Assembly: GCA_021789895.1 (NCBI GenBank)
Contig: JAJYIU010000014.1
Span: 14,550 to 78,549 of the forward strand
Source of the DNA: Acidobacteriota bacterium
Lineage (GTDB): Bacteria; Acidobacteriota; Terriglobia; Terriglobales; SCQP01
Length of the DNA: 64,000 nt
Direction: 5' to 3'
Shown: piece after piece, positions 1 to 64,000 of the stretch
Layout: every line of letters begins with the position of its first letter
Position numbering within the stretch: the stretch's first letter is position 1
Notes under the pieces: model-generated
The model's input: only the letters and a program-made list of their open reading frames with translations
Databases searched by the model: none
What the model was told of the DNA's origin: nothing
Made by a program: the position numbers and the translations under genes

Positions 1-11
1 TGGCGGGGGAA

Positions 12-1481
12 ATGAGGCGAGCCGCGGTGGTGGGGTTGGGAGCGCTGGCGCTAGGGCTGGCGGCGCCGCCGCCGGGATGGGCGCAGGCCGCCGCCGCCGC
101 GGCTGCGACGCCTGCGGCGCGGCAGGCTCCCGTAGCCCGGGCAGCCCTCGGAAATCAAGACATTCTGCGCTGGTATCGGCAACGGCTGCCGCCGCAGGTG
201 ATCGTGGCGCGGATTCGCGCCTCCGCGCGCGTCGCCTTCGATCTTTCCACCGCCGCGCTGGAGCGGCTGCAGCATGCCGGAGTGTCCGCGGCGGCGCTGG
301 CGGCCATGATTGCGCAACAGCGGCGGCAGGCGGTGGAGCGCGCGCGGGCGGCGCAGCGGCGCCAGGCTTCGGCGCAGCGGCGTGCGGCCGCGGCCCAAAG
401 ACGCGAGGCCGCGGCGCAGCGGCTGGCCTGGCGAAACAGCCGCGAGCTGGCGCGATCGGCCGGCCGGCAGTTGTCCGCGGAGCCGCCTTGGCCGGCGCCC
501 GCCGTGCCGGGATTTCTGCCGGCGATAGCGCCGGCGCTGGCCTGGGTGGCAGGCATTTCCGGCGAGCAGGTCCGACCGGCCTGCGGCTTTGTTTTGCGTT
601 CCGACGGCATTCTGGTCGCTGCCTGGCCGCGTCGGCGCGCGCCGGAGTCGGCGCGGGTGCGGCTGGGTAACGGCGCGGTGTACGACCGGCCGCGGCTGCT
701 CGATCTGGATACGCGGCGCGGCCTGCTCTGGCTGCGGCTGCCGGCACAGGGGCTGGCGGCCCTGGAATTTTCCCGCCGGGCATCGGCCGCGGCGCCCGCG
801 CGCGCGGCGCCTCTTCTGCCCGCGCAGACGGTGTACTTGCTGATCTATGCAAGATTTACCGGCGAGCGTTTTCGCCTGCTGCGCGGAATTTCGACGGCTG
901 CGCCGGCATTGGCGGCGCAACTTCGCCCGGCGCGGCTGGGCAAGGGGGCGGGAACGAGTTGGGGCGTAAGCGGCCAGTGGCTGGAGGATGCCGGCGGGGC
1001 GACGCCGGGGAGCCCGGTCTTCGGCGGCGACGGGCGCTGGCTGGGGATTGCGACTGAGCCGGTTCATGGCTCGGCGCGCCTGCTGCTTTTACCGCGCGGC
1101 GAGCTGACCGGGCACACCCGCCGCCAGGGGCGGCTGTTGCCGTTGCCTACCCCCGCCGGCAGCCCTGCTCTGCAGCGTTTCTATATCACCGACTTGACTG
1201 GGCACGATTACGGCGCGCGGCTGGCGGCGGAGCTGATCCAACGCTCCGCCCTGCGCCGGGCGCAGTCGCGCCGCCAGGCACGCTGGCTGCTGCAGCTCAC
1301 TCTACTCTACGAATCGCGCCGCCGGATCGAGCGGCTGGTCGTGCGCGATGCCGCCACCCGGCGCCAGACGTGGAGCGGCGAAGCCCCGATTATGCTCTTC
1401 CGCCGCAGCGCCGCCCGCCGGCTGGCGGACGAGTGGTTGAAGTCGCTGCCCGATGAACGAGCTGGGCATTCGCAGAGGTAA
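12..1481 (+). CDS. secreted Ala/Arg-rich hypothetical protein with a degenerate trypsin-like C-terminal half
   Basis: ATG at 12. Signal-like N-terminus MRRAAVVGLGALALGLAAPPPGWAQA. Q/R/A repeat AQRRQASAQRRAAAAQRREAAAQR. Blocks GFVLRSDGILVAA, LDLDTRRGLLWLRL and PGSPVFGGDGRWLGIAT resemble S1C protease blocks by eye. Product assignment is tentative. Confidence 0.6.
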   Translation: MRRAAVVGLGALALGLAAPPPGWAQAAAAAAATPAARQAPVARAALGNQDILRWYRQRLPPQVIVARIRASARVAFDLSTAALERLQHAGVSAAALAAMIAQQRRQAVERARAAQRRQASAQRRAAAAQRREAAAQRLAWRNSRELARSAGRQLSAEPPWPAPAVPGFLPAIAPALAWVAGISGEQVRPACGFVLRSDGILVAAWPRRRAPESARVRLGNGAVYDRPRLLDLDTRRGLLWLRLPAQGLAALEFSRRASAAAPARAAPLLPAQTVYLLIYARFTGERFRLLRGISTAAPALAAQLRPARLGKGAGTSWGVSGQWLEDAGGATPGSPVFGGDGRWLGIATEPVHGSARLLLLPRGELTGHTRRQGRLLPLPTPAGSPALQRFYITDLTGHDYGARLAAELIQRSALRRAQSRRQARWLLQLTLLYESRRRIERLVVRDAATRRQTWSGEAPIMLFRRSAARRLADEWLKSLPDERAGHSQR

Positions 1482-1662
1482 GTTCTCATGGCCGGCGCGA
1501 TCTAGAGTGCCTGAACGCTGTGCTGGCAAATGCGGTGCAAATATCGGGTTGGCCGCCACACCGAAAATATATAAATAGGTTGGAATAAGGGTGGCCGGGC
1601 CGGGTTGAAAAGTTGACTCCGGGGTTTGGCCGGTCCAGGTTTTATAATCGAAACACTGCGCC

Positions 1663-2754
1663 ATGAGTTCGTCTAGCGACAAACCCGCCGGCGATGCCGC
1701 CGCGCCCCTGGAGGCGCCCGGCCCGGCCGCCACGCTGCACGAGCCCGACACGGCCGCGCCGGAACGCGCGGGCGCGGCGGGTTGGTTTGTGGCGCTGCCG
1801 GAGGGCTGGCGCCCGCGCGCGCGGCTGTTGTGGGCGCAGACCCGGGCGGCGGGCAAGCTCCTGGGTCCCAGCGCGCGGCTGTTGTTTCAAATCGAAAACC
1901 ACACCTACGCCTATTCCGTGGCGGCCAGCGTGATTTTGGCGTTTCTGCCGTTTTTGCTGCTGCTGGTTACGGTGGCCGGCCTGCTCCGTTCCCCCGCCAC
2001 GGTGCAGGTGATCCACCAACTGGTGTACGACTATGTGCCCGCGGGACAGTCGCTGATCGTGCGCGATCTCAACTACCTGGCGCATCATCACACACACGCG
2101 GTGCAGGCGTTTTCGCTGCTGATGCTGGCGATCAGCAGCACCGGGGTGTTTTTGCCGCTGGAAGTGGCGCTGAACGGGATCTGGGGATTCCGAAAAAACC
2201 GCAGCTACCTGCGCAACCAGGCGATCTCGCTGGGGCTGGTGGCGGCCTGCGGCGCGCTGGCGTATATCTCGATCGCGCTGGCGGCCTGGGGGCAGGGCCT
2301 GGCGTATCATCTGCTGCATTTCCTGCTGCCGGCGGCCTGGACGGGCCTGCTGCACTACAGCGATCAGGCGATCGCCTGGCTGGTGATGCGGCTATGCGTG
2401 GTGCCGGCGACGATTTTCGGATTTTTTCTGATCTACTGGTGGCTGCCGAACGGGCCGGTTTCGGCGGTGCGGGTGTTTCCGGCGGCGCTGTATACCGGCC
2501 TGCTGGCGGAAATATTCCGCACCGGTTTTCGCTGGCTGCTGCCGCTGCTGGATTTCCACGCGGTCTATGCCGGCTTCGCGCTGCCGGTGACCTTGATCGT
2601 CTGGGGATTTGCCGGGGCGCTGCTACTGCTGTTTGGCGCCAGCCTGTCGGAGCGCGGAGTGGCGCGCATGCCGGCGCACCTGCGGATGAACTTGCACTGG
2701 CCGCCGGGGCTGCCGCACCGCCGCGGCGCGGACAAGCCGGGAGCCTACTCGTAG
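1663..2754 (+). CDS. YihY/BrkB (virulence factor BrkB) family inner-membrane protein
   Basis: ATG at 1663. Polytopic membrane protein. The C-terminal block FRTGFRWLLPLLDFHAVYAGFALPVTLIVWGFAGALLLLFGASLS is typical of the YihY/BrkB family. Confidence 0.8.
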   Translation: MSSSSDKPAGDAAAPLEAPGPAATLHEPDTAAPERAGAAGWFVALPEGWRPRARLLWAQTRAAGKLLGPSARLLFQIENHTYAYSVAASVILAFLPFLLLLVTVAGLLRSPATVQVIHQLVYDYVPAGQSLIVRDLNYLAHHHTHAVQAFSLLMLAISSTGVFLPLEVALNGIWGFRKNRSYLRNQAISLGLVAACGALAYISIALAAWGQGLAYHLLHFLLPAAWTGLLHYSDQAIAWLVMRLCVVPATIFGFFLIYWWLPNGPVSAVRVFPAALYTGLLAEIFRTGFRWLLPLLDFHAVYAGFALPVTLIVWGFAGALLLLFGASLSERGVARMPAHLRMNLHWPPGLPHRRGADKPGAYS

Positions 2755-3998
2755 CGCAGCGCTTCGATCGGATCGAGCTGGGCGGCTTTGACGGCGGGAT
2801 ACACGCCAAAGAACAAGCCGACGCTGACGGCGGCGCTGAAGCCGATGTATACCGCCCAGAGTGGAATGTGCGAGGGAAGCTTCGGCAGCAGGATGTGGAT
2901 CAGCAGGCTGATCAGCCAGCCGCCCAGAATGCCGATCAGCCCGCCAATGCCGGTGAGGGTGACGGCTTCGGCGAGAAATTGCTGGGTGATATCGGTACGG
3001 CGGGCGCCGACGGCTTTGCGGACGCCGATCTCGCGGGTGCGCTCGGTGACCGAGACCAGCATGATATTCATCACCCCGACGCCGCCGATCAGCATGCCGA
3101 TCGAGGCGATGATGACGATGATCAGCGCGACCTCGGCGGTGATGTCGTGAAACTGCTGGATGATGCTGTCGGCGGTGGCGAAGCCGAAGCTGTCGGGTTG
3201 ATTCCACTTGTCATGCCGGCTGCGGCGCAGCGCAATCCGTATCTGGTCAATCGCTTCCTGTAATTCGCCCGGCTTGGCGGCGGCGGCGAAGAAGTGTTCC
3301 CGCGCATTGGCGTAGATTTTACGGAAGGTGTCGTACGGGATCACCGCTGCGAGATCCTGTTGATCGTTGCCGGCCATATTTTGCTGGGCAAAGACGCCAA
3401 TCACGCGAAAACTGTTGCCGTTGACGTTGACATGGCCCCCGATCGGGTTCGGCGTGCGCGGGAACAGGTCCTGGGCCAGGGTGGTGCCCAGCACGATTTC
3501 CATCTGGTGATGGCGGTTTTCGACCGAAGTGTAGAAGCGGCCCGCGCCTAAGGTGCGGTTCATGACCACCGGGTAGTTGGGCATGGCGCCGCTGAACTGG
3601 ATGCCGGCCACGACATGGCCCTTGCGCATCGCCTGATCGGGGGTGCCGCCATATTCGCCGATATCGCGAAACACCTGCGGGCTGACCGCCTCGCACGCCG
3701 TGCAAAAAGCCTCGACTTCGTCAATATCGTGCTGGCTGATCGGCGGGCGGTTGAGCTCCTGCGGCGTCAGCCGGCCGACATGAATGCCGGGCTGAAACTT
3801 ATAGACGAAGATGGTGTTGGTGCCGAAGCTCTTCATCTCGTTGGTGAACGACTGATTGAGTCCGGTCAGAATGCTGCCAATCGCCATCAGGGTGGCGACG
3901 CCGATGCTGACGCCGAGGATGGTCAGGCCCGAGCGCAGCTTGTGGTTGCGCAGGGTATCCATCGCCAGTTGCAGGTTTTCCCCGATCGGCGACGCCAT
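2745..3998 (-). CDS. ABC transporter permease, MacB/FtsX family
   Basis: N-terminal TM helix, large periplasmic domain, then a C-terminal FtsX 3-TM module (VTERTREIGVRKAVGARRTDI motif). Its start lies 1 nt after the stop of the upstream paralogous permease. Confidence 0.9.
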   Translation of the reverse strand: MASPIGENLQLAMDTLRNHKLRSGLTILGVSIGVATLMAIGSILTGLNQSFTNEMKSFGTNTIFVYKFQPGIHVGRLTPQELNRPPISQHDIDEVEAFCTACEAVSPQVFRDIGEYGGTPDQAMRKGHVVAGIQFSGAMPNYPVVMNRTLGAGRFYTSVENRHHQMEIVLGTTLAQDLFPRTPNPIGGHVNVNGNSFRVIGVFAQQNMAGNDQQDLAAVIPYDTFRKIYANAREHFFAAAAKPGELQEAIDQIRIALRRSRHDKWNQPDSFGFATADSIIQQFHDITAEVALIIVIIASIGMLIGGVGVMNIMLVSVTERTREIGVRKAVGARRTDITQQFLAEAVTLTGIGGLIGILGGWLISLLIHILLPKLPSHIPLWAVYIGFSAAVSVGLFFGVYPAVKAAQLDPIEALRYE

Positions 3999-3999
3999 C

Positions 4000-5241
4000 T
4001 CAAGCCTCCGCCCGCAAGGCCACGATGGGCTCCAGTTTGGCCGCCTTGGCCGCGGGATAGATGCCGAAAAAGAGGCCGACGGCGGTGGAGATGAACAGCG
4101 CGATGATCACGGCGCTCAAGGGCAGCTTGAACGGGATCGAGCTCAGATGCCCGGCCACGGTGGTAAACAGCCAGGCCACCAGGATGCCGATCGTTCCGCC
4201 GACGGCGGAAAGCACCGCCGATTCGACCAGGAACTGCCAGAGCACGTCGCGGCGTTTCGCGCCCAGCGCCTTGCGGATGCCGACCTCGCGGGTGCGTTCG
4301 GTGACCGCGGCCAGCATGATATTCATGATCACGATGCCGCCTACCACCAGGAAGATCGCGGTGACGCCGACCGCGACGGCCGCGATGGAGCCGGTCAGCC
4401 GGTGCCAGAGATCCATGATCGCGCTGGAGCCGATGATGCCGAAATTGTCCTTATCGTAATAAGACAAATGATGGCGCGCGCGCATCAGCAGCCGCACCTC
4501 GTCAATCGCCGGGTTAATCAGGCTGGAGTTGGCCACTTTAAAGCTGATGCCGATCGAATCCTGGTTGCCATGCAGCTTGCGATAGGTGGAGATGGGAATA
4601 ATGATGAACTGATCGAGGGAATTGCCAAAGACATTGCCTTGGCGCGTGGCCACGCCGATCACGCGAAATCGGTGGCCGTCGGCGATCAGATGCCGGCCGA
4701 GCGGATTGACGTCCGGGAACAGATGGGTCACCAGGTCGGGACCGATGAAGGCGACCATGGTGCGATGCACTTCGTCGAAATGATCGAGGAAACGGCCTTG
4801 CGCCACTTCAAACGTCACCATGCTCATATCCGAGGGCGTGACGCCGCGCATGGCGACTTGATCCATGCTTTGGCCATTGGCCTTGACGGTGCCGCTCCCC
4901 CGAAAACCGCCGAAAACAAACGCCGAAACGGCAATCGGCAGCCGGGCGTGCGTCTTTAAATATTCGTAGTCGGACATGCGCAGAATGGGATTGCGCTTCA
5001 CGGCGGCCATGAAGGCCTGCCGGTCGGTGTATTCATGCAGGGAAAAACGCTGCAGGGTGAAGGTATTCAACCCCAGCCGCCCGATCTTGGTGGCGACATA
5101 AAAATTGATGCCATCCACGAACGAGACGACCGCGACCAGGGTGCAGATGGAGATGATGATGCCCAGCAGGGTCAAGAAGCTGCGCAGCTTATGCGCCCAT
5201 AGGGACTCGAACGCGATCCGTATGGCTTCGCGAATCTGCAT
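4000..5241 (-). CDS. ABC transporter permease, MacB/FtsX family (paralog of 2745-3998)
   Basis: Same architecture as the neighbouring permease. Motif VTERTREVGIRKALGAKRRDV. Lies 12 nt downstream of the ATPase gene. Confidence 0.9.
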   Translation of the reverse strand: MQIREAIRIAFESLWAHKLRSFLTLLGIIISICTLVAVVSFVDGINFYVATKIGRLGLNTFTLQRFSLHEYTDRQAFMAAVKRNPILRMSDYEYLKTHARLPIAVSAFVFGGFRGSGTVKANGQSMDQVAMRGVTPSDMSMVTFEVAQGRFLDHFDEVHRTMVAFIGPDLVTHLFPDVNPLGRHLIADGHRFRVIGVATRQGNVFGNSLDQFIIIPISTYRKLHGNQDSIGISFKVANSSLINPAIDEVRLLMRARHHLSYYDKDNFGIIGSSAIMDLWHRLTGSIAAVAVGVTAIFLVVGGIVIMNIMLAAVTERTREVGIRKALGAKRRDVLWQFLVESAVLSAVGGTIGILVAWLFTTVAGHLSSIPFKLPLSAVIIALFISTAVGLFFGIYPAAKAAKLEPIVALRAEA

Positions 5242-5253
5242 GTGCCCCCGCCG

Positions 5254-5991
5254 CTAAGTCCGTACCGTCGTGCGCGCGGTGACCCGGTCTTCGGCGATCT
5301 GGCCGTCCCGAATATGGATGACGCGGTGAGCATACTCGGCAATGTCGTGCTCGTGCGTGACCAGCAGGATGGTGTTGCCTTGTTCCCAGAGGCGGTCGAA
5401 GAGGCTCATGATTTCCTTGCTGGTGGTGCTATCGAGGTTGCCGGTCGGCTCATCGGCCAGAATGAGCGAAGGGTTATTCACCAGGGCGCGGGCGATGGCT
5501 ACGCGCTGGCGCTGGCCGCCGGAAAGCTCGTTGGGCTTGTGCTGCTTGCGGTCCGTCAGGTCCACTTTGCGCAAGGCATCCAGGGCGCGCTCGGCGCGTT
5601 CGGACGCCGGCACGCCGGCATAGATGAGCGGAAGCTCGACATTGTGCAGCGAGGTTGCGCGCGGCAACAGGTTGAAAGTTTGAAAGACGAACCCGATTTC
5701 CCGGTTGCGGATGTAGGCCAGTTCGTCGTCGGTGAGATCGCCGACCGGCTGCCCGTTAAGCCAATATTGGCCGCGGCTGGGCGTATCCAGGCAGCCGATC
5801 AGATTCATGAGCGTGCTTTTGCCCGAGCCGGAAGGTCCCATGATGGCGACGTACTCGTTGCGGCGGATATCTAAATTGACGCCGCGCAGCGCCGCCACCT
5901 GCTCGACCCCCATGGAATAGAGCTTCCAAAGGTCTGCGGTTCGGATGATGGATTCGACCGTGGTCGCGGCGGAAGTGGCCATGGGATTCAT
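5254..5991 (-). CDS. ABC transporter ATP-binding protein (MacB/LolD type)
   Basis: Walker [10 protein letters not shown], signature [15 protein letters not shown], Walker [13 protein letters not shown]. Start is 2 nt after the adaptor gene stop. Confidence 0.95.
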
Positions 5992-5993
5992 CG

Positions 5994-7385
5994 CTAGCTG
6001 GCGGAATTGGCTTGCGCGGCGGCGGCCGGATTCACGTTGTTGATCTTGATGCGGGCGTGATTTTTCAGCGTGCGCAGCGCGCTATACGGGCCCGTCACCA
6101 CCTGGTCGCTGGCCTGCAGCCCATGCAAGACCTGGATATGATCTTCCCCGGTGACGCCGGTTTGGACCGGCACGAACACTGCTTCCTGGCCGCGGATCAC
6201 GAAGACTCCCTGGATGGGCTTGGCATTTTTTTTCACTGCGCCGGGAGTGGCGGCTTCGGCCACTCCGCTGCCGGAGCTGCCGCCGGGTTTCAACTGGGCG
6301 GGGTCGCGCTCGACGATGGCCTGAATGGGAATGCTCAGAGCGTTATGCGCCACCGCGGTGATGATGTGGCCGGTGCAGGACAATCCGGGCCGGATGCCAT
6401 CGGGGGGCCGATTCAAGGTAATGACTACCTTGAAGTCTTTCGCTTCCTGGTTGGCCTGGCCGCCCGAAGTCGTCGCCGCCACGCCGGTCGATTGCAATAA
6501 CGCGGTGTCGCCAACTTCGGTCACCGTGCCGGGGAACTCGTCGCTGCCATAGGCGTCCACCGACACCGTCGCCGGCTGGCCCACCCTCACATGGGTGATG
6601 TCGGATTCATCCACCTGCAGATGCGCGGTCACGATCGACATATCGGCGACGCGCATCAGCAGGCTGCCGGGCGAGTTTTCGATTCCCAGTACGGCGGTAT
6701 CGCCTACGTGCACCGGTAAATACACCACCAATCCGTTTAACGGGCTGGTATAGATGGTCAAGCTGAGCTGATCTTTGGCGCTTTGCAACTGCGCGCTGGC
6801 TTGACGGATTTGCATATGCGCGCTGTGCACGGTGGCGGCAGACTGTTGGATGCGCGCTTGATCCAATTGCACTTGGGCGGCGGCGGCATCGTAGGCCTCG
6901 CGGGCGGAATCGTAATCGGAGCGCGAAATCAATTCCTGGTGATAGAGCCCCTGGGCACGGCGCCAGTTGGCCTTTTGCTGGGCGTATTGCGCCTGGCTCT
7001 GCTGCAGGCTGGCGCGCGAGGTCGCCAAGGCGGCGCTTTGCGCCTGTGCTTGCGCTTCCAGCGTATGCAGGTTGGCCGTCATCGCCTCGACGTTGGCGTG
7101 CTGTTGCACATTCCACAGCTCTGCGAGCCGCTCGCCTTTTTTCACCCGGTCGCCTTCGTGAACGTACAAATGGGTGATCTGCCCGACCGAATTGGAGCTA
7201 ATGTCGGCATAGTTTTTCGGCTTGATCTGACCCGTGGCGGTCACGATGGCGGTGACGGTGTCGCGAACCACGGGCTGGGTTTGCACCGTGACCACGCCGC
7301 GATTGCGATGCAGTATCGAAATCACGACGACCGCCGCCAGCAGCACCAATACCAGCGTCATCCAGAGCAGTTTTTTTCGCTTCAT
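5994..7385 (-). CDS. efflux transporter periplasmic adaptor subunit (HlyD/MacA family)
   Basis: N-terminal TM anchor, a long Q/A-rich coiled-coil hairpin (residues ~100-210), and barrel-sandwich and beta-barrel regions. First gene of the 4-gene efflux operon. Confidence 0.9.
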
Positions 7386-7619
7386 CTACAGTGGCAGGGT
7401 GGAGTGCCCGTTCCTCCTAAGTTTCCAATACGATGGGCGGTGGGGAATGTTTCAAATCTTTCATTTGCCCGGCGTCGTACAGCGCGCGCATCCCCGGAGC
7501 GGATGCCGGCCCGAAGCCAGCGGCAACATGCCCGGCGGGTAGCCTACAGATGGCAGGTAAGTAGCCTGAATTCCGTACTATAGCATACAGGATGGCAGGA
7601 GCTTGGGCTGGCTTTTCTC

Positions 7620-7648
7620 TTGACCCTTCCCGCCCGCGAACCTACAAT
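7620..7648 (+). promoter_or_regulatory. sigma-70-type promoter candidate (TTGACC-N17-TACAAT)
   Basis: TTGACC at 7620-7625, exactly 17 nt of spacer, TACAAT at 7643-7648. Lies in the divergent gap between the efflux operon and the GWxTD gene. The TTG that opens the track ORF is the -35 box itself. Confidence 0.5.
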
Positions 7649-7697
7649 CAACTCTATGCCACAAGTAGTGGGGATGAGCCAAAGCTGCGGAATCCGG

Positions 7698-9383
7698 ATG
7701 CGGCGAACGGCTTTCGTTTTGGCAGCCGGCTTTGGCGTATTCGCCGCCGGCGCGGTCACCGCCCGCGGCCAGCACCCCGCGACCACCCCGGTCGCGCCGC
7801 AAACCCTATCACCGGCGGCGCAAAAGCGCAGCTACAAGCAAGAACAGGCGCGGCGGAAAAAGCTGCAGCAGGAACTGGAAGGCTACTACAAGAAGTGGCT
7901 GAACCAGGATGTCACTTACATCATCACGCCGGCCGAACGCGAAGCCTTTTTGAAGCTGCGCACCAACGAAGAGCGCGACCAGTTTATCGAGGCCTTCTGG
8001 CAGCGCCGCAATCCCGATCCCGACTCGCCCTACAACTCCTTTAAAGAGGAGTATTACCGCCGCATCGCCTATGCCAACGCTCACTTCGCCAATGGTGAAC
8101 CCGGCTGGCGCACCGACCGCGGCCGCATCTGGATCATGTACGGCAAGCCGGACGAGCAGGACACCCATCCCGATGGCGGCCCCTGGGAGCGCCCCGACTG
8201 GATGGGCGGCGGCGAAGCCGTGACCTATCCCTTCGAGGATTGGATTTATCACTACATCCCCGGCGTCGGCACCGAAGTCAAGCTGGAGTTCGTGGACAAG
8301 TGCATGTGCGGCGACTATGAGCTGACCATGGACCCCTGCGCCAAAGACGCATTGAACGAGGTGCCCAACGGCGATCCGACCATGGCCGAGTCCATGGGCA
8401 TCAGCTCGCAATCCGCGCGCTTCACCAATACCAACGGCACTACCTGCCCGGGCGGATTCGGCAGCGGCTTCATGCCGGAGCAATACAACGAGTTCACCCG
8501 GCTCGAACAATACGCCGCCATCTGGCGCGCCCCGAAGATCAAGTTCAAAGACCTTTACGAGGTGATCAGTAAGACCATCAACTATCACCTCCTGCCATTC
8601 CAGTTCCGGGCCGACTACGTCAAAATCACCGACGATACGGTGCTGGTGCCGTTTACCATCCAGATCGCCGACCGCAACATGACTTTCCGCCAGACCAATG
8701 GCGTGCAGCAAAGCCGGATTAACGTGCTGGGCCGCATCTCCACCCTCACCGGGCGCACGGTGGATACCTTCGAGAACGTAGTCCAACTCAATGTGCCCTC
8801 CGAGTTGCTGCCGCAGTACATGACGCAAACCGCGCGCTACTGGCACGGCGCGCTGCTGCGTCCCGGCCGCTACAAGATTGACCTGGCGCTGAAAGACGTC
8901 AACAGCCCGAACAAAATGGGCACCTTGCGGCGGGCCATCATCGTGCCGCAATTCAGCGACCACAAGTTGCAAAGCTCGACCATCATGCTGGCCGACGAGA
9001 TCGAGCGCGTTCCCAGTCAGGATGTGGGCGGAGGCCAATTCATCATCGGCAACACCAAGGTGCGGCCGGTGGTGGGCGACTACTTCCATCGCAACCAGTC
9101 GATGGGCATCTGGATGCAACTGTACAACCTGAAGGTCAGCCAGACGACCCACAAGCCCTCGGCCACGATCGAGTGGCGGATTCTGAACGCCGCCAACAAT
9201 CAGGTGATCTTCCAGCACAAGGAGCAGGCGCAGACGTTGAGCAACGCGGCGGAACAGATGACGCTGGAAAAAACCCTGCCGCTGGAGAGCTTCCGTCCCG
9301 GCTCCTACCGGCTGGTAGTACAGGTTACCGACAACCTGGATGGTCAGACCATTTCACCGCAGACGGTGTTTTACGTAAAATAG
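7698..9383 (+). CDS. GWxTD domain-containing secreted protein
   Basis: Signal peptide MRRTAFVLAAGFGVFAAGAVTARGQ. Motif WQRRNPDPDSPYN...GWRTDRGRIWIMYGKPDE (GWxTD). In-frame alternative ATGs at 7656 and 7674. Confidence 0.85.
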   Translation: MRRTAFVLAAGFGVFAAGAVTARGQHPATTPVAPQTLSPAAQKRSYKQEQARRKKLQQELEGYYKKWLNQDVTYIITPAEREAFLKLRTNEERDQFIEAFWQRRNPDPDSPYNSFKEEYYRRIAYANAHFANGEPGWRTDRGRIWIMYGKPDEQDTHPDGGPWERPDWMGGGEAVTYPFEDWIYHYIPGVGTEVKLEFVDKCMCGDYELTMDPCAKDALNEVPNGDPTMAESMGISSQSARFTNTNGTTCPGGFGSGFMPEQYNEFTRLEQYAAIWRAPKIKFKDLYEVISKTINYHLLPFQFRADYVKITDDTVLVPFTIQIADRNMTFRQTNGVQQSRINVLGRISTLTGRTVDTFENVVQLNVPSELLPQYMTQTARYWHGALLRPGRYKIDLALKDVNSPNKMGTLRRAIIVPQFSDHKLQSSTIMLADEIERVPSQDVGGGQFIIGNTKVRPVVGDYFHRNQSMGIWMQLYNLKVSQTTHKPSATIEWRILNAANNQVIFQHKEQAQTLSNAAEQMTLEKTLPLESFRPGSYRLVVQVTDNLDGQTISPQTVFYVK

Positions 9384-9420
9384 GCCCCAAGGTCCTGGCC
9401 CCCCGGACCAGGCCAAGCCC

Positions 9421-11205
9421 ATGCGGCAAGCGAAGCATATCCCCGGATGCGAATCGCGCCTGACCACGGCGGCCGGCCTTCGCCCGTACGGCCGCTCGCT
9501 TCATCGCCGGCTCCTCGCATCCCGCTGGCTTCCGGTTCTAGTCTGTCTCGGCCTCGCGGCCGGCTGGAGCGCGGCGCCAGCCGGTGCGCAGTCACGGCTC
9601 TCGGTGCAGAAGCTGCCGGCCAGCCTGATCGGCGTCGTGACCGGCCTCAATGGCAAGCCTGAATCCGGCGCCCTGGTGCTGCTCCGTCCGCTGCTGCGGA
9701 ATGAGAGCGTCTGGCGGCGCACGACCGGCCCGGGCGGCACCTTCCTGATTCCCACTCTGCCCCCCGGGCTGTATTGGCTGCAGGCGGGCAAGGGCAAGCG
9801 GCTATCCGCGCCGCGGCGGCTGGAGCTTCGCCAGGGCGAGACCGTGCTGCTGACGCTGCACCTGGCCGCAGCCGCGCACCGCGATTTGATCAGCGATATG
9901 CAGGCCTATCGCTGGGTGTTGCGCGCCGATGCCGGCCATCGTCCGTTGCTGCGCTATCGCCAAACCGGCAAGCGGCGCGCGGGCGATTCGCCGGCGCTGT
10001 TGAACGGCTCGGTGGCGATGCTGGCCGGCAGCGGCAGCACCGCTTTTACCATGCCTTCGGCGCTGAATACCAATATCAGCATGCATACCCTGGCCGACGA
10101 TATGCTGTTCGGTTTCAGCGGCAGCATCGGAACCTCCGGCTGGAATTCCAGTTCCTCCTTCGCCGCCAGCATGACGCCGGAATTGCACGATTGGTGGCGC
10201 GGCTCCTGGCGCGTCGAGGTGCAGCATATTCCTACTCCGGTGCTCGGCCATTTGCCGGTGCTGAATTTATTTACCCTGAATTACGCCAACCAGGCCAGCC
10301 TCGGCCGCGCAGTGCAGCTCCAATACGGAATCCTGGCCAACGATTTATACGGCGCCAATTCGTTGTATCAATTTTCGCCCTACGCCCGGCTCAACCTGCA
10401 ACTGGCTTCCGGACGGCATCTGGAATATCGCTATGCCGCCGCCCCGCCGCCGCTCGATTTTCTCCAGAACCGGCTGTGGGCCCCCAATCCCGCGCCGCGC
10501 GTCAGCTTGAACGGCGGCCGCCCGGTGATGGAGCGCGGCCTGCATCAGGAAGTAGCCTTCTTTTCCAGCCTGGGCCCGGCGAATGAAATTGAGCTGGCCT
10601 GGTTTTACGACAGCTTCCATCACGCCATCATCAACGGTTCCTGGCGTGGCGAGCTGCCTTCCGAACTGCTCAATTCCGGCTATCTCCTGCCGGACAGCTA
10701 TTCCAACCTGTTCAGCGCCGACGGCGGCAGCTACGCCGGCAGCGGCATGGTCGCCCTCCTGCAACACCAGTTAAGCCAGGGATTGAGCCTCAGCCTGGGC
10801 GCGGAAGAAGGCCCGGTGCTCGTCGCCGTCGGCGACCACATGCGCCCGACCGGCCCGGCCGGCCTGTTGAGCGAGACCCGCGCCCTTGCCTTTTCCGCGC
10901 GCCTGGCGGGTGAGATGGGGCCGGTGCACACGCGCATCATTTGCAGCTATCGCACTGCCGGCCGCCGCCAACTCACTACCCCCGATCCCTATGAAACCGA
11001 CGATTCCGGCCAGCCTTTTGCCAACGTGCAAATTCGCCAGCCGCTGCCGAGCATGCCCTTCACCGACGGACGCATCATCGCCCTGATGGAAGTGCAGAAT
11101 GTTTTAGCTCAGGGCTATGTGCCGGTGTACAGCGCCGACGGGCATCTGCTTTACCTGATTCAGGCGGCGCGAGCGCTCCGCGGCGGGTTGAGCTTTAATT
11201 TTTAA
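9421..11205 (+). CDS. carboxypeptidase-regulatory-like domain protein, probable outer-membrane beta-barrel
   Basis: Signal-like N-terminus. CarboxypepD_reg-like block GVVTGLNGKPESGALVLLRP...GGTFLIPTLPPGLYWLQA. C-terminus GLSFNF ends in Phe, as an OMP beta-signal does. Confidence 0.7.
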   Translation: MRQAKHIPGCESRLTTAAGLRPYGRSLHRRLLASRWLPVLVCLGLAAGWSAAPAGAQSRLSVQKLPASLIGVVTGLNGKPESGALVLLRPLLRNESVWRRTTGPGGTFLIPTLPPGLYWLQAGKGKRLSAPRRLELRQGETVLLTLHLAAAAHRDLISDMQAYRWVLRADAGHRPLLRYRQTGKRRAGDSPALLNGSVAMLAGSGSTAFTMPSALNTNISMHTLADDMLFGFSGSIGTSGWNSSSSFAASMTPELHDWWRGSWRVEVQHIPTPVLGHLPVLNLFTLNYANQASLGRAVQLQYGILANDLYGANSLYQFSPYARLNLQLASGRHLEYRYAAAPPPLDFLQNRLWAPNPAPRVSLNGGRPVMERGLHQEVAFFSSLGPANEIELAWFYDSFHHAIINGSWRGELPSELLNSGYLLPDSYSNLFSADGGSYAGSGMVALLQHQLSQGLSLSLGAEEGPVLVAVGDHMRPTGPAGLLSETRALAFSARLAGEMGPVHTRIICSYRTAGRRQLTTPDPYETDDSGQPFANVQIRQPLPSMPFTDGRIIALMEVQNVLAQGYVPVYSADGHLLYLIQAARALRGGLSFNF

Positions 11206-11229
11206 GCAGATAAAGGGCAGATTCGTTAC

Positions 11230-11260
11230 TATGGAATTTAATAAGCCGAATTATGGAATT
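11230..11260. repeat. two exact TATGGAATT direct repeats 22 nt apart (candidate enhancer/UAS sites)
   Basis: TATGGAATT at 11230-11238 and 11252-11260. Related TTGGAATTT at 11303-11311. CCTAAAT at 11286 and 11316. All lie in an AT-rich gap upstream of the sigma-54-type promoter. Confidence 0.45.
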
Positions 11261-11345
11261 CAGTATAATTTTTGGCTTTCACCTTCCTAAATCTGTAAAC
11301 CGTTGGAATTTCATCCCTAAATATTATTCTTGCCGCTGGATGTGC

Positions 11346-11361
11346 TGGCATCATAAATGCA
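11346..11361 (+). promoter_or_regulatory. sigma-54 (-24/-12) promoter candidate
   Basis: TGGCATCATAAATGCA versus consensus TGGCAC-N5-TTGCW. GG at 11347-11348 and GC at 11359-11360 have canonical spacing. Lies 23 nt upstream of the kinase ATG. Confidence 0.5.
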
Positions 11362-11383
11362 CAGTGTTCCTATACTCTAAAGC

Positions 11384-14260
11384 ATGAGGTGGCAGCCGGA
11401 CGCAGGCGTGAAAACAAGCAGTCCAATCCGGTTTTCGATCGCCAGCGCGCTGGTAGCTTCTGCCATTGTCCTGGCAATCGTCATCCTCGGCGCCCGGCAG
11501 CTATGGAACTGGCATGCGCCCAGTGACGGAGTCGAGTGGCAGGTGACCGCGCATGGGTTGCGCGCCGGCCGCGTCCTGGCTCTATCTCCGGCCTGGAAGG
11601 CGGGCGTGCGCGGCGGCGACTGGTTGATTGCCGTCAATGGTGCGCCGCTGCTAGACCGCCGCCAGGTGCAGCAGGCCTTATTTGCCGCGGGAGCGGGCGG
11701 GACGCTGAACTATATCGTGCTCGCGGGCGAGCGCCTGATGCGCGTGCAATTGCATTTAAGCGCCGCGCCCCGACATCTGCTGCGCTACGGCTATGAAGAC
11801 CTGATCGCACTCTGTTTCCTCGCCATCGGGCTGTATGTCTTGCTGCGCCGCTCGTCCACCGCCCAGGCGCAGCACTTTTTCTGGTATTGCCTGGCCTCCA
11901 GCCTGTTATTCGGCTTCCATTTTAGCGGCCGGCTGGACTGGCTCGATTGGGTGTTGTTCTGGGGCAATGTCGCCGGCACGCTGCTGGCGCCGGCCATGCT
12001 GCTGGATTTCGCCTGCAACTTTCCTGCGCCGCTCGAACGCCTGCGCCGGATGCCGGGTTGGCGCGTGGGCATCTATATTCCCGCCGCCTTGCTGGCGCTA
12101 TTCCAGATCGCGGTGTCGCGCGGGGCGCTGAGCACTGGCGTGGATGCGCAGTACCTTGCCGACCGGCTGGCATACGCCTATTTGGGGATCTGCCTGGGGC
12201 TGGCCGCGGGCTTGTTCTGGCGCAGTTACCGCCGCGCCGCCGCGCCCCTGCTCCGCCAGCAGTTGAAGTGGCTGACGCGCGGCATGCTGCTGGCCGCGAT
12301 CCCATTCCTGGGCCTTTACGTGATTCCCTATGTCGCCGGCTGGCCGTTGCCGCCGGGCGCGGAATGGTCGCTGGCCGGCCTGCTGCTCATTCCCTTTGCC
12401 TTCGCCAACGCCATTATCCGCTACCGGCTGATGGATACCGATATCCTGTTCCGGCGCGGCTTAGCCTTTACCATCGCCGCCCTGCTGGTCATCGCCGCCG
12501 ATTTCGCCGCGATCGGTCTGGTCGCCGCCCTGATCCGCACCAAGTTGCCGAATAGCGGCACGCTCGGCCTGGTGTTCGCCGTGGTGCTGGCGGCGCTGCT
12601 GTTCGAACCGGTGAAAAATCAGGTACAGGCGCGGCTGGAGCAATGGCTCGATCCCCACCGCGGTTCCGATCGCCAGGCGCTGACGGAAATGGCGCGCCAG
12701 CTCAGCGCCGAGCATTCGCTCGACCGGCTGACCGCGGGCGTGCTGGAGCAGTTGCAGCGGCGGCTGCGGCTCGACCGCGTGGCCCTGTTCCTGGCAGATC
12801 AGGGGACGCTGCGCCTGGCCGGCAGCCGCGGCCTGACGGCGCCGGCGCCGGAGCTCAACCTCGATTTCCTCTCCGCCGAGCTCGAAAGCCGCCGCTATCT
12901 GTTTATCGAAAACCCGCAACAGCAGTCCGGACGCCCGGAGCCGGAGCGCCGCGCTCTGGCCGGCCTCGATCTACATTTCTACCTGCCTTGCCGCACCCGG
13001 CAGCGGCTGCTGGCGGTGCTAGGGCTGGGCCGCACCCGCAGCGGCGATTATCTTACCAGCGAGGAGACGGCCCTGCTCGAAATTCTGGCCGGTCATCTGG
13101 CCATCGCCCTGGAAAATGCGCGCCTGCACGGCCAATTGCACAATCAGGTGCGGCAGTTTGAGCGTTTGAAGGAATTCAACGAAAATATCGTGGAAAGCGT
13201 GGGAGTGGGAATCGTGGCGCTCAGCCCGGACGACCGGGTGGAGAGCTGGAATACCCAGATGGAAGTGCTGACCGCGCGGCCGCGCGCCGGCGTACTCGGC
13301 CTGCGTTTGGAAGAGGCGCTGGGGGCGGAGTTCGCCGCCGCCTATTACCAGGCGCGCCCTGAAGGCGGCTTGCGCCAGTTGGAGAAGTTCCACCTGCGGC
13401 TCGATCCCGGTTCCGAAACGGGCATTTCCGCGCCGCGGGTGGTGAATGTGGCGATTGCGCCGCTGGTGACGCCGCAATTGGAAAGGATTGGACGAATTTT
13501 GCTGTTTGACGACATCAGCGCCCGGGTCGAGCTGGAATCACAATTGGCCCAGGCCGAGCGCCTGCGCTCGTTGGGCCTGCTGGCGGCCGGAGTGGCGCAC
13601 GAGGTCAACACGCCTCTGGCGGTGATTTCCAATTACACCCAACTGCTGGCCAAGCAGATGGCCGCAGGCGACCCGCGCGCCCCGGTGCTGGACGTCATCA
13701 CCCGGCAGACTTTCCGCGCCTCGGAAATCGTCAGCAACCTGCTGCATTTCGCCCGCGCCCAGGGCGGTGAAAAAGTGCCGGTGGACCTGCATCTCGTGCT
13801 GCAAGACACGCTGGCGCTCGTGGAACATCCCCTCCGCAGCGCCCGCATCCAGGTGGATTTGGCATTGGAACCCGCGCTGCCGGAGATCATCGGCCATGCC
13901 GGCCAATTGCAGCAGGTGCTGCTCAACCTGTTGCTCAACGCCCGCGACGCCATGCCCGGCGGCGGCCGCCTGCACCTCTGCACCCGCAGCCTGGAAAACG
14001 GCGTGGAGATCGCCATCAGCGATACCGGCACGGGCATGCCGGCGGAAGTTCGCGAACGCATTTTCGATCCTTTCTTCACCACCAAAAAGCCGGCGCGCAA
14101 CGGCAACGGCGGGCTGGCCTCCGGCACCGGCCTCGGACTGTCGGTCAGCTACGGCATCATCCAAGACCACCAGGGCAGCATCAGCGTGGAAAGCACGCCC
14201 GGGCGGGGAAGCTGCTTCCGCATCCATTTGCCGGCCGCGGAAAGGACGCTGCATGCCTGA
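11384..14260 (+). CDS. sensor histidine kinase with N-terminal PDZ-like domain, polytopic membrane region, GAF and PAS modules
   Basis: TM helix (residues ~17-37). PDZ-like block LRAGRVLALSPAWKAGVRGGDWLIAVNG. About 8 hydrophobic helices (residues ~130-400). GAF- and PAS-like regions. H-box HEVNTPLAVI. ATPase boxes LLNLLLNARDAM, DTGTGM and GTGLGLS. Confidence 0.9.
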   Translation: MRWQPDAGVKTSSPIRFSIASALVASAIVLAIVILGARQLWNWHAPSDGVEWQVTAHGLRAGRVLALSPAWKAGVRGGDWLIAVNGAPLLDRRQVQQALFAAGAGGTLNYIVLAGERLMRVQLHLSAAPRHLLRYGYEDLIALCFLAIGLYVLLRRSSTAQAQHFFWYCLASSLLFGFHFSGRLDWLDWVLFWGNVAGTLLAPAMLLDFACNFPAPLERLRRMPGWRVGIYIPAALLALFQIAVSRGALSTGVDAQYLADRLAYAYLGICLGLAAGLFWRSYRRAAAPLLRQQLKWLTRGMLLAAIPFLGLYVIPYVAGWPLPPGAEWSLAGLLLIPFAFANAIIRYRLMDTDILFRRGLAFTIAALLVIAADFAAIGLVAALIRTKLPNSGTLGLVFAVVLAALLFEPVKNQVQARLEQWLDPHRGSDRQALTEMARQLSAEHSLDRLTAGVLEQLQRRLRLDRVALFLADQGTLRLAGSRGLTAPAPELNLDFLSAELESRRYLFIENPQQQSGRPEPERRALAGLDLHFYLPCRTRQRLLAVLGLGRTRSGDYLTSEETALLEILAGHLAIALENARLHGQLHNQVRQFERLKEFNENIVESVGVGIVALSPDDRVESWNTQMEVLTARPRAGVLGLRLEEALGAEFAAAYYQARPEGGLRQLEKFHLRLDPGSETGISAPRVVNVAIAPLVTPQLERIGRILLFDDISARVELESQLAQAERLRSLGLLAAGVAHEVNTPLAVISNYTQLLAKQMAAGDPRAPVLDVITRQTFRASEIVSNLLHFARAQGGEKVPVDLHLVLQDTLALVEHPLRSARIQVDLALEPALPEIIGHAGQLQQVLLNLLLNARDAMPGGGRLHLCTRSLENGVEIAISDTGTGMPAEVRERIFDPFFTTKKPARNGNGGLASGTGLGLSVSYGIIQDHQGSISVESTPGRGSCFRIHLPAAERTLHA

Positions 14261-15752
14261 ATCGGCCGTCTGGACGGCGAATACGGCCAGTGGCGCTGAA
14301 ACCGGCGCGAAGGCGAAGGCCGGCCGGCGCGGCCGCGTGCTGGTGGTGGATGACGAGCCGGCGATCCGCGAAAGTCTGGAGGCGCTGCTCGGCTTTGAAG
14401 GCTACATAGTGGAGTGCGCCGCCACCGGAGCGGAAGGAGTGCAGGCCGCCGAGGCGCAAGTGTTTGACGCGGTGCTGCTCGATGTCAGCCTGCCGGATGC
14501 GGATGGCCTGGATATTCTGCGCCGGCTGCGCCAGCTCGCGCCGCTGCTCCCGGTGATCATGATCTCCGCTTACGGCACCATCGAAATCGCCGTGGCCGCA
14601 ATGCAAGCCGGCGCGCGCACCTTCCTGCAAAAACCCTGGGCCAACGACAAGCTCATAGCCGACCTGAACGCCGCCATCGCCGGCAGCCGCCTGGAGCAGG
14701 AAAACCGCCAGCTCAAGCGCGCTCTCCGCCAGCGCTACAGCTTTCCGCATATCGTCGGCAAGAGCGAGCCGATGCTGCGGATCTTCGACATGATCGAGCA
14801 GATTGCGCCCAGCCGCTCGACGGTGCTGCTGCAGGGCGAAAGCGGCGTCGGCAAGGAATTGATCGCCAAGGCGATTCATACCGCTTCGCCGCGGGCCGAC
14901 GCGCCCTTCGTTCCGGTCAACAGCGGCAGCATGCCGGTGGACCTGCTCGAATCCATGCTCTTCGGCCATGTGCGTGGCGCCTTCACCGGCGCCGTCGCGC
15001 CCAAAAAGGGCCTGTTCGAGGTCGCCAACCACGGCACGATCTTCCTCGACGAAATCGGCAACATGTCGCTGGAAACCCAGGCCAAGCTGCTGCGCGTCCT
15101 GCAGGATCGCCGCTTTATGCGGCTGGGCGGGATCGAGGAAATCCAGGTGGACGTGCGCGTTATCGCCGCCACGCATCGCGACCTGCAGCAGTTGACGCAG
15201 GAAGGCCGCTTCCGTGAAGACCTGTATTACCGCCTGAACGTCATCACGCTCCGCCTGCCGCCACTGCGCGAGCGCCGGGAAGACGTGCCGCTGCTCGCCA
15301 GCGCTTTTCTCCAGCGTTTTGCCGAGGAAAACCAGCGTCCCACCGCCCGGCTCTCACCCGAGGCGCTGCGTTTACTGATCGACTACGATTGGCCGGGCAA
15401 TGTGCGCGAGCTGGAAAATGCAATGGAACGCGCCCTGGTGCTCAGCTCCGGCCCGATCATCGAAGCCGATCTGCTGCCCGAGCCGGTTCAGGGGCGATAT
15501 GCCGATATCCGCGGCGCCGCCATGGAAAATGCCCGTCGCGATACTTCCTTGTTCGCCATCGTGGAAGATTTCGAGCGCCGCCTGATCCTCGACATGCTGG
15601 AACAGACGCGCGGCCGCCAGACCGAAGCCGCCGAGCGTTTTCAGGTGCCGCTTTCGACCTTAAACCAGAAAATCAAGCGGCTGGGCATTGATATTAAAAA
15701 GCTGCGCGATCCCGCCGCCGAGGAGCCATCCGGCGGCGGCGAGTCGCTGTAG
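14253..15752 (+). CDS. sigma-54-dependent response regulator (NtrC family: REC, AAA+ and Fis-type HTH)
   Basis: REC VLVVDDEPAIRESL...LLDVSLPDADG. Walker A GESGVGKE. GAFTGA motif (VRGAFTGA). C-terminal HTH AAERFQVPLSTLNQKIKRLGI. ATG at 14253 overlaps the kinase stop by 8 nt (ATGCCTGA). Confidence 0.95.
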   Translation: MPESAVWTANTASGAETGAKAKAGRRGRVLVVDDEPAIRESLEALLGFEGYIVECAATGAEGVQAAEAQVFDAVLLDVSLPDADGLDILRRLRQLAPLLPVIMISAYGTIEIAVAAMQAGARTFLQKPWANDKLIADLNAAIAGSRLEQENRQLKRALRQRYSFPHIVGKSEPMLRIFDMIEQIAPSRSTVLLQGESGVGKELIAKAIHTASPRADAPFVPVNSGSMPVDLLESMLFGHVRGAFTGAVAPKKGLFEVANHGTIFLDEIGNMSLETQAKLLRVLQDRRFMRLGGIEEIQVDVRVIAATHRDLQQLTQEGRFREDLYYRLNVITLRLPPLRERREDVPLLASAFLQRFAEENQRPTARLSPEALRLLIDYDWPGNVRELENAMERALVLSSGPIIEADLLPEPVQGRYADIRGAAMENARRDTSLFAIVEDFERRLILDMLEQTRGRQTEAAERFQVPLSTLNQKIKRLGIDIKKLRDPAAEEPSGGGESL

Positions 15753-16019
15753 CCAAATCCCGGGAGCGCGCCTTGGTCCCGCTTGCTCTTGTAGTGTAAT
15801 TTCTGTCATAGTGGCTCCTGCAGCGGAGGATGGCCGTTGACCGTCCCCATTGCCCCTGGGTGTATCTTACCGGGAACCCCCGGCATCGTATGGGAGAGGA
15901 TTGTTCACGCTACCACCCGTGGCGCAGCGTCTAACCCAAGTAGCTGCAACAGCGAGGGCCTAAGCTTGCTTAACCTCGGCAGTGAACACCCGCATGCAGC
16001 CGGTAAGGAGACAGATGGA

Positions 16020-17402
16020 ATGAAGTGGATCAAAAGCTTGGGAGTTGCCACGACAATGGCACTCTTCGCCGTGACGATGCTGGGCCAAAGCCCCGCCACC
16101 GGCGGCCAACCCCAAACTCCGGCTCCGGCCGGTTCTCCCGCGGGCGCGAATCCCGTCCAGACCAGCGCGCCGGCGGCGCCGGCTCGCCCGATGATGCGGG
16201 TAAGCTGTCCTGTCATCTCGCCAGCGGCCAATCCGGCGTCTTTTTCGTGGAAGCATGGGCCGGCCGAATACCACGCCTATGTGGATGCCACCAAAGCCAC
16301 GACTCCGGCGGAACAGGCCAGCCTGTTTGCCGCCTTTTTGCAAAAATATCCCGACTCGGATTACCGCCATGCCGCGTTGGAAGGCGAGATGATGGCTGAC
16401 TCCCGCTCCGGCCAGACGGCCGCTTCAGTACAGGCCGCGCGGCGGCTGCTTCAATCGGGCGTGGATGCCGGCACGCAGTTGCAGGCGTTCTATGTGATTG
16501 CCGGCATGCTGCCCTCCGATCTGCAATTACAAACCAACCTGCCGCTGGTGGCCGAAGCCGGAGATTGCGGTTTGAAAGCGCTGCAGCAGGTGCCGCGCCC
16601 GGCCAGCGTGCCGGCCGCCCAATTCAACGCCCAAAAACGCGCCGCCCAGGCAATTTTCGAACGCGCCATCGGTTTCGTCGAGTGGCATCGGAAGAATTAT
16701 GCCGCCGCCATCGCGCCGCTGAGCCGGGCGGCGCAATTGAATTCGACCGATCCTTCCACCTATTACTGGCTGGGCGTGTCGCAGCTTTACAAACAGCCTC
16801 CCGATTTCCTGGGCGGCATCTTCTCGCTCGCGCGCGCCAGCGATCTGGCGCCCAGCGTGGGCTTGATCACCAATTATTTTCGCAAAGCCTACACCAGCTA
16901 TCACGGCTCGGCCAACGGCATGCAGGATGTGCTCGCGCTGGCCAAGACGAATACGCAGCCGCCAGCGGGCTTCAATATCGTTTCCATCGCTACCATCAGA
17001 AATCAGCAAAACGAAGCCGAGTACCAGAAAGAATTACAAGCCTATAAAAACTGGCTGCCTCCGAAAAACACGTTCGAGGGCATCGAGGCGAGGCTGAAGC
17101 GCCCGGACAAGGCGCGTGCGATGTGGGACAGCATCAAAGGCCAGGGCCTCGATCTGACCGGAATCGTGATTCGCTCCACCCCGACGACGCTGCTGCTCGC
17201 AGTGGGCCAGGCGTATCAGACGAAAAATCAAGCCGATGTGCGGATCCAACTGGTAATCCGGCATGTGGTCAGCCGCGGCGACAAGGTAGAGGTCGTGGGC
17301 GTGCCGGTGTCTTATTTAACCCGTCCGCATTTCCTGCTGGTGCTCAACAAGGGGCGCATCATGGTCGGCGCCCGGCGGGCGAGCCGCCGCGGCCGCCGTT
17401 AA
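16020..17402 (+). CDS. secreted hypothetical protein with Pro/Ala-rich linker and helical-repeat-like region
   Basis: ATG at 16020 is preceded by AAGGAG 9 nt upstream. Signal peptide MKWIKSLGVATTMALFAVTMLGQ. The track ORF start at 15837 lacks these features. Confidence 0.7.
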   Translation: MKWIKSLGVATTMALFAVTMLGQSPATGGQPQTPAPAGSPAGANPVQTSAPAAPARPMMRVSCPVISPAANPASFSWKHGPAEYHAYVDATKATTPAEQASLFAAFLQKYPDSDYRHAALEGEMMADSRSGQTAASVQAARRLLQSGVDAGTQLQAFYVIAGMLPSDLQLQTNLPLVAEAGDCGLKALQQVPRPASVPAAQFNAQKRAAQAIFERAIGFVEWHRKNYAAAIAPLSRAAQLNSTDPSTYYWLGVSQLYKQPPDFLGGIFSLARASDLAPSVGLITNYFRKAYTSYHGSANGMQDVLALAKTNTQPPAGFNIVSIATIRNQQNEAEYQKELQAYKNWLPPKNTFEGIEARLKRPDKARAMWDSIKGQGLDLTGIVIRSTPTTLLLAVGQAYQTKNQADVRIQLVIRHVVSRGDKVEVVGVPVSYLTRPHFLLVLNKGRIMVGARRASRRGRR

Positions 17403-17427
17403 TCCGCATCTCAACCCAAGAGCCCTT

Positions 17428-17460
17428 CGGCGGCAGCCACGGCTGCCGCCGTGCTTTTTT
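17428..17460 (+). terminator. intrinsic terminator
   Basis: Perfect 11-bp arms CGGCGGCAGCC / GGCTGCCGCCG (17428-17438 and 17441-17451), followed by TGC then TTTTTT (17455-17460). Lies 26 nt after the stop at 17402. Confidence 0.75.
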
Positions 17461-17492
17461 AAGGGTGCGCCGGGGTGCGCCGAAGCGGCGGC

Positions 17493-18272
17493 TCAAATCA
17501 GATTAAACAGAAAGAAAACTCCCAGGAAGGTCAGGCCCACTCCGTACCAGCGCTCCAGCCGGCGGCTGCGGGTGCGGATCGCCAGCCGGGCGCCCACATA
17601 GGAGAGCGGCATGGTGCCCAGCGCGACCAAGCCGGCCACCGCCCAGGAAATATGGCCCAGATACCAGTGGGCCAGGGTGCCGGGGAAGGCCAGCACGGCG
17701 GAAACCAGTAGGGAGCAGGCAAATGCCGTTTTCAGGCGCAGTTTTAAAAATCGCGCATAGCAGGGCGCCAGCAGAAAACCGCCGGAGTTCGCCAGCAGAC
17801 CGGAGATCAAGCCGACGCCGGCGCCCACCAGCAGCAGGCGCCAGCGCCAATGCGACACCCGGACGGTGGCCGCCGGCAAGGCGTGATTCGCCGCCGGAGT
17901 GAGCTTTTCCGCCGGCTTTAAAAGAAAAGCCATGCCGAAGCCCAGCACCAGAAAGGCGGTAAACAGCAGCAGCGGGCCGGAGCCTGTCCAGCGCGAGAGC
18001 CAGGCGCCTATGATGGTGGCGGGCGTGCCCACGCCAATGCCCCACCAAACGACTTCCCGGTCGAGCAAATGGCTGTGCTGATAAGCGGCGGTGGCCATCA
18101 GCGTACCCGGCATGGTTGCCGGCAGCGGCGAAGCCACGGCCACATACCCGGGCAGGCCCAGCAGGCTGAGCAGCGGAGTGGCCACTGCGCTGCCGCCCTT
18201 GCCGAATAACCCGCCGAGAAACCCCACCAGCGCGCCTACGATGACGGAACCGCCGGCCTGCGCGTGGGTCAT
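17493..18272 (-). CDS. sulfite exporter TauE/SafE family membrane protein
   Basis: Polytopic. Gly-rich helix GALVGFLGGLFGKGGS. ATG at 18272 overlaps the upstream gene stop by 4 nt (ATGA). Confidence 0.85.
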   Translation of the reverse strand: MTHAQAGGSVIVGALVGFLGGLFGKGGSAVATPLLSLLGLPGYVAVASPLPATMPGTLMATAAYQHSHLLDREVVWWGIGVGTPATIIGAWLSRWTGSGPLLLFTAFLVLGFGMAFLLKPAEKLTPAANHALPAATVRVSHWRWRLLLVGAGVGLISGLLANSGGFLLAPCYARFLKLRLKTAFACSLLVSAVLAFPGTLAHWYLGHISWAVAGLVALGTMPLSYVGARLAIRTRSRRLERWYGVGLTFLGVFFLFNLI

Positions 18273-18973
18273 GAATCGAGTTTTTCCGGCAAGTTCATGT
18301 CGAACTCGATTTCCGGCTGGATCAGCGCCAACAACGGCCGCTGAACTTCTTCCGGGCTCAATAATCCGCTCTCCACCCATTGATCGGAGCGCAGCCACTG
18401 TACCCGCGCCGGCATGGGCTGCATCGGGGGATGGGTCACGCGCACGATCGAGAGTCCGCCCTTGGGATGCGCACCGCTGGCAAAGCCCGCCAGCCGGTGG
18501 GTAAGAAAGTGTATGGCCTCTTCCGCGTGGGCGAAGGGACCGCAGTCGAACTGATCCGCCGCCGCCGCCTCCGCCTTGAGCACGTGTTCACCCGAGCGGC
18601 CTTCCACCCGGTATTGGCTGTAAGGCACGGGATGATCTTCAATCTGCAGCCGGACCGAGGCGTGTTCGGTCGGAATCGCCAGGCTCATGGCCGCCGCCGC
18701 CGCGCGCGAGGAGACCCAGGAGCGCAGGTACAGGATTCCCGCCTGCTCGCCGTGCCGGACATAGAGCCGATAGTTGATCTGGCGAAAGCCGGTCATCACG
18801 TAAGGAAATGCCGGCCCAGCTTCCAGTACGACCGTCGCCAGAAAGGCCCGCGGGCCCGCCGGCGTCGGATAGACGTCGAGCTCCAATCCGGCCGGCAGAT
18901 GCGGCTGCGCCCGCTCGGGCGAGACGGTGTGAATGAGAAACAGCAGGTTGCGGAGTTTGAGCCCGATCGCCAT
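18269..18973 (-). CDS. DUF2071 (YqjF-like) domain-containing protein
   Basis: LLFLIHTVSPERAQPHLPAGLELDVYP...INYRLYV pattern typical of DUF2071. I prefer ATG 18973, because 18974-19088 is AT-rich and looks non-coding. The track start at 19090 would abut the divergent UDG start. Confidence 0.7.
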   Translation of the reverse strand: MAIGLKLRNLLFLIHTVSPERAQPHLPAGLELDVYPTPAGPRAFLATVVLEAGPAFPYVMTGFRQINYRLYVRHGEQAGILYLRSWVSSRAAAAAMSLAIPTEHASVRLQIEDHPVPYSQYRVEGRSGEHVLKAEAAAADQFDCGPFAHAEEAIHFLTHRLAGFASGAHPKGGLSIVRVTHPPMQPMPARVQWLRSDQWVESGLLSPEEVQRPLLALIQPEIEFDMNLPEKLDS

Positions 18974-19048
18974 GGAAATGGAAACCAACTCTAATTTTAA
19001 CCGGAGCAGATGCTTTTCCTCCGGGCAGGGAATGAACAAGATGGTTTT

Positions 19049-19079
19049 TTTAAAGCTACCGCCGGGGCCAAGCTTTAAA
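19049..19079. repeat. perfect 9-bp AT-rich inverted repeat TTTAAAGCT-N13-AGCTTTAAA in a divergent promoter gap
   Basis: Arms at 19049-19057 and 19071-19079, with a GC-rich 13-nt spacer. Lies between the DUF2071-TauE operon and the UDG gene. Confidence 0.4.
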
Positions 19080-19088
19080 CTGAAGGCC

Positions 19089-19817
19089 ATGCCGGCCGCC
19101 CTGATCGAACTCCGCCGCGAATTAGTGCAATGCGAATTGTGCCCGCGCTTGCGCGGCTGGTCGCTCCAGGTCGCGCACGAGCGCCGGCGCGCCTTTGCCG
19201 GTGAAACCTATTGGGGCCTGCCGGTGCCAGCGTTTGGCGATCAGGCGGCGCGGCTATTACTCGTCGGCCTGGCACCGGCGGCGCATGGGGCCAACCGCAC
19301 CGGCCGCATGTTTACCGGCGACCGCAGCGGCGATTTCCTGTATGCCGCGCTCTATCGCGCCGGCTTTGCCAACCGGCCGCAGAGCCGCAACCGGCGCGAC
19401 GGTTTGCGCCTGCTGGACGCCCGGATCACCGCCGCGGTGCACTGCGCGCCGCCCGATAACCACCCCCTGCCGGAGGAATTCGAGCGCTGCCGGCGCTGGT
19501 TGCGGCGCGAGCTGGAACTGCTGCCGCGCCTGCGCGCGGTGCTGACGCTGGGCGCTCTGGGCCATCGGCAGTTTTTACTGGCGGCGCGGGAATTGGGATG
19601 GATCGAGCGCCCCGCCGATTTTCCTTTCGCCCACGCCGCCCGTTACCGGCTGCCCCACGGCCGTTGGCTGCTCGCCAGCTATCATCCCAGCCAGCAGAAC
19701 ACCTTTACCGGCCGGCTGACTCCGGCCATGCTGGACGCGGTTCTGGGGCAGGCGCGCGCGGCGTTGGCGGCGCCCTCCGGCCGGGAACCGGAAAGCAATG
19801 CCGAAGACACCGGCTAA
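19089..19817 (+). CDS. uracil-DNA glycosylase superfamily protein, family-5 (UdgB)-like
   Basis: Motif A VGLAPAAHGANRTGRMFTGD (Ala where families 1/4 carry the catalytic polar residue). Motif B SYHPSQQN. Starts MPAALIELRRELVQCELCPRL. Confidence 0.85.
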   Translation: MPAALIELRRELVQCELCPRLRGWSLQVAHERRRAFAGETYWGLPVPAFGDQAARLLLVGLAPAAHGANRTGRMFTGDRSGDFLYAALYRAGFANRPQSRNRRDGLRLLDARITAAVHCAPPDNHPLPEEFERCRRWLRRELELLPRLRAVLTLGALGHRQFLLAARELGWIERPADFPFAHAARYRLPHGRWLLASYHPSQQNTFTGRLTPAMLDAVLGQARAALAAPSGREPESNAEDTG

Positions 19818-19954
19818 GGCCAAAGCCCGCGCCTGGCCTGGCTGGGGCGGAAGACTTTAAAAATTTCAGGAAAAACTTTGCCCGGAAAGGAGCGCGAAGA
19901 GCGGCATACTGCCGGGTCACCCCACGAGCCGGGGCGGAGCCTACACGCCGGCAA

Positions 19955-19977
19955 GCGGCCGGCGCCCGGCCGGCCGC
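19955..19977. terminator. GC-only hairpin between convergent genes (weak terminator candidate, no U-tract)
   Basis: GCGGCCGGC / GCCGGCCGC perfect 9-bp stem with a 5-nt loop. Lies 9 nt beyond the ferredoxin stop. No T-run on either strand. Confidence 0.3.
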
Positions 19978-19985
19978 GGTGGAAA

Positions 19986-20246
19986 TTAACGCCCGAAATG
20001 GGCGGCGTTTTTTGCGGTGTATTCCTGCCACTTTTCCGGCAGATCGTCCTGGGCAAAGATCGCCGAAACCGGGCAGACCGGCACGCACGCGCCGCAATCG
20101 ATGCATTCTACCGGATCGATATAAAGCATCTGCGAGCCGTCGAAATCGGCCTCGTCTTTTTTCGGATGAATGCAATCTACGGGACAGGCGTCCACGCAGG
20201 CGGTATCCTTGGTTCCAATGCAGGGTTCAGCGATTACATAAGCCAT
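19986..20246 (-). CDS. ferredoxin (two Fe-S cluster, 7Fe-type pattern)
   Basis: MAYVIAEPCIGTKDTACVDACPVDCIHP and CIDCGACVPVCPVSAI cysteine clusters. Confidence 0.95.
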   Translation of the reverse strand: MAYVIAEPCIGTKDTACVDACPVDCIHPKKDEADFDGSQMLYIDPVECIDCGACVPVCPVSAIFAQDDLPEKWQEYTAKNAAHFGR

Positions 20247-20301
20247 AGAATGCTATCCTCGCTTGCGGCGCCGGCGGCGGCGGCAGGTTGGGCAAGGAAT
20301 T

Positions 20302-20330
20302 ATTATAGAGGCATTTTTTTCCGTTGCCGA
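20302..20330 (-). promoter_or_regulatory. sigma-70-type promoter candidate for ferredoxin (TCGGCA-N17-TATAAT)
   Basis: On the minus strand there is a perfect TATAAT (20307-20302) and, 17 nt upstream, TCGGCA (20330-25). Lies about 55 nt upstream of ATG 20246. Confidence 0.4.
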
Positions 20331-20343
20331 CCACGATCAATTT

Positions 20344-21255
20344 CTATCGTCCCGATAAAAAATGCAGCGGGTGGTTTCGCCCGTCACTCACGAAGCGGCG
20401 GCGAGGATGGGTTTGAAAGTAGTGCAACCAGCGGCTCAGGGCATGATCGAAGACCTGTATGCGCGGGAGGCGGTGCGGATCGAATCGCCGGGCGTAGGGG
20501 GACGGCGCCGGGCCATCGCCCACCAGCACTACGTTGCGATAATTCCAGCGCACGAGGCGGCCGCGGGGATCGCGCCAGCTACCTGCCCAGGCCAGCGAGG
20601 GCGGGTGAGGGAAGATGCCGTAAGGCAAGGCGAAGGAGACGATCGTGTAGTGGGGCAGCCAGCGCTCGAGCGCCTGCTGGCCGCGGCCGATGTCGGCGGC
20701 GGCCTGGGCATTGCGCCCCAGATTGGTGTGCTCCCAGGTGTGGTTGCCCACCTCGCCGCCCAGCTTCAGAATCAAATCCAACTTCTGCCGTGTAAATTGA
20801 CTTTGCCGAAAGGCAAGATGATAGGCGGAGTTAACGAAAAAAACGCCGCGCATGGGGAAATCGGGATGCTGCCGCGAGAATGCCAGCCAGCGCGCAAGCC
20901 CGCAATCGGGTGCCACCTTGCCTTGCGGCGTGAACTTGACCTGGTGCAGCAGCGAATCGTCAAACGTGAGCACCACCGGCGTAGTGCCGGCAGGCAGGGT
21001 GAATTTGCCCGCCGCGAGCTGGCGTAGGGTCACCGGACGGTAGCCGCCGGCTTCGAGCGCCGCCAGATCGCGATCGAAACTGGCAAAGGATCGCCGCCAA
21101 CGGCCGTCGGTATTACCCAGGTGATGGTATTCCAGAATCATCACCTCGCCCCCGAGGTTCGGTTGCCGGCGGGCCGGCGCTTGGCCCGCCGCGCCGGCCG
21201 CAAACGACAAGACCGCGAAGAAGCCGGCGAGGGTGCGATACGTTTTCCAGGTCAT
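20344..21255 (-). CDS. polysaccharide deacetylase family protein (secreted)
   Basis: Signal peptide MTWKTYRTLAGFFAVLSFAAGAAGQA. NodB-type LTFDDS motif. HTWEH. Confidence 0.85.
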   Translation of the reverse strand: MTWKTYRTLAGFFAVLSFAAGAAGQAPARRQPNLGGEVMILEYHHLGNTDGRWRRSFASFDRDLAALEAGGYRPVTLRQLAAGKFTLPAGTTPVVLTFDDSLLHQVKFTPQGKVAPDCGLARWLAFSRQHPDFPMRGVFFVNSAYHLAFRQSQFTRQKLDLILKLGGEVGNHTWEHTNLGRNAQAAADIGRGQQALERWLPHYTIVSFALPYGIFPHPPSLAWAGSWRDPRGRLVRWNYRNVVLVGDGPAPSPYARRFDPHRLPRIQVFDHALSRWLHYFQTHPRRRFVSDGRNHPLHFLSGR

Positions 21256-21383
21256 GCAGAATGCCTTTTTGAATGCTGGATTTGCGGCGGCGAACAACGA
21301 ACCGCCGGCGCGGACCGCGGCGGAAAGTCATACGCCGCCGCAGCCTCATGTTATTTTAACGTCTTGCACGGGAGAGCCGCTCT

Positions 21384-22151
21384 ATGCCGTTGCTGGAAAA
21401 TCGCACCGTTCTGGTTATGGGAGTCGTCAACCGCTGGAGCCTGGCGCATGCAATTGCCGCCGCGCTGGCGCGGGAAGGCGCCCGCCTGCACCTGACCTAT
21501 CAGGGCGAACGCCAGCGGGAGACGGTGGAGCAGGTCGCCGCCGCCTTTCCCCAGGCCCGCACCTGGCCATGCGACGTCGCCAGCGACGAGCAGGTGCAGG
21601 CGCTGTTCGCCCGCCTGGCGTCCGAAGGCGTCGAGCTGGATGGCCTGGTCCACAGCATTGCCTTCGCCCAGCGCGAAGACCTCGACCGCGCTTTCGAGCT
21701 GACCTCGCGCGAAGGCTTCCGGGTGGCGCTCGATGTCAGCGCCTATTCCTTCATCGCCGTCGCCCATGCCGCCGCCGGCTTGATGCCGCGCGGCGGCAGC
21801 CTGCTGACGCTCACCTACCTCGGTTCCGAACGCGTCGTCCGCAACTACAACGTCATGGGCGTAGCCAAGGCGGCGTTGGAGGCCTCGGTCCGCTATCTCG
21901 CCGCCGACCTGGGGCCGCGCGGGATTCGCGTCAACGCCATTTCCGCCGGGCCGGTCAAGACCGCCTCCGCCCGCGGCATCCGCGATTTCACCAGCATCCT
22001 CGACCAAGTGGCGCAGCGCGCTCCGCTGCGGCGCATCACCGACCCGGCCGAGGTTGGCGATGCGGCCGCTTTTCTTGCAAGCGATCTCAGCCGCGGCATT
22101 ACCGGCGAAGTGCTGTACGTGGATAACGGCTATCACATCCTTGGGGTTTAA
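21384..22151 (+). CDS. fabI: enoyl-[acyl-carrier-protein] reductase (NADH) FabI
   Basis: N-terminus LVMGVVNRWSLAHAIAAAL. YNVMGVAKAALEASVRYLA (Tyr-Lys catalytic region). SAGPVKT. GGGAGAG Shine-Dalgarno upstream. Confidence 0.95.
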   Translation: MPLLENRTVLVMGVVNRWSLAHAIAAALAREGARLHLTYQGERQRETVEQVAAAFPQARTWPCDVASDEQVQALFARLASEGVELDGLVHSIAFAQREDLDRAFELTSREGFRVALDVSAYSFIAVAHAAAGLMPRGGSLLTLTYLGSERVVRNYNVMGVAKAALEASVRYLAADLGPRGIRVNAISAGPVKTASARGIRDFTSILDQVAQRAPLRRITDPAEVGDAAAFLASDLSRGITGEVLYVDNGYHILGV

Positions 22152-23926
22152 GGCGCAGCCCGCCTGGCGCTCGCCGGCTTGGCCGGCGCCGGGCGCGGTG
22201 CAATCCAGACCAGCGTCCAATCGGCTCCGAACGGAGCCGGCATCGCCTGGCGAGGCCAGCGATCACGCGCCAGCGCCGCCGCGATCAACTCCGGAATCGA
22301 GCGGCGGCGGGTCACGACCAGGGCGCGAACCGGCCAGATGCCGTGTGGCGGCAAATCCGCCAGCCGCTCGTGACGATAGAATTCCAACCCATAAATCAGG
22401 TTTCGGTCCGCCTGCCAGCCGTAAACCGGGCAGCCGCCGCCAGCGGCGCGCCCCCGGTCGAGCACCCGGCGATAGGATTCGCCGCAACTCTGCGCGATCG
22501 CGCGGGCCAGCGGGCGGGTGCTGGCGGCGAGATCAATCCGTTGTCCCCAGCGCGCCAGCGTCAGTAACGTCCCCAGCGCCACCAGCAACACCGTGACTGC
22601 GGTCAGCAGCAGGGTGCGCCGGCGCCAGGCCCACTGCAGCAGAATGGCGGTTAAGGCCAGGGAAACCACCCAGAGCGGCGCCTGGCGGAGCAGCCAGACC
22701 GCCGGCGGCCGCTCTGCCCGAGGCGCCAGCAGCCAGGGCAGGGCCCAGATGCCGAGCGGAATCAATCCGGCCAGCACCGCGGTGGCGGCCAGCGCCAGGC
22801 GGGAGAAGCGCTCCCAATTTTCCGCCGCCGTAGCCGCCAACACCGCAATGCAGCCCGGCGCGGCAGGCAGAATGTAGCCGGGAAGCTTGGATTGCGACAG
22901 GCTGAAGAAGAACAGCGGGAAGATCGTCCAAAGCGCCAGCCAAAGCAAAAGCGGCCCGTGCCCGGCGGATTCATCCGTCCAAGCTAGCCCGGAGCGCCAG
23001 CGCCGCCAACCGGTGCGCGCCGCCCGCGCCGCTTTCGCCATCGCCAGCCCCAGCCATCCGCTCCAGGGATAGACCGCCAAGGCCAAAATGGGCAGGTAAT
23101 ACCAGAAGGGTTGGGGGTGGTGGTAGCGATTGGTGGCAAAGCGTTCCAGGTTCTGCTGCCAGAAAAACAGGCGGAAAAAGTGCGGATGCCGCCAGATCAG
23201 CGCTCCATACCAGGGGGCCGCAACCGCCAAAAACGCCAGCCACGACCAGGGACTGAACAGGCGACGCCAGCCGTTCTTCCGGCGCTGCAACAAGACCCAG
23301 AACAGCCCCACCCCGCCTTCCAGCACGATCGCGACCGGACCTTTGGCCAGCACCGCCAGCCCCATCGCGATTCCGGCTCCGGCCAGCCAGCGCCGGGCCG
23401 GGCCTTCCGCCGCCTGCAAGCCTTCGTGCAGGCAAATTAGGGATAGGGCGATGCCGGCGGTCAGTGGCATATCAGTGCTGGCGGCGCGTCCGAAACCGAT
23501 GATGAACGCCGAAGTCAGCCCAAGCGCCGCCGCCAACCATCCGGCGCGAGGGCTGTGGCGCCTCGCCAGCCAGAAGGCCAGGGCCGCGACCGTAAACAAC
23601 GCCAACAGGCTGCTGGGGGCGCGCGCCACCGCCGCGCCGGCGCGATGCAGATGGAAGGCGGCCGCCGCCAGCCAGTAATACAGCACCGGCTTTTCCAGCC
23701 AGATTTTTCCCACCAGCCGCGGGGTCAGATAATCGCCGCTGTGCGCCATGGCCCAGGCGATCGCGGCATAGCGCGGTTCGTCGGGGCCAACCAGCCCAAA
23801 TCGCCCCAGGCCGTAAACCAGGGTCGCCGCGCCAGCAAGCGCCAGTCCCAGGCTGCCCAGCTTCGGCATCGCCTCGCGAAAGAGCGATTTTATGGCTGGT
23901 TTGCGAGATTGTTGGGGAGCGGGCAT
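22148..23926 (-). CDS. glycosyltransferase family 39 (ArnT/PMT-like) membrane protein
   Basis: First-loop motif GPDEPRYAAIAWAMAHSGDYLTPRL...EKPVLYYW. More than 10 TM helices. ATG at 23926 lies 2 nt after the upstream acyltransferase stop. The track start at 24142 overlaps that gene. Confidence 0.85.
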   Translation of the reverse strand: MPAPQQSRKPAIKSLFREAMPKLGSLGLALAGAATLVYGLGRFGLVGPDEPRYAAIAWAMAHSGDYLTPRLVGKIWLEKPVLYYWLAAAAFHLHRAGAAVARAPSSLLALFTVAALAFWLARRHSPRAGWLAAALGLTSAFIIGFGRAASTDMPLTAGIALSLICLHEGLQAAEGPARRWLAGAGIAMGLAVLAKGPVAIVLEGGVGLFWVLLQRRKNGWRRLFSPWSWLAFLAVAAPWYGALIWRHPHFFRLFFWQQNLERFATNRYHHPQPFWYYLPILALAVYPWSGWLGLAMAKAARAARTGWRRWRSGLAWTDESAGHGPLLLWLALWTIFPLFFFSLSQSKLPGYILPAAPGCIAVLAATAAENWERFSRLALAATAVLAGLIPLGIWALPWLLAPRAERPPAVWLLRQAPLWVVSLALTAILLQWAWRRRTLLLTAVTVLLVALGTLLTLARWGQRIDLAASTRPLARAIAQSCGESYRRVLDRGRAAGGGCPVYGWQADRNLIYGLEFYRHERLADLPPHGIWPVRALVVTRRRSIPELIAAALARDRWPRQAMPAPFGADWTLVWIAPRPAPAKPASARRAAP

Positions 23927-23928
23927 GG

Positions 23929-24918
23929 TCAGTACAGGGCCGGCTCGCCCGCCGGCCGGGTTTTCCAGCGCCGGTGGACCCAGAGCCATTGGTCCGGATA
24001 ACGGCGCACCCAGCGTTCGATCACCGCGGTATATTGCGCCGTATTCGCGCGCGTGTCTTCGTCTTCGCCGCCGCTGCGCGCCAGCGGCAGCGCCGGCTCG
24101 AAATGCAGCACATATTTCCGCCGCGCCTCCTCCCACACGCAAAAGCCGGGCACCACCGCGGCGCCGGTGCGTTGCGCGATCCGCGCCAGGCCGGTGGCGG
24201 TGCAGGCGGCCAGGCCGAAAAACGGCACGAAGATCCCTTGCGGCGGCGCGGAATTCTGGTCGAGCAGGATGCCGACCGTTTCGTTCGCCGCCATGGCTTC
24301 GAGCAGCGGGCGGGCGAAATCCCGCTTGGTGATGGACCGGTTGCCGTGCAGGCCGCGATAACGGTTCACCATATGGTCGAGATAGCGGTTATCGAGCGGG
24401 CGCACGATGAATTTGATCGGATAGCCCTGGAGGCTGTGGGCAAAACTGGAAATTTCCCAGCCGCCCAGATGGGCGGTAAGAATCAGGACGCCCCGCCCGC
24501 GCTCCCGCGCCGCCAGGAAATGCTCCAATCCTTCGGTAGCAAACCACTCCGGCAGGCGCTCGCGGCGGTCGCGCGGAAAGCGGCAAAACTCGGCCAACTG
24601 GCGCCCCAGATGCCGGTACAGGCGGCGCAGTTGCGCCCGCCGCCAGGCTTCCGAGCGTTCCGGAAAGGCGAACTGCAGGTTGCGGCGGCCGACGTGAATC
24701 AGCCGCCGGTGGAGCAGATAAAAAGCCCCGGCCAGAAAGTAACCGGCGGCGCGGGCGGCGCGCCGCGGCAAGCGTCCCAGAACGGCGGCGGCCAGCCAGA
24801 CGGGTAGAAATAACAGAAACTCCCAGGCCCGGCGCAGCCAGGCGGAGGCCCCCGGGCGCGGCCGGCTGGCGGCAGCTTCCGATGGCGGGGCGGCGGGCGC
24901 GGGGCTCATGCGCCCCAT
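23929..24918 (-). CDS. lysophospholipid/lipid A biosynthesis acyltransferase (LpxL/HtrB family)
   Basis: N-terminal anchor. HX4E-type motif LTAHLGGWE. Family-like overall length. Confidence 0.85.
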   Translation of the reverse strand: MGRMSPAPAAPPSEAAASRPRPGASAWLRRAWEFLLFLPVWLAAAVLGRLPRRAARAAGYFLAGAFYLLHRRLIHVGRRNLQFAFPERSEAWRRAQLRRLYRHLGRQLAEFCRFPRDRRERLPEWFATEGLEHFLAARERGRGVLILTAHLGGWEISSFAHSLQGYPIKFIVRPLDNRYLDHMVNRYRGLHGNRSITKRDFARPLLEAMAANETVGILLDQNSAPPQGIFVPFFGLAACTATGLARIAQRTGAAVVPGFCVWEEARRKYVLHFEPALPLARSGGEDEDTRANTAQYTAVIERWVRRYPDQWLWVHRRWKTRPAGEPALY

Positions 24919-25081
24919 TGTGGCATGCGGGGCGCGATCCGCGGCGTCTTTTGGGGGTTAGCGAAGGCGCAAAGCCAGGGGAGGAGACAATGAATCCGGT
25001 CTCAGACAAAACCGCCCGCGTGCCGCCTCGACGCTTATCTCGCGCTCCCGCTAAACTGGACTGTCAGGACAAGGAGCGGAT

Positions 25082-26065
25082 ATGGAACTAGGCATGATCG
25101 GTCTGGGCCGCATGGGCGGCAACATGACGCGCCGGCTGATGCAGGCGGGACATACCTGTTTTGGCTGGGACGCCGATGCCGCCAAGGTCAAAGCCGGCGC
25201 CGCCACCGGCCTGCGCGGCGCCGGCTCGCTCGCCGGCCTGGTGCGCGCCATGACCCCGCCGCGCGCCCTCTGGGTCATGCTGCCGGCGGGCGCCATCACC
25301 GACCAGACGGTGACCGCGCTGGCCGCCGCGCTCGATGCCAACGACATCGTCGTGGATGGCGGCAACAGCTTTTATCAGGACGACCTGCGCCATGCCGCCG
25401 AGCTGCGCCAGCGCGGCATCCATTTCATTGATTGCGGCACCAGCGGCGGCGTTTGGGGCCTGGAACGCGGCTACTGCCTGATGATCGGCGGCGATGCCGA
25501 GCCGGTGCGGCGCCTTGACCCCATTTTCCGTTCCCTCGCGCCGGGCCGCGGCGATCTGCCGGAGACGGCGCACCGCGAAAATCGGGCCAACTCCACCGCC
25601 GAATTGGGCTATTTGCACTGCGGTCCGGCCGGCTCCGGCCATTTCGTCAAGATGGTGCACAACGGCATCGAGTACGGCATGATGCAGGCCTACGCCGAGG
25701 GCATGCAGATACTGCACCGCGTCTCCGACCCGGCCATTCCCGAACCCCGGCGTTATCAGCTCGACCTGGCCGATATTGCCGAGGTTTGGCGGCGCGGCAG
25801 CGTGATCGCTTCCTGGCTGCTCGATCTGACCGCTGCCGCGCTGGCGCAAAGCCCCGATCTCAGCCAGTATTCCGGCACCGTCGCCGATTCCGGCGAAGGG
25901 CGCTGGACCATTCTCGCCGCCATCGAGGAAAGCGTGCCCGCCACCGCGCTCAGCCATGCGCTCTATAACCGTTTCCGCTCGCGCGAAGGCCACAACTTTG
26001 CCGACAAGCTGCTCTCGGCCATGCGCGCCGGCTTCGGCGGGCACCAGGAAATCAAACAAAGCTGA
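25082..26065 (+). CDS. gnd: 6-phosphogluconate dehydrogenase, decarboxylating (short Gnd-like form)
   Basis: [19 protein letters not shown] Rossmann start. [30 protein letters not shown] Shine-Dalgarno 5 nt upstream. Confidence 0.9.
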
Positions 26066-26108
26066 AGTTGAGTTCGGCCGCGCCGCCGGGCTACAAGCCG
26101 GCGAGGCC

Positions 26109-26933
26109 TCAAACCGCGGTCTTCGCGCGCGCCGCCGGCTGCGAACTCCAGGTCTTGTCCGGGGCGCGGCAAAGCGTCTCCAGCGGGCATTGCTTGCATC
26201 GCGGCGCCCGCGCGGTACAGAGCTGGCGCCCATGCCAGATCAGGCGGTGGGCGAAGGAAATCCATTCTGCGCGCGGCAGCAGGCGCATCAAGTCGGCCTC
26301 GGTCTTTTCCGGATCGAGTTCCCGCGTCAGCCCGAGGCGCCGCGTAACGCGCTGCACGTGGGTATCCACGACCACCCCGACGGCTTCATGAAACCAGGTG
26401 CCCAGCACCACATTGGCCGTCTTGCGCGCCACGCCGGGCAGCGCGGTCAGCGCCGCCATCGTGCGCGGCACCTGGCCGGCATGGCGCTCCACGATCTGTC
26501 GCGCCGCGCCGGCGATCGCCCGCGCCTTATTGCGGTAAAAGCCGGTTGAGCGGATTTCCGGCTCGATCGCTTCCGGCGCCAGCATTGCCAGGTCTTGCGG
26601 CTGCGGATATTTGGCGAACAGCCCCGGCGTCACCAGGTTGACGCGCTGATCGGTGCATTGCGCGGAAAGAATCGTCGCCACCAGCAGTTGCCAGGCATTC
26701 TCATGACGCAGCGCGCAGGTCGCGCCGGGATAGGTGCGGGCCAGAATCTCCAAAATCCGGCGCACGCGCGCAGCACCGGTTTCGAGCGGCGCGGCCGGCG
26801 GCCGGCCGGCGGCGGCAGGCTGGCGCCGGGCGGCGGGTTTGCGGCCTGGGGTTGCGCTGGATTTGCCCCGCGCCGGTTCCGGCTTGCGGCCGGCGGCGGC
26901 GGGCGGTCGTTTGAGGGTTGGCTTTCGGGGCAT
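26109..26933 (-). CDS. nth: endonuclease III with ~60-aa basic Pro/Ala/Lys/Arg N-terminal extension
   Basis: HhH-GPD LPGVARKTANVVLG...VDTHV. 4Fe-4S loop CTARAPRCKQCPLETLC. N-terminal tail with GRKP repeats. Confidence 0.9.
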   Translation of the reverse strand: MPRKPTLKRPPAAAGRKPEPARGKSSATPGRKPAARRQPAAAGRPPAAPLETGAARVRRILEILARTYPGATCALRHENAWQLLVATILSAQCTDQRVNLVTPGLFAKYPQPQDLAMLAPEAIEPEIRSTGFYRNKARAIAGAARQIVERHAGQVPRTMAALTALPGVARKTANVVLGTWFHEAVGVVVDTHVQRVTRRLGLTRELDPEKTEADLMRLLPRAEWISFAHRLIWHGRQLCTARAPRCKQCPLETLCRAPDKTWSSQPAARAKTAV

Positions 26934-26936
26934 GGT

Positions 26937-27653
26937 TTATATCCGGCCGGCGCTGCGCCAATGCGCCCGGCCCACGAAAAATGGTCCCATGCGGGCGATA
27001 TAGTGCGCCGTCTGGCGGGTTTTGCGCATCGCCTGCACGCAGGCCGAGAGCGGATGCAGTTCGCGCCCCACCAGCCCGATCACGAAATCGTTGTCGGCGC
27101 GGTCCAGGCCGAAACAGGCCAGGCGTATATCCTGCGCCAGGCCGGCGGCGCCGAAGGCGTGCCCGATGCGGCCGTGCTCGCGCAGGATCGCGGTCTGCTC
27201 ATTCGGCTCGAGCCCGGAGAACCCGCCTTTTCGCCGCAGCGGATACCATACCGCCCAGGCGTTCTCTTCGGACAGCGCCGCGCGCACCGGATGCCGCAAC
27301 AGCCAGTCTTCCAGGTCGGGCTCGTGTCCCAGCGCATAAGTGCGGCCGAACATGGTGTATTCGCGCCGCGGCTTCAGCCCCGCCCAGGCCGGCTGCAGCA
27401 GGCATTCGCGCAGCCGGGTGGTGAAAAAGTCCGGATCGTCGCTCCAGCTCAGCAGCCCGACGCCGTGCGCGTCGTTCAGGTCGAGATACAACACCGCGGG
27501 CAGGGCGGCCGCTTGCAACTCCGCCGCGAGCATCGCGGTTTGCGCCGCGCCGGTAAATACCTGCAGTTGCATGAACAGGCGCCGGTTCAGCTCCTGCCGC
27601 TTGCCCTGGCGGGGACCGCCATATTCACGCATGTCGGGTTGAAATTCAGCCAT
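26937..27653 (-). CDS. chlorite dismutase family protein (possible coproheme decarboxylase ChdC/HemQ-like)
   Basis: Blocks WAVWYPLRRKGGF...EQTAILREHGRIGH typical of the Cld/HemQ family. About 238 aa. Subfamily not resolvable by eye. Confidence 0.75.
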   Translation of the reverse strand: MAEFQPDMREYGGPRQGKRQELNRRLFMQLQVFTGAAQTAMLAAELQAAALPAVLYLDLNDAHGVGLLSWSDDPDFFTTRLRECLLQPAWAGLKPRREYTMFGRTYALGHEPDLEDWLLRHPVRAALSEENAWAVWYPLRRKGGFSGLEPNEQTAILREHGRIGHAFGAAGLAQDIRLACFGLDRADNDFVIGLVGRELHPLSACVQAMRKTRQTAHYIARMGPFFVGRAHWRSAGRI

Positions 27654-27745
27654 GCAGGTTTTATTTTCGCACCCGGCTCCAGGATGCGTCTATGTCGGCC
27701 GGGCTAAATTTCTGCGATCTGCCGCCGCCCGGCGTGCGTATATAT

Positions 27746-30175
27746 ATGATTATGGGCGCTGAACTTCGCCAGGCGTTGCGCCAACTGATTCGCGAGCCCG
27801 GCTTTGCCGCCGCCGCCATTCTGGCGCTGGGGCTGGGGCTGGCGGCCAACACCGCCATTTTCTCCCTCGTCCACGGCATACTGCTCAGCCCGCTGCCGTT
27901 TCGCCAGCCCGGGCGCCTGGTGGCCATACAGGAACGCATTCCCAAGTTGGCGGCGCGCTATCCCATGATTCCCGTCAACGCGCGCGCCTGGCAGACATGG
28001 CAGCGGGACGCGCATACGCTGGATGGGATTGCGCTGATCGGCTTCAACAGCAGCTACAATCTCACCGGGGCCGGCGAGCCGGTGGCGCTGCAGACCGATG
28101 CGGTTTCCGCCAACCTGTTTCAAGTGCTCGGCGTACATCCTTTGCTGGGCAGCGATTTTTCAGCGAATGCCGACCGGCCCGGCAGCCGCCACGAAGCCAT
28201 ACTGACTTACGCTCTCTGGCGGCAGCGCTTTCACGCCGACCCGTCGCTGATCGGCCGCGGCATCACCCTCAACGGCAGCCTGTACATCGTGCGCGGGGTG
28301 CTGTCCCCCGATTTTCACTTTTTTAAAGGCACCGAGCTGAGCCCGATTATCTCGCTCGGCGCGTCGTCCAGCCTGTTCGTAGTCCATATCTTCCATAAAG
28401 ACGATCTCCAGGAAAGCGGCAATTTCAACTACGCCGCGATTGCGCGGCTGCGCCCGGGCGCGACCGCCGCGTCCGCCAATGCCGAACTGAACCGGCTGTG
28501 TCCCAGCCTGACCTCATCCGAAATACCTGAATTACAGGCGGTGGTGTTGCCCTTGCGGGCGATGGCGACCGCCGGCGCGCGACGCGGCTTGTGGCTGATG
28601 CAGGCGGCGGTGCTGGCCGTTTTGCTGATCATCTGCGTCAATCTGGCCAACCTGCTGCTGGCCCGCGCCGCCGCGCGCGAGCAGGAAGCCTCCTTGCGCG
28701 CCGCCCTTGGCGCCAGCCGCGGACGCCTGCTGCGCCTGGTGTTGATGGAATCGCTGCTGCTGGCCCTGGCCGGCGGCCTGCTCGGGCTGGCCCTGGCGGG
28801 ATTGGGCATGCACGCCCTGCTGGCCGCCGCGCCCGCCAGCCTGCCGCGCCGTTCCGCCGCCGGGCTCGACCTGCCGGTGCTGGCGTTTACTTTCCTGATC
28901 GCGCTGCTTTCCGGCTTGCTGGCCGGCGCCGCGCCCGCCTGGCGCCTGGCCCAAAGCCCGCCACGCAATGCGCTTTACGGCTCCGGTCCGCGCGCCGGCG
29001 CCAGCCGCCGCCGGGTGCGGGCGCATGCTTTTCTGCTCGGGGCCGAGGCCGCGCTCTGTGTCGCTCTGCTGCTGGTGGCCGGGCTGCTGCTGGCCGGCTT
29101 TGCCCGCCTGACGGCCCAGCCCACCGGGTTTGCCATCCGGAGCGTGCGCGAGGTGCGCATCAATCTGACCTCCGCCGCCTATAAAAAACCGGATCCCCGC
29201 CGCCAGTTCTGGCTGCAATTGCTGGCTTCCGTGCAGCGGCTGCCGGGAGTCACCTCCGCCGCCCTGATCAACACCCCGCCGCTGGGCGGCAACAACGAAG
29301 TCAACCCGATCATGGTTCCGGGCGATACCCGCCCGCTGATCGAGCAGCCGATTGCGAATTACCGTTGGGCCACCCCCGGGGCTTTTCGGCTGCTGCACAT
29401 TCCGCTGCTTTCCGGCCGCCGGTTCACCGCCGCCGACCGCGGCCAGCCGGTCGCGCTGGTTTCCGCCGCCGCCGCACGCGCCGCCTGGCCGGGGCGCAAT
29501 CCCATCGGCCAGCTCTTCCGCCGCGATCCGGATTCCAAGCAAGCGTTTCGCGTAGTGGGCGTGGTTGCCGATATGCGCGGCATCGGGTTGTTCGATTCGC
29601 CGGGGTTGATGGTTTATCGGCCTTTCGACGCCCGCTACGGCGCGACCCTGCTGCTGCGCAGCCGCCTGCCCGCCGCTTCGCTCGCGCCCGAGCTGCGCCG
29701 CGCCGTCTGGAGCCTCGATCCGGAGCTGCCGGTGGGCCGGGTGCGCTCCATGCGCCAGGTGATGGATCGGGCGCTGGCCCCGAACCGCTTCCAGCTTCTG
29801 CTGGTTTCCGTTTTTGCCCTGGCCGCGCTGCTGCTGGTCGCCTTCGGCATTTATGCGGTCGTGGCCTACGCCACCCAGCGCCGCACGCGCGAAATCGGCA
29901 TCCGCGTGGCGCTCGGCGCCGGCCCTGCGGCTATCTATCGCCTGCTGGTGCTGCAGGCGCTGCGCCCGGTTGCCGCCGGCGCGCTGATCGGCCTGGCCGC
30001 CGCCATCGTGGCCGGGCGCTGGCTCTCCAGCCTGCTGTTCAACGTTCCGGCTTACGATCCAACAGTGCTTGCGGCAGTGATCGCGGTGCTGCTCGCCGCC
30101 GCCCTGCTGGCCAGTTCGTTGCCCGCCCGCGGATCGCTGCGCCTCGATCCGGTCGCCGCTCTGCGGCAGGAATAG
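27746..30175 (+). CDS. ADOP-type duplicated ABC permease (two MacB_PCD + FtsX modules)
   Basis: N-terminus LRQALRQLIREPGFAAAAILALGLGLAANTAIFSLV. Two FtsX modules, the second with QRRTREIGIRVALGAGP. No adjacent ATPase. ATGs at 27746 and 27752. Confidence 0.9.
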   Translation: MIMGAELRQALRQLIREPGFAAAAILALGLGLAANTAIFSLVHGILLSPLPFRQPGRLVAIQERIPKLAARYPMIPVNARAWQTWQRDAHTLDGIALIGFNSSYNLTGAGEPVALQTDAVSANLFQVLGVHPLLGSDFSANADRPGSRHEAILTYALWRQRFHADPSLIGRGITLNGSLYIVRGVLSPDFHFFKGTELSPIISLGASSSLFVVHIFHKDDLQESGNFNYAAIARLRPGATAASANAELNRLCPSLTSSEIPELQAVVLPLRAMATAGARRGLWLMQAAVLAVLLIICVNLANLLLARAAAREQEASLRAALGASRGRLLRLVLMESLLLALAGGLLGLALAGLGMHALLAAAPASLPRRSAAGLDLPVLAFTFLIALLSGLLAGAAPAWRLAQSPPRNALYGSGPRAGASRRRVRAHAFLLGAEAALCVALLLVAGLLLAGFARLTAQPTGFAIRSVREVRINLTSAAYKKPDPRRQFWLQLLASVQRLPGVTSAALINTPPLGGNNEVNPIMVPGDTRPLIEQPIANYRWATPGAFRLLHIPLLSGRRFTAADRGQPVALVSAAAARAAWPGRNPIGQLFRRDPDSKQAFRVVGVVADMRGIGLFDSPGLMVYRPFDARYGATLLLRSRLPAASLAPELRRAVWSLDPELPVGRVRSMRQVMDRALAPNRFQLLLVSVFALAALLLVAFGIYAVVAYATQRRTREIGIRVALGAGPAAIYRLLVLQALRPVAAGALIGLAAAIVAGRWLSSLLFNVPAYDPTVLAAVIAVLLAAALLASSLPARGSLRLDPVAALRQE

Positions 30176-30288
30176 AAGCAGCCGGGGCAGAGAAAATGCC
30201 GCGCCATGCGGCTGGTTTCGATGAGGGTGCTGCGCTACGAGTGAAAAATTAACGATTAAAATGCCAATTTAAAAATTTCATGCAAATT

Positions 30289-30432
30289 TACTGTCAGTAC
30301 TGTCAGTGAATGTTTAAGCTTTTTAGAATCAACAAATTGTACTGACAGCAAGTCAAAAACTGCTGTCGGTGAAAAATGTGAAATTTCTGGCCTAACTCCC
30401 GTCGCAACTATAATTTAGTAGCACTGACAGTA
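30289..30432. repeat. array of the palindromic 9-mer ACTGNCAGT (5 copies) forming nested inverted repeats
   Basis: ACTGTCAGT at 30290-30298 and 30299-30307 (tandem). ACTGACAGc at 30341-30349. gCTGTCgGT at 30362-30370. ACTGACAGT at 30423-30431. The 11-bp TACTGTCAGTG (30298-30308) is the exact reverse complement of 30422-30432. Confidence 0.7.
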
Positions 30433-30681
30433 ACTTTTCGAGATTGCCGGCGAACCCCGTCGGTAGTGCTTGTGAAGCCACGGCCGTCTCAGGCTGTGCC
30501 CTCGCCCTCATATCCGCCGGACAGATGAAAAAATGAGACATGCGGCTGCGCCGAATATATCCGAATTCTGAGGATAAGCCTTTATGAACAAGGTAGATAC
30601 GGCGCCGGGGGCCGTTAAAAAGAGACATTTGGCATTTTATATCGCTGCCGTGAAGCACCAGACAGTACAGCCCGGAGGCGA

Positions 30682-31308
30682 TCAGGAATGGGCCATCGGC
30701 TCTGTTTCGCGCGCGCGCCGTGCCCAGGCCAGCAGCGCGCGCGCCGCCTGGCCACGGTGGCTGTAGCCGGCTTTTTCCGCCGCCGTCAGCTCGGCAAAGC
30801 CCCGCCCGGCCGCGGGGGAAAAAAACAGCGGATCGTAGCCGAAGCCGTGCTGGCCGCGCGGGGAATCCAGGATGAAGCCTTCCGCCTTGCCCTCGAAGCT
30901 GGCCAGCACCTGGCCGGCGCGGGCCACCGCCAGCACACAGACGAAGCGCGCGCTGCGCCGCTCCGGCTCGATGCCGCGCAAGCGCTCGAGCAGCAGGCGG
31001 TTGTTGGTCTCGTCGTCGCCGTGGCGTCCGGCGTAGCGGGCCGAGCGGACGCCGGGCTCGCCGCCGAGCGCATCCACCACCAGCCCGGAATCGTCGGCCA
31101 TCACCAGCGGCGCTTCCGGCATGCGTTCCGCCGCCCAGGCGCTGGCGGCGGCGGCCTTCAGGCCGGCGTTGGCGAGAAACGTCTCGCCGGTTTCCTCGAT
31201 CTCCGGCATGGCCTCGATTCCCGGCAGCAGTTCCACCACGAGCGCGGGCGCCATGCCGTCGAAATCGCGCAGCTTGCCGCGATTGCGGCTGGCTAAATAA
31301 ATCTTCAT
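30682..31308 (-). CDS. rdgB: non-canonical purine NTP pyrophosphatase RdgB/HAM1
   Basis: MKIYLASRNRGKLRDF, FGYDPLF and SHRGQA motifs. 208 aa. The track ORF (to 31833) is a 5' over-extension. Confidence 0.9.
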   Translation of the reverse strand: MKIYLASRNRGKLRDFDGMAPALVVELLPGIEAMPEIEETGETFLANAGLKAAAASAWAAERMPEAPLVMADDSGLVVDALGGEPGVRSARYAGRHGDDETNNRLLLERLRGIEPERRSARFVCVLAVARAGQVLASFEGKAEGFILDSPRGQHGFGYDPLFFSPAAGRGFAELTAAEKAGYSHRGQAARALLAWARRARETEPMAHS

Positions 31309-31366
31309 CCCGCCGCGCCGGCGGGGCGACAGGAAGCGCGAGGCCGCGAATCCGGCCTTCGAATCC

Positions 31367-32359
31367 TCAAGCATTGACATCGAGAACGATCCGACCCTGA
31401 ATCTTGCCTTCCAGGATGGCTTGCGACAGCGCGACGACGCGCGAGAGCGGTTCGACCCGGCTGATGGCGTCCAGCGTTGCGGCCGGCAGCTCGCGTTCGA
31501 GCCGTTCCCAGACCCGTTTTCGCCTTTCCGGGCGGCAGCCGCTGGAGCTGATGCCCTGCAGCCGCACCCCGCGCAAGAGCAGCGGATAAACCGTGCCGGC
31601 CAGTTCGGCGCCGCCGGCCAGCCCGCAGGCGGCGATGGCGCCGTCGGCCGCGGTGGCGGCCAGCAGGTTGGCGAGCATTTTACCGCCGGCATTGTCCACT
31701 GCCCCCGCCCAGCGCTCGCTGTCCAGCCCCGGCGGCGTTCCCTCCAGCTCGGCCCGCGGCACGATGCGCCGCGCTCCCAGCCGGCGTAAATAAGGCTCCA
31801 GTTGCGGACGTCCCGTGATCGCCGCGACGGCATAGCCGCGCGCGGCCAGCAGCGCGACCGCTACCGAGCCCACGCCGCCGGCTGCGCCGGTGACGGCGAT
31901 TTCCCGCTCCCCCGGCCGCACGCCCGCATCTTCCAGCGCCATCAAGGCCAGCATGGCGGTCAAGCCGGCGGTGCCAATCGCCATTGCCTGACGGGTGGAA
32001 AAGCCCGCCGGCAGCGGCGTCAGCAGCTCCGGCCGCAGGCGCTGGCGACGGCTGTAGCCGCCCCAATCGGTTTCGCTCAGCCCCTGGCCGGTGACCACTA
32101 CCGCGTCGCCGGGCTGGAAGCGCGGATCGGAGGAGGATTCGACCCGGCCGGCCAAGTCAATGCCCAGCACCATCGGCGAGCGGCGGATGATTTTGCCGCG
32201 TCCGGTCACCGCCAGCCCGTCTTTGTAATTCAGCGAGGAGTATTCGATCTGGACCAGCACGGGGAAGGGCGGCAAGTCCAGGTCGCGCAGTTGGCGGAAG
32301 CCGGCGCGGTAGCCGGCGGGGGTATTTTCCGCAACCAGTGCAGGGAAGGCGGCGCTCAT
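31367..32359 (-). CDS. NADPH:quinone oxidoreductase, YhdH/YhfP (MDR) family
   Basis: SSLNYKDGLAVTG, VTGAAGGVGSVAV and C-terminus GRIVLDV. ATG at 32359 overlaps the rph stop by 4 nt (ATGA). Confidence 0.9.
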   Translation of the reverse strand: MSAAFPALVAENTPAGYRAGFRQLRDLDLPPFPVLVQIEYSSLNYKDGLAVTGRGKIIRRSPMVLGIDLAGRVESSSDPRFQPGDAVVVTGQGLSETDWGGYSRRQRLRPELLTPLPAGFSTRQAMAIGTAGLTAMLALMALEDAGVRPGEREIAVTGAAGGVGSVAVALLAARGYAVAAITGRPQLEPYLRRLGARRIVPRAELEGTPPGLDSERWAGAVDNAGGKMLANLLAATAADGAIAACGLAGGAELAGTVYPLLLRGVRLQGISSSGCRPERRKRVWERLERELPAATLDAISRVEPLSRVVALSQAILEGKIQGRIVLDVNA

Positions 32360-33099
32360 AGCCGCGCCGCCGCGCCGGCGGGCAGGCCCAGGGCCGCGCG
32401 CTGGGCCGCCAGCAACTCGGCGATGCCGCGCCGGGCCAGGGCCAGCATCTGCTGCCATTCCGATTCCTGGAAGGGGCGCCGTTCCGCGGTGGCCTGCAAC
32501 TCGATGAATTCGCCGGCGCCGGTCAGGGCGACGTTGATATCCACCTCGGCGCGCGAATCTTCCTCGTAGCAGAGATCCAGCCAGGCTTCGCCGCCGACCA
32601 GGCCGGCGCTGACCGCGGCCACCGCGGTGCGCAGCGGCAGCCGCGGCAGCGCGCCGCTGGAGGTCATCGCCGCCAGCGCCTGGTAGAGCGCCACCCAGGC
32701 GCCGGTGATGGCGGCGGTGCGCGTGCCGCCATCGGCCTGCAGCACGTCGCAATCCACCAGCAGGGTGCGTTCGCCCAGTCCCTTCAGATCGGTCGCGGCG
32801 CGCAGCGCCCGCCCGATCAGGCGCTGGATTTCGTGCGTGCGCCCGCCCACGCGGCCGCGGCTGGATTCGCGCGGGGTGCGGGTCAGCGTCGAGCGCGGCA
32901 GCATGCTGTATTCGCAACTGATCCAGCCCTGTCCGGAGCCGCGCAAAAACGCCGGCACGCCTTCCTCCACCGACACGGTGGCGATCACGCGGGTATTGCC
33001 CAGCTCGATCAAGGCCGAGCCTTCCGCCGCCGGCATGAAGCCGGGATCGATCCGCACCCGGCGGAGCTGATCGGGGGCACGCAAGTCTTGCCGCATCAT
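32356..33099 (-). CDS. rph: ribonuclease PH
   Basis: GRVGGRTHEIQRLIGRALR and DCDVLQADGGTRTAAITGA motifs. Confidence 0.95.
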   Translation of the reverse strand: MMRQDLRAPDQLRRVRIDPGFMPAAEGSALIELGNTRVIATVSVEEGVPAFLRGSGQGWISCEYSMLPRSTLTRTPRESSRGRVGGRTHEIQRLIGRALRAATDLKGLGERTLLVDCDVLQADGGTRTAAITGAWVALYQALAAMTSSGALPRLPLRTAVAAVSAGLVGGEAWLDLCYEEDSRAEVDINVALTGAGEFIELQATAERRPFQESEWQQMLALARRGIAELLAAQRAALGLPAGAAARL

Positions 33100-33157
33100 G
33101 ATGGTTGCACCTGGAATCGGAGCAGGATCCCGCGCCGCGGGATCAGAATCGCGAGCT

Positions 33158-33649
33158 TCAACCCGGCCGCAGCGCCGGCACCGCGTCGCCGCTCTCGAAC
33201 AGCGGCGTCGGCTCGGCCGCGTTGGCTTCCGCGTATTCGCGGTTCAGCGCCTCGTATTCGTCGCGCACGAAGCCGACGATGGCGCGCTCGATCTTTCCCT
33301 GGCGGCCGACGCTGAACACCGTGGGCACGTGGGTCAGCCCCCAGGCACGGCTGACCACCCCAGCCGCATCCAGGGCGGCCGGGAAATTGAAGTCGTATTC
33401 CTGGGCAAAGCGCCGGGTGGCGGACAGGTCGTTTTGCGAGATACCCAGCAGCAGCGAGGCCGTTTGCCCGTAACGCCGCCGCAGGCGCTCCAGGAAGGGC
33501 AGGCTGAACTGACAGATGGGGCAGTCGGTGCGGTAAAACACCAGCATCACCGGGCCGTGTCCCAGCGCCTGCCGGAGCGAGAAGGTGCGTCCATCGGTTT
33601 GGGCAATTTCCAGATCGGGGGCCGGGGTTCCCGGCGTGAGCGCGGCCAT
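33158..33649 (-). CDS. redoxin/TlpA-like thiol-disulfide oxidoreductase (AhpC/TSA fold)
   Basis: CPIC active-site motif in VMLVFYRTDCPICQ. ATG at 33649 is preceded by GGAGG 7 nt upstream. No signal peptide. Confidence 0.85.
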   Translation of the reverse strand: MAALTPGTPAPDLEIAQTDGRTFSLRQALGHGPVMLVFYRTDCPICQFSLPFLERLRRRYGQTASLLLGISQNDLSATRRFAQEYDFNFPAALDAAGVVSRAWGLTHVPTVFSVGRQGKIERAIVGFVRDEYEALNREYAEANAAEPTPLFESGDAVPALRPG

Positions 33650-33787
33650 GCGACTGCCTCCGAACGACAGCTTTATTTTAATCCGCATTTCCTTTTTGGC
33701 CTATGGAATTGAAACCTTGGGACATTGAAAACGTCAGTATTTATGCAGGTGCGGCAGGGGTTGGAGCACCGCGGAGGCCGGAACTCA

Positions 33788-33979
33788 ATGGGTGAGAACG
33801 AAAAACGAGCGTTTCAGCTTAGTTTCAACCCTTCAATCCGGGTCGCTTTCCAGGGCTCGCGGGTCACATCCGATGGCGGCTTGCTACTGTTGCGTGAACT
33901 GGATGAGCGGCTCGGCTTGGGAGAGTTTGCTGCTGAATGTCTGACCGATGCGCGAGCGAAGAATGCGCAACTGCCGTTG
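33788..33979 (+). pseudogene. N-terminal fragment (~64 codons) of an IS1380-family-like transposase
   Basis: FQGSRVTSDGGLLLLRELDERLGLGEFAAECLTD resembles the conserved N-terminus of IS1380-family transposases. Similarity stops at ~33979, where the sequence becomes AT-rich filler. No DDE domain follows. Confidence 0.6.
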
Positions 33980-34220
33980 AGAATTATGCTAATAAATGAA
34001 ATTAAAAAAATAAAACGGGATCCAAATAAATATTTTCACTTAGATTTCTATAGCTTAGGAAGGAAACGCGAACAGGGTAAATTCGACGTAGTAACCGAGC
34101 AGTAAACTTCGCGGCCGGAGGCAAAGCCGGAGCGGAGTAATTTTCAGTTTACGTTCACATTGCAAGGAGAACGATAAAGACGAAGGATTCAAGTACCGGA
34201 CGCCGTAGCGGAGGCAGTCC

Positions 34221-36059
34221 ATGGCCGCGAACGTTGCATTATGCCGATGGTTCTTTTCGCGCCGGGCGGGGCATGCATACCGGAGGATAGCGAGTGTGGG
34301 AGCGGCCGGGCTGGCGTGGACGGCGCTAGCGCTGCCGGCGAAGGCGCAAACGCAGGCCCGGGCGGCGGGGAGGCCGGCGCAGGCGCGTCCGGCGGGGGCG
34401 CAGTCGAGGGTACCCAGGTTTCATGTCACCATCCGTCTGGTGCAAGTGCCGGTGACGGTCGAGGACGGCAAGGGACATTTCATCGCGGGCCTGAAGCAGA
34501 GCGATTTTGGGCTGTGGGTGGACGGGAAGCCAACCCCGATCGCGGCGATGGACGTGCCGCGAGACTTGCCAACCGCGATCAGGGTGCCGCGCGCGCCCGC
34601 CGGCGCATTTAGCAACCAAACCGAGATCGGCGCGCGCAACCACGTCATCTTTCTTTTCGGCGGCACACCCTGGTCAGGCATGCCGTATTTGCGGAAGGAA
34701 CTCCTAAAAATGCTCGCCCGCCAGCCGCTGCCGGCAGGCATCGATATAGCCATCTTCAACCTGGACTGGACTGGATTGCAATTAATGCTGCCATTTACGC
34801 GCGAACGCACGCAACTGGCCGCGACCATCAACAGCATTTTTGGCTTTACCCGCCATCATGGCTACCGGCCGCAACTCGTGCACCGATATGCCGACTCCGC
34901 GCGGTGGTATTCGAACGAAGATCCAGCGGAGACGATGTCGAGGATGATGGCATTCGATCATCTACACCTCATTGGACCAGCCGAGGAAGCATTGGAGCAA
35001 CCATATAACGATCAAATTAGCGCACTCTCGTTATTGGCCCGACTAATAAAAGGCGTCTCCGGACACAAGGAAATCATCTGGTTCACCACTAATATTGGCG
35101 GCAGCGTTTTCCGCTTGCCCGGCGGGCTTTACATATCCGCCGCCTCATCCAGCAATCAGGCCATAGAAAAATTAAATAAGATGCTGCAACTCATGAATAG
35201 CGCCAATGCGTCAATAATTTCAATCGATCCAAGCGGGCCGGCATTCAGCCTGGGGGCGATGCTGACTTTATCCAACGCCGACCACTATGCGCGCCAGACC
35301 GGCGGCCTGGCGCTGGGCGGCAACAACGATATTGCGAAGCTGGTGCGGGAAGCGCTGCAGTATCCACAAGACCAATACGTGCTTTATTTCAAGGCGAGAT
35401 CCAACTGGCGGCCGCCACGACGAACCCAACTGCAGCGTTTCGTCAATCTTTTCGATTACAGCACGCCCGCCAGCCGGAGGCGACAGCGATGGTATCGCAA
35501 AATCAAAGTCCGGGTATGGCGGCGCGGAGCGCATATCCTCTATCGCCGCGAATTCAAGCAGACGCACTATCAGCGCGGCGACGCAGCCAAACTACCGCTG
35601 GCGAATATCGCCTTCAACCCGATGGACTGGAGCGGACTGCCGATGCTGCTCCGGCCGGGGCCGGTGAGCGCGCCGATGCCGCCGTACTGGTCCGGGGCGC
35701 CGGCGGGCGAACGTATCCGGGAGATGCCGTTCCGGCTCGATCTGGCCGCGCGGCGGCTGCTGCACCGGCTTGACGACGGGCGTTACATTTACGATTTCAG
35801 CGTGGTGACGATCATGTTTTCCCCCGCCGACAAGGAGGTGACCCGGTTGCCGAATACCGACCATTATCAACGAACGTTAAGCGCGAGCCAGGCCGCCGCG
35901 CTGGCGAACGGCAGCATTCATTATGAAGGCCGCTTTGTCGAGCGCGCCGGGGCGGCGACGTTTGGCCGCGCCGTGGTGCTGGACAACATCAATGGCGCAG
36001 TTGGCACCATCACCATCCGGATCGGTTCGAGGCCGCCGGGGCCGCGAACAGGTGGTTGA
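34221..36059 (+). CDS. VWFA-related Acidobacterial-type domain protein (secreted)
   Basis: GGAGG Shine-Dalgarno 6 nt upstream. Signal peptide ending ALPAKA-QTQ. N-terminal block RFHVTIRLVQVPVTVEDGKGHFIAGLKQSDFGLWVDGKP is typical of this family. The central part has markedly lower GC. Confidence 0.8.
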   Translation: MAANVALCRWFFSRRAGHAYRRIASVGAAGLAWTALALPAKAQTQARAAGRPAQARPAGAQSRVPRFHVTIRLVQVPVTVEDGKGHFIAGLKQSDFGLWVDGKPTPIAAMDVPRDLPTAIRVPRAPAGAFSNQTEIGARNHVIFLFGGTPWSGMPYLRKELLKMLARQPLPAGIDIAIFNLDWTGLQLMLPFTRERTQLAATINSIFGFTRHHGYRPQLVHRYADSARWYSNEDPAETMSRMMAFDHLHLIGPAEEALEQPYNDQISALSLLARLIKGVSGHKEIIWFTTNIGGSVFRLPGGLYISAASSSNQAIEKLNKMLQLMNSANASIISIDPSGPAFSLGAMLTLSNADHYARQTGGLALGGNNDIAKLVREALQYPQDQYVLYFKARSNWRPPRRTQLQRFVNLFDYSTPASRRRQRWYRKIKVRVWRRGAHILYRREFKQTHYQRGDAAKLPLANIAFNPMDWSGLPMLLRPGPVSAPMPPYWSGAPAGERIREMPFRLDLAARRLLHRLDDGRYIYDFSVVTIMFSPADKEVTRLPNTDHYQRTLSASQAAALANGSIHYEGRFVERAGAATFGRAVVLDNINGAVGTITIRIGSRPPGPRTGG

Positions 36060-36189
36060 GCTGTTGCCGCTTCGCCGGCGTCAGGTTGACCCAGCGGCTG
36101 AGCAGCAGCCAGCGTTTTCCTGTTACCACTTCCCGCAGGGTGCGGTTCTTGCTTAATAGCTGGGGATAATTGAGCAGGGCCGTTACCAG
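36043..36189 (-). pseudogene. internal fragment (~49 codons) resembling an ISL3-family transposase
   Basis: The minus-strand reading LREVVTGKRWLLLSRWVNLTPAKRQQLNHLFA matches the ISL3 block lkGsRWlLlkrpenLteeqrerLeeLl, recalled from the family profile. A TAG lies immediately upstream. No other transposase parts are present. Confidence 0.4.
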
Positions 36190-36218
36190 CTATTTCGCTT
36201 TAACGTTTCCCGGAGTAG

Positions 36219-36244
36219 CCGCTGCCGCGCGCGGCGGTTTTATT
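36219..36244 (+). terminator. intrinsic terminator candidate
   Basis: 7-bp stem (one G-U pair) CCGCTGC/GCGGCGG with a 5-nt loop (36219-36237), followed by TTTTATT. Overlaps the stop codon of the convergent DHH gene. Confidence 0.4.
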
Positions 36245-37208
36245 GCACCAGGCTGGCGCGCAGCCGGGCGGCAATTTCCTGCGCCGCCTGCCGCGCCGGC
36301 GCCAGCGCGTCCGGCTCGAACGAGATCGCGCCCACGCGCGGATGCCCGCCGCCGCCATAGCGCTCGCACAGGCTGGCCAGGTTTTCCATCTCGGGCAGCG
36401 TCTGCCAGGGATTCGAGCCCACCGAAACCTTAGTGCGGAAGCTGCTGCGGCTGACCCCGACGCTATAGACCGCTGCGGGGCAGAGCGCATAGGGAATGAA
36501 TTTGTTGTAGCCCTCAAGGTCGTGGGCGGTGAGGTCGAAGTAGGCCACTCCGCCGCGGCAGTCGAGCAGCTCGCGCATCAGCGCCTGAGTCCGGCGGTGC
36601 CGTTCGAGCAGCGGCACGAGTTCCTGCTGCACGTAATCGAGCTGCAGCAACTCGTCCAGCGGATAGCGCAGGTAATCGGGAATCAGCCGCGGCAGGAAGT
36701 CCGGCCGCCGGCTGCCTTCGATGGCCAGGGTCAGCTTCAACGCCGGCTCGGCCAGCGCCACCGCCGCCTCGGCGCTGGCGAACAGCGCCCCGTCAATGAT
36801 GTCGGCCCAGTGCGTCAGCTCGGCCACCGGCGCGGGATCGAAGCCGAAGCGCTGCGCGGTGACGTGCGCGATGAAGCTGGCGCAGGAACGATACTTCGGA
36901 TCGTGAAATTTCCGCCCGCTGCGGTCGCGCCGGAAATGCTCCGCGTCGGCGGCGTTCAGGAACGCGCTCTGGTGATGGTCGAACCACCACCCCACCCGCG
37001 GGTCGGAGGAGTATTTGAAATCCACGATTGCATTTTCGTCGCCGCGGAAGGCTTCGGGATCGAACAGATTGCTGGCTTTGTGCGCCAGGCCGAGATATTC
37101 AAACCGGGAATCGGGGTGGATGGCGCTGCGGTAAAACGCAGTAAAGACCGCTGCCGAGGCCGAGCCGTCGAAACATTTATCGTGAAAGAATACGCGTACT
37201 TCCCGCAA
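36240..37208 (-). CDS. DHH/DHHA1 family phosphoesterase (NrnB-like)
   Basis: TTG start at 37208 with GGAGG 7 nt upstream. Motif I FHDKCFDGSASAAV. DHH motif WWFDHHQS. C-terminal GGGGHPRVGA. Confidence 0.85.
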   Translation of the reverse strand: MREVRVFFHDKCFDGSASAAVFTAFYRSAIHPDSRFEYLGLAHKASNLFDPEAFRGDENAIVDFKYSSDPRVGWWFDHHQSAFLNAADAEHFRRDRSGRKFHDPKYRSCASFIAHVTAQRFGFDPAPVAELTHWADIIDGALFASAEAAVALAEPALKLTLAIEGSRRPDFLPRLIPDYLRYPLDELLQLDYVQQELVPLLERHRRTQALMRELLDCRGGVAYFDLTAHDLEGYNKFIPYALCPAAVYSVGVSRSSFRTKVSVGSNPWQTLPEMENLASLCERYGGGGHPRVGAISFEPDALAPARQAAQEIAARLRASLVQ

Positions 37209-37295
37209 ACGCCTTCCTCCCCCCTTGCCGCCCGCAGGCGCATAAGCGTTTCAGAATGCGGTCGCGGCGGCGCTTTGTCAAGCCGCCGGCCGGAG

Positions 37296-37317
37296 AAAAA
37301 GCGGCAGGGCCGCTTTT
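37296..37317 (-). terminator. intrinsic terminator after serS
   Basis: Minus-strand RNA reads AAAAGCGGC-CCU-GCCGCUUUUU. Lies 37 nt after the serS stop. Confidence 0.65.
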
Positions 37318-37353
37318 CCAGTTCATGGGGGTCATGGGATTGGGCTGCGCCGG

Positions 37354-38769
<1,416 letters not shown>

Positions 38770-41445
38770 CTAACGCAGGCGCACCCGGCCACGCAGCCGC
38801 AAATCCGCCGCCGAGGCCCCGATCGCAATGCGCAGCGTACCCGGCTGGAGCCGGTATTGGCGGACGGCTTCATCCCAATACCAGAGCGCCGGCTCGTCGT
38901 AGGGCAGCGACAGCTCGACCTGCCGCCGCTCGCCAGGCTTCAATTCCACCCGCGCGAAGCCGGCCAACTGCAGCCGCGGGCGCTCGACCCGCGAGCGCGG
39001 CGGGGTGACATAGAGTTGGGCGATTTCGGCGCCGGCGCGCGCGCCGGTGTTTTCCAGTTCGAAGCGGATGCCCAGCTTGCCGCCGGGCCCGAGCGCGGCC
39101 GCGTCCAGTTGCAGGTTACGGTAGGCGAAGCGGGTGTAGCTCAGGCCGTAGCCGAAGGGGTAGAGCGGCTTGCCCTGGAAATACATGTAGGTGCGCCCGT
39201 CGCGCAGGCGGAAATCGTGGAATTTGGGCAACTGTTCCAGCCCGCGATACCAGGTTTCGGCCAGCTTGCCGGCGGGGTTGAAGTCGCCGAAGAGGGCATC
39301 GGCGATGGCCGTGCCCTGCGCCTGGCCGGCGCAGACGGCGCCGAGAATCGCCGGCAGGCGCCGCTGCGCCCAGGGGATAGCCAGCGGCGCATTGGTGTTG
39401 AGAATGGCGATGGTTTTCGGATTTGCGGCGAAGAGCCGCCGCAGCAGTTCGGGCTGCGCGCCCGTCAGCGTAATCTGCTTGCGGTCGAGCTGTTCGTGGC
39501 TCACCGTCTGGTCGGAGCCGACCACCGCCAGCACCACGTCGGCCGCCTTGGCGGCGGCTTCCGCCTCGCGCATCCAGGCTTCATGGGCGGGGCCTTGCAC
39601 GGTGCAGCCGCGCACCACGCGCACTTCCACCCCGCCGGGGTTCGCGGCCGCCGCGGGGCGAGGCAGCAGCTCCAGCCAATCCAGCTTCATCAACTGCCGT
39701 CCCGGCCGGCCGCGAAAGACCAGGTACAGCGAATGCATGCCGGTGGCCGACAGCGGGGCGGTAATCTCGCGCCACTGCCGCCAGCCGCCGGTGGAGGGCA
39801 CGTCCAGCGTGGCCGCCAGCTTGCCCTTGAGCGAATCCAGCCGCAGCTCGATCCGGCCGCCCGCGCCGCCGCTCGCCACCCGCGCCCGCACCTGGGACTT
39901 GCCGCGGAAGTCGGCGGCCGGCAATTGCAGATTGTCGCCGTTTTGAATTTGGCCGACGGAGCCATCCGGGCGCAGGTACTTGCGGTTTTTCAGTTCCCAA
40001 CTGACGGTCACGGCGTCAGCGGCAAACAGATGCGGATGCGACAGCGCCGTGCCCAGCGCCGCCGCCACTCCTTCCGCCACCGAGATGTGCACGAAGGGGC
40101 CGCCGCTGTAGCCGCCGAGCGCGCAGCGCGCCGCCAGCGGGCCGGCGACCAGCACTTTGCGGAGCCGGGCTTTTTCCAGCGGCAGCGTCTGGTTTTCGTT
40201 TTTCAACAGCACCAGCGACTGCCGCGCCGCTTCCACCGCCAGCTCGCGGTGCGCCGGGCTATCCACCACCGCGAAGCCGGTCCGGCCCCAGGGCGTGGTC
40301 TCGGGCGGATCGAATTCGCCCATCAGAAAGCGCGCCGACAGCAGCCGCGTCAATGCCCGGTCAATTTCCGCCATGCCGACCAATTCTTCGGCCAGCGCCG
40401 GCGGCAGGTATTTCTGATACGACCCCCAGGCGAAGCCGCAGTTCAAGTCGCAGCCCGCCTGGATGCCCAGCGCCGCCGCCTGCGCCGGCGTGGGCACGTA
40501 GCGATGCGTCTTCCAGATGTCTTCGATGGCGTCGCAGTCGGAGGTGACGTAGCCGCGGAATCCCCAATGCCCGCGCAGCAGGCTGGTCAGCAGAAAACGG
40601 TCGGCGCTGCAGGGGATGCCGTTGATTTCGTTGTAGGCGCTCATCACCGTGAATACGCCCGCTTCGACCGCCGCCTGGAACGGCCGCGTGTAATATTCCC
40701 AGAAACTGCGCGGCCCGATATGGGCCGAGATCACGTGCCGGTCGTCGTCGGTTTCGTTGCCGATGAAGTGTTTGGCGCAGCAGACGGTCTTCAGATATTG
40801 CGGATTGCGCCCCTGCATGCCGGCCACCACCGCCGCCACCATGCGGCCCATCAAAAACGGGTCTTCGCCCAGGGTCTCGTCAATCCGCCCCCAGCGCGGG
40901 TCTTTGGCGGTGTTCAGCGTCTGCGGCGAATAAAACGCCAGCGCCGTGCCCCGCTGCCGGTTGTAGGCGCGGGCTTCGTCGGAGACGGCGGTATAGACCC
41001 GCTCCGCCAGTTCCGGATTCCAACTGTTGGCCAGCGCCAGCGGCACCGGAAACGACGTCACCGGCCCGCTGCGCGCCAGCCCGTGCAACGCCTCATGCCA
41101 GTACTGGTAAGCCGGCAGCTTCAGCCGCGCGATCGCCGGCGCGGTGTTGCCCAATTGCGATACCTTTTCCGCAATCGTCATCTGCGCCACCAGCTTCCGC
41201 GCCCGGCTGCGCGCCCGCGCCACTGCCTGCGGATCCAGGCGAAACGGATTCGGAATCTGCGGCAGCAGCCGGCGGCCGGGCCCCGGCGCGGCCGCGTCCG
41301 CATTCACCGCCAGAGCCGCGGCAGGCAGCGCCGCTCCGCCCAGGCCCGCGGCCAGGGCCGATAGAAAATCCCGCCGCGGCATGCCAGCCGGTTTGATATT
41401 GATCAATTGGGTTCCTGACTTCGGCTTGGGTTCTATGTCTTGCAT
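38770..41445 (-). CDS. glycoside hydrolase family 3 (beta-glucosidase/xylosidase-like) with Tat signal and internal CBM6-like module
   Basis: Twin-arginine MPRRDFLSALAAGLGGAA. GH3 blocks KHFIGNE and VTSDCDAI. Inserted STGGWRQWREITAPL...HSLYLVFRG...KLDWLELL (CBM6-like). ATG 41382 is an alternative start. Confidence 0.9.
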   Translation of the reverse strand: MQDIEPKPKSGTQLINIKPAGMPRRDFLSALAAGLGGAALPAAALAVNADAAAPGPGRRLLPQIPNPFRLDPQAVARARSRARKLVAQMTIAEKVSQLGNTAPAIARLKLPAYQYWHEALHGLARSGPVTSFPVPLALANSWNPELAERVYTAVSDEARAYNRQRGTALAFYSPQTLNTAKDPRWGRIDETLGEDPFLMGRMVAAVVAGMQGRNPQYLKTVCCAKHFIGNETDDDRHVISAHIGPRSFWEYYTRPFQAAVEAGVFTVMSAYNEINGIPCSADRFLLTSLLRGHWGFRGYVTSDCDAIEDIWKTHRYVPTPAQAAALGIQAGCDLNCGFAWGSYQKYLPPALAEELVGMAEIDRALTRLLSARFLMGEFDPPETTPWGRTGFAVVDSPAHRELAVEAARQSLVLLKNENQTLPLEKARLRKVLVAGPLAARCALGGYSGGPFVHISVAEGVAAALGTALSHPHLFAADAVTVSWELKNRKYLRPDGSVGQIQNGDNLQLPAADFRGKSQVRARVASGGAGGRIELRLDSLKGKLAATLDVPSTGGWRQWREITAPLSATGMHSLYLVFRGRPGRQLMKLDWLELLPRPAAAANPGGVEVRVVRGCTVQGPAHEAWMREAEAAAKAADVVLAVVGSDQTVSHEQLDRKQITLTGAQPELLRRLFAANPKTIAILNTNAPLAIPWAQRRLPAILGAVCAGQAQGTAIADALFGDFNPAGKLAETWYRGLEQLPKFHDFRLRDGRTYMYFQGKPLYPFGYGLSYTRFAYRNLQLDAAALGPGGKLGIRFELENTGARAGAEIAQLYVTPPRSRVERPRLQLAGFARVELKPGERRQVELSLPYDEPALWYWDEAVRQYRLQPGTLRIAIGASAADLRLRGRVRLR

Positions 41446-41574
41446 GCCGCAACACCTCTTTCGCTCAGGTAATGGTTACACTTCCGTCCTGAAATGCGCC
41501 GGAAAAAGGATCATAAGTGAAGCGGTGAGTGGTGGCAAGGGATTGCCGGCCGGGAATTCAATAGTGGCGGTGAA

Positions 41575-41603
41575 TTTAAAAACTTGCGCAGTTGTGCTAT
41601 ATT
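41575..41603 (+). promoter_or_regulatory. weak sigma-70-type promoter candidate (TTTAAA-N17-TATATT)
   Basis: TTTAAA at 41575-41580, 17-nt spacer, TATATT at 41598-41603. Lies about 110 nt upstream of the receptor ATG. Confidence 0.3.
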
Positions 41604-41716
41604 GCCGCACAGGCATCGGCTGGCTGCAGTGTGTGGGTCATGGCCGGCTATTTGAAGTATCGAAGCGAACTGTGGCCGCGCAGTGAGTGCGCGGCGCGAA
41701 ACCTGGAGAGAATCTC

Positions 41717-44700
41717 ATGAGAAAGCTGTCTTTGTGGTTGTTGATGTCGGTATTGGGCCTAAGCGTTGCCGCGATTCAACTGCGCGCGCAAACCGTCACC
41801 GCGAATTTGAAAGGCACGGTCACCGACGCTTCCGGCGGGGTAGTGCCGGGCGCGACGATCGTAGTGCACAACACGACGACCGGCGCGCAGCGCACCGTCA
41901 CCAGCGACAGCGCCGGGAACTTTAACGCCACCTTGCTCCCGCTCGGCAACTATACCGTGACCGTCACGGCCAAGGGTTTCCAGACCTATACCGAGAAGGG
42001 CATCGTGCTGAACGTCGGGGCGCAGCGCAGCCTGCTGGTCCAGCTCAAGCCGGGCACGATTACGCAGACGGTGCACGTGACCGCCAGCACGGTCGCAGTG
42101 CAGACCAGTTCCGCGGCGCAGTCGGCGACCATTACCGGGCGCCAGGTGCGCGGCCTGATGTTGAACAACCGCAACTTCGAGCAGTTGCTGACGCTGCAGC
42201 CGGGCGTTTCGTCCACCCAGGGCGCGATCGTCGGCTTTGGCTTGAGCAACACCACCTCGGTTTCGATCAACGGCACCCGTCCGTCGGCCAGCAACTGGAC
42301 CGTGGACGGCGCCGACGACAACGACAGCGGCTCCAATTTCACCCTGCTCAACGTGCCCAGCGTGGACGCGATCAGCGAATTCACCCTGCAGCGCAGCACC
42401 TACGACGCCGAATATGGGCGCTCGGGCGGCGGCCAGGTGATGGTGGTGACCCGCTCGGGCAGCAACCAGTTCCACGGCGATGCGTATGAATTCGTGCGCA
42501 ACGACAAGCTCAACGCCAACGACTTTTTCAACAATAAATATGGCAGAAAGCGGCCGCCGGTGCGCTACAACGACTTCGGCTTCACCTTCGGCGGCCCGAT
42601 CGTGAAGAACAAGACCTTCTTCTTCATCAGCGAAGAATGGCGCCGCAACAGCCTGCCGGGCGTCAATACGTTCTACCTGCCCAATCCGCAGGAATTGCAG
42701 GGGAATTTCAGCGGCCTGGTCTATTCACCCAGCCACCCGGTGCCGGTGACCTTGAACCCCAATTCGGCGCCGGCCGGCTGCATCACCGGGGATCAAATCA
42801 ACCCCAATTGCTTTTCCAGCAATGCCAAAGCGTATATCGCGCAGAGCTACGCCAAAATCAGCCCCAATTCCTGCGGGGCCACGGATCTGGTTTGCAGCCT
42901 GACCGAGCCGATCAACTCGACCGCCAATTACCGGCAGGACATTGTTCGTCTCGATCAGAACCTGGGCAATAAGATCCAATTGTTCGCACGCTACATGGGC
43001 GACAGCACGCCGACCACCAACCCGCTGGGGATGTGGGGCGGATCGAACCTGCCGGATATTTCCTCCAGTCCGGACAATTCCCTCGGCCGCAACCTGGTGC
43101 TGCACATGACCGAGGAGATTACGCCCACCATCGTCAACGAAGTGGCGTACAACTACTCCTGGGGCGGCATCAATATCGTCAATAACGGCATCAGCAGCAG
43201 CCTGGCGAGCTGGCCGGGGATTGACGTTTCCAGCTTCCCGTACAAAGACCCCTACAATCGCGTACCCACGGTGGGCATTTCCGGCTTGTCGGGCCCCAAT
43301 GGCGGGTCCAACGCGCCCTATTTCGAGCGCAATGTCGACAAGAACATTTACGACAACGTATCGATCATCAGCGGCAACCATACCATCCACACCGGGTTGA
43401 CCGCGCAATGGATGACCAAAACCGAGAACTCCTCCGGCGGCAACGGGGGGTTTGGTTTCAATGGAGCGGCCTGGTATTGCCCGGTTTGCGGGAACAGCAA
43501 CCCGGCATTCGCCAACTTTTTATTGGGCGATGCGCATTCCTTCGGCCAAGGCTCGCGCGACATCATCCCGTACCTGAATTTCACCAATTTCGAAGCGTAC
43601 GTGCAGGACGACTGGAAGATCACGCCCCGGATCACCTTGAACCTGGGCCTGCGCTACAGCTATTTCCCCACGCCGCACGACAAGAACGGCATTCTGGACA
43701 ATCTCGATCCATCGCTCTTCAATCAAGCGGCGACCGCCGGCCTGATTGATCCGGCGACGGGCGAATTCGTCGCGGGCACCGGCAAAACGCCGGCCAACTA
43801 CACCAACGGCATCATCGTCGGAGGCGTGAATTCACCCTACGGCAGCCAGGTCAACCCCAGCTATGACAGCAATTTCGCTCCGCGCCTGGGCTTCGCCTGG
43901 GATGTTTTCGGGGACGGTAAAACCTCGGTGCGCGGCGGCTACGGCATGTTCTACGACCGCACCCTGAACGGCATCTGGGAACAAAACCAATTTACCGATC
44001 CGCCCTTTGTCGCCAGCACCAGTATCGCCAACCCGTCGTATTCCGACATTTTCGACAACGTCAATGCAGGCACCAGGGTGGTCAGCCTCTTTCCGCATAG
44101 TCTGCACGTGACCGGAAACCCGGGATTCAAAACCCCTTACGTTCAGAATTGGAACTTGTCGGTGGAACGCGAGATTCTGCCCAATACCCTCTTCCAGATG
44201 GCCTATGTCGGCTCGAATGGGACCCACCTGCTGGGGATTATGGATCTGAACCAGGTGCCGCTGACGGTGCGCACCGCCAACCCCACCTCGGACGCGAACG
44301 CGCTGCGTCCTTTTTTGGGTTACAACACTATCAGCGCCATCGTGCCGGAATTCAATTCCAACTACCATTCGCTGCAGGTTTCGCTCAACCGGCGAATCAA
44401 CAGCGGCTTGAACCTGGGCGTGGCTTATACCTGGTCGCGCGCGCTGACCAATAACTCCAGCGACCGCTCCAACGCCATTCTCGATTCCTACAACCCGCAC
44501 CTGGACTATGGACCGGCGAGTTACAACCGCGGCCAGGTGCTGGTCTTCAATTACCTTTACGATCTGCCTTTCCTGCGGAGCCAGAAAGGCGTGGCCGGGC
44601 ATGTGCTGGGCGGCTGGCAGATTTCCGGCATCACCACGTTCGAAACCGGCATCCCGGTGACGGCTTTCCAGTATAACGATCCCTTCAATTGTTACGACTG

Positions 44701-45109
44701 GAACGGCTGCGGCGCCGGCATTCTGGCGGGCACGTATCCCGGCGGCATTGGCATTGATCCCAGCGCGGTGTCGCCGCGTCCCGACCAGGTCGGCAACCCC
44801 AATAGCGGTCCGAAGACCATTGATCAATGGTTCAACACTTCCGCATTTAAAGATGCGGTCGGTCACTTTGGCAGCGCCAGCCGCTTCAGCATCAACGGCC
44901 CTGGCCTGGTGAACTGGGATTTCGACCTGTTGAAATACTTCCAGATCACCGAACGGCTGCGGGCGCGGGTGGATGGCGAATTCTTCAACGTCTTCAACCA
45001 CACCAACTTCAACAACCCCGCATCGAATGTGGATAGTTCGAGTTTCGGGAAGATTTACTCTGATTATTCGCCGCGCATGATTCAGTTGGGGATCAAGCTG
45101 ATCTTCTAA
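41717..45109 (+). CDS. TonB-dependent receptor with N-terminal carboxypeptidase-regulatory-like domain
   Basis: GGAGAG Shine-Dalgarno 6 nt upstream. Signal MRKLSLWLLMSVLGLSVAAIQLRAQ. CarboxypepD_reg block GTVTDASGGVVPGATIVVHN. Plug and a long beta-barrel ending QLGIKLIF (terminal Phe). Confidence 0.85.
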   Translation: MRKLSLWLLMSVLGLSVAAIQLRAQTVTANLKGTVTDASGGVVPGATIVVHNTTTGAQRTVTSDSAGNFNATLLPLGNYTVTVTAKGFQTYTEKGIVLNVGAQRSLLVQLKPGTITQTVHVTASTVAVQTSSAAQSATITGRQVRGLMLNNRNFEQLLTLQPGVSSTQGAIVGFGLSNTTSVSINGTRPSASNWTVDGADDNDSGSNFTLLNVPSVDAISEFTLQRSTYDAEYGRSGGGQVMVVTRSGSNQFHGDAYEFVRNDKLNANDFFNNKYGRKRPPVRYNDFGFTFGGPIVKNKTFFFISEEWRRNSLPGVNTFYLPNPQELQGNFSGLVYSPSHPVPVTLNPNSAPAGCITGDQINPNCFSSNAKAYIAQSYAKISPNSCGATDLVCSLTEPINSTANYRQDIVRLDQNLGNKIQLFARYMGDSTPTTNPLGMWGGSNLPDISSSPDNSLGRNLVLHMTEEITPTIVNEVAYNYSWGGINIVNNGISSSLASWPGIDVSSFPYKDPYNRVPTVGISGLSGPNGGSNAPYFERNVDKNIYDNVSIISGNHTIHTGLTAQWMTKTENSSGGNGGFGFNGAAWYCPVCGNSNPAFANFLLGDAHSFGQGSRDIIPYLNFTNFEAYVQDDWKITPRITLNLGLRYSYFPTPHDKNGILDNLDPSLFNQAATAGLIDPATGEFVAGTGKTPANYTNGIIVGGVNSPYGSQVNPSYDSNFAPRLGFAWDVFGDGKTSVRGGYGMFYDRTLNGIWEQNQFTDPPFVASTSIANPSYSDIFDNVNAGTRVVSLFPHSLHVTGNPGFKTPYVQNWNLSVEREILPNTLFQMAYVGSNGTHLLGIMDLNQVPLTVRTANPTSDANALRPFLGYNTISAIVPEFNSNYHSLQVSLNRRINSGLNLGVAYTWSRALTNNSSDRSNAILDSYNPHLDYGPASYNRGQVLVFNYLYDLPFLRSQKGVAGHVLGGWQISGITTFETGIPVTAFQYNDPFNCYDWNGCGAGILAGTYPGGIGIDPSAVSPRPDQVGNPNSGPKTIDQWFNTSAFKDAVGHFGSASRFSINGPGLVNWDFDLLKYFQITERLRARVDGEFFNVFNHTNFNNPASNVDSSSFGKIYSDYSPRMIQLGIKLIF

Positions 45110-45136
45110 GTGCGGATGGTTTTGGGCAGTATTGCC

Positions 45137-45168
45137 AACCGGCGCCGCAGACGCGGCGCCGGTTTTTT
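45137..45168 (+). terminator. intrinsic terminator
   Basis: 10-bp perfect GC stem CCGGCGCCGC/GCGGCGCCGG, loop AGAC, then TTTTTT (45163-45168). Lies 28 nt after the receptor stop. Confidence 0.85.
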
Positions 45169-45259
45169 GTTGGCTTCAGCCGAAGGGGCAGCATTTTACT
45201 GGGCAATGTAAAATACGCCGGCGCGTCATTCACATTCCGGCAGCGGTAAGCTGTTACTG

Positions 45260-46429
45260 ATGCCCGTCTTGCTGGTTTTTCTATTCGCACTGGCTTCGCC
45301 GTTGCCGCCATCGAGGGCCGGCGTGGCCGCGCCCGTACCGGCGGTTTCTCCCACCGCCGCGCGCTGGCTGGCCGCCGGCTCGGCGGCGCTCAAGGCCGGC
45401 CAAATCCCCGCCGCCATCGCCGATTTCCAGCGCGCTCTCCGCCTCGCCCCGCGCAATGCCGGCGCCTGGAACGCTCTCGGCGCCGCACTGGCGCGCGCCG
45501 GACGCCTGCCGGCAGCCTTGCGCGCTTACCGCCGCGCGCTCGCGCTGGCGCCCGCCAATGCCGACATTCTGCGCAATCTCGGGGTGGCGGAATTCCAGCG
45601 CGCGGATTATGCCCGCGCCCTGCCGCCGCTGCGGCGCGCCGCCCGCCTGCAGCCGCGCGACTTCCAGACCGCCAATCTGCTCGGCCTCAGTTATTTCGCC
45701 CTCAACCGCTATCGCGCCGCCGCCCGCTGGCTTGGCCGCGCCACGCGGCTGCAGCCGAAGAACGCCCGCGCCTATTACATGCTCGGCCAGGCCGACCTGC
45801 GCCGCCACGATATGGCCGCCCTGACCCGCGATTTCGCCCGGCTGATGCGCGCCGCGCCCGACTCCGCCGAAGCCCACATGATGATGGCCATGGCCTACGA
45901 CCACCACCAGCGCGAGCCGCAGGCGCTAAAAGAATGGCGGGCGGCGGAGAAGATGGATCCGCATTTTCCCGGCGTGCACGACGGCCTGGGGCTGGCGTAT
46001 TGGAAGCTGGACCACAGCGCCGCAGCCGAGCACGAATTCCGCCTGGAACTGGCGGAATATCCCCACGACTTCAAGGCCAACTTCTTTCTCGGCTGGCTGC
46101 TGATCCGCCGCGGCCATCCGGCGCAGGCGATTCCGCGACTGCGCCTCGCCACCCGGGCCGGGCCGCAATCCTACCTGGCCTGGCTGCAACTGGGCCGGGC
46201 GGAAATGCTGCTTCACCACCCCCGCCCGGCGCTCGCCCCGCTGCGCCGCGCCGCGCGGCTGAAGCCGGATTCAGTGCGCGCGCATTTTCTGCTGGGCAGC
46301 GCCTATGCCCAGCTTGGCCAGCCCGCCGCCGCCAGCCGCGAACGCGCGCTCGCCGCCGCCGCCCGCGCCAAAAGCTGGGCCCGCTTCAACCGCCGCGCCG
46401 CCCCGCCGCCATCCCATCCCCAGCCCTGA
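45260..46429 (+). CDS. tetratricopeptide repeat protein (secreted)
   Basis: Signal-like MPVLLVFLFALASPLPPSRA. Repeated A..A...Y..AL...P motifs (at least 8 TPR-like units). Confidence 0.8.
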   Translation: MPVLLVFLFALASPLPPSRAGVAAPVPAVSPTAARWLAAGSAALKAGQIPAAIADFQRALRLAPRNAGAWNALGAALARAGRLPAALRAYRRALALAPANADILRNLGVAEFQRADYARALPPLRRAARLQPRDFQTANLLGLSYFALNRYRAAARWLGRATRLQPKNARAYYMLGQADLRRHDMAALTRDFARLMRAAPDSAEAHMMMAMAYDHHQREPQALKEWRAAEKMDPHFPGVHDGLGLAYWKLDHSAAAEHEFRLELAEYPHDFKANFFLGWLLIRRGHPAQAIPRLRLATRAGPQSYLAWLQLGRAEMLLHHPRPALAPLRRAARLKPDSVRAHFLLGSAYAQLGQPAAASRERALAAAARAKSWARFNRRAAPPPSHPQP

Positions 46430-46448
46430 TCGCCGATGCCGAGGGCTG

Positions 46449-48392
46449 ATGGCTTATGCTGTCATCGTGCATGCCCATCGCCGCTTCCTGGCCGCCGTCA
46501 TGCTGTGCGCCGCCGCCCTGCTGTGCGCCGCCGCCGCCCTGCCGCCCCGTTCGCCGCAGTACGCGCGGCTCCAGCGCCGGCTGGCGCAAGGCTGGAATAC
46601 CTGGTCCACCTACAGCGTGACGACCCAGGTGCTGCTGCCTTCCGGCTTCGCTCTGCAAACCGGTATCGAGCGGCGCAGCACCGAGTATGGCAACGCCGAT
46701 CTCTCCTCCGCCCTGATCGGCCGCCTGAGCGCCAACGCGGAGCGGGTATTTCCCGGCCCGCACGCCTACGACGGCAGCTACACCGATCTGACGCTGGCCT
46801 GGCGCGGCCTGCGCTTGCGCATTCAAAGCGCACATGCCGGCGGCGATCTGGTGATGCTGGTGACGCCGCTCGCGCGCGATCCGCGCCTGCACTTGCCGCC
46901 GGAAGTCGTCTTTTCCGCCCATATGCTCTGGCAGCGTCCCGGCCAAATCGAGAAGCGCGGCGAAACCATCGTGGCCAGGCTGCCCGGCGGCGGCGTGCGC
47001 GTTTTTCTCGCCGGCCGAGACCGCCGCGACCTGGATCTGCCCGCCGCGGGCGCCTGGTTTTCCGCGGTGCTGGACCGGCCGGTGGGCTTGAGCACCGGGC
47101 GCCCGCGCACGCTGGCGGCAATTCGCCGCATCCTGCGCCGGCAATTGCGCGCCTACCGCGCGTCGGTCGCCGGCTACGGCCGGCTCGCCCCGGTCGCCGA
47201 CGCCATCCAAACCGTCCTCGGCTGGGACACGATTTACGACCCCGGGCGCCGGCGCGTGATTTCGCCCGTCAGCCGCATCTGGAGCGTCAACTGGGGCGGT
47301 TACGTACTCTTCGATTGGGACACATTTTTCGCCGCCCGCCTCGCCGCCGTCGGCGATCGCGACCTGGCCTACGCCAACGCCGAAGCCATCTGCCGCGAAC
47401 TTACTCCCGCCGGCTTCGTCCCCAATTACGCCCGCGCGCAGGGCTGGAAAAGCAACGACCGCTCCGAACCGCCGGTGGGCGCGATGACCCTGCTCGCCCT
47501 CTATCGCCGGTTTCACGACCGCTGGCTGCTGCGCGATACTTATCCGCTGCTGCTGCGCTGGAACCGCTGGTGGGCGCGGCATCGCCAACGCGACGGTTAC
47601 CTGGTCTGGGGCAGCGACGGCGAAAACCGGCCCCGCAACCTGGACGATTCGACCGCCGGCACCCGCGCCGGCGCCATTCTAGAGTCGGGACTGGATAACA
47701 GTCCCATGTACGACACCGCCGTTTACGACGCCCGCCACCATCAACTGGAATTCGCCGACGTCGGGCTGATGAGCCTGTATATCGCCGATTGCCGCGCCCT
47801 GGCGCAGATCGCCGATCTGCTTGGCCACCCCGCCGATGCCGCCGGGCTACGCGCCGGCGCCGCCCGCTTCCGCGCCCGCCTGGCCACCCTCTGGCAGCCG
47901 CGCGCCGGCATTTTCCTGAATAAGGATTTGCACACCGGCCAATTCAGCCAGCGGCTGTCGCCGACGAATTTCTATCCCCTGCTGGCCGGCGCCGCCACCC
48001 CCGCCCAGGCCGAACGCATGGTAAGCGAGCATTTGCTGAATCCGCGCGAGTTCTGGGGACGCTGGGTCCTGCCTTCCATCGCCCGCGACGACCCTGCTTT
48101 TCGCGATCAGAACTACTGGCGCGGGCGCATCTGGGGGCCGATGAATTATCTCGTCTGGCTCGGCCTGGGCCGCTACTCCTCGCCCCTCATCGCCCGCGCC
48201 CGCCGCCGCCTGGCGCAGAAATCGCTGGCGCTGTTTCTGAAGGACTGGCTCGCCCGCGGCCATGTGCACGAAAACTACAACGCCATCACCGGCGCCGGCG
48301 ACGACGTTGGCAACAGCGACCGCTTCTATACCTGGGGCGCGCTGCTGGGCTTGATCAGCCTCGAGGACGCCCGCCCGGGCGCGGCGCCGTGA
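46449..48392 (+). CDS. (alpha/alpha)6-barrel glycoside hydrolase, GH63/MGH1/trehalase-like
   Basis: ESGLDNSPMYD and DQNYWRGRIWGPMNYLVWLGL blocks. Hydrophobic N-terminus. ATG at 46449 lies 20 nt after the TPR gene stop. The track ORF start at 46305 overlaps the TPR gene. Confidence 0.8.
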   Translation: MAYAVIVHAHRRFLAAVMLCAAALLCAAAALPPRSPQYARLQRRLAQGWNTWSTYSVTTQVLLPSGFALQTGIERRSTEYGNADLSSALIGRLSANAERVFPGPHAYDGSYTDLTLAWRGLRLRIQSAHAGGDLVMLVTPLARDPRLHLPPEVVFSAHMLWQRPGQIEKRGETIVARLPGGGVRVFLAGRDRRDLDLPAAGAWFSAVLDRPVGLSTGRPRTLAAIRRILRRQLRAYRASVAGYGRLAPVADAIQTVLGWDTIYDPGRRRVISPVSRIWSVNWGGYVLFDWDTFFAARLAAVGDRDLAYANAEAICRELTPAGFVPNYARAQGWKSNDRSEPPVGAMTLLALYRRFHDRWLLRDTYPLLLRWNRWWARHRQRDGYLVWGSDGENRPRNLDDSTAGTRAGAILESGLDNSPMYDTAVYDARHHQLEFADVGLMSLYIADCRALAQIADLLGHPADAAGLRAGAARFRARLATLWQPRAGIFLNKDLHTGQFSQRLSPTNFYPLLAGAATPAQAERMVSEHLLNPREFWGRWVLPSIARDDPAFRDQNYWRGRIWGPMNYLVWLGLGRYSSPLIARARRRLAQKSLALFLKDWLARGHVHENYNAITGAGDDVGNSDRFYTWGALLGLISLEDARPGAAP

Positions 48393-50535
48393 CCGCCGCG
48401 GCAAAAGGCAAAGCCTGCGATGAGGTCCCCACCTCGACCCGGTAGCGCCCGGCCGGGGATTTCCAGCCATGCCGCGCCGCATCGTACACCATGAAGGCGC
48501 GCGGGTTGATCGCGAGCCGCGCCGTTTTCGTCTCGCCCGGCCGCAACCGGACTTTGGCGAAGCCGCATAGCTGCCGTCCCGGCTCGCCGTTGGACGCCGG
48601 CTGGCGGCAATAGGCTTCGACCACTTCGCTGCCCGCCCGCCGGCCGGTATTGGCGACCGACACGCGGGCGGTCAAGCGCATCGTGCCGGGCCGGCGGCGC
48701 AGCCGAAAACGGCTCAGCTTGAACGTGGTGTAGGAAAGCCCGTAACCGAAGGGAAACAGCGGTTTCCGCTTTTGCGCCTCGTACCAGCGGTAGCCGGCTT
48801 CGAGTTTCTCGCTGTAATACGAATTCCCCGCGATTCCCGGCCACTGCCGCCGGCTGGCGGTCGGCACGCCGTTTTCGGTGCGCGGAAAGCTGAGCGTCAG
48901 CCGGCCCTCGGGGTTGCGGTCGCCGAACAGCACCGCAGCGATGGCGCGGCCGTCTTCCTGCCCCGGATACCAGGCTTCCAGCACCGCCCGCACCCGTCCC
49001 AGCCAGGGCATCAGCACCGGCCCGCCGGTATTGAGCACCACCACCGTGTTTGGATTGGCCGCGGCCACCGCCGCAATCAAGGCATCCTGGTTGCCGGGCA
49101 GCCGCAGGTTGGGGCGATCTGCGCCTTCGGATTCCGGCGCGCCGGCAAACACGACGGCCACCTGCGCCCCGCGCGCCGCCCGGGCCGCCGCCTGCAGGTT
49201 GCCGCCATCGGCATAGACAAGCTTGCGGCCGGCTCCGGCGCGCGACCGGATTCCCGCCAGCGGGCTGACGACGTAGGGCGGAATCACGTACGAGCTGCCG
49301 CCGCCTTCGACGACCGGCTGGCGCCCGGCATCGGCGCCGATGATGGCGATGGCGCCGGTGGCGGCGAGCGGCAGCGCGGCGCCCTGGTTTTTCAGCAGCA
49401 CCATGCCCGCTTCCGCCGCGCGCAGCGCAAAATGCGCGTCGGCGGCGGTATCCACTTTCGCCATCCAGTTGCCCGATTGCCGCCGGTCGAACAGCCCCTG
49501 GCGGAACATCACCCGCAGAATATCGAGCACGTGCGCATTCACTTCCGCCATCGTGACCGCGCCGGTTTCAACCGCGCGCTGCAGCGCCGCGCCATAGTAG
49601 CGGCTGCCCGGCATTTCCTGATCCAGTCCGGCGCGGGCCGAGGCCGCGGTCGAGTGCGTCGCTCCCCAATCGCTCATGACCCAGCCGCGAAAGCCGAGCT
49701 GGCGCCGCAAAAAAGTTTGCAGCAGCAACGGGTTCTCGCAGGAATAAATTCCGTTCGTCTTGACGTAGGCGCACATCAGCGTGCCGACCTTGCCGGCCCG
49801 GACCGCGGCGCGGAAGGGCGGCAGGTAGATTTCCTCCAGCGTGCGCTCGTCCACCACCGAGTTGGCCTTGAACCGGTTCGTTTCCTGATGCATGGTCAGG
49901 TACATGTTAGCGTCGGCGATCGGCCCGGCGCTTTCCACGCCGCGGATTTCCGCCGCCGCCATCCGCCCGTTGAAATACGGGTCTTCGCCATAGGTCTCGA
50001 AGGTGCGTCCCCATTCCGGCACCCGCACCACATCCACCGTCGGCCCGAGAAACACATTCGTGCCTTTTTCCCATTCCTCCTGGCCCAGCACCCGGCCGTA
50101 GGCGTAGAGCAGGGAAGGATCCCAACTCGAGGCCGCGCTGAGCGGCGCCGGCAGCAGCGTCGCCTGCCGCGCGCCGTTGCCCACCCCGGCGCGCCCGTCC
50201 GCCAGCCGCAATGCCGGAATGCCCAATCGCGCATTCCCGGGCACGTAGCCGACATAGCCTTTCACCGGAATCGGCTGCACGCCGTGCAGCAGCGCGATCT
50301 TTTCGGCGAGCGTCATCGCGTGAAGCAGCAGCTCGGCCCGCCGCTGCGGCGCCAGCCCGCGCCGCATCCACGGCCGCGTTGCAGGCGCGGGCGGCGGCGA
50401 AGCCGTGAACGCCGGGCGGGGCCGCGCCGCCGCCGGCTTGCGCGCATGAATCGGCTTCCGCGCCGGCGCCGGCGAAGCGGCGAACATGCCCATGCAACCG
50501 CAGAAGATTAAAGAGCAAAGCCAGGGTTTCGACAT
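48355..50535 (-). CDS. glycoside hydrolase family 3 beta-glucosidase (BglX-like), secreted
   Basis: Signal MSKPWLCSLIFCGCMGMFAASPAPA. GH3 blocks GFRGWVMSDWGA and KGPVAIV-like regions. C-terminal Fn3-like domain. The 3' end overlaps the convergent GH63-like gene by 38 nt. Confidence 0.9.
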   Translation of the reverse strand: MSKPWLCSLIFCGCMGMFAASPAPARKPIHARKPAAARPRPAFTASPPPAPATRPWMRRGLAPQRRAELLLHAMTLAEKIALLHGVQPIPVKGYVGYVPGNARLGIPALRLADGRAGVGNGARQATLLPAPLSAASSWDPSLLYAYGRVLGQEEWEKGTNVFLGPTVDVVRVPEWGRTFETYGEDPYFNGRMAAAEIRGVESAGPIADANMYLTMHQETNRFKANSVVDERTLEEIYLPPFRAAVRAGKVGTLMCAYVKTNGIYSCENPLLLQTFLRRQLGFRGWVMSDWGATHSTAASARAGLDQEMPGSRYYGAALQRAVETGAVTMAEVNAHVLDILRVMFRQGLFDRRQSGNWMAKVDTAADAHFALRAAEAGMVLLKNQGAALPLAATGAIAIIGADAGRQPVVEGGGSSYVIPPYVVSPLAGIRSRAGAGRKLVYADGGNLQAAARAARGAQVAVVFAGAPESEGADRPNLRLPGNQDALIAAVAAANPNTVVVLNTGGPVLMPWLGRVRAVLEAWYPGQEDGRAIAAVLFGDRNPEGRLTLSFPRTENGVPTASRRQWPGIAGNSYYSEKLEAGYRWYEAQKRKPLFPFGYGLSYTTFKLSRFRLRRRPGTMRLTARVSVANTGRRAGSEVVEAYCRQPASNGEPGRQLCGFAKVRLRPGETKTARLAINPRAFMVYDAARHGWKSPAGRYRVEVGTSSQALPFAAAVTAPRPGGRPRG

Positions 50536-50636
50536 CAGGGCGACTCGTTTCGGATGAAGCATTGTGATTATAATCCGGCGCCGGGCATTTCTTTGCCGCT
50601 GCCGCCGGCCAGGCGCTGGAAAAATATCTTAAAAAT

Positions 50637-51842
50637 TTAAATTTGCAGGTTTTCGAGAATACCGGCCGCGCCCATGCCGCCGCCGACGCACATCGTCACC
50701 AGGCCATAGCGCGCCCGCCGGCGGCGCAGCTCGTAGAGCATGGAAATCGCCAGCCGCGCCCCGGTGCAGCCCAATGGATGCCCCAGCGCCACCGCGCCGC
50801 CATTGACATTCACCCGCGCCGGGTCGAGCCCCGCCTGCGCGATCACCGCGATCGCCTGCACCGCAAAGGCTTCGTTCAGCTCGATCAGGTCCATTTCTTG
50901 CAGCCTGCGACCGGCGCGCTCGAGCGCCCGCGAAATCGCCGCCACCGGCCCCAGCCCCATCCTGCCAGGCTCGATGCCAGCCACGGCGTAGGCGCACAGC
51001 CGGCCCAGCGGATGCAGTTGATGCCGGCGCAGCAGCGGCTCGCTCGCCAGCAGCAGCGCCGCCGCGCCGTCGCTCATCTGCGAGGCGTTGCCGGCGGTCA
51101 CCTTGCCGCGGGCGTGAAACGCCGGCGGCAGCGCCGCCAGCGCCTCCGCCGTGGTCCCGGCGCGCGGGCATTCGTCGTGCTCCAGCCGCGCCGCGCGCCA
51201 GCCCGCCGCCGGGTGGGCCAGCGGCTCGTCCGCCGGCTGCGCCGGCAGGCGCGTTTCGACCGCCACGGTTTCTTCCCGGAAGCGTTCCGCGGCGAGGGCG
51301 GCCAAGGCGCGGCGATGGCTTTCGAGCGCGTAGGCATCCGCCGCCTCGCGCCCGATCCCGGTCTCTTCCGCCAGCCGTTCCGCGGTCAGCCCCATGCTGA
51401 GGTAGGCGTCGGGATAATGCTCCAGCAGCCAGGGATTGGGCGACGGGCGATGCCCGCCCATCGGCACCCGGCTCATGCTCTCTACCCCGCCGCCAATCGC
51501 CAGCGCCGCCCCCGCGCGCACGCGCGCATCGGCCAGCGCCAGCGCCTCGAGGCCGGAGGCGCAAAAGCGATTGACCGTCATCGCCGCCGCCTCCACCGGC
51601 AGGCCGGCGCGGAGCGCAGCCAGCCGCGCCACGTTCAAGCCCTGTTCCGCCTCCGGCATGGCGCAGCCGAGAATGACGTCTTCCAGCCCGCGCCGGGCTT
51701 CCTCGGGCGGAATTCCGCTGCGCTCCAACGCCGCCGCCAGCACCAGCGCCGCCAGCTCGTCCGGACGCGTAGCGCGCAGCGTTCCTCGCCCCGCCCGCCC
51801 CACCGGCGTTCGCGCCGCCGCAATGATATAAGCCGCGTTCAT
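50637..51842 (-). CDS. fadA: acetyl-CoA C-acyltransferase (thiolase)
   Basis: Active-site Cys in NRFCASGLEA. NVNGGAVALGHPLGCTGARL. CVGGGMGAA. Confidence 0.95.
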   Translation of the reverse strand: MNAAYIIAAARTPVGRAGRGTLRATRPDELAALVLAAALERSGIPPEEARRGLEDVILGCAMPEAEQGLNVARLAALRAGLPVEAAAMTVNRFCASGLEALALADARVRAGAALAIGGGVESMSRVPMGGHRPSPNPWLLEHYPDAYLSMGLTAERLAEETGIGREAADAYALESHRRALAALAAERFREETVAVETRLPAQPADEPLAHPAAGWRAARLEHDECPRAGTTAEALAALPPAFHARGKVTAGNASQMSDGAAALLLASEPLLRRHQLHPLGRLCAYAVAGIEPGRMGLGPVAAISRALERAGRRLQEMDLIELNEAFAVQAIAVIAQAGLDPARVNVNGGAVALGHPLGCTGARLAISMLYELRRRRARYGLVTMCVGGGMGAAGILENLQI

Positions 51843-51888
51843 AGCACTTCGCGCCCGTTGGCGCGGCCGCCGCCTGCCCGCCCCATCC

Positions 51889-54255
51889 TTAGTTGCGCAG
51901 CGGCTTGCCGGTCTTCAGCATGTGCGCGATCCGGTCGCGCGTTTGCGGTTCCCCGCAAAGCGAGAGGAAGGCTTCGCGCTCCAGCTCCAGCACCGCTTCT
52001 TCCGTCAGCCGCGCGCCTGCCGGAGCGTCGCCGCCGGCCAGCACCCGCGCCAGCGTCCGCGCCAGCCGCTCGTCGTAGGCGCCGATCCAGCCGGCTTCCC
52101 GCAGCAGATGCACGCCCAACTCCAGCCGGGCGCGCAGGGTTGCGCCCGCCGCCGGCGCCGTCTCCGCCGGCCGCGGAATCCAGCCGCGCCCGGCCAGCCG
52201 CAACGCTTCCGACTGCGCCTCCTGCAATAGCCGGTCGCGGTTGGCGACGATCGCCGCCGAACCGTCCAAAAAGCCCCATTGCCGGGCTTCCAGCGCCGAG
52301 CCGGAAACCTGGCCGCGGGCGATGATTTCAAACGCCGCCTGGAGCGCGTCTTCGTAAGCGTCAGCGGGCTTGCCCGGCCGGGCCTGGGCCGCCGCGCGCA
52401 GCATCGTTTCTTTACACCCGCCCCCGGCCGGGATCAGCCCCACGCCCAATTCCACCAGACCACAGTAAAGTTCGACGTGGGCGACGACCCGCGGCGCCGA
52501 CAGCATCAGCTCGCAGCCGCCGCCGATCGCCAAGCCGAACGGAGCCGCCACCACCGGTATCGCCGCGCGCTTCAGCGCCAGGTTCATCTGTTGAAACCGC
52601 TCCACCGCCAGCCCGATGTCGTCCCAGTTTTCCGCCTCGATTTCCAGCAACAGCAGCAACAGATTGGCGCCGGCGGAAAACTGCGCCCCCTGGTTGCCCA
52701 CCACCAAGGCGCGCAATTGCGGCGGAGGGTCGGCCAGCGCGGCGGTTACCAGCTCGACCGTTTCCGGGCCGATCGTATTCAGCTTGGAATGAAATTCCAG
52801 GCAGCCGATGCCGTCGCCAAGATCTTTGAGCGAGCAGGAAGCGTTATGCCGCAGCAGTTCGGCGCGCGCCAGCCGCGGCGCCGGCAGGCGGCGCGCGCGA
52901 TACCCATCCCGGGCCGGATCGAACACCTGCCGCCGCGGCGCCGCCTGGTACCAGGTCGCCGCGCCCGCCGCTTCCAGGCGCCGCACCGCTTCCGGCAGCG
53001 TGCGGCCGGCGCTCTTCCAATACTGGAGGGTGGCGGACAGGCCGGCGGCGTCCCAGAGCTCGAACGGGCCCAGCTCCCAGTTAAAGCCCCAGCGCAGGGC
53101 GCAATCCACCGTTTCCGGCGTCGCTTCCAGTTCGGGCAGGATGGCGGCGCAGTATAGCCACAATTCACCCAGCGAGCGCCAGAGAAACTGCCGCGCGCGG
53201 TCGTCCGCCGGCGCATCGAAGAGCAGCGCCCGCAGCCGCGCGCCCGGCTCCGTCAACGCCTCGGCGCGCGCGAGGGCCGGCAACTCCGAACGCCGGCGGG
53301 GATGGTACTGCAGCGACTTTGGATCGAGCGCCAGCACCTGGCTGCCGGCGCCCTCCGGCGCCGGCTCACGGCGGTAGAAGCCCTGGCCGGATTTTTCCCC
53401 CAGCCAGCCGCGGCGCAGCATCTCCACGATAAATCCGGGCAACTGGTAGAGCGCATCTTCGCCCGGCAGCCGCCGGCGCGCGTTCTCAACCACCTTCGCC
53501 AGCACATCCAAGCCGACCAGGTCGGCGGTGCGGAAGGTGGCCGACTTCGGCCAGCCCAGCAGCGGCCCGGTCAAGGCGTCGGCGTCTTCCAGGCTCAGCC
53601 CCAGTTCCACCGCGGCCCGGGCGGCGCGCAGGAATGAAAATGTGCCGACGCGATTCGCGATGAAGTTGGGCGTATCGCGGACGACTAACACCCCTTTGCC
53701 CAGCCTTTTTTCAGCCAGCTCCTTGATCGCCGCGGCGACTTCCGGGCCGGTATCCGCCAGCGGCGCCAGTTCGAGCAGGTGGAGATAGCGCGGCGGATTG
53801 AAAAAATGCGTGCCTAGGGCGCGCCGGCGGCGCTCCGCCGGCAGCCAGGCAAAAATTTCGGCCACCGGCAGGCCGCTGGTGTTGGTGCTGAGAATGGCGT
53901 GCGGGGCCAGATGCGGCGCGGTTTTTTCCAGCAGCGCGCGCTTGATCGCCAGCTCTTCCGCCACCGCCTCGATCACCCAATCCGCAGCGCGCAGCGCTTC
54001 CAGATCGCCGTCGAAGTTTCCCAGCGTCACCCGCCGGGCATCGCCGGCGAGATACAGCGCCGGGGGCTTGGCCGCCAGCGCCCGTTTCCAGCCGGCGCGC
54101 GCGATGGCATTGCGGTCGGGGCCCTCGGTGGGCAAATCCAGCAGCCACACCTCGGCGCCGGCGCCGGCCAGCAGCGCGGCAATCTGCGCCCCCATGGCGC
54201 CGCTGCCCAGCACCGCCGCCCGCTCCAGCCGCCAACTCGTCGTGGTTTCGCCCAA
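51889..54255 (-). CDS. bifunctional 3-hydroxyacyl-CoA dehydrogenase / enoyl-CoA hydratase (FadN-type domain order)
   Basis: N-terminal NAD Rossmann VLGSGAMGAQIAALLA. HFFNPPRY block. C-terminal crotonase region VVGNQGAQFSAGANL. 788 aa. Confidence 0.9.
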   Translation of the reverse strand: MGETTTSWRLERAAVLGSGAMGAQIAALLAGAGAEVWLLDLPTEGPDRNAIARAGWKRALAAKPPALYLAGDARRVTLGNFDGDLEALRAADWVIEAVAEELAIKRALLEKTAPHLAPHAILSTNTSGLPVAEIFAWLPAERRRRALGTHFFNPPRYLHLLELAPLADTGPEVAAAIKELAEKRLGKGVLVVRDTPNFIANRVGTFSFLRAARAAVELGLSLEDADALTGPLLGWPKSATFRTADLVGLDVLAKVVENARRRLPGEDALYQLPGFIVEMLRRGWLGEKSGQGFYRREPAPEGAGSQVLALDPKSLQYHPRRRSELPALARAEALTEPGARLRALLFDAPADDRARQFLWRSLGELWLYCAAILPELEATPETVDCALRWGFNWELGPFELWDAAGLSATLQYWKSAGRTLPEAVRRLEAAGAATWYQAAPRRQVFDPARDGYRARRLPAPRLARAELLRHNASCSLKDLGDGIGCLEFHSKLNTIGPETVELVTAALADPPPQLRALVVGNQGAQFSAGANLLLLLLEIEAENWDDIGLAVERFQQMNLALKRAAIPVVAAPFGLAIGGGCELMLSAPRVVAHVELYCGLVELGVGLIPAGGGCKETMLRAAAQARPGKPADAYEDALQAAFEIIARGQVSGSALEARQWGFLDGSAAIVANRDRLLQEAQSEALRLAGRGWIPRPAETAPAAGATLRARLELGVHLLREAGWIGAYDERLARTLARVLAGGDAPAGARLTEEAVLELEREAFLSLCGEPQTRDRIAHMLKTGKPLRN

Positions 54256-54323
54256 GATTGACCGCCGCCCCGATTATAGGCCCGGCGCGGCATCGCCGCC
54301 GGCGGCGCGGATCCCCGGCGCTT

Positions 54324-56192
54324 TCAGCTAGTGGCCGCGGCGAATTGACGTTCGTGCAATTCGGCGTACAGCCCGCCGCCGGCGAGCAGTTCGGCATGCG
54401 TGCCCTGCTCGACGATGCGGCCCTCGCGGACGACCAGGATTTTATTTGCCTTCAGAATGGTCGAAAGCCGGTGGGCGATGACCAGCGAGGTGCGGCCGGC
54501 GAGGGCGGCTTCGAAGGCGGCTTGAATGGCGGCTTCGGAGGCGGAATCGAGGTGCGCCGTGGCTTCGTCCAGGATCACCACCGCCGGCGATTTCAGCAGC
54601 ACGCGGGCGATGGCGAGCCGCTGTTTTTCGCCGCCGGAAAAACGGTAGCCGCGCTCGCCCACCAGCGTGTCCAGCCCCGCGGGCAGGGAAGCGACGAGCG
54701 GCCAGATCTGCGCCGCGCGCAGCGCCTCGATCAGCTCGGCTTCGCCGGCGCGCGGCGCGGCATACAACAGGTTGTTGCGGATGGAGTCGTGAAACAGGTG
54801 CGCATCCTGGGTGACCACTCCCATGCGCTGCCGCAGCGAGGCGAGCCGCAGCCCGCGCACATCCGCGCCGTTCAGCCGCACCGCGCCGGACTGCGCATCG
54901 TAAAGCCGCGTCGCCAGTTGGGTGATGGTGGATTTTCCCGCGCCCGAAGGGCCGACCAGCGCGACCATCTCGCCCGGTTCCACGGTGAAGCTGATCTCGT
55001 GCAACACCATCGGGGCGTGCCCCGGGTGTTGTTCCGGCGCCGGCTCCAGCGACGGCAGCGTGACCTCCGCCGCCGCCGGATAGCGGAACGAGACCCGGTC
55101 GAACTCGATCCGCACCGGCCCGGGCGGCAGTTCCGCTGCCTGCGGCGCCTCCTGAATGCCGGGCGGGAGATCGAGCACCTCGAAGACGCGCTGGAAGGAA
55201 ACCAGCGCGGTCATGACGCTGACCTGTAGGTTCGACAGCCCCATCAGCGGGGCGTAGAGGCTGCGCAGGTACGCCACCAGCGCCACCACCGTGCCCAGGT
55301 CCAGCGCCGACCGCGCCGCCAACACGCCGCCCCAGCCGTAGGCCAGCGCCGACGCCAGCGCCGCGGTCAGCATCATTGCGGTGAAAAACAGCCGTCCGTA
55401 GAGCCGCTGCCGCACGTTGATGTCGGCCACCCGCGCCGCCTTGCGCTCGAACTCGCGCGCATCCTCCTCCGGACGCCCGAAGAGTTTGGCCAGCAGCGCT
55501 CCGGCGACGTTGAAGCGCTCCACCATCAGGCCGTTCATCGTCGCGGTCAGATCGTAGCTTTCGCGCACGATGCGCTGCAGCTTGCGCCCCCAGTAGCGCG
55601 CCGGCGCGACGAACAACGGCAGCAGCACCAGCGCCGCCAGGGTGATGCGCCAGGACAGGGTAAACATCGCCCCCAGGATCAGCGCCACCGTAATCAGGTT
55701 GCCGGCGACGTTCGAGAGGATGTCGGTGAAGGCGGTCTGCGCCCCGCCGACGTCGTTATTCAGGCGGCTGACCAGCGCGCCGGTCTGGGTGCGGGTAAAA
55801 AAGGCGAGCGACATGCGCTGGATGTGCTCGAACAGCCGGCGGCGCAGCCCGAGCACGATGCGCGTGCCGATGCGCGCCGCCAGCCAGGTCTGCGCCAGCC
55901 CCAGCCCGGCGTCCAGCAGCGCCAGCCCGCCCAGCAGCAGCGCCAGGCGGAGCACCAGGGAAGCGTCGTGCGCCAGAATGCCGCGATCGATGATGGCGCG
56001 GTAGATCAGCGGGTTGACCACCCCGATCGCCGCGTCGCCGATCACGATCAACAGAAAGACCGCCAGCGGAACGCGGTAGGGCGCGGCAAAACCGAGCATG
56101 CGGCGCACCGTCCCCGGCTTTACCGACTGTTTTAGCACTGCCGGGTCCTGCCCCAGCGACCGCCAAGTGCCGAGCATGCCTGCCATTCCCAT
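54324..56192 (-). CDS. ABC exporter, fused permease/ATPase (MsbA-like type I exporter)
   Basis: Six-TM N-terminal domain. Walker A GPSGAGKST, signature FSGGEKQRLAIARVL, Walker B VILDEATAHLD. Confidence 0.9.
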   Translation of the reverse strand: MGMAGMLGTWRSLGQDPAVLKQSVKPGTVRRMLGFAAPYRVPLAVFLLIVIGDAAIGVVNPLIYRAIIDRGILAHDASLVLRLALLLGGLALLDAGLGLAQTWLAARIGTRIVLGLRRRLFEHIQRMSLAFFTRTQTGALVSRLNNDVGGAQTAFTDILSNVAGNLITVALILGAMFTLSWRITLAALVLLPLFVAPARYWGRKLQRIVRESYDLTATMNGLMVERFNVAGALLAKLFGRPEEDAREFERKAARVADINVRQRLYGRLFFTAMMLTAALASALAYGWGGVLAARSALDLGTVVALVAYLRSLYAPLMGLSNLQVSVMTALVSFQRVFEVLDLPPGIQEAPQAAELPPGPVRIEFDRVSFRYPAAAEVTLPSLEPAPEQHPGHAPMVLHEISFTVEPGEMVALVGPSGAGKSTITQLATRLYDAQSGAVRLNGADVRGLRLASLRQRMGVVTQDAHLFHDSIRNNLLYAAPRAGEAELIEALRAAQIWPLVASLPAGLDTLVGERGYRFSGGEKQRLAIARVLLKSPAVVILDEATAHLDSASEAAIQAAFEAALAGRTSLVIAHRLSTILKANKILVVREGRIVEQGTHAELLAGGGLYAELHERQFAAATS

Positions 56193-56263
56193 AGCTGGAT
56201 TTTAATGCCGCATGCGGAGGCAAAGCCGTGCGCGGATGGATGGCCTGGAAACCACCGCGGGAA

Positions 56264-57853
56264 TTATTTGGCGGCGGCGATCAGCACCCATTGGCCCCGG
56301 CGGCGCTTCTGCCAAACCACGCGCAGCTTCATTTGCCGCAACAGGGCGCGGCGGCCAAGCTCCGGTTGGTAATGAAAATAGCGGCCGATCCAGCGCCGCC
56401 AGAGCGGCAGAGCGTTCAAAAGATCCAAAGGCGGCCGGTAGCGGCGCGAGTAAAGCAGGGCCGACCCGAAAGCCGGCAGACGCTGCAGCGCGCCGGGGTT
56501 GAAATCGCGCACCGGGGCCACGCGCAGCGGCTGCCGCACATACCCCAGCGCCGGCGTGGACAGCTCGTCGGTGGCCGGCCAGGCGGTCAGCACCGGCTGA
56601 AAGGATGAGGGCAGCGTCGCCAGCCGCCGCGCCGCCGCTTGCTGCAAATGCACGAAGTTTACATAGGCGAGATTGTCCTCATAGGGGAAGGCGTAGGGCG
56701 GCCGCCAGAACCAGTTCAGGCAGAAGAGCAGGAGGCAAGCGGCGGCGGCAAGCTGCGGCCGTGGCAGCCAACTCAGCCCTCCAGCGGCCAGCACGATCAG
56801 CGCCGCTTCGGCCGGGAGCAGGTAACGCGTCAGAACGGCGCCGCCGATGGCGGAGTGAAAGAGCAGGTAGATTGCGATCAGTCCCGCCAGCTCGGCGGCC
56901 GGCGGGTGCGGCCAGCGCTCGCTTCGGCGGGCGGATTCGCCGCGCGCCCGGGCGCGGCGCCGCCAGCCCCAGAGCCCGAGCCCGGTCAGCAGCCAGGCGC
57001 CGTTATAGCCGAAGAGCTGCCACACGCGCCGCAGCAGGGTGATCACGATGCGCGGCGCCGAGCTTGCCGCATCCAGGTTATAGGCCAGGAAACCGGCATT
57101 ACCAAACCAGTAGCCGGTCAGGGCATGGTAGTACGCCAGCCAGCCGAGCAGCGGCAGCGCGGCCGCGGCGTGCGGCCAGACTGCGAGCGCCATGCGTCTC
57201 CACTTGCGGGGGGATGAATCCGCCCCGGCCGGCGCGGTGCGCGCGGCGCGGAGCATATCCGCCAGCGCCAGCGCGAAGGGCAGCAGCACCGCGGTTTCCT
57301 TGGCCAGGCAGGCAGCGGCGGCCAGCAGGAGATAGAGCGCCGGCCGGCGGCGGTAGCGGGCGGCCAGCGCCCCGATAATCAACGCCGCCGCCGGCAAATC
57401 GAGCTGCGCCAGCGGCGCCTGCGCGAAAACCAGCGGCGCGAAAGCAATCAACAGCGCCGCAATGATCGCCGCACGCGTTCCAAACAGCGTTTTCGCCAGT
57501 TGCCAGGCGCCGGCGATCAAGCCGGCGTAAAAGCCGAGCATCACCGCGCGCGCCGCCCAGATTTTATACCCGGCCAGTTGCCAGGCCAGCGCCAGCAGCG
57601 CCATCACCAGCGGCGGATGCCCATTGGCCAGGGTCGAGTGCGGCACCCACCAGCCGTGGCGGGCGAGGTCGAGCGCGGCGGGCACGAAGTAGCCCGCCTC
57701 GTCCCAATAATACGGAAGGTGCAGCGCCCAGCAATGCGCCGCCACGCCGGCGGCATAAATGCCGGCAAAAGTCGCTGCCGTCCGGCCGGCGCCGGCCAAA
57801 ACGAATTTCCGGCGGGTGGGAAGACGAATTTCTGCCGCGCCGCTGGCCTTCAT
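56264..57853 (-). CDS. GT39/ArnT-like polytopic membrane glycosyltransferase (second copy in window)
   Basis: First-loop acidic motif PYYWDEAGYFVPAALDLARHGWW. More than 10 hydrophobic helices. Assignment is less secure than for 22148-23926. Confidence 0.7.
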   Translation of the reverse strand: MKASGAAEIRLPTRRKFVLAGAGRTAATFAGIYAAGVAAHCWALHLPYYWDEAGYFVPAALDLARHGWWVPHSTLANGHPPLVMALLALAWQLAGYKIWAARAVMLGFYAGLIAGAWQLAKTLFGTRAAIIAALLIAFAPLVFAQAPLAQLDLPAAALIIGALAARYRRRPALYLLLAAAACLAKETAVLLPFALALADMLRAARTAPAGADSSPRKWRRMALAVWPHAAAALPLLGWLAYYHALTGYWFGNAGFLAYNLDAASSAPRIVITLLRRVWQLFGYNGAWLLTGLGLWGWRRRARARGESARRSERWPHPPAAELAGLIAIYLLFHSAIGGAVLTRYLLPAEAALIVLAAGGLSWLPRPQLAAAACLLLFCLNWFWRPPYAFPYEDNLAYVNFVHLQQAAARRLATLPSSFQPVLTAWPATDELSTPALGYVRQPLRVAPVRDFNPGALQRLPAFGSALLYSRRYRPPLDLLNALPLWRRWIGRYFHYQPELGRRALLRQMKLRVVWQKRRRGQWVLIAAAK

Positions 57854-57878
57854 CTCGCTACCGCGCGCCGCCTGCGGA

Positions 57879-58181
57879 TTATTGCACCGTTCCGGCGTCC
57901 GGCAGGGGCGCGAGTTGAATCTCGCCGAAGGTTTTTTCGTAGTTGGCGACGTGCGTTTCCAGCAGCGTCAGCACCGCCTTGGCCTGCTGCGGGCTGAGGT
58001 ACACGCCCTGAAACATGTGGATTTCGACTTCCTCCGGCACGGACTGCTGCAATAGCCCGAATTGGAGAAAGAAATCCCAGGCGCTGGGGCGCACCTGCAC
58101 CGAATTGGAATACTGCTCGCGGTACTCCGGCTGCAGCACGATTTTGATACGCGGCGGATTGGGGTTGACGGGTAGGTTCAT
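57879..58181 (-). CDS. DUF3467 domain-containing protein
   Basis: YSNSVQVRPSAWDFFLQFG...VYLSPQQAKAVLTLLETHVANYEKTFGEI matches the DUF3467 pattern as I recall it. Lies 1 nt after the upstream gene stop. Confidence 0.75.
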   Translation of the reverse strand: MNLPVNPNPPRIKIVLQPEYREQYSNSVQVRPSAWDFFLQFGLLQQSVPEEVEIHMFQGVYLSPQQAKAVLTLLETHVANYEKTFGEIQLAPLPDAGTVQ

Positions 58182-58182
58182 A

Positions 58183-58458
58183 TTACACGCCCAGCTTCTT
58201 CATCGCTTCCTGGTAATAACGGCGGTAGAGCAGGTCCCATTCCTGGCTGGCTTCGAGGATTTCGCGCTTTTGGGAGGTAATTTTCCGCCGCACCGCGGCG
58301 TCAATCCGCTCCTCGGCGACCAGCAGCCGTTCCAGCCATTGCCGGATTTCGAGCCGCACCTGGTTGCGGTCCTGGAGAAATTTCACCTCCGGATGATTGG
58401 CCAGTTCGTTGGTGGCGGCGTGCGCCAAGGCATTGACCTTATCGCGCGACAGCCGCAT
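58183..58458 (-). CDS. DUF507 family protein
   Basis: MRLSRDKVNALAHAATNEL...EERIDAAVRRKITSQKREILEASQEWDLLYRRYYQEAMKKLG matches the DUF507 pattern. The start shares 1 nt with the upstream stop (TGATG). Confidence 0.75.
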   Translation of the reverse strand: MRLSRDKVNALAHAATNELANHPEVKFLQDRNQVRLEIRQWLERLLVAEERIDAAVRRKITSQKREILEASQEWDLLYRRYYQEAMKKLGV

Positions 58459-58736
58459 CAGAGGATCACCTTTTTCTGGCGCACCAGTTCGGCTTTGACC
58501 TTTTTAAACGCTTCGCTGTAGGAGGCGCCCAATTGCTGCAGCTTGGCTTCGTTCTGGGCGAGGATGGCGCGCGCTTCCTCGTTGATCCGCGTTTCCACCT
58601 CGAGTTCCTCGCTGAGGGAGTGATGCAGCCACTCCGCCAGCGGGGTAGCGGGGGGCGCGGCAATGGCGTGGGTGGCGACGAGCTGGCGGGCCAGCTCGCG
58701 CGCCATGTAGGTGACGTACTCGCGCGCGATCGCCAT
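58458..58736 (-). CDS. DUF507 family protein (paralog)
   Basis: YVTYMARELARQLV...ETRINEEARAILAQNEAKLQQLGASYSEAFKKVKAELVRQKKV. Same length class and helical pattern as its neighbour. Confidence 0.7.
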   Translation of the reverse strand: MAIAREYVTYMARELARQLVATHAIAAPPATPLAEWLHHSLSEELEVETRINEEARAILAQNEAKLQQLGASYSEAFKKVKAELVRQKKVIL

Positions 58737-58828
58737 GGTGAGGCTACAGTTTAGCAGAGGCGCGCCGGCGCGGGGATTGCCGCCGTGCCGAAGGATACAG
58801 CGCAGTTATACAGCGTCCGGCGGCCGCA

Positions 58829-59080
58829 TCACACCTGCTCCTCGTCCACATAGCACCAGGCCCATTTGCGGTCGGGGAACGACCGCATCACCGGATGCCG
58901 GGTGGCGTGGAAGTGAGCGGTGGCGTGGCGGCCGGGAGAGGAATCGCAGCAGCCCACATGGCCGCAGGTCTGGCACAGCCGCAGTTGCACCCAATGCTGC
59001 CCGCTGGCGAGGCATTCCTGGCAGCCTTCGCCGCCCGGCGCGGGCGCGTTCTTCAACAAATCGCGATGCGTACAAGCCAT
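58829..59080 (-). CDS. UBP-type zinc-finger domain protein
   Basis: CQECLASGQHWVQLRLCQTCGHVGCCDSSPGRHATAHFHATRHP Cys/His pattern of Znf-UBP. I prefer ATG 59080 (MACTHRDLL). Confidence 0.8.
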   Translation of the reverse strand: MACTHRDLLKNAPAPGGEGCQECLASGQHWVQLRLCQTCGHVGCCDSSPGRHATAHFHATRHPVMRSFPDRKWAWCYVDEEQV

Positions 59081-59138
59081 GGCGAACCCCTTTCCGCCCG
59101 GACCGATGCAAGCCAAGGTCCACCACCGCGACGCATGC

Positions 59139-59345
59139 CTAGGTGGTTTTTACGAACTGCGCCGGATTCTGCTTGAACTTTTGCCGGCAGCCGGGGTTGC
59201 AAAAATAATATTGCTTGCCAGCATACTCCATGTGTCCGGCGGCGGATTCGGGCCGGATGTGCATGCCGCAAACCGGGTCGCGGACGGTGGCGGAGTCCGG
59301 GGCGGGCGATGCGGAGGGTTGCGCTTTCTTTTTCAGGCCGAACAT
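59139..59345 (-). CDS. YHS (TRASH-like) domain metal-binding protein
   Basis: DPVCGMHI...YYFCNPGCRQKF motif. ATG at 59345 has GGAGG 5 nt upstream. The track start at 59438 lacks an SD and overlaps the upstream gene. Confidence 0.8.
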   Translation of the reverse strand: MFGLKKKAQPSASPAPDSATVRDPVCGMHIRPESAAGHMEYAGKQYYFCNPGCRQKFKQNPAQFVKTT

Positions 59346-59401
59346 ATACGCCTCCTGCTTCCAGCATACTCCCGCATCGAATTCCGGCTGCCGGCTGCGC
59401 G

Positions 59402-60841
59402 TCAGACCTGTTCCGGCACGGTATAAGGCGAGCGGCAACCGCCGCGCAGCAGCGCCGCGGCTTCATCGTTGCCGATCACTTCATACGTGTCCGGACGCAG
59501 TTCCAGCGCGCGGCCGGTGCGGTAGCTGGCATTGGCCAGGTGGATGAGCGCCACCGACAGCAGGCCCTCGTCCAAGGGGGCGTTCAACAGCTTGGGGTTG
59601 CGGGCGCGCACCGCCTGGACGAAGTTCTCGAAATGATTGCCGCCGCCCCGGCCGCTCGGCCCGGGATGCTGATGCTCGCCCAGGAAGGTGCGATAGGTGT
59701 CGAAGCCGGCAATGGCGAGATAGCCTTTGGAGCCGTAAAAGAGATTGCCGACGGTATCCAGCGTGCCCGGCAGGGGGCCGAGCGGGAGGCGGAAATCGTC
59801 GCCGCGCCAGCGGGCCAGGTCGGGCGCCTGAAAATGCGTCCGGGCCCGCGCCGGCGCGTGGGCGGGAGCATAGACCGGCAGCGAGCGGCTGCGGTAGGCG
59901 CGCGTGCCGATGCCGGCCTCGTGGTTCGAGATCCAGCCGCGGACCTCCACCTCGAGCAGCTTTTTTTGCCCATTGGGAGATTCGAACTCATACAACACGC
60001 TGAGCAGGTTGGGGGTTTCCTGGTCATCCTGAAACAGGAATTTTCCACCCATCGCCGAAACCCGCCGCGGCCGGGTCACGCCCAGGCCCCAGCGCGCGAT
60101 ATCCAGCTCGTGCGGGCCCTGGTTGCCGATGTCGCCGTTGCCGGTATCCCAAAACCAGTGCCAGTTATAGTGAAAGCGGTTGAGCGAGAACGGATGCCTC
60201 GGCGCCGGTCCCGTCCACAGGTCGTAATGCACGCCCGGCGGCACCGGCTGCGGCGGGGTATGGCCGATGGTCGGCCGCCATTTGAAGACCAGGGCGCGGG
60301 CCATGTACATCTCGCCGATGGTGCCGGCGCGCAGGTGCCCGACCGCTTGCTGGATGGCCGCGTGCGAGCGCGACTGAGTGCCGTGCTGGCAGATACGGTT
60401 GTATTTGCGCACCGCCGCCAGCAGTTGCTGGCCTTCCCAGAGGCTGTGGCAACAAGGCTTTTCGAGATAGAGATCCTTGCCTGCCTGGCAGGTCCAGATG
60501 CCGATCAAGGCGTGCCAGTGATTGGGGGTGGCGACCGAAACCGCATCGAGACTGGCATTTTCGAGCAGGCGGCGCACATCGGTATAGACCGCCGGGCGGG
60601 GGACGCCCAGCCGCTGGAGCGTCCGCAGCCGCCAGCGGAGCACGTTTTCATCCACGTCGCAGAGCGCGGCAATCTCGACGCCGGGCATGGCGGCATAGGC
60701 GTGCAGATGCGCCAGGCCGCGCCCGCGCACTCCGCAAACGGCGATCCGCAGCCGGTCATTGGCGCCGCGGATGCGCTTCCGGGAAGCCGCGGCCATCAGC
60801 CCGGCGGCGCCGGATTCAACCATAAATGCGCGGCGTTGCAT
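59402..60841 (-). CDS. Gfo/Idh/MocA family oxidoreductase with Tat signal
   Basis: MQRRAFMVESGAAGLMAAA twin-arginine leader. Rossmann LRIAVCGVRGRG. GAGGAG Shine-Dalgarno 8 nt upstream of ATG 60841. Confidence 0.9.
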   Translation of the reverse strand: MQRRAFMVESGAAGLMAAASRKRIRGANDRLRIAVCGVRGRGLAHLHAYAAMPGVEIAALCDVDENVLRWRLRTLQRLGVPRPAVYTDVRRLLENASLDAVSVATPNHWHALIGIWTCQAGKDLYLEKPCCHSLWEGQQLLAAVRKYNRICQHGTQSRSHAAIQQAVGHLRAGTIGEMYMARALVFKWRPTIGHTPPQPVPPGVHYDLWTGPAPRHPFSLNRFHYNWHWFWDTGNGDIGNQGPHELDIARWGLGVTRPRRVSAMGGKFLFQDDQETPNLLSVLYEFESPNGQKKLLEVEVRGWISNHEAGIGTRAYRSRSLPVYAPAHAPARARTHFQAPDLARWRGDDFRLPLGPLPGTLDTVGNLFYGSKGYLAIAGFDTYRTFLGEHQHPGPSGRGGGNHFENFVQAVRARNPKLLNAPLDEGLLSVALIHLANASYRTGRALELRPDTYEVIGNDEAAALLRGGCRSPYTVPEQV

Positions 60842-60933
60842 GCGTTCAGCTCCTCTCTTGTTTGCATTCCCCTTCAAGGGCTGCAGCGCGGGCGGGCGGC
60901 GGGCCCGGATGGGCCTCGGGGGCGGCCGGGCGC

Positions 60934-61902
60934 TTAATCGGCGCGCGCGCCGGTGCGATGGATGAGGCGCAGGATGCCATCCATGGATTCCATCGAGGAA
61001 GTCCAGGGATCGTGGCGCGCGTTGCGGTAATGCGTTTCGAGCGACATCGTGTCCGTATAGCGCATCGCCTTGAGCGCGCGGAACTGTCCCCGAAAATCAA
61101 TGCTCCCCTTGCCCACCGGCATCCAGCGCGTACGCCCGTTGGGCAGCCGCACGGCGTCCTTTAAATGGATGTGGCAGATGCGGGAATGGTCGAGCTGGTT
61201 CCAGGCCTGGGGATAGGGCTCGTCGCCGATGGCGAAACAATTGCCCGGATCCCAGTTATGGCAGAGCCGGCGGTCGGGAATGGCGCGGAAAAAGCGCGCG
61301 GTTTCAGCGCCGGTGGCGATATTGGTGTCGAACTCGTTTTCAATCACCAGCTCGATATCTTCCTGCGCCGCCACCGCGAGGGCCTTATGCATCTCTTCGA
61401 CCACGCGGTCAAAGACGGTAGCGGGATGCGCCACGCGCAGGAAGGTAAATATGCGCACCTTTTTCGTGCCCAGGGCGTGGGCGACGCCGGCGGCATGCTT
61501 GAGGTACTCCATCTGATTGCGGTAGCGCGCCCGTACCTGGTTCAGGTCGGCGCGGCTGGCGTGGGCGCGGGTGCCGGGCAGCGGAATCTTGTAAATGCCG
61601 GTATCCAACACCGACAACCGCATGCCGGCGCGGTCCAGTTGTTGCTTGACCTGCCGCACCTCGGCCGCAGTGCCGTGGGTGCTCAGATAGACGTTCCGCC
61701 GCCCGAAGCGCACCCCGCGCAACTCGACCCAGCGCAGATGATAGTGCGGCAGAAAATCGCGCAGCACGTGCTCCAGGCGGGCATCGGCTTCATCGCTGAT
61801 GACGCCAAGATGAAAGGTAAAAGCGGCGGCGGACGCCCAAACGGCCGGGCACAGGCCGGCGGCGCCCGCCAGCGTCGAGGCGATAAATTGACGGCGATGC
61901 AA
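60934..61902 (-). CDS. sugar phosphate isomerase/epimerase (xylose isomerase-like TIM barrel) with Tat signal
   Basis: An in-frame TTG at 61902, preceded by GGGAGA, gives (M)HRRQFIASTLAGAAGLCPAVWASAAA. TIM-barrel blocks IELVIENE and HIHLKD. The longer track ORF would overlap the upstream receptor gene by 164 nt. Confidence 0.85.
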   Translation of the reverse strand: MHRRQFIASTLAGAAGLCPAVWASAAAFTFHLGVISDEADARLEHVLRDFLPHYHLRWVELRGVRFGRRNVYLSTHGTAAEVRQVKQQLDRAGMRLSVLDTGIYKIPLPGTRAHASRADLNQVRARYRNQMEYLKHAAGVAHALGTKKVRIFTFLRVAHPATVFDRVVEEMHKALAVAAQEDIELVIENEFDTNIATGAETARFFRAIPDRRLCHNWDPGNCFAIGDEPYPQAWNQLDHSRICHIHLKDAVRLPNGRTRWMPVGKGSIDFRGQFRALKAMRYTDTMSLETHYRNARHDPWTSSMESMDGILRLIHRTGARAD

Positions 61903-61927
61903 GGCGATTCTCCCGTGGAATCCGGAT

Positions 61928-64000
61928 TTAAAACTCCAACTGCAATCCGAATTGGAAGCTGCGGGGACCGTTGCTGGTCCCGGTGATGTGACCAAAATAA
62001 GGGTCGGTGACGCCGGTATGCGGGTTGCTGAAATTAGGGGTATTGGTGAGATTGAACGCTTCCGCGCGGAAAATCGCATGCATCCGCTCACTGAGTTGAA
62101 AATTGCGGAAGAGCGAGAAATCCAGGTTGAAGGCGGCGGGCCCGGTATGGCTGTTCCGCCCGACGTTGCCCATCACCCCTTTCTGGCTGACCGAAGTAAA
62201 TGCATTCGGATCGAACCAGGTGGCGCCGTAGCCCACCCCATGGCTGACGTTAAAACTGCCAACCTGGTCTGCAGTCTGTCCTACTCCGGGCCAGTTGAGC
62301 AAGGTGGTAGGCGCGGTAATGGTAAAGGGGGAGCCGGAATAGGAGGTCAGAATGCCGTTGATCTGCCAGCCGCCGGCGATTTTGCGCCCCAGGCCGGGCT
62401 GCGCCCATTGGCCGAAGGGCAGTTGATACACAATGCCTTCCGAGAGAGCGCGCGCGCGGTTGAACCCGGCCACAGCGCGGTCGCGCCAGAAGTGGACGTT
62501 ATCCATCAACCCCGGCATATCGTCGCCATCGCCATAGTCAATGGCCTTGCCCCAACTGAATGAGGTGGTGGACATCAGGCCATGGCCGATGCGATGGTCC
62601 AGCTTGACCTGCAGGCCGTTATAGTTGTCCCCCAGCGGGAGGAAGGCGTCGGTGCTGACGTTCTTGCCCCAGAGCAGATAAAGCGGCTCGCATTTATAAC
62701 CGCAGTTGCCCTGCAGGGCGGCATTGCTGTTCCAGTGGTAAAGCGTATCCACGCCATGCTCGCCGACGTAGGCGAGATCCAGGCTGAAATGCCCGGGCAG
62801 ATCGCGCGCATAGGCCAGGTTCCAGCTTTCCAGGTAAGCTTCGTGCAGGTTGAGCGGCACGATCACGAAATCCTGCGAGCGCAGGGCGGGCGTGTTGGCC
62901 AGGATGCGGCCGTCGGCGGGAATTACCGCCTGTTGTGGCGCCGGCATGCCGGTTTCCAGGTTCACCGCCGCGCCCTGATAATTCGCATCCTGAAATGAAT
63001 TGATGCTGGGGAACCCGTTGTTCTGACGGATGGGATAATTGAAGGCGTAATGGTTATCGGAGAACGGAATGGTGCTGATGCCAAAGCCGGCGCGCAGCAC
63101 CGAACCCGGGGTCAGGCGCCAGGCCAGCCCCAGCCGCGGCGCCACATTGCGAAAACTGGATTTCACCCCAAGACCCATCGGAGCGCCGATGCCCGCCAGC
63201 ACGAGCTCGTTGGTGGTGGGATCGTAATTGCTTAACCCTCCGGGAAAATGCGGAGTTAAGGGCTGGTAAATTTCGTCGCGCACGCCCAGATAAACGGTCA
63301 GGCGTGAGCTCATCTCCCATTTGTCGCCAAAATAGCCGAAAAAGCGCGTCTGCCGCAGCGCCGGGAAGCTGCCCGGCAGGTCGCGGCCGACAAAGGCCGG
63401 CCAATCCAGCAGCATGGATGCGAAGCCGTTGGCAATGCCGCCTTGCGAGATTTTGTCGCTCGGAGTGCCAGTGCCGGCGGAATTGAATTGGAACTGGCCG
63501 CGCGGGCCGTAGGTCTGGTCCTGCAGCAGATCGTCGCGCAGCCGGGCCAGATCCCAGCCGAATTTCAAGGTATGGTTGCCCCGGATGAAGGTCCAGTTAT
63601 TGACCACGTCAAAATCGGTTTCGGTGCGGATCCAGGGCAGGCTGGCGGAAAACCCCAGCGAGGCAATTCCGCCGTGCGGGCTGATGACCGGCATGCCGCT
63701 GGTGAACGGCTCGATATTGATTCCGCGGATACCCAACTCGGAGGCGGTGTTCTGCAGATAGTCGGTGGGATTGGCGACATTGCGGTAGCGGCTGACGCCG
63801 GCACGAACCGTGGTGATGGTGGTGGGATCGAAAATGTGAGTCCAGTTGGCGCTGGTCTGGTAGGTGGTGTCGGTGCCAATCGCATTGAACATGCCGTTGT
63901 TCGGCCCGCCATAGAGGCCAAAGACGCCTTGCTCGGTGGTTTTGGGTTTCATCCAGCTCAAACGATACGAGGCCAGGTTGTTGGCCGAGATTCGGCCGTC
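61928..64000 (-). CDS. TonB-dependent receptor, C-terminal part (5' end beyond window); paralog of 41717-45109
   Basis: The frame stays open from 63961 to the window edge (…DGRISANNLASYRLSWMKPK). Beta-barrel repeats. C-terminus FGLQLEF ends in Phe. Blocks are collinear with the other receptor. Confidence 0.85.
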   Translation of the reverse strand, partial: DGRISANNLASYRLSWMKPKTTEQGVFGLYGGPNNGMFNAIGTDTTYQTSANWTHIFDPTTITTVRAGVSRYRNVANPTDYLQNTASELGIRGINIEPFTSGMPVISPHGGIASLGFSASLPWIRTETDFDVVNNWTFIRGNHTLKFGWDLARLRDDLLQDQTYGPRGQFQFNSAGTGTPSDKISQGGIANGFASMLLDWPAFVGRDLPGSFPALRQTRFFGYFGDKWEMSSRLTVYLGVRDEIYQPLTPHFPGGLSNYDPTTNELVLAGIGAPMGLGVKSSFRNVAPRLGLAWRLTPGSVLRAGFGISTIPFSDNHYAFNYPIRQNNGFPSINSFQDANYQGAAVNLETGMPAPQQAVIPADGRILANTPALRSQDFVIVPLNLHEAYLESWNLAYARDLPGHFSLDLAYVGEHGVDTLYHWNSNAALQGNCGYKCEPLYLLWGKNVSTDAFLPLGDNYNGLQVKLDHRIGHGLMSTTSFSWGKAIDYGDGDDMPGLMDNVHFWRDRAVAGFNRARALSEGIVYQLPFGQWAQPGLGRKIAGGWQINGILTSYSGSPFTITAPTTLLNWPGVGQTADQVGSFNVSHGVGYGATWFDPNAFTSVSQKGVMGNVGRNSHTGPAAFNLDFSLFRNFQLSERMHAIFRAEAFNLTNTPNFSNPHTGVTDPYFGHITGTSNGPRSFQFGLQLEF

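Follow-up and report, generated by a model that had tools for sequence, protein, structure and literature searches.

The DNA that was analyzed, a stretch of 64 kb referred to here as the window, carries between two convergent housekeeping genes a gap without a recognizable gene that probably represents, with a rough probability of 55%, an orphan iteron origin fragment derived from a mobile element, itself probably truncated and inert. According to this reading, 506 bp of foreign DNA would have been inserted between these genes in a Terriglobales lineage, and its AT-rich core, about 30241-30440, would be an orphan iteron array that includes a tandem pair of the site CTGWCAGTA, two further good sites and a degenerate one. 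The array would be of the type located directly 3' of the genes encoding VapE/D5-like primase-helicases of phages and integrative islands, where the initiator-helicase is expected to bind the iterons, as occurs in the SaPIs through a C-terminal winged helix, and to melt the central AT-rich tract so that replication can start. The inserted DNA could be the remnant of an integrated element that was deleted, or a fragment captured during the repair of a break, and it would remain inert unless the cell acquires a phage or an island of the same iteron specificity. The term orphan fragment is preferred to origin because the 64-kb window holds no initiator gene.

The gap is delimited by the following features, whose position, convergent orientation, coordinates and sequences agree with those reported in the initial annotation of this DNA.

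30173-30175, plus strand: stop codon TAG of the ADOP permease gene (TIGR03434, E 5.5e-235).
30176-30681, no strand: lineage-specific insertion of 506 bp between the stop codons of the ADOP permease gene (plus strand) and rdgB (minus strand).
30682-31380, minus strand: rdgB, called as 232 aa, with its 3' end at 30682 (TIGR00042).

In the two closest relatives, whose RdgB proteins are 74-82% identical and whose gene order is the same as in the window, rdgB and the ADOP permease gene are placed tail to tail, with stop codons that are 0 bp (L002) and 4 bp (L003/L004) apart, and the C-terminus of the ADOP permease is conserved up to the last residue. Since the closest relatives have only 0-4 bp at this position, the gap is a 506-bp insertion in this lineage, a possibility that the initial annotation had raised. 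The GC content of the whole gap is 0.47, and it falls to 0.29-0.41 across 30200-30450, as compared with 0.66 for the window; this low GC shows that the composition of the gap is foreign. The count of 58 G+C in 180 nt for 30241-30420, originally obtained by hand, was exact. The left end of the contig carries housekeeping genes, and a truncated DDE transposase fragment is present 3 kb from the gap (33788-34105).

The repeated site and the AT-rich segments that accompany it are distributed in the gap as follows.

30241-30289, no strand: AT-rich tract that flanks the tandem pair, 10 G+C in 49 nt (20% GC).
30290-30307, no strand: tandem pair ACTGTCAGT-ACTGTCAGT (30290-30298 and 30299-30307), an exact 18-mer.
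30308-30340, no strand: AT-rich spacer, 8 G+C in 33 nt (24% GC).
30341-30349, no strand: site 3, ACTGACAGC, an 8/9 match, with the extended form gTACTGACAGCa.
30353-30371, minus strand: degenerate site (GCTGTCGGT at 30362-30370, a 7/9 match) plus flank, which reads CACCGACAGCAGTTTTTGA on the minus strand.
30422-30434, no strand: cACTGACAGTAAc, which contains site 4 (core ACTGACAGT at 30423-30431) and fits the extended phage consensus CTGACAGTAA.
30659-30670, no strand: CAGACAGTACAG, which contains the half-site ACAGTA at 30662-30667.

All the copies and the half-site listed in the initial annotation were recovered with the same match scores. Within 142 bp there are three exact copies of ACTGNCAGT, one with one mismatch and one with two mismatches, and three of the four sites of the window read CTGACAGTA. 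The three exact copies are the only ones in the window, where 0.31 would be expected. In dinucleotide-preserving shuffles of the gap sequence itself, the mean number of sites was 0.004 for exact copies and 0.12 for copies with up to one mismatch, versus 3 and 4 observed, and none of 20,000 shuffles attained the observed counts. A short site repeated several times within a few hundred base pairs is characteristic of iteron origins, and here the copy number is at the low end, given the 6-12 iterons of the SaPIs, with four good sites versus the 7-12 found in the phage arrays described below. AT-rich tracts on both sides of the tandem pair are likewise a characteristic of such origins, and the tract at 30241-30289 resembles an unwinding element. 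A repeat search also found the reverse-complement relations that had been noticed between 30291-30300 and 30339-30348 (10 nt) and between 30298-30308 and 30422-30432 (11 nt), as well as the direct repeat GTGAAAAAT at 30241 and 30369. The inverted repeats described as nested are therefore real, but they are not independent features, because they follow from the recurrence of a near-palindromic site.

The evidence that relates this site to replication comes from arrays of CTGACAGTA that are located directly 3' of genes encoding primase-helicases (VapE/D5-like) in six independent phage or island contigs. The helicase that accompanies each array is indicated below.

L006/L030: VapE; GC 0.37.
L007: VapE; GC 0.39.
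L032: PrimPol+VapE, 824 aa; GC 0.60.
L138: PriCT_2+VapE, 814 aa; GC 0.60.
L053: VapE; Cyclobacteriaceae MAG.
L295: RepB_primase+D5_N+DUF5906, 809 aa.

The window sites have the same sequence as the sites of these initiator-linked arrays. The exact 18-mer ACTGTCAGTACTGTCAGT is present in four of the six: it is the AT-flanked centre of the array in L006/L030, L007 and L032, and it opens the array of L053; in L138 the centre is the one-mismatch version GCTGACAGTACTGACAGT. In the 49 phage sites compared, the base after CTGACAG is T in 42 and the next one is A in 30. Some likeness extends past the core site. In the window, as in L032 and L053, an iteron is followed by GGTTTTTSA, and the tandem pair is followed by AATnTTTAAGnTTT, as it is in L138. 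The first 15 nt of the window spacer, GAATGTTTAAGCTTT, resemble AATTTTTAAGATTT, located 3' of the L138 pair, with 84% identity over 32 nt when the pair is included, which is only suggestive of homology. The minus-strand sequence CACCGACAGCAGTTTTTGA is comparable to CACTGACAGTGGTTTTTGA of L053 and GCTGACAGTGGTTTTTCA of L032; its 84% identity over 19 nt to L053 is suggestive of homology beyond the core site. The sequence CAGACAGTACAG coincides with 12 nt of a variant iteron pair of L317, CAGACAGTACAGACAGTA, with an E value of about 0.1, and this match is probably due to chance.

Elements that carry related helicases indirectly support the idea that these arrays are recognized by the initiator. 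Helicases that are 72% and 66% identical to that of L006 are accompanied by the repeats GGTGACAC and GGTGACAGGT in a layout that is kept, a helicase 76% identical to that of L138 is accompanied by CAGACAGTA throughout its array, and an island helicase with 50% identity is accompanied by ACCCCG repeats. A concerted change of the iterons with a constant layout is the behaviour of initiator-specific iterons. In L316 the island layout int-alpA-orf-VapE-array is observed. The CTGACAGTA iteron is present in only 3 of 80 VapE loci, and the array does not occur throughout this family of primase-helicases, given that a cultured phage relative, Burkholderia phage Mica, has no intergenic gap 3' of its primase-helicase gene. 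A C-terminal tail is common to the helicases of L006, L007 and, weakly, L053, as well as L138, and it is not seen in those of L032 and L295; because the six helicases share no obviously common tail of this kind, binding of the iteron by the helicase is proposed here as a putative function. From these observations we infer that the helicase-linked arrays are origins and that the helicase is their binder, although the arrays could instead be operators for another phage protein.

The position of the window array differs from that of these arrays, since its neighbours are the ADOP permease gene and rdgB and not an initiator gene. No homologue of VapE, D5, RepB-primase or VRR-NUC was detected by tblastn within the 64-kb window, and no pseudogene remnant was detected when VapE, VRR-NUC and all the stop-to-stop segments around the six phage arrays were compared with the gap by tblastn; coding remnants were not detected either in the remaining 240 bp of the gap. 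Since there is no helicase within 64 kb, the sites are fewer and one flanking cluster of iterons seems to be missing, the window copy is most likely a truncated relic. Comparison of the gap by blastn with plasmids, phages and the fetched loci yielded the motif plus two short flank likenesses, and no donor was identified. The named-organism relatives of the L138 helicase are proteobacterial and none is acidobacterial, so that no donor is known in the phylum of the host. Metagenome contigs with matches (at least 120 loci) were mostly coding or satellite repeats and uninformative as to the donor, and a literature search with the motif string retrieved primer sequences only.

Arrays of this site are rare. 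When 185,579 representative genomes (596 Gb), a collection that does not include the source MAG, were scanned for the tandem pair, 43 matches were obtained, with about 35 expected by chance as a rough estimate. Most of these matches are isolated, and many are 18-bp perfect palindromes that act as terminator hairpins; only one non-coding match sits in an array, that of L053, beside the VapE gene. Near-identical palindromes also serve as ordinary operators, e.g. upstream of a TetR-like gene in L177.

Other features of the gap bear on the remaining explanations.

30198-30212, minus strand: GC-rich hairpin GCCGCATGGCGCGGC followed by ATTTTCTCTG, terminator-like, outside the AT-rich core.
30257-30267 and 30629-30639, no strand: perfect 11-nt inverted repeat, left arm TAAAATGCCAA and right arm TTGGCATTTTA.
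30409-30414, plus strand: weak promoter candidate with a perfect TATAAT and a poor -35 region, CTGGCC; transcription is predicted to start at about 30421, immediately next to site 4.
30584-30766, plus strand: 60-aa ORF with a GAGGA Shine-Dalgarno sequence, called as a gene in the source annotation, which overlaps rdgB in antisense by 85 nt.

A stricter promoter scan retained only CTGTCA-18-TAGAAT at 30300-30329 (one found versus 0.3 expected), and the hairpin at 30198-30212 is the sole terminator-like site in the gap, a count that is not above the shuffle expectation. A coding explanation of the gap was rejected because its ORFs have no homologue in NCBIfam or PHROG, nor, for the 60-aa ORF, by HMMER; this ORF is probably spurious, given that it matched only itself among 1.84 billion representative proteins.

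The initial annotation had proposed a binding-site array for a dimeric protein, and this idea is supported in kind, since the same extended site is arrayed in six mobile-element contigs. It is unlikely, however, that the gap is an operator array where a TetR- or Xre-like dimer of the host controls a small gene or an sRNA transcribed from the AT-rich core. The sites are near-palindromic, the TATAAT at 30409-30414 would place a transcription start at site 4, and the -35 element of the CTGTCA-18-TAGAAT candidate lies within the tandem pair; in addition, the 18-bp palindrome ACTGTCAGTACTGACAGT occupies the divergent promoter upstream of the TetR-like gene of L177, and the 60-aa ORF with its good Shine-Dalgarno sequence is placed downstream. 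Nevertheless, the promoter matches are of the weak kind that AT-rich DNA is expected to yield, the ORF lacks homologues and overlaps rdgB in antisense, and the gap adjoins no regulator gene and offers no gene for regulation. The relatives lack the whole region, so no conserved regulatory need is apparent, and a direct tandem pair in a 9-bp register accompanied by dispersed single sites is typical of iterons, whereas L177 shows a single perfect palindrome. The likely binder would be the replication initiator of a mobile element rather than a dimeric regulator of the host. It is extremely improbable that the gap encodes a structured RNA, as had also been suggested, whether in the 3' UTR of the rph-acuI-rdgB operon or as an sRNA in its own right. 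The predicted folding is modest, somewhat more stable than that of shuffled sequences, and near-equal on both strands (z of -2.8 for the plus strand, -2.3 for the minus strand and -2.0 for the whole gap), a symmetry that palindromes in the DNA would be expected to produce. The minus-strand hairpin at 30212-30198 would terminate a read-through transcript of rdgB; yet the window gave no match to Rfam 15 at the gathering thresholds, and at E values up to 10 only noise was obtained (13-15 bits versus thresholds of 49-195). No tRNA or tmRNA was found by search, and because the relatives lack any 3' UTR at this position neither conservation nor covariation supports a structure.

A decayed MITE, which had been proposed as a 135-bp unit (30298-30432) with 11-bp terminal inverted repeats, or alternatively a 383-bp unit bounded by the 11-nt inverted repeat TAAAATGCCAA (30257-30267/30629-30639), is a highly improbable origin for the gap. 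It would agree with the status of the gap as an insertion relative to other genomes, with the two perfect pairs of 11-nt inverted repeats and with the DDE transposase fragment 3 kb away. However, the presumed terminal repeats at 30298 and 30432 consist of the repeated site itself in two copies, neither 30298/30432 nor 30257/30639 is flanked by a direct duplication, neither unit covers the whole 506 bp, and the internal architecture fits origin arrays and not known MITE families. The search for further units, by blastn, revealed no second copy in the 64-kb window and no extended match in the plasmid, phage, genome and metagenome collections searched. It is very unlikely that a chromosomal phage origin has been kept as a working cis element, decoy or hitchhiker. 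Upon infection by a phage or an island with CTGACAGTA specificity, such an array would titrate the initiator, bringing about a resistance like that of PER, or would fire local replication and amplify the neighbouring genes. In favour of this idea, phage origins provided in trans give phage-encoded resistance in Lactococcus, according to work cited in PMC8965321, three perfect sites and their AT-rich flanks are kept within a genome of 66% GC, and the site is common to elements of very different GC content. Against it, the occurrence is single, with no other orphan array among the 43 tandem-pair matches in the 185,579 representative genomes; the array is present in one copy, whereas PER works via copy number; one flanking iteron cluster is apparently missing; and no phage is known for this host. 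We infer that the window copy is a relic.

With an orphan origin fragment as its explanation, an odd AT-rich and gene-free gap becomes mobile-element debris and leaves the list of candidate sRNAs, regulators and transposons. For phage biology, a recognizable origin signature would follow the genes of VapE/D5-type primase-helicases in six or more lineages of uncultured phages or islands; in this signature, CTGACAGTA iterons surround an AT-rich centre that has a tandem pair, and sister elements show concerted iteron changes. This signature would offer a concrete initiator-iteron pair for a very common and poorly studied class of phage replication proteins. In a broader reading of low probability, the fact that CTGACAGTA is common to primase-helicase modules of phages of 37% to 60% GC, with differing primase domains, hints at an undescribed portable origin-recognition module. 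If the orphan copy were active, it would show that origin decoys occur naturally on chromosomes.

Several known systems share some of these characteristics. The window sites resemble the operators of dimeric repressors, such as the TetR-type operator of L177 and the E. coli LexA box (CTGT-N8-ACAG), in their near-palindromic CTGNCAG core and their TACTGT/ACAGTA half-sites; in contrast, the half-site spacing differs from that of the LexA box, and instead of one operator in a promoter the window shows two sites in direct tandem, with others scattered singly, in a gap free of genes. As in MITEs, a short, AT-rich and non-coding insertion with terminal-looking inverted repeats is observed, but no target-site duplication and no other copies of the gap were found, its repeats are sites iterated in the interior, and it corresponds to no known transposase end. 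The PER system of Lactococcus, as far as the work cited in PMC8965321 describes it, is similar in that a phage origin resident in the host, apart from its phage, engages the replication factors that an infecting phage brings in; PER was demonstrated with origins cloned in multicopy, whereas the window has one chromosomal copy, and the likeness is an analogy only.

In the SaPIs, the origin has iterons directly downstream of rep, 6-12 in number, and an AT-rich centre, and it is bound by the C-terminal winged helix of Rep (PMC9371898); in pRN1 the origin is also located 3' of the primase-helicase gene (PMC4234260). As in the origins of SaPIs and PICIs, short sites in several copies accompany a central AT-rich tract, the six arrays bearing the motif of the window adjoin the 3' end of a primase/helicase gene, and the iteron sequence varies between related initiators. 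The differences are that the site is the 9-mer (A/G)CTGACAGTA instead of a penta- or hexamer and that VapE/D5-like helicases take the place of SaPI Rep in the phage arrays; moreover, the window copy has no initiator gene, has fewer sites and is outside any island. In the satellite phage P4, the alpha primase-helicase recognizes repeated octamers in ori and in a second cis site, crr, that is away from the gene. Both cis sites of P4 belong to the same 11.6-kb replicon as alpha, whereas the window has no initiator within 64 kb and a different iteron sequence; still, ori and crr are a precedent for sets of iterons detached from the initiator gene.

The intergenic region between the convergent genes for the ADOP permease (TIGR03434, E 5.5e-235), whose stop codon lies at 30175, and RdgB (called at 30682-31380, 232 aa, and ending at 30682) is 506 bp long. 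When the sequence was read, the features listed for this gap in the initial annotation were all present at their coordinates, and the hand-counted GC of 30241-30420 (58 of 180) was confirmed; in 100-nt windows over 30200-30450 the GC content is 0.29-0.41, as against 0.66 for the whole window. The motif ACTGNCAGT has three exact sites in 64 kb, all inside the gap, and four sites occur in the gap at one mismatch or less; the means in dinucleotide-preserving shuffles of the gap itself were 0.004 and 0.12, and none of the 20,000 shuffles equalled the observed counts. The motif cluster is real and non-random. The nested inverted repeats also described for this region exist, but only as the automatic result of a near-palindromic site that occurs several times. 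The array is ordered as follows.

Parts of the window array, in order
AT-rich tract, 49 nt, 20% GC, before the tandem pair
Tandem pair, two 9-mer sites end to end, 30290-30298 and 30299-30307
AT-rich tract, 33 nt, 24% GC, after the tandem pair
One good site
Degenerate site
AT-rich stretch, 52 nt
Last good site

The 8-mer AAAATGCC is also found three times in the gap (30194-30201, 30258-30265 and 30631-30638; two copies on the plus strand and one on the minus strand), and two of these copies make up the 11-nt perfect inverted repeat I7; the triple occurrence may be due to chance in AT-rich DNA.

The window comes from a metagenomic contig of 89.7 kb (ENA ERZ27233565, k141_601821); the 14.5 kb to its left carry housekeeping genes, and the RdgB homologues bear the name Terriglobales. 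In the two nearest genomes, L002 and L003/L004 (GCA_021818955.1), RdgB identity is 74-82% over the alignment and the gene order is the same as in the window: serS, hypothetical, ahpC, rph, acuI-like, rdgB, convergent ADOP permease, chlorite-dismutase-like, HhH-GPD and 6PGD. The stop codons of rdgB and the ADOP gene are 0 and 4 bp apart in these relatives, as compared with 506 bp in the window, which agrees with the earlier suggestion that the block is an insertion. Conservation of ADOP extends to its last residue, and the RdgB tail varies among relatives, yet ends at a similar position; in a more distant relative the neighbouring gene is another one and lies 72 bp away. The simplest reading is that the lineage of the window gained 506 bp. 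Two other AT-rich intergenic pockets of the window (11201-11400 and 34001-34200) both precede genes, while the gap separates two gene ends.

Another lineage-specific insertion, at 33788-36059, was observed 3 kb away; flanked by ahpC and the conserved hypothetical gene of 322 aa, it is absent in L002, L003 and L004 and includes the following features.

33788-34105, truncated DDE_Tnp_1_4 transposase fragment, which runs into an AT-rich stretch at about 33980-34200
34221-36059, ORF of 612 aa, with zero matches in Pfam, PHROG and PADLOC

The called N-termini of both genes flanking the gap exceed those of their orthologues, by 20 residues in ADOP (27692-27751) and by about 28 in RdgB (31288-31380); the real starts are probably internal Met residues, M21 in ADOP and the Met preceding KIYLASRN in RdgB.

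The viral contigs were scanned for the tandem pair, and the matches were mainly chance or coding, the latter including collagen-like Thr-Gly-Ser repeats when N = G or C; three phage groups (L006/L030, L007 and L032) were outstanding, with 8-11 sites within ±200 nt. In these groups the exact 18-mer ACTGTCAGTACTGTCAGT is placed at the AT-rich centre with CTGACAG(T) clusters on both sides, the array starts directly where the gene for a helicase with a VapE domain, or for a PrimPol-VapE primase-helicase, reaches its stop codon, and a VRR-NUC gene comes next. Representative bacterial and archaeal genomes (596 Gb) gave 43 tandem-pair matches for a rough chance expectation of about 35, and the only non-coding array among them is that of L053. 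Two further elements were obtained from a protein-guided scan of VapE relatives (L138) and from a scan for spaced CTGACAGTA pairs (L295), so that six independent elements have a CTGACAGTA array at the 3' end of a replication helicase gene.

Phage and island elements with helicase-linked arrays
L006/L030: GC 0.37; array at L006 1337-1601
L007: GC 0.39; array at 9700-9945
L032: GC 0.60, array in an AT-rich pocket; 4205-4420
L053: Cyclobacteriaceae contig; array at 1847-2005, directly after a VapE gene
L138: GC 0.60; 814-aa PriCT_2+VapE protein; array at 3765-4060
L295: 809-aa RepB_primase+D5_N+DUF5906 primase-helicase, then the array at 6190-6400

Since the next gene past the array differs among the six (VRR-NUC, small ORFs, or none for 1 kb), the helicase is the conserved partner of the arrays. 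The word CTGWCAG occurs in 3 of 80 VapE loci, and over all 80 it is found 0.69 times per kb within 650 nt past the gene, versus 0.14 per kb elsewhere. A literature search limited to the motif string and some keywords found no published account of the CTGACAGTA iteron. A by-product of this work is an iteron word common to several uncultured phage lineages and previously uncharacterised.

Two helicases that share 72% and 66% identity with the L006 protein retain the three-part layout, with the repeats changed to GGTGACAC/GTGACAG and GGTGACAGGT. The helicase of locus L317 is 76% identical to that of L138 and the regions downstream (3520-3900 vs 3765-4060) are superimposable, with the terminator hairpin, the AT-rich centre and the site positions alike; every L317 iteron is CAGACAGTA in place of the CTGACAGTA of L138, with one position changed. 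As read from the sequences, this pair is a clean natural case of concerted iteron change. ACCCCG repeats were seen with a further helicase, of 50% identity, which belongs to an int-alpA-orf-VapE island. L006 and L007 have a common iteron and a common C-terminal stretch, AIRNGKxGERMR, which is absent from the two relatives of L006 with changed iterons; the association is only suggestive, because L032 and L295 have C-termini unlike the others. The arrays behave like initiator-specific iterons, and from their position, layout and concerted variation we infer that they are replication origins.

In 49 phage sites oriented on CTGACAG, the next base is T in 42 and the following one A in 30; the four good sites of the window are CTGACAGTA (three) and CTGACAGCA (one). 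Past the core site there are two short resemblances: the degenerate window site with its flank, CACCGACAGCAGTTTTTGA on the minus strand, resembles CACTGACAGTGGTTTTTGA of L053 and GCTGACAGTGGTTTTTCA of L032, and GAATGTTTAAGCTTT, after the tandem pair, resembles AATTTTTAAGATTT in L138. On the minus strand, the parts of the window array follow the same order as one half of the array in L032 (GGTTTTT-flanked iteron, AT-rich tract, tandem pair, AT-rich tract). The second iteron cluster seen in L032 is missing, and the window copy therefore resembles a reduced and probably truncated version of the helicase-linked arrays. No VapE, D5, RepB-primase or VRR-NUC homologue was found in the 64 kb; the relatives of the L138 helicase that bear organism names are proteobacterial, so no Acidobacteriota donor is known.

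Similar words were observed in other settings. In L177, a metagenome contig of 70% GC, a divergent intergenic region (3360-3440) contains the perfect 18-bp palindrome ACTGTCAGTACTGACAGT and another CTGACAG site, upstream of an ORF whose N-terminus is TetR-like, as assigned by eye; this looks like an ordinary operator with a nearly identical word. The near-identical metagenome contigs L170 (6060-6700) and L241 (5990-6620), of GC 0.60, carry in succession a long run of C, 80 nt of almost pure A+T, the tandem 18-mer and a repeat of about 30 bp that contains TTGTGTGGATCCAAA and is present about ten times; the arrangement looks like the origin of another replicon. At several loci of Lactococcus sp. 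dk101 and L. fujiensis (L035, L052, L066, L074), ACTGTCAGTACTGACAGT is flanked by an A-run and a T-run and looks like a bidirectional terminator hairpin with no relation to the arrays.

Other readings of the gap were considered. The array could be an operator for a host factor with an unannotated transcript, which is unlikely given that promoter-like matches in the gap are weak; one terminator-like hairpin is present (30198-30212), a number not above expectation. A 60-aa ORF, a gene in the source annotation, was rejected as coding, as its sole match in a set of 1.84 billion representative proteins was to itself, and profile scans of the gap ORFs gave zero family matches. A transposon-like element, akin to the 135-bp MITE-like insert proposed initially, is very unlikely: no second copy of the gap occurs within the 64-kb window, plasmids and phages contain nothing similar except a 48-nt AT-rich stretch, and no extended similarity was found among about 300 fetched loci (for metagenomes, among the matches listed), so that there is no sign of membership in a repeat family. 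The proposal of a structured small RNA or 3' UTR element did not hold up and is highly improbable. Predicted folding is slightly more stable than in shuffles, with z-scores of -2.8 and -2.3 that are nearly equal by strand, as DNA palindromes would give, and a convincing structured RNA was rejected on this symmetry; Rfam gave no family at gathering scores and just noise when E values up to 10 were allowed, and neither tRNA nor tmRNA genes were detected. The remaining probability belongs to explanations outside those considered.

We favour, with a probability of about 0.55, the reading that the gap is an orphan fragment from the replication origin of a phage or an island. The fragment would have been left between two convergent genes, where insertions are harmless, either as the piece remaining after deletion of a larger integrated element or as DNA captured in break repair; the L053 array lies at the edge of its element, beside host-type genes. 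An array devoid of its initiator would be expected to be silent. The cognate initiator of an infecting element would bind it, and the array might titrate the initiator or fire; in Lactococcus, phage origins in trans are known to confer resistance (PMC8965321). A functional array of this kind is very unlikely here. The array is small and present in one copy, and it has no counterpart in the searched genomes.

In staphylococcal pathogenicity islands (SaPI), the region directly after rep holds 6-12 iterons grouped about an AT-rich centre, and the C-terminal domain of Rep binds them through its winged helix (PMC9371898); the helicase-linked CTGACAGTA arrays have a matching layout, with iterons after the helicase gene and an AT-rich centre. 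In the archaeal plasmid pRN1 the origin directly follows the 3' end of the primase-helicase gene (PMC4234260), a position shared by the CTGACAGTA arrays. The gap is not a new kind of system and is, on the favoured reading, an orphan case of the known iteron origins of primase-helicase mobile elements.
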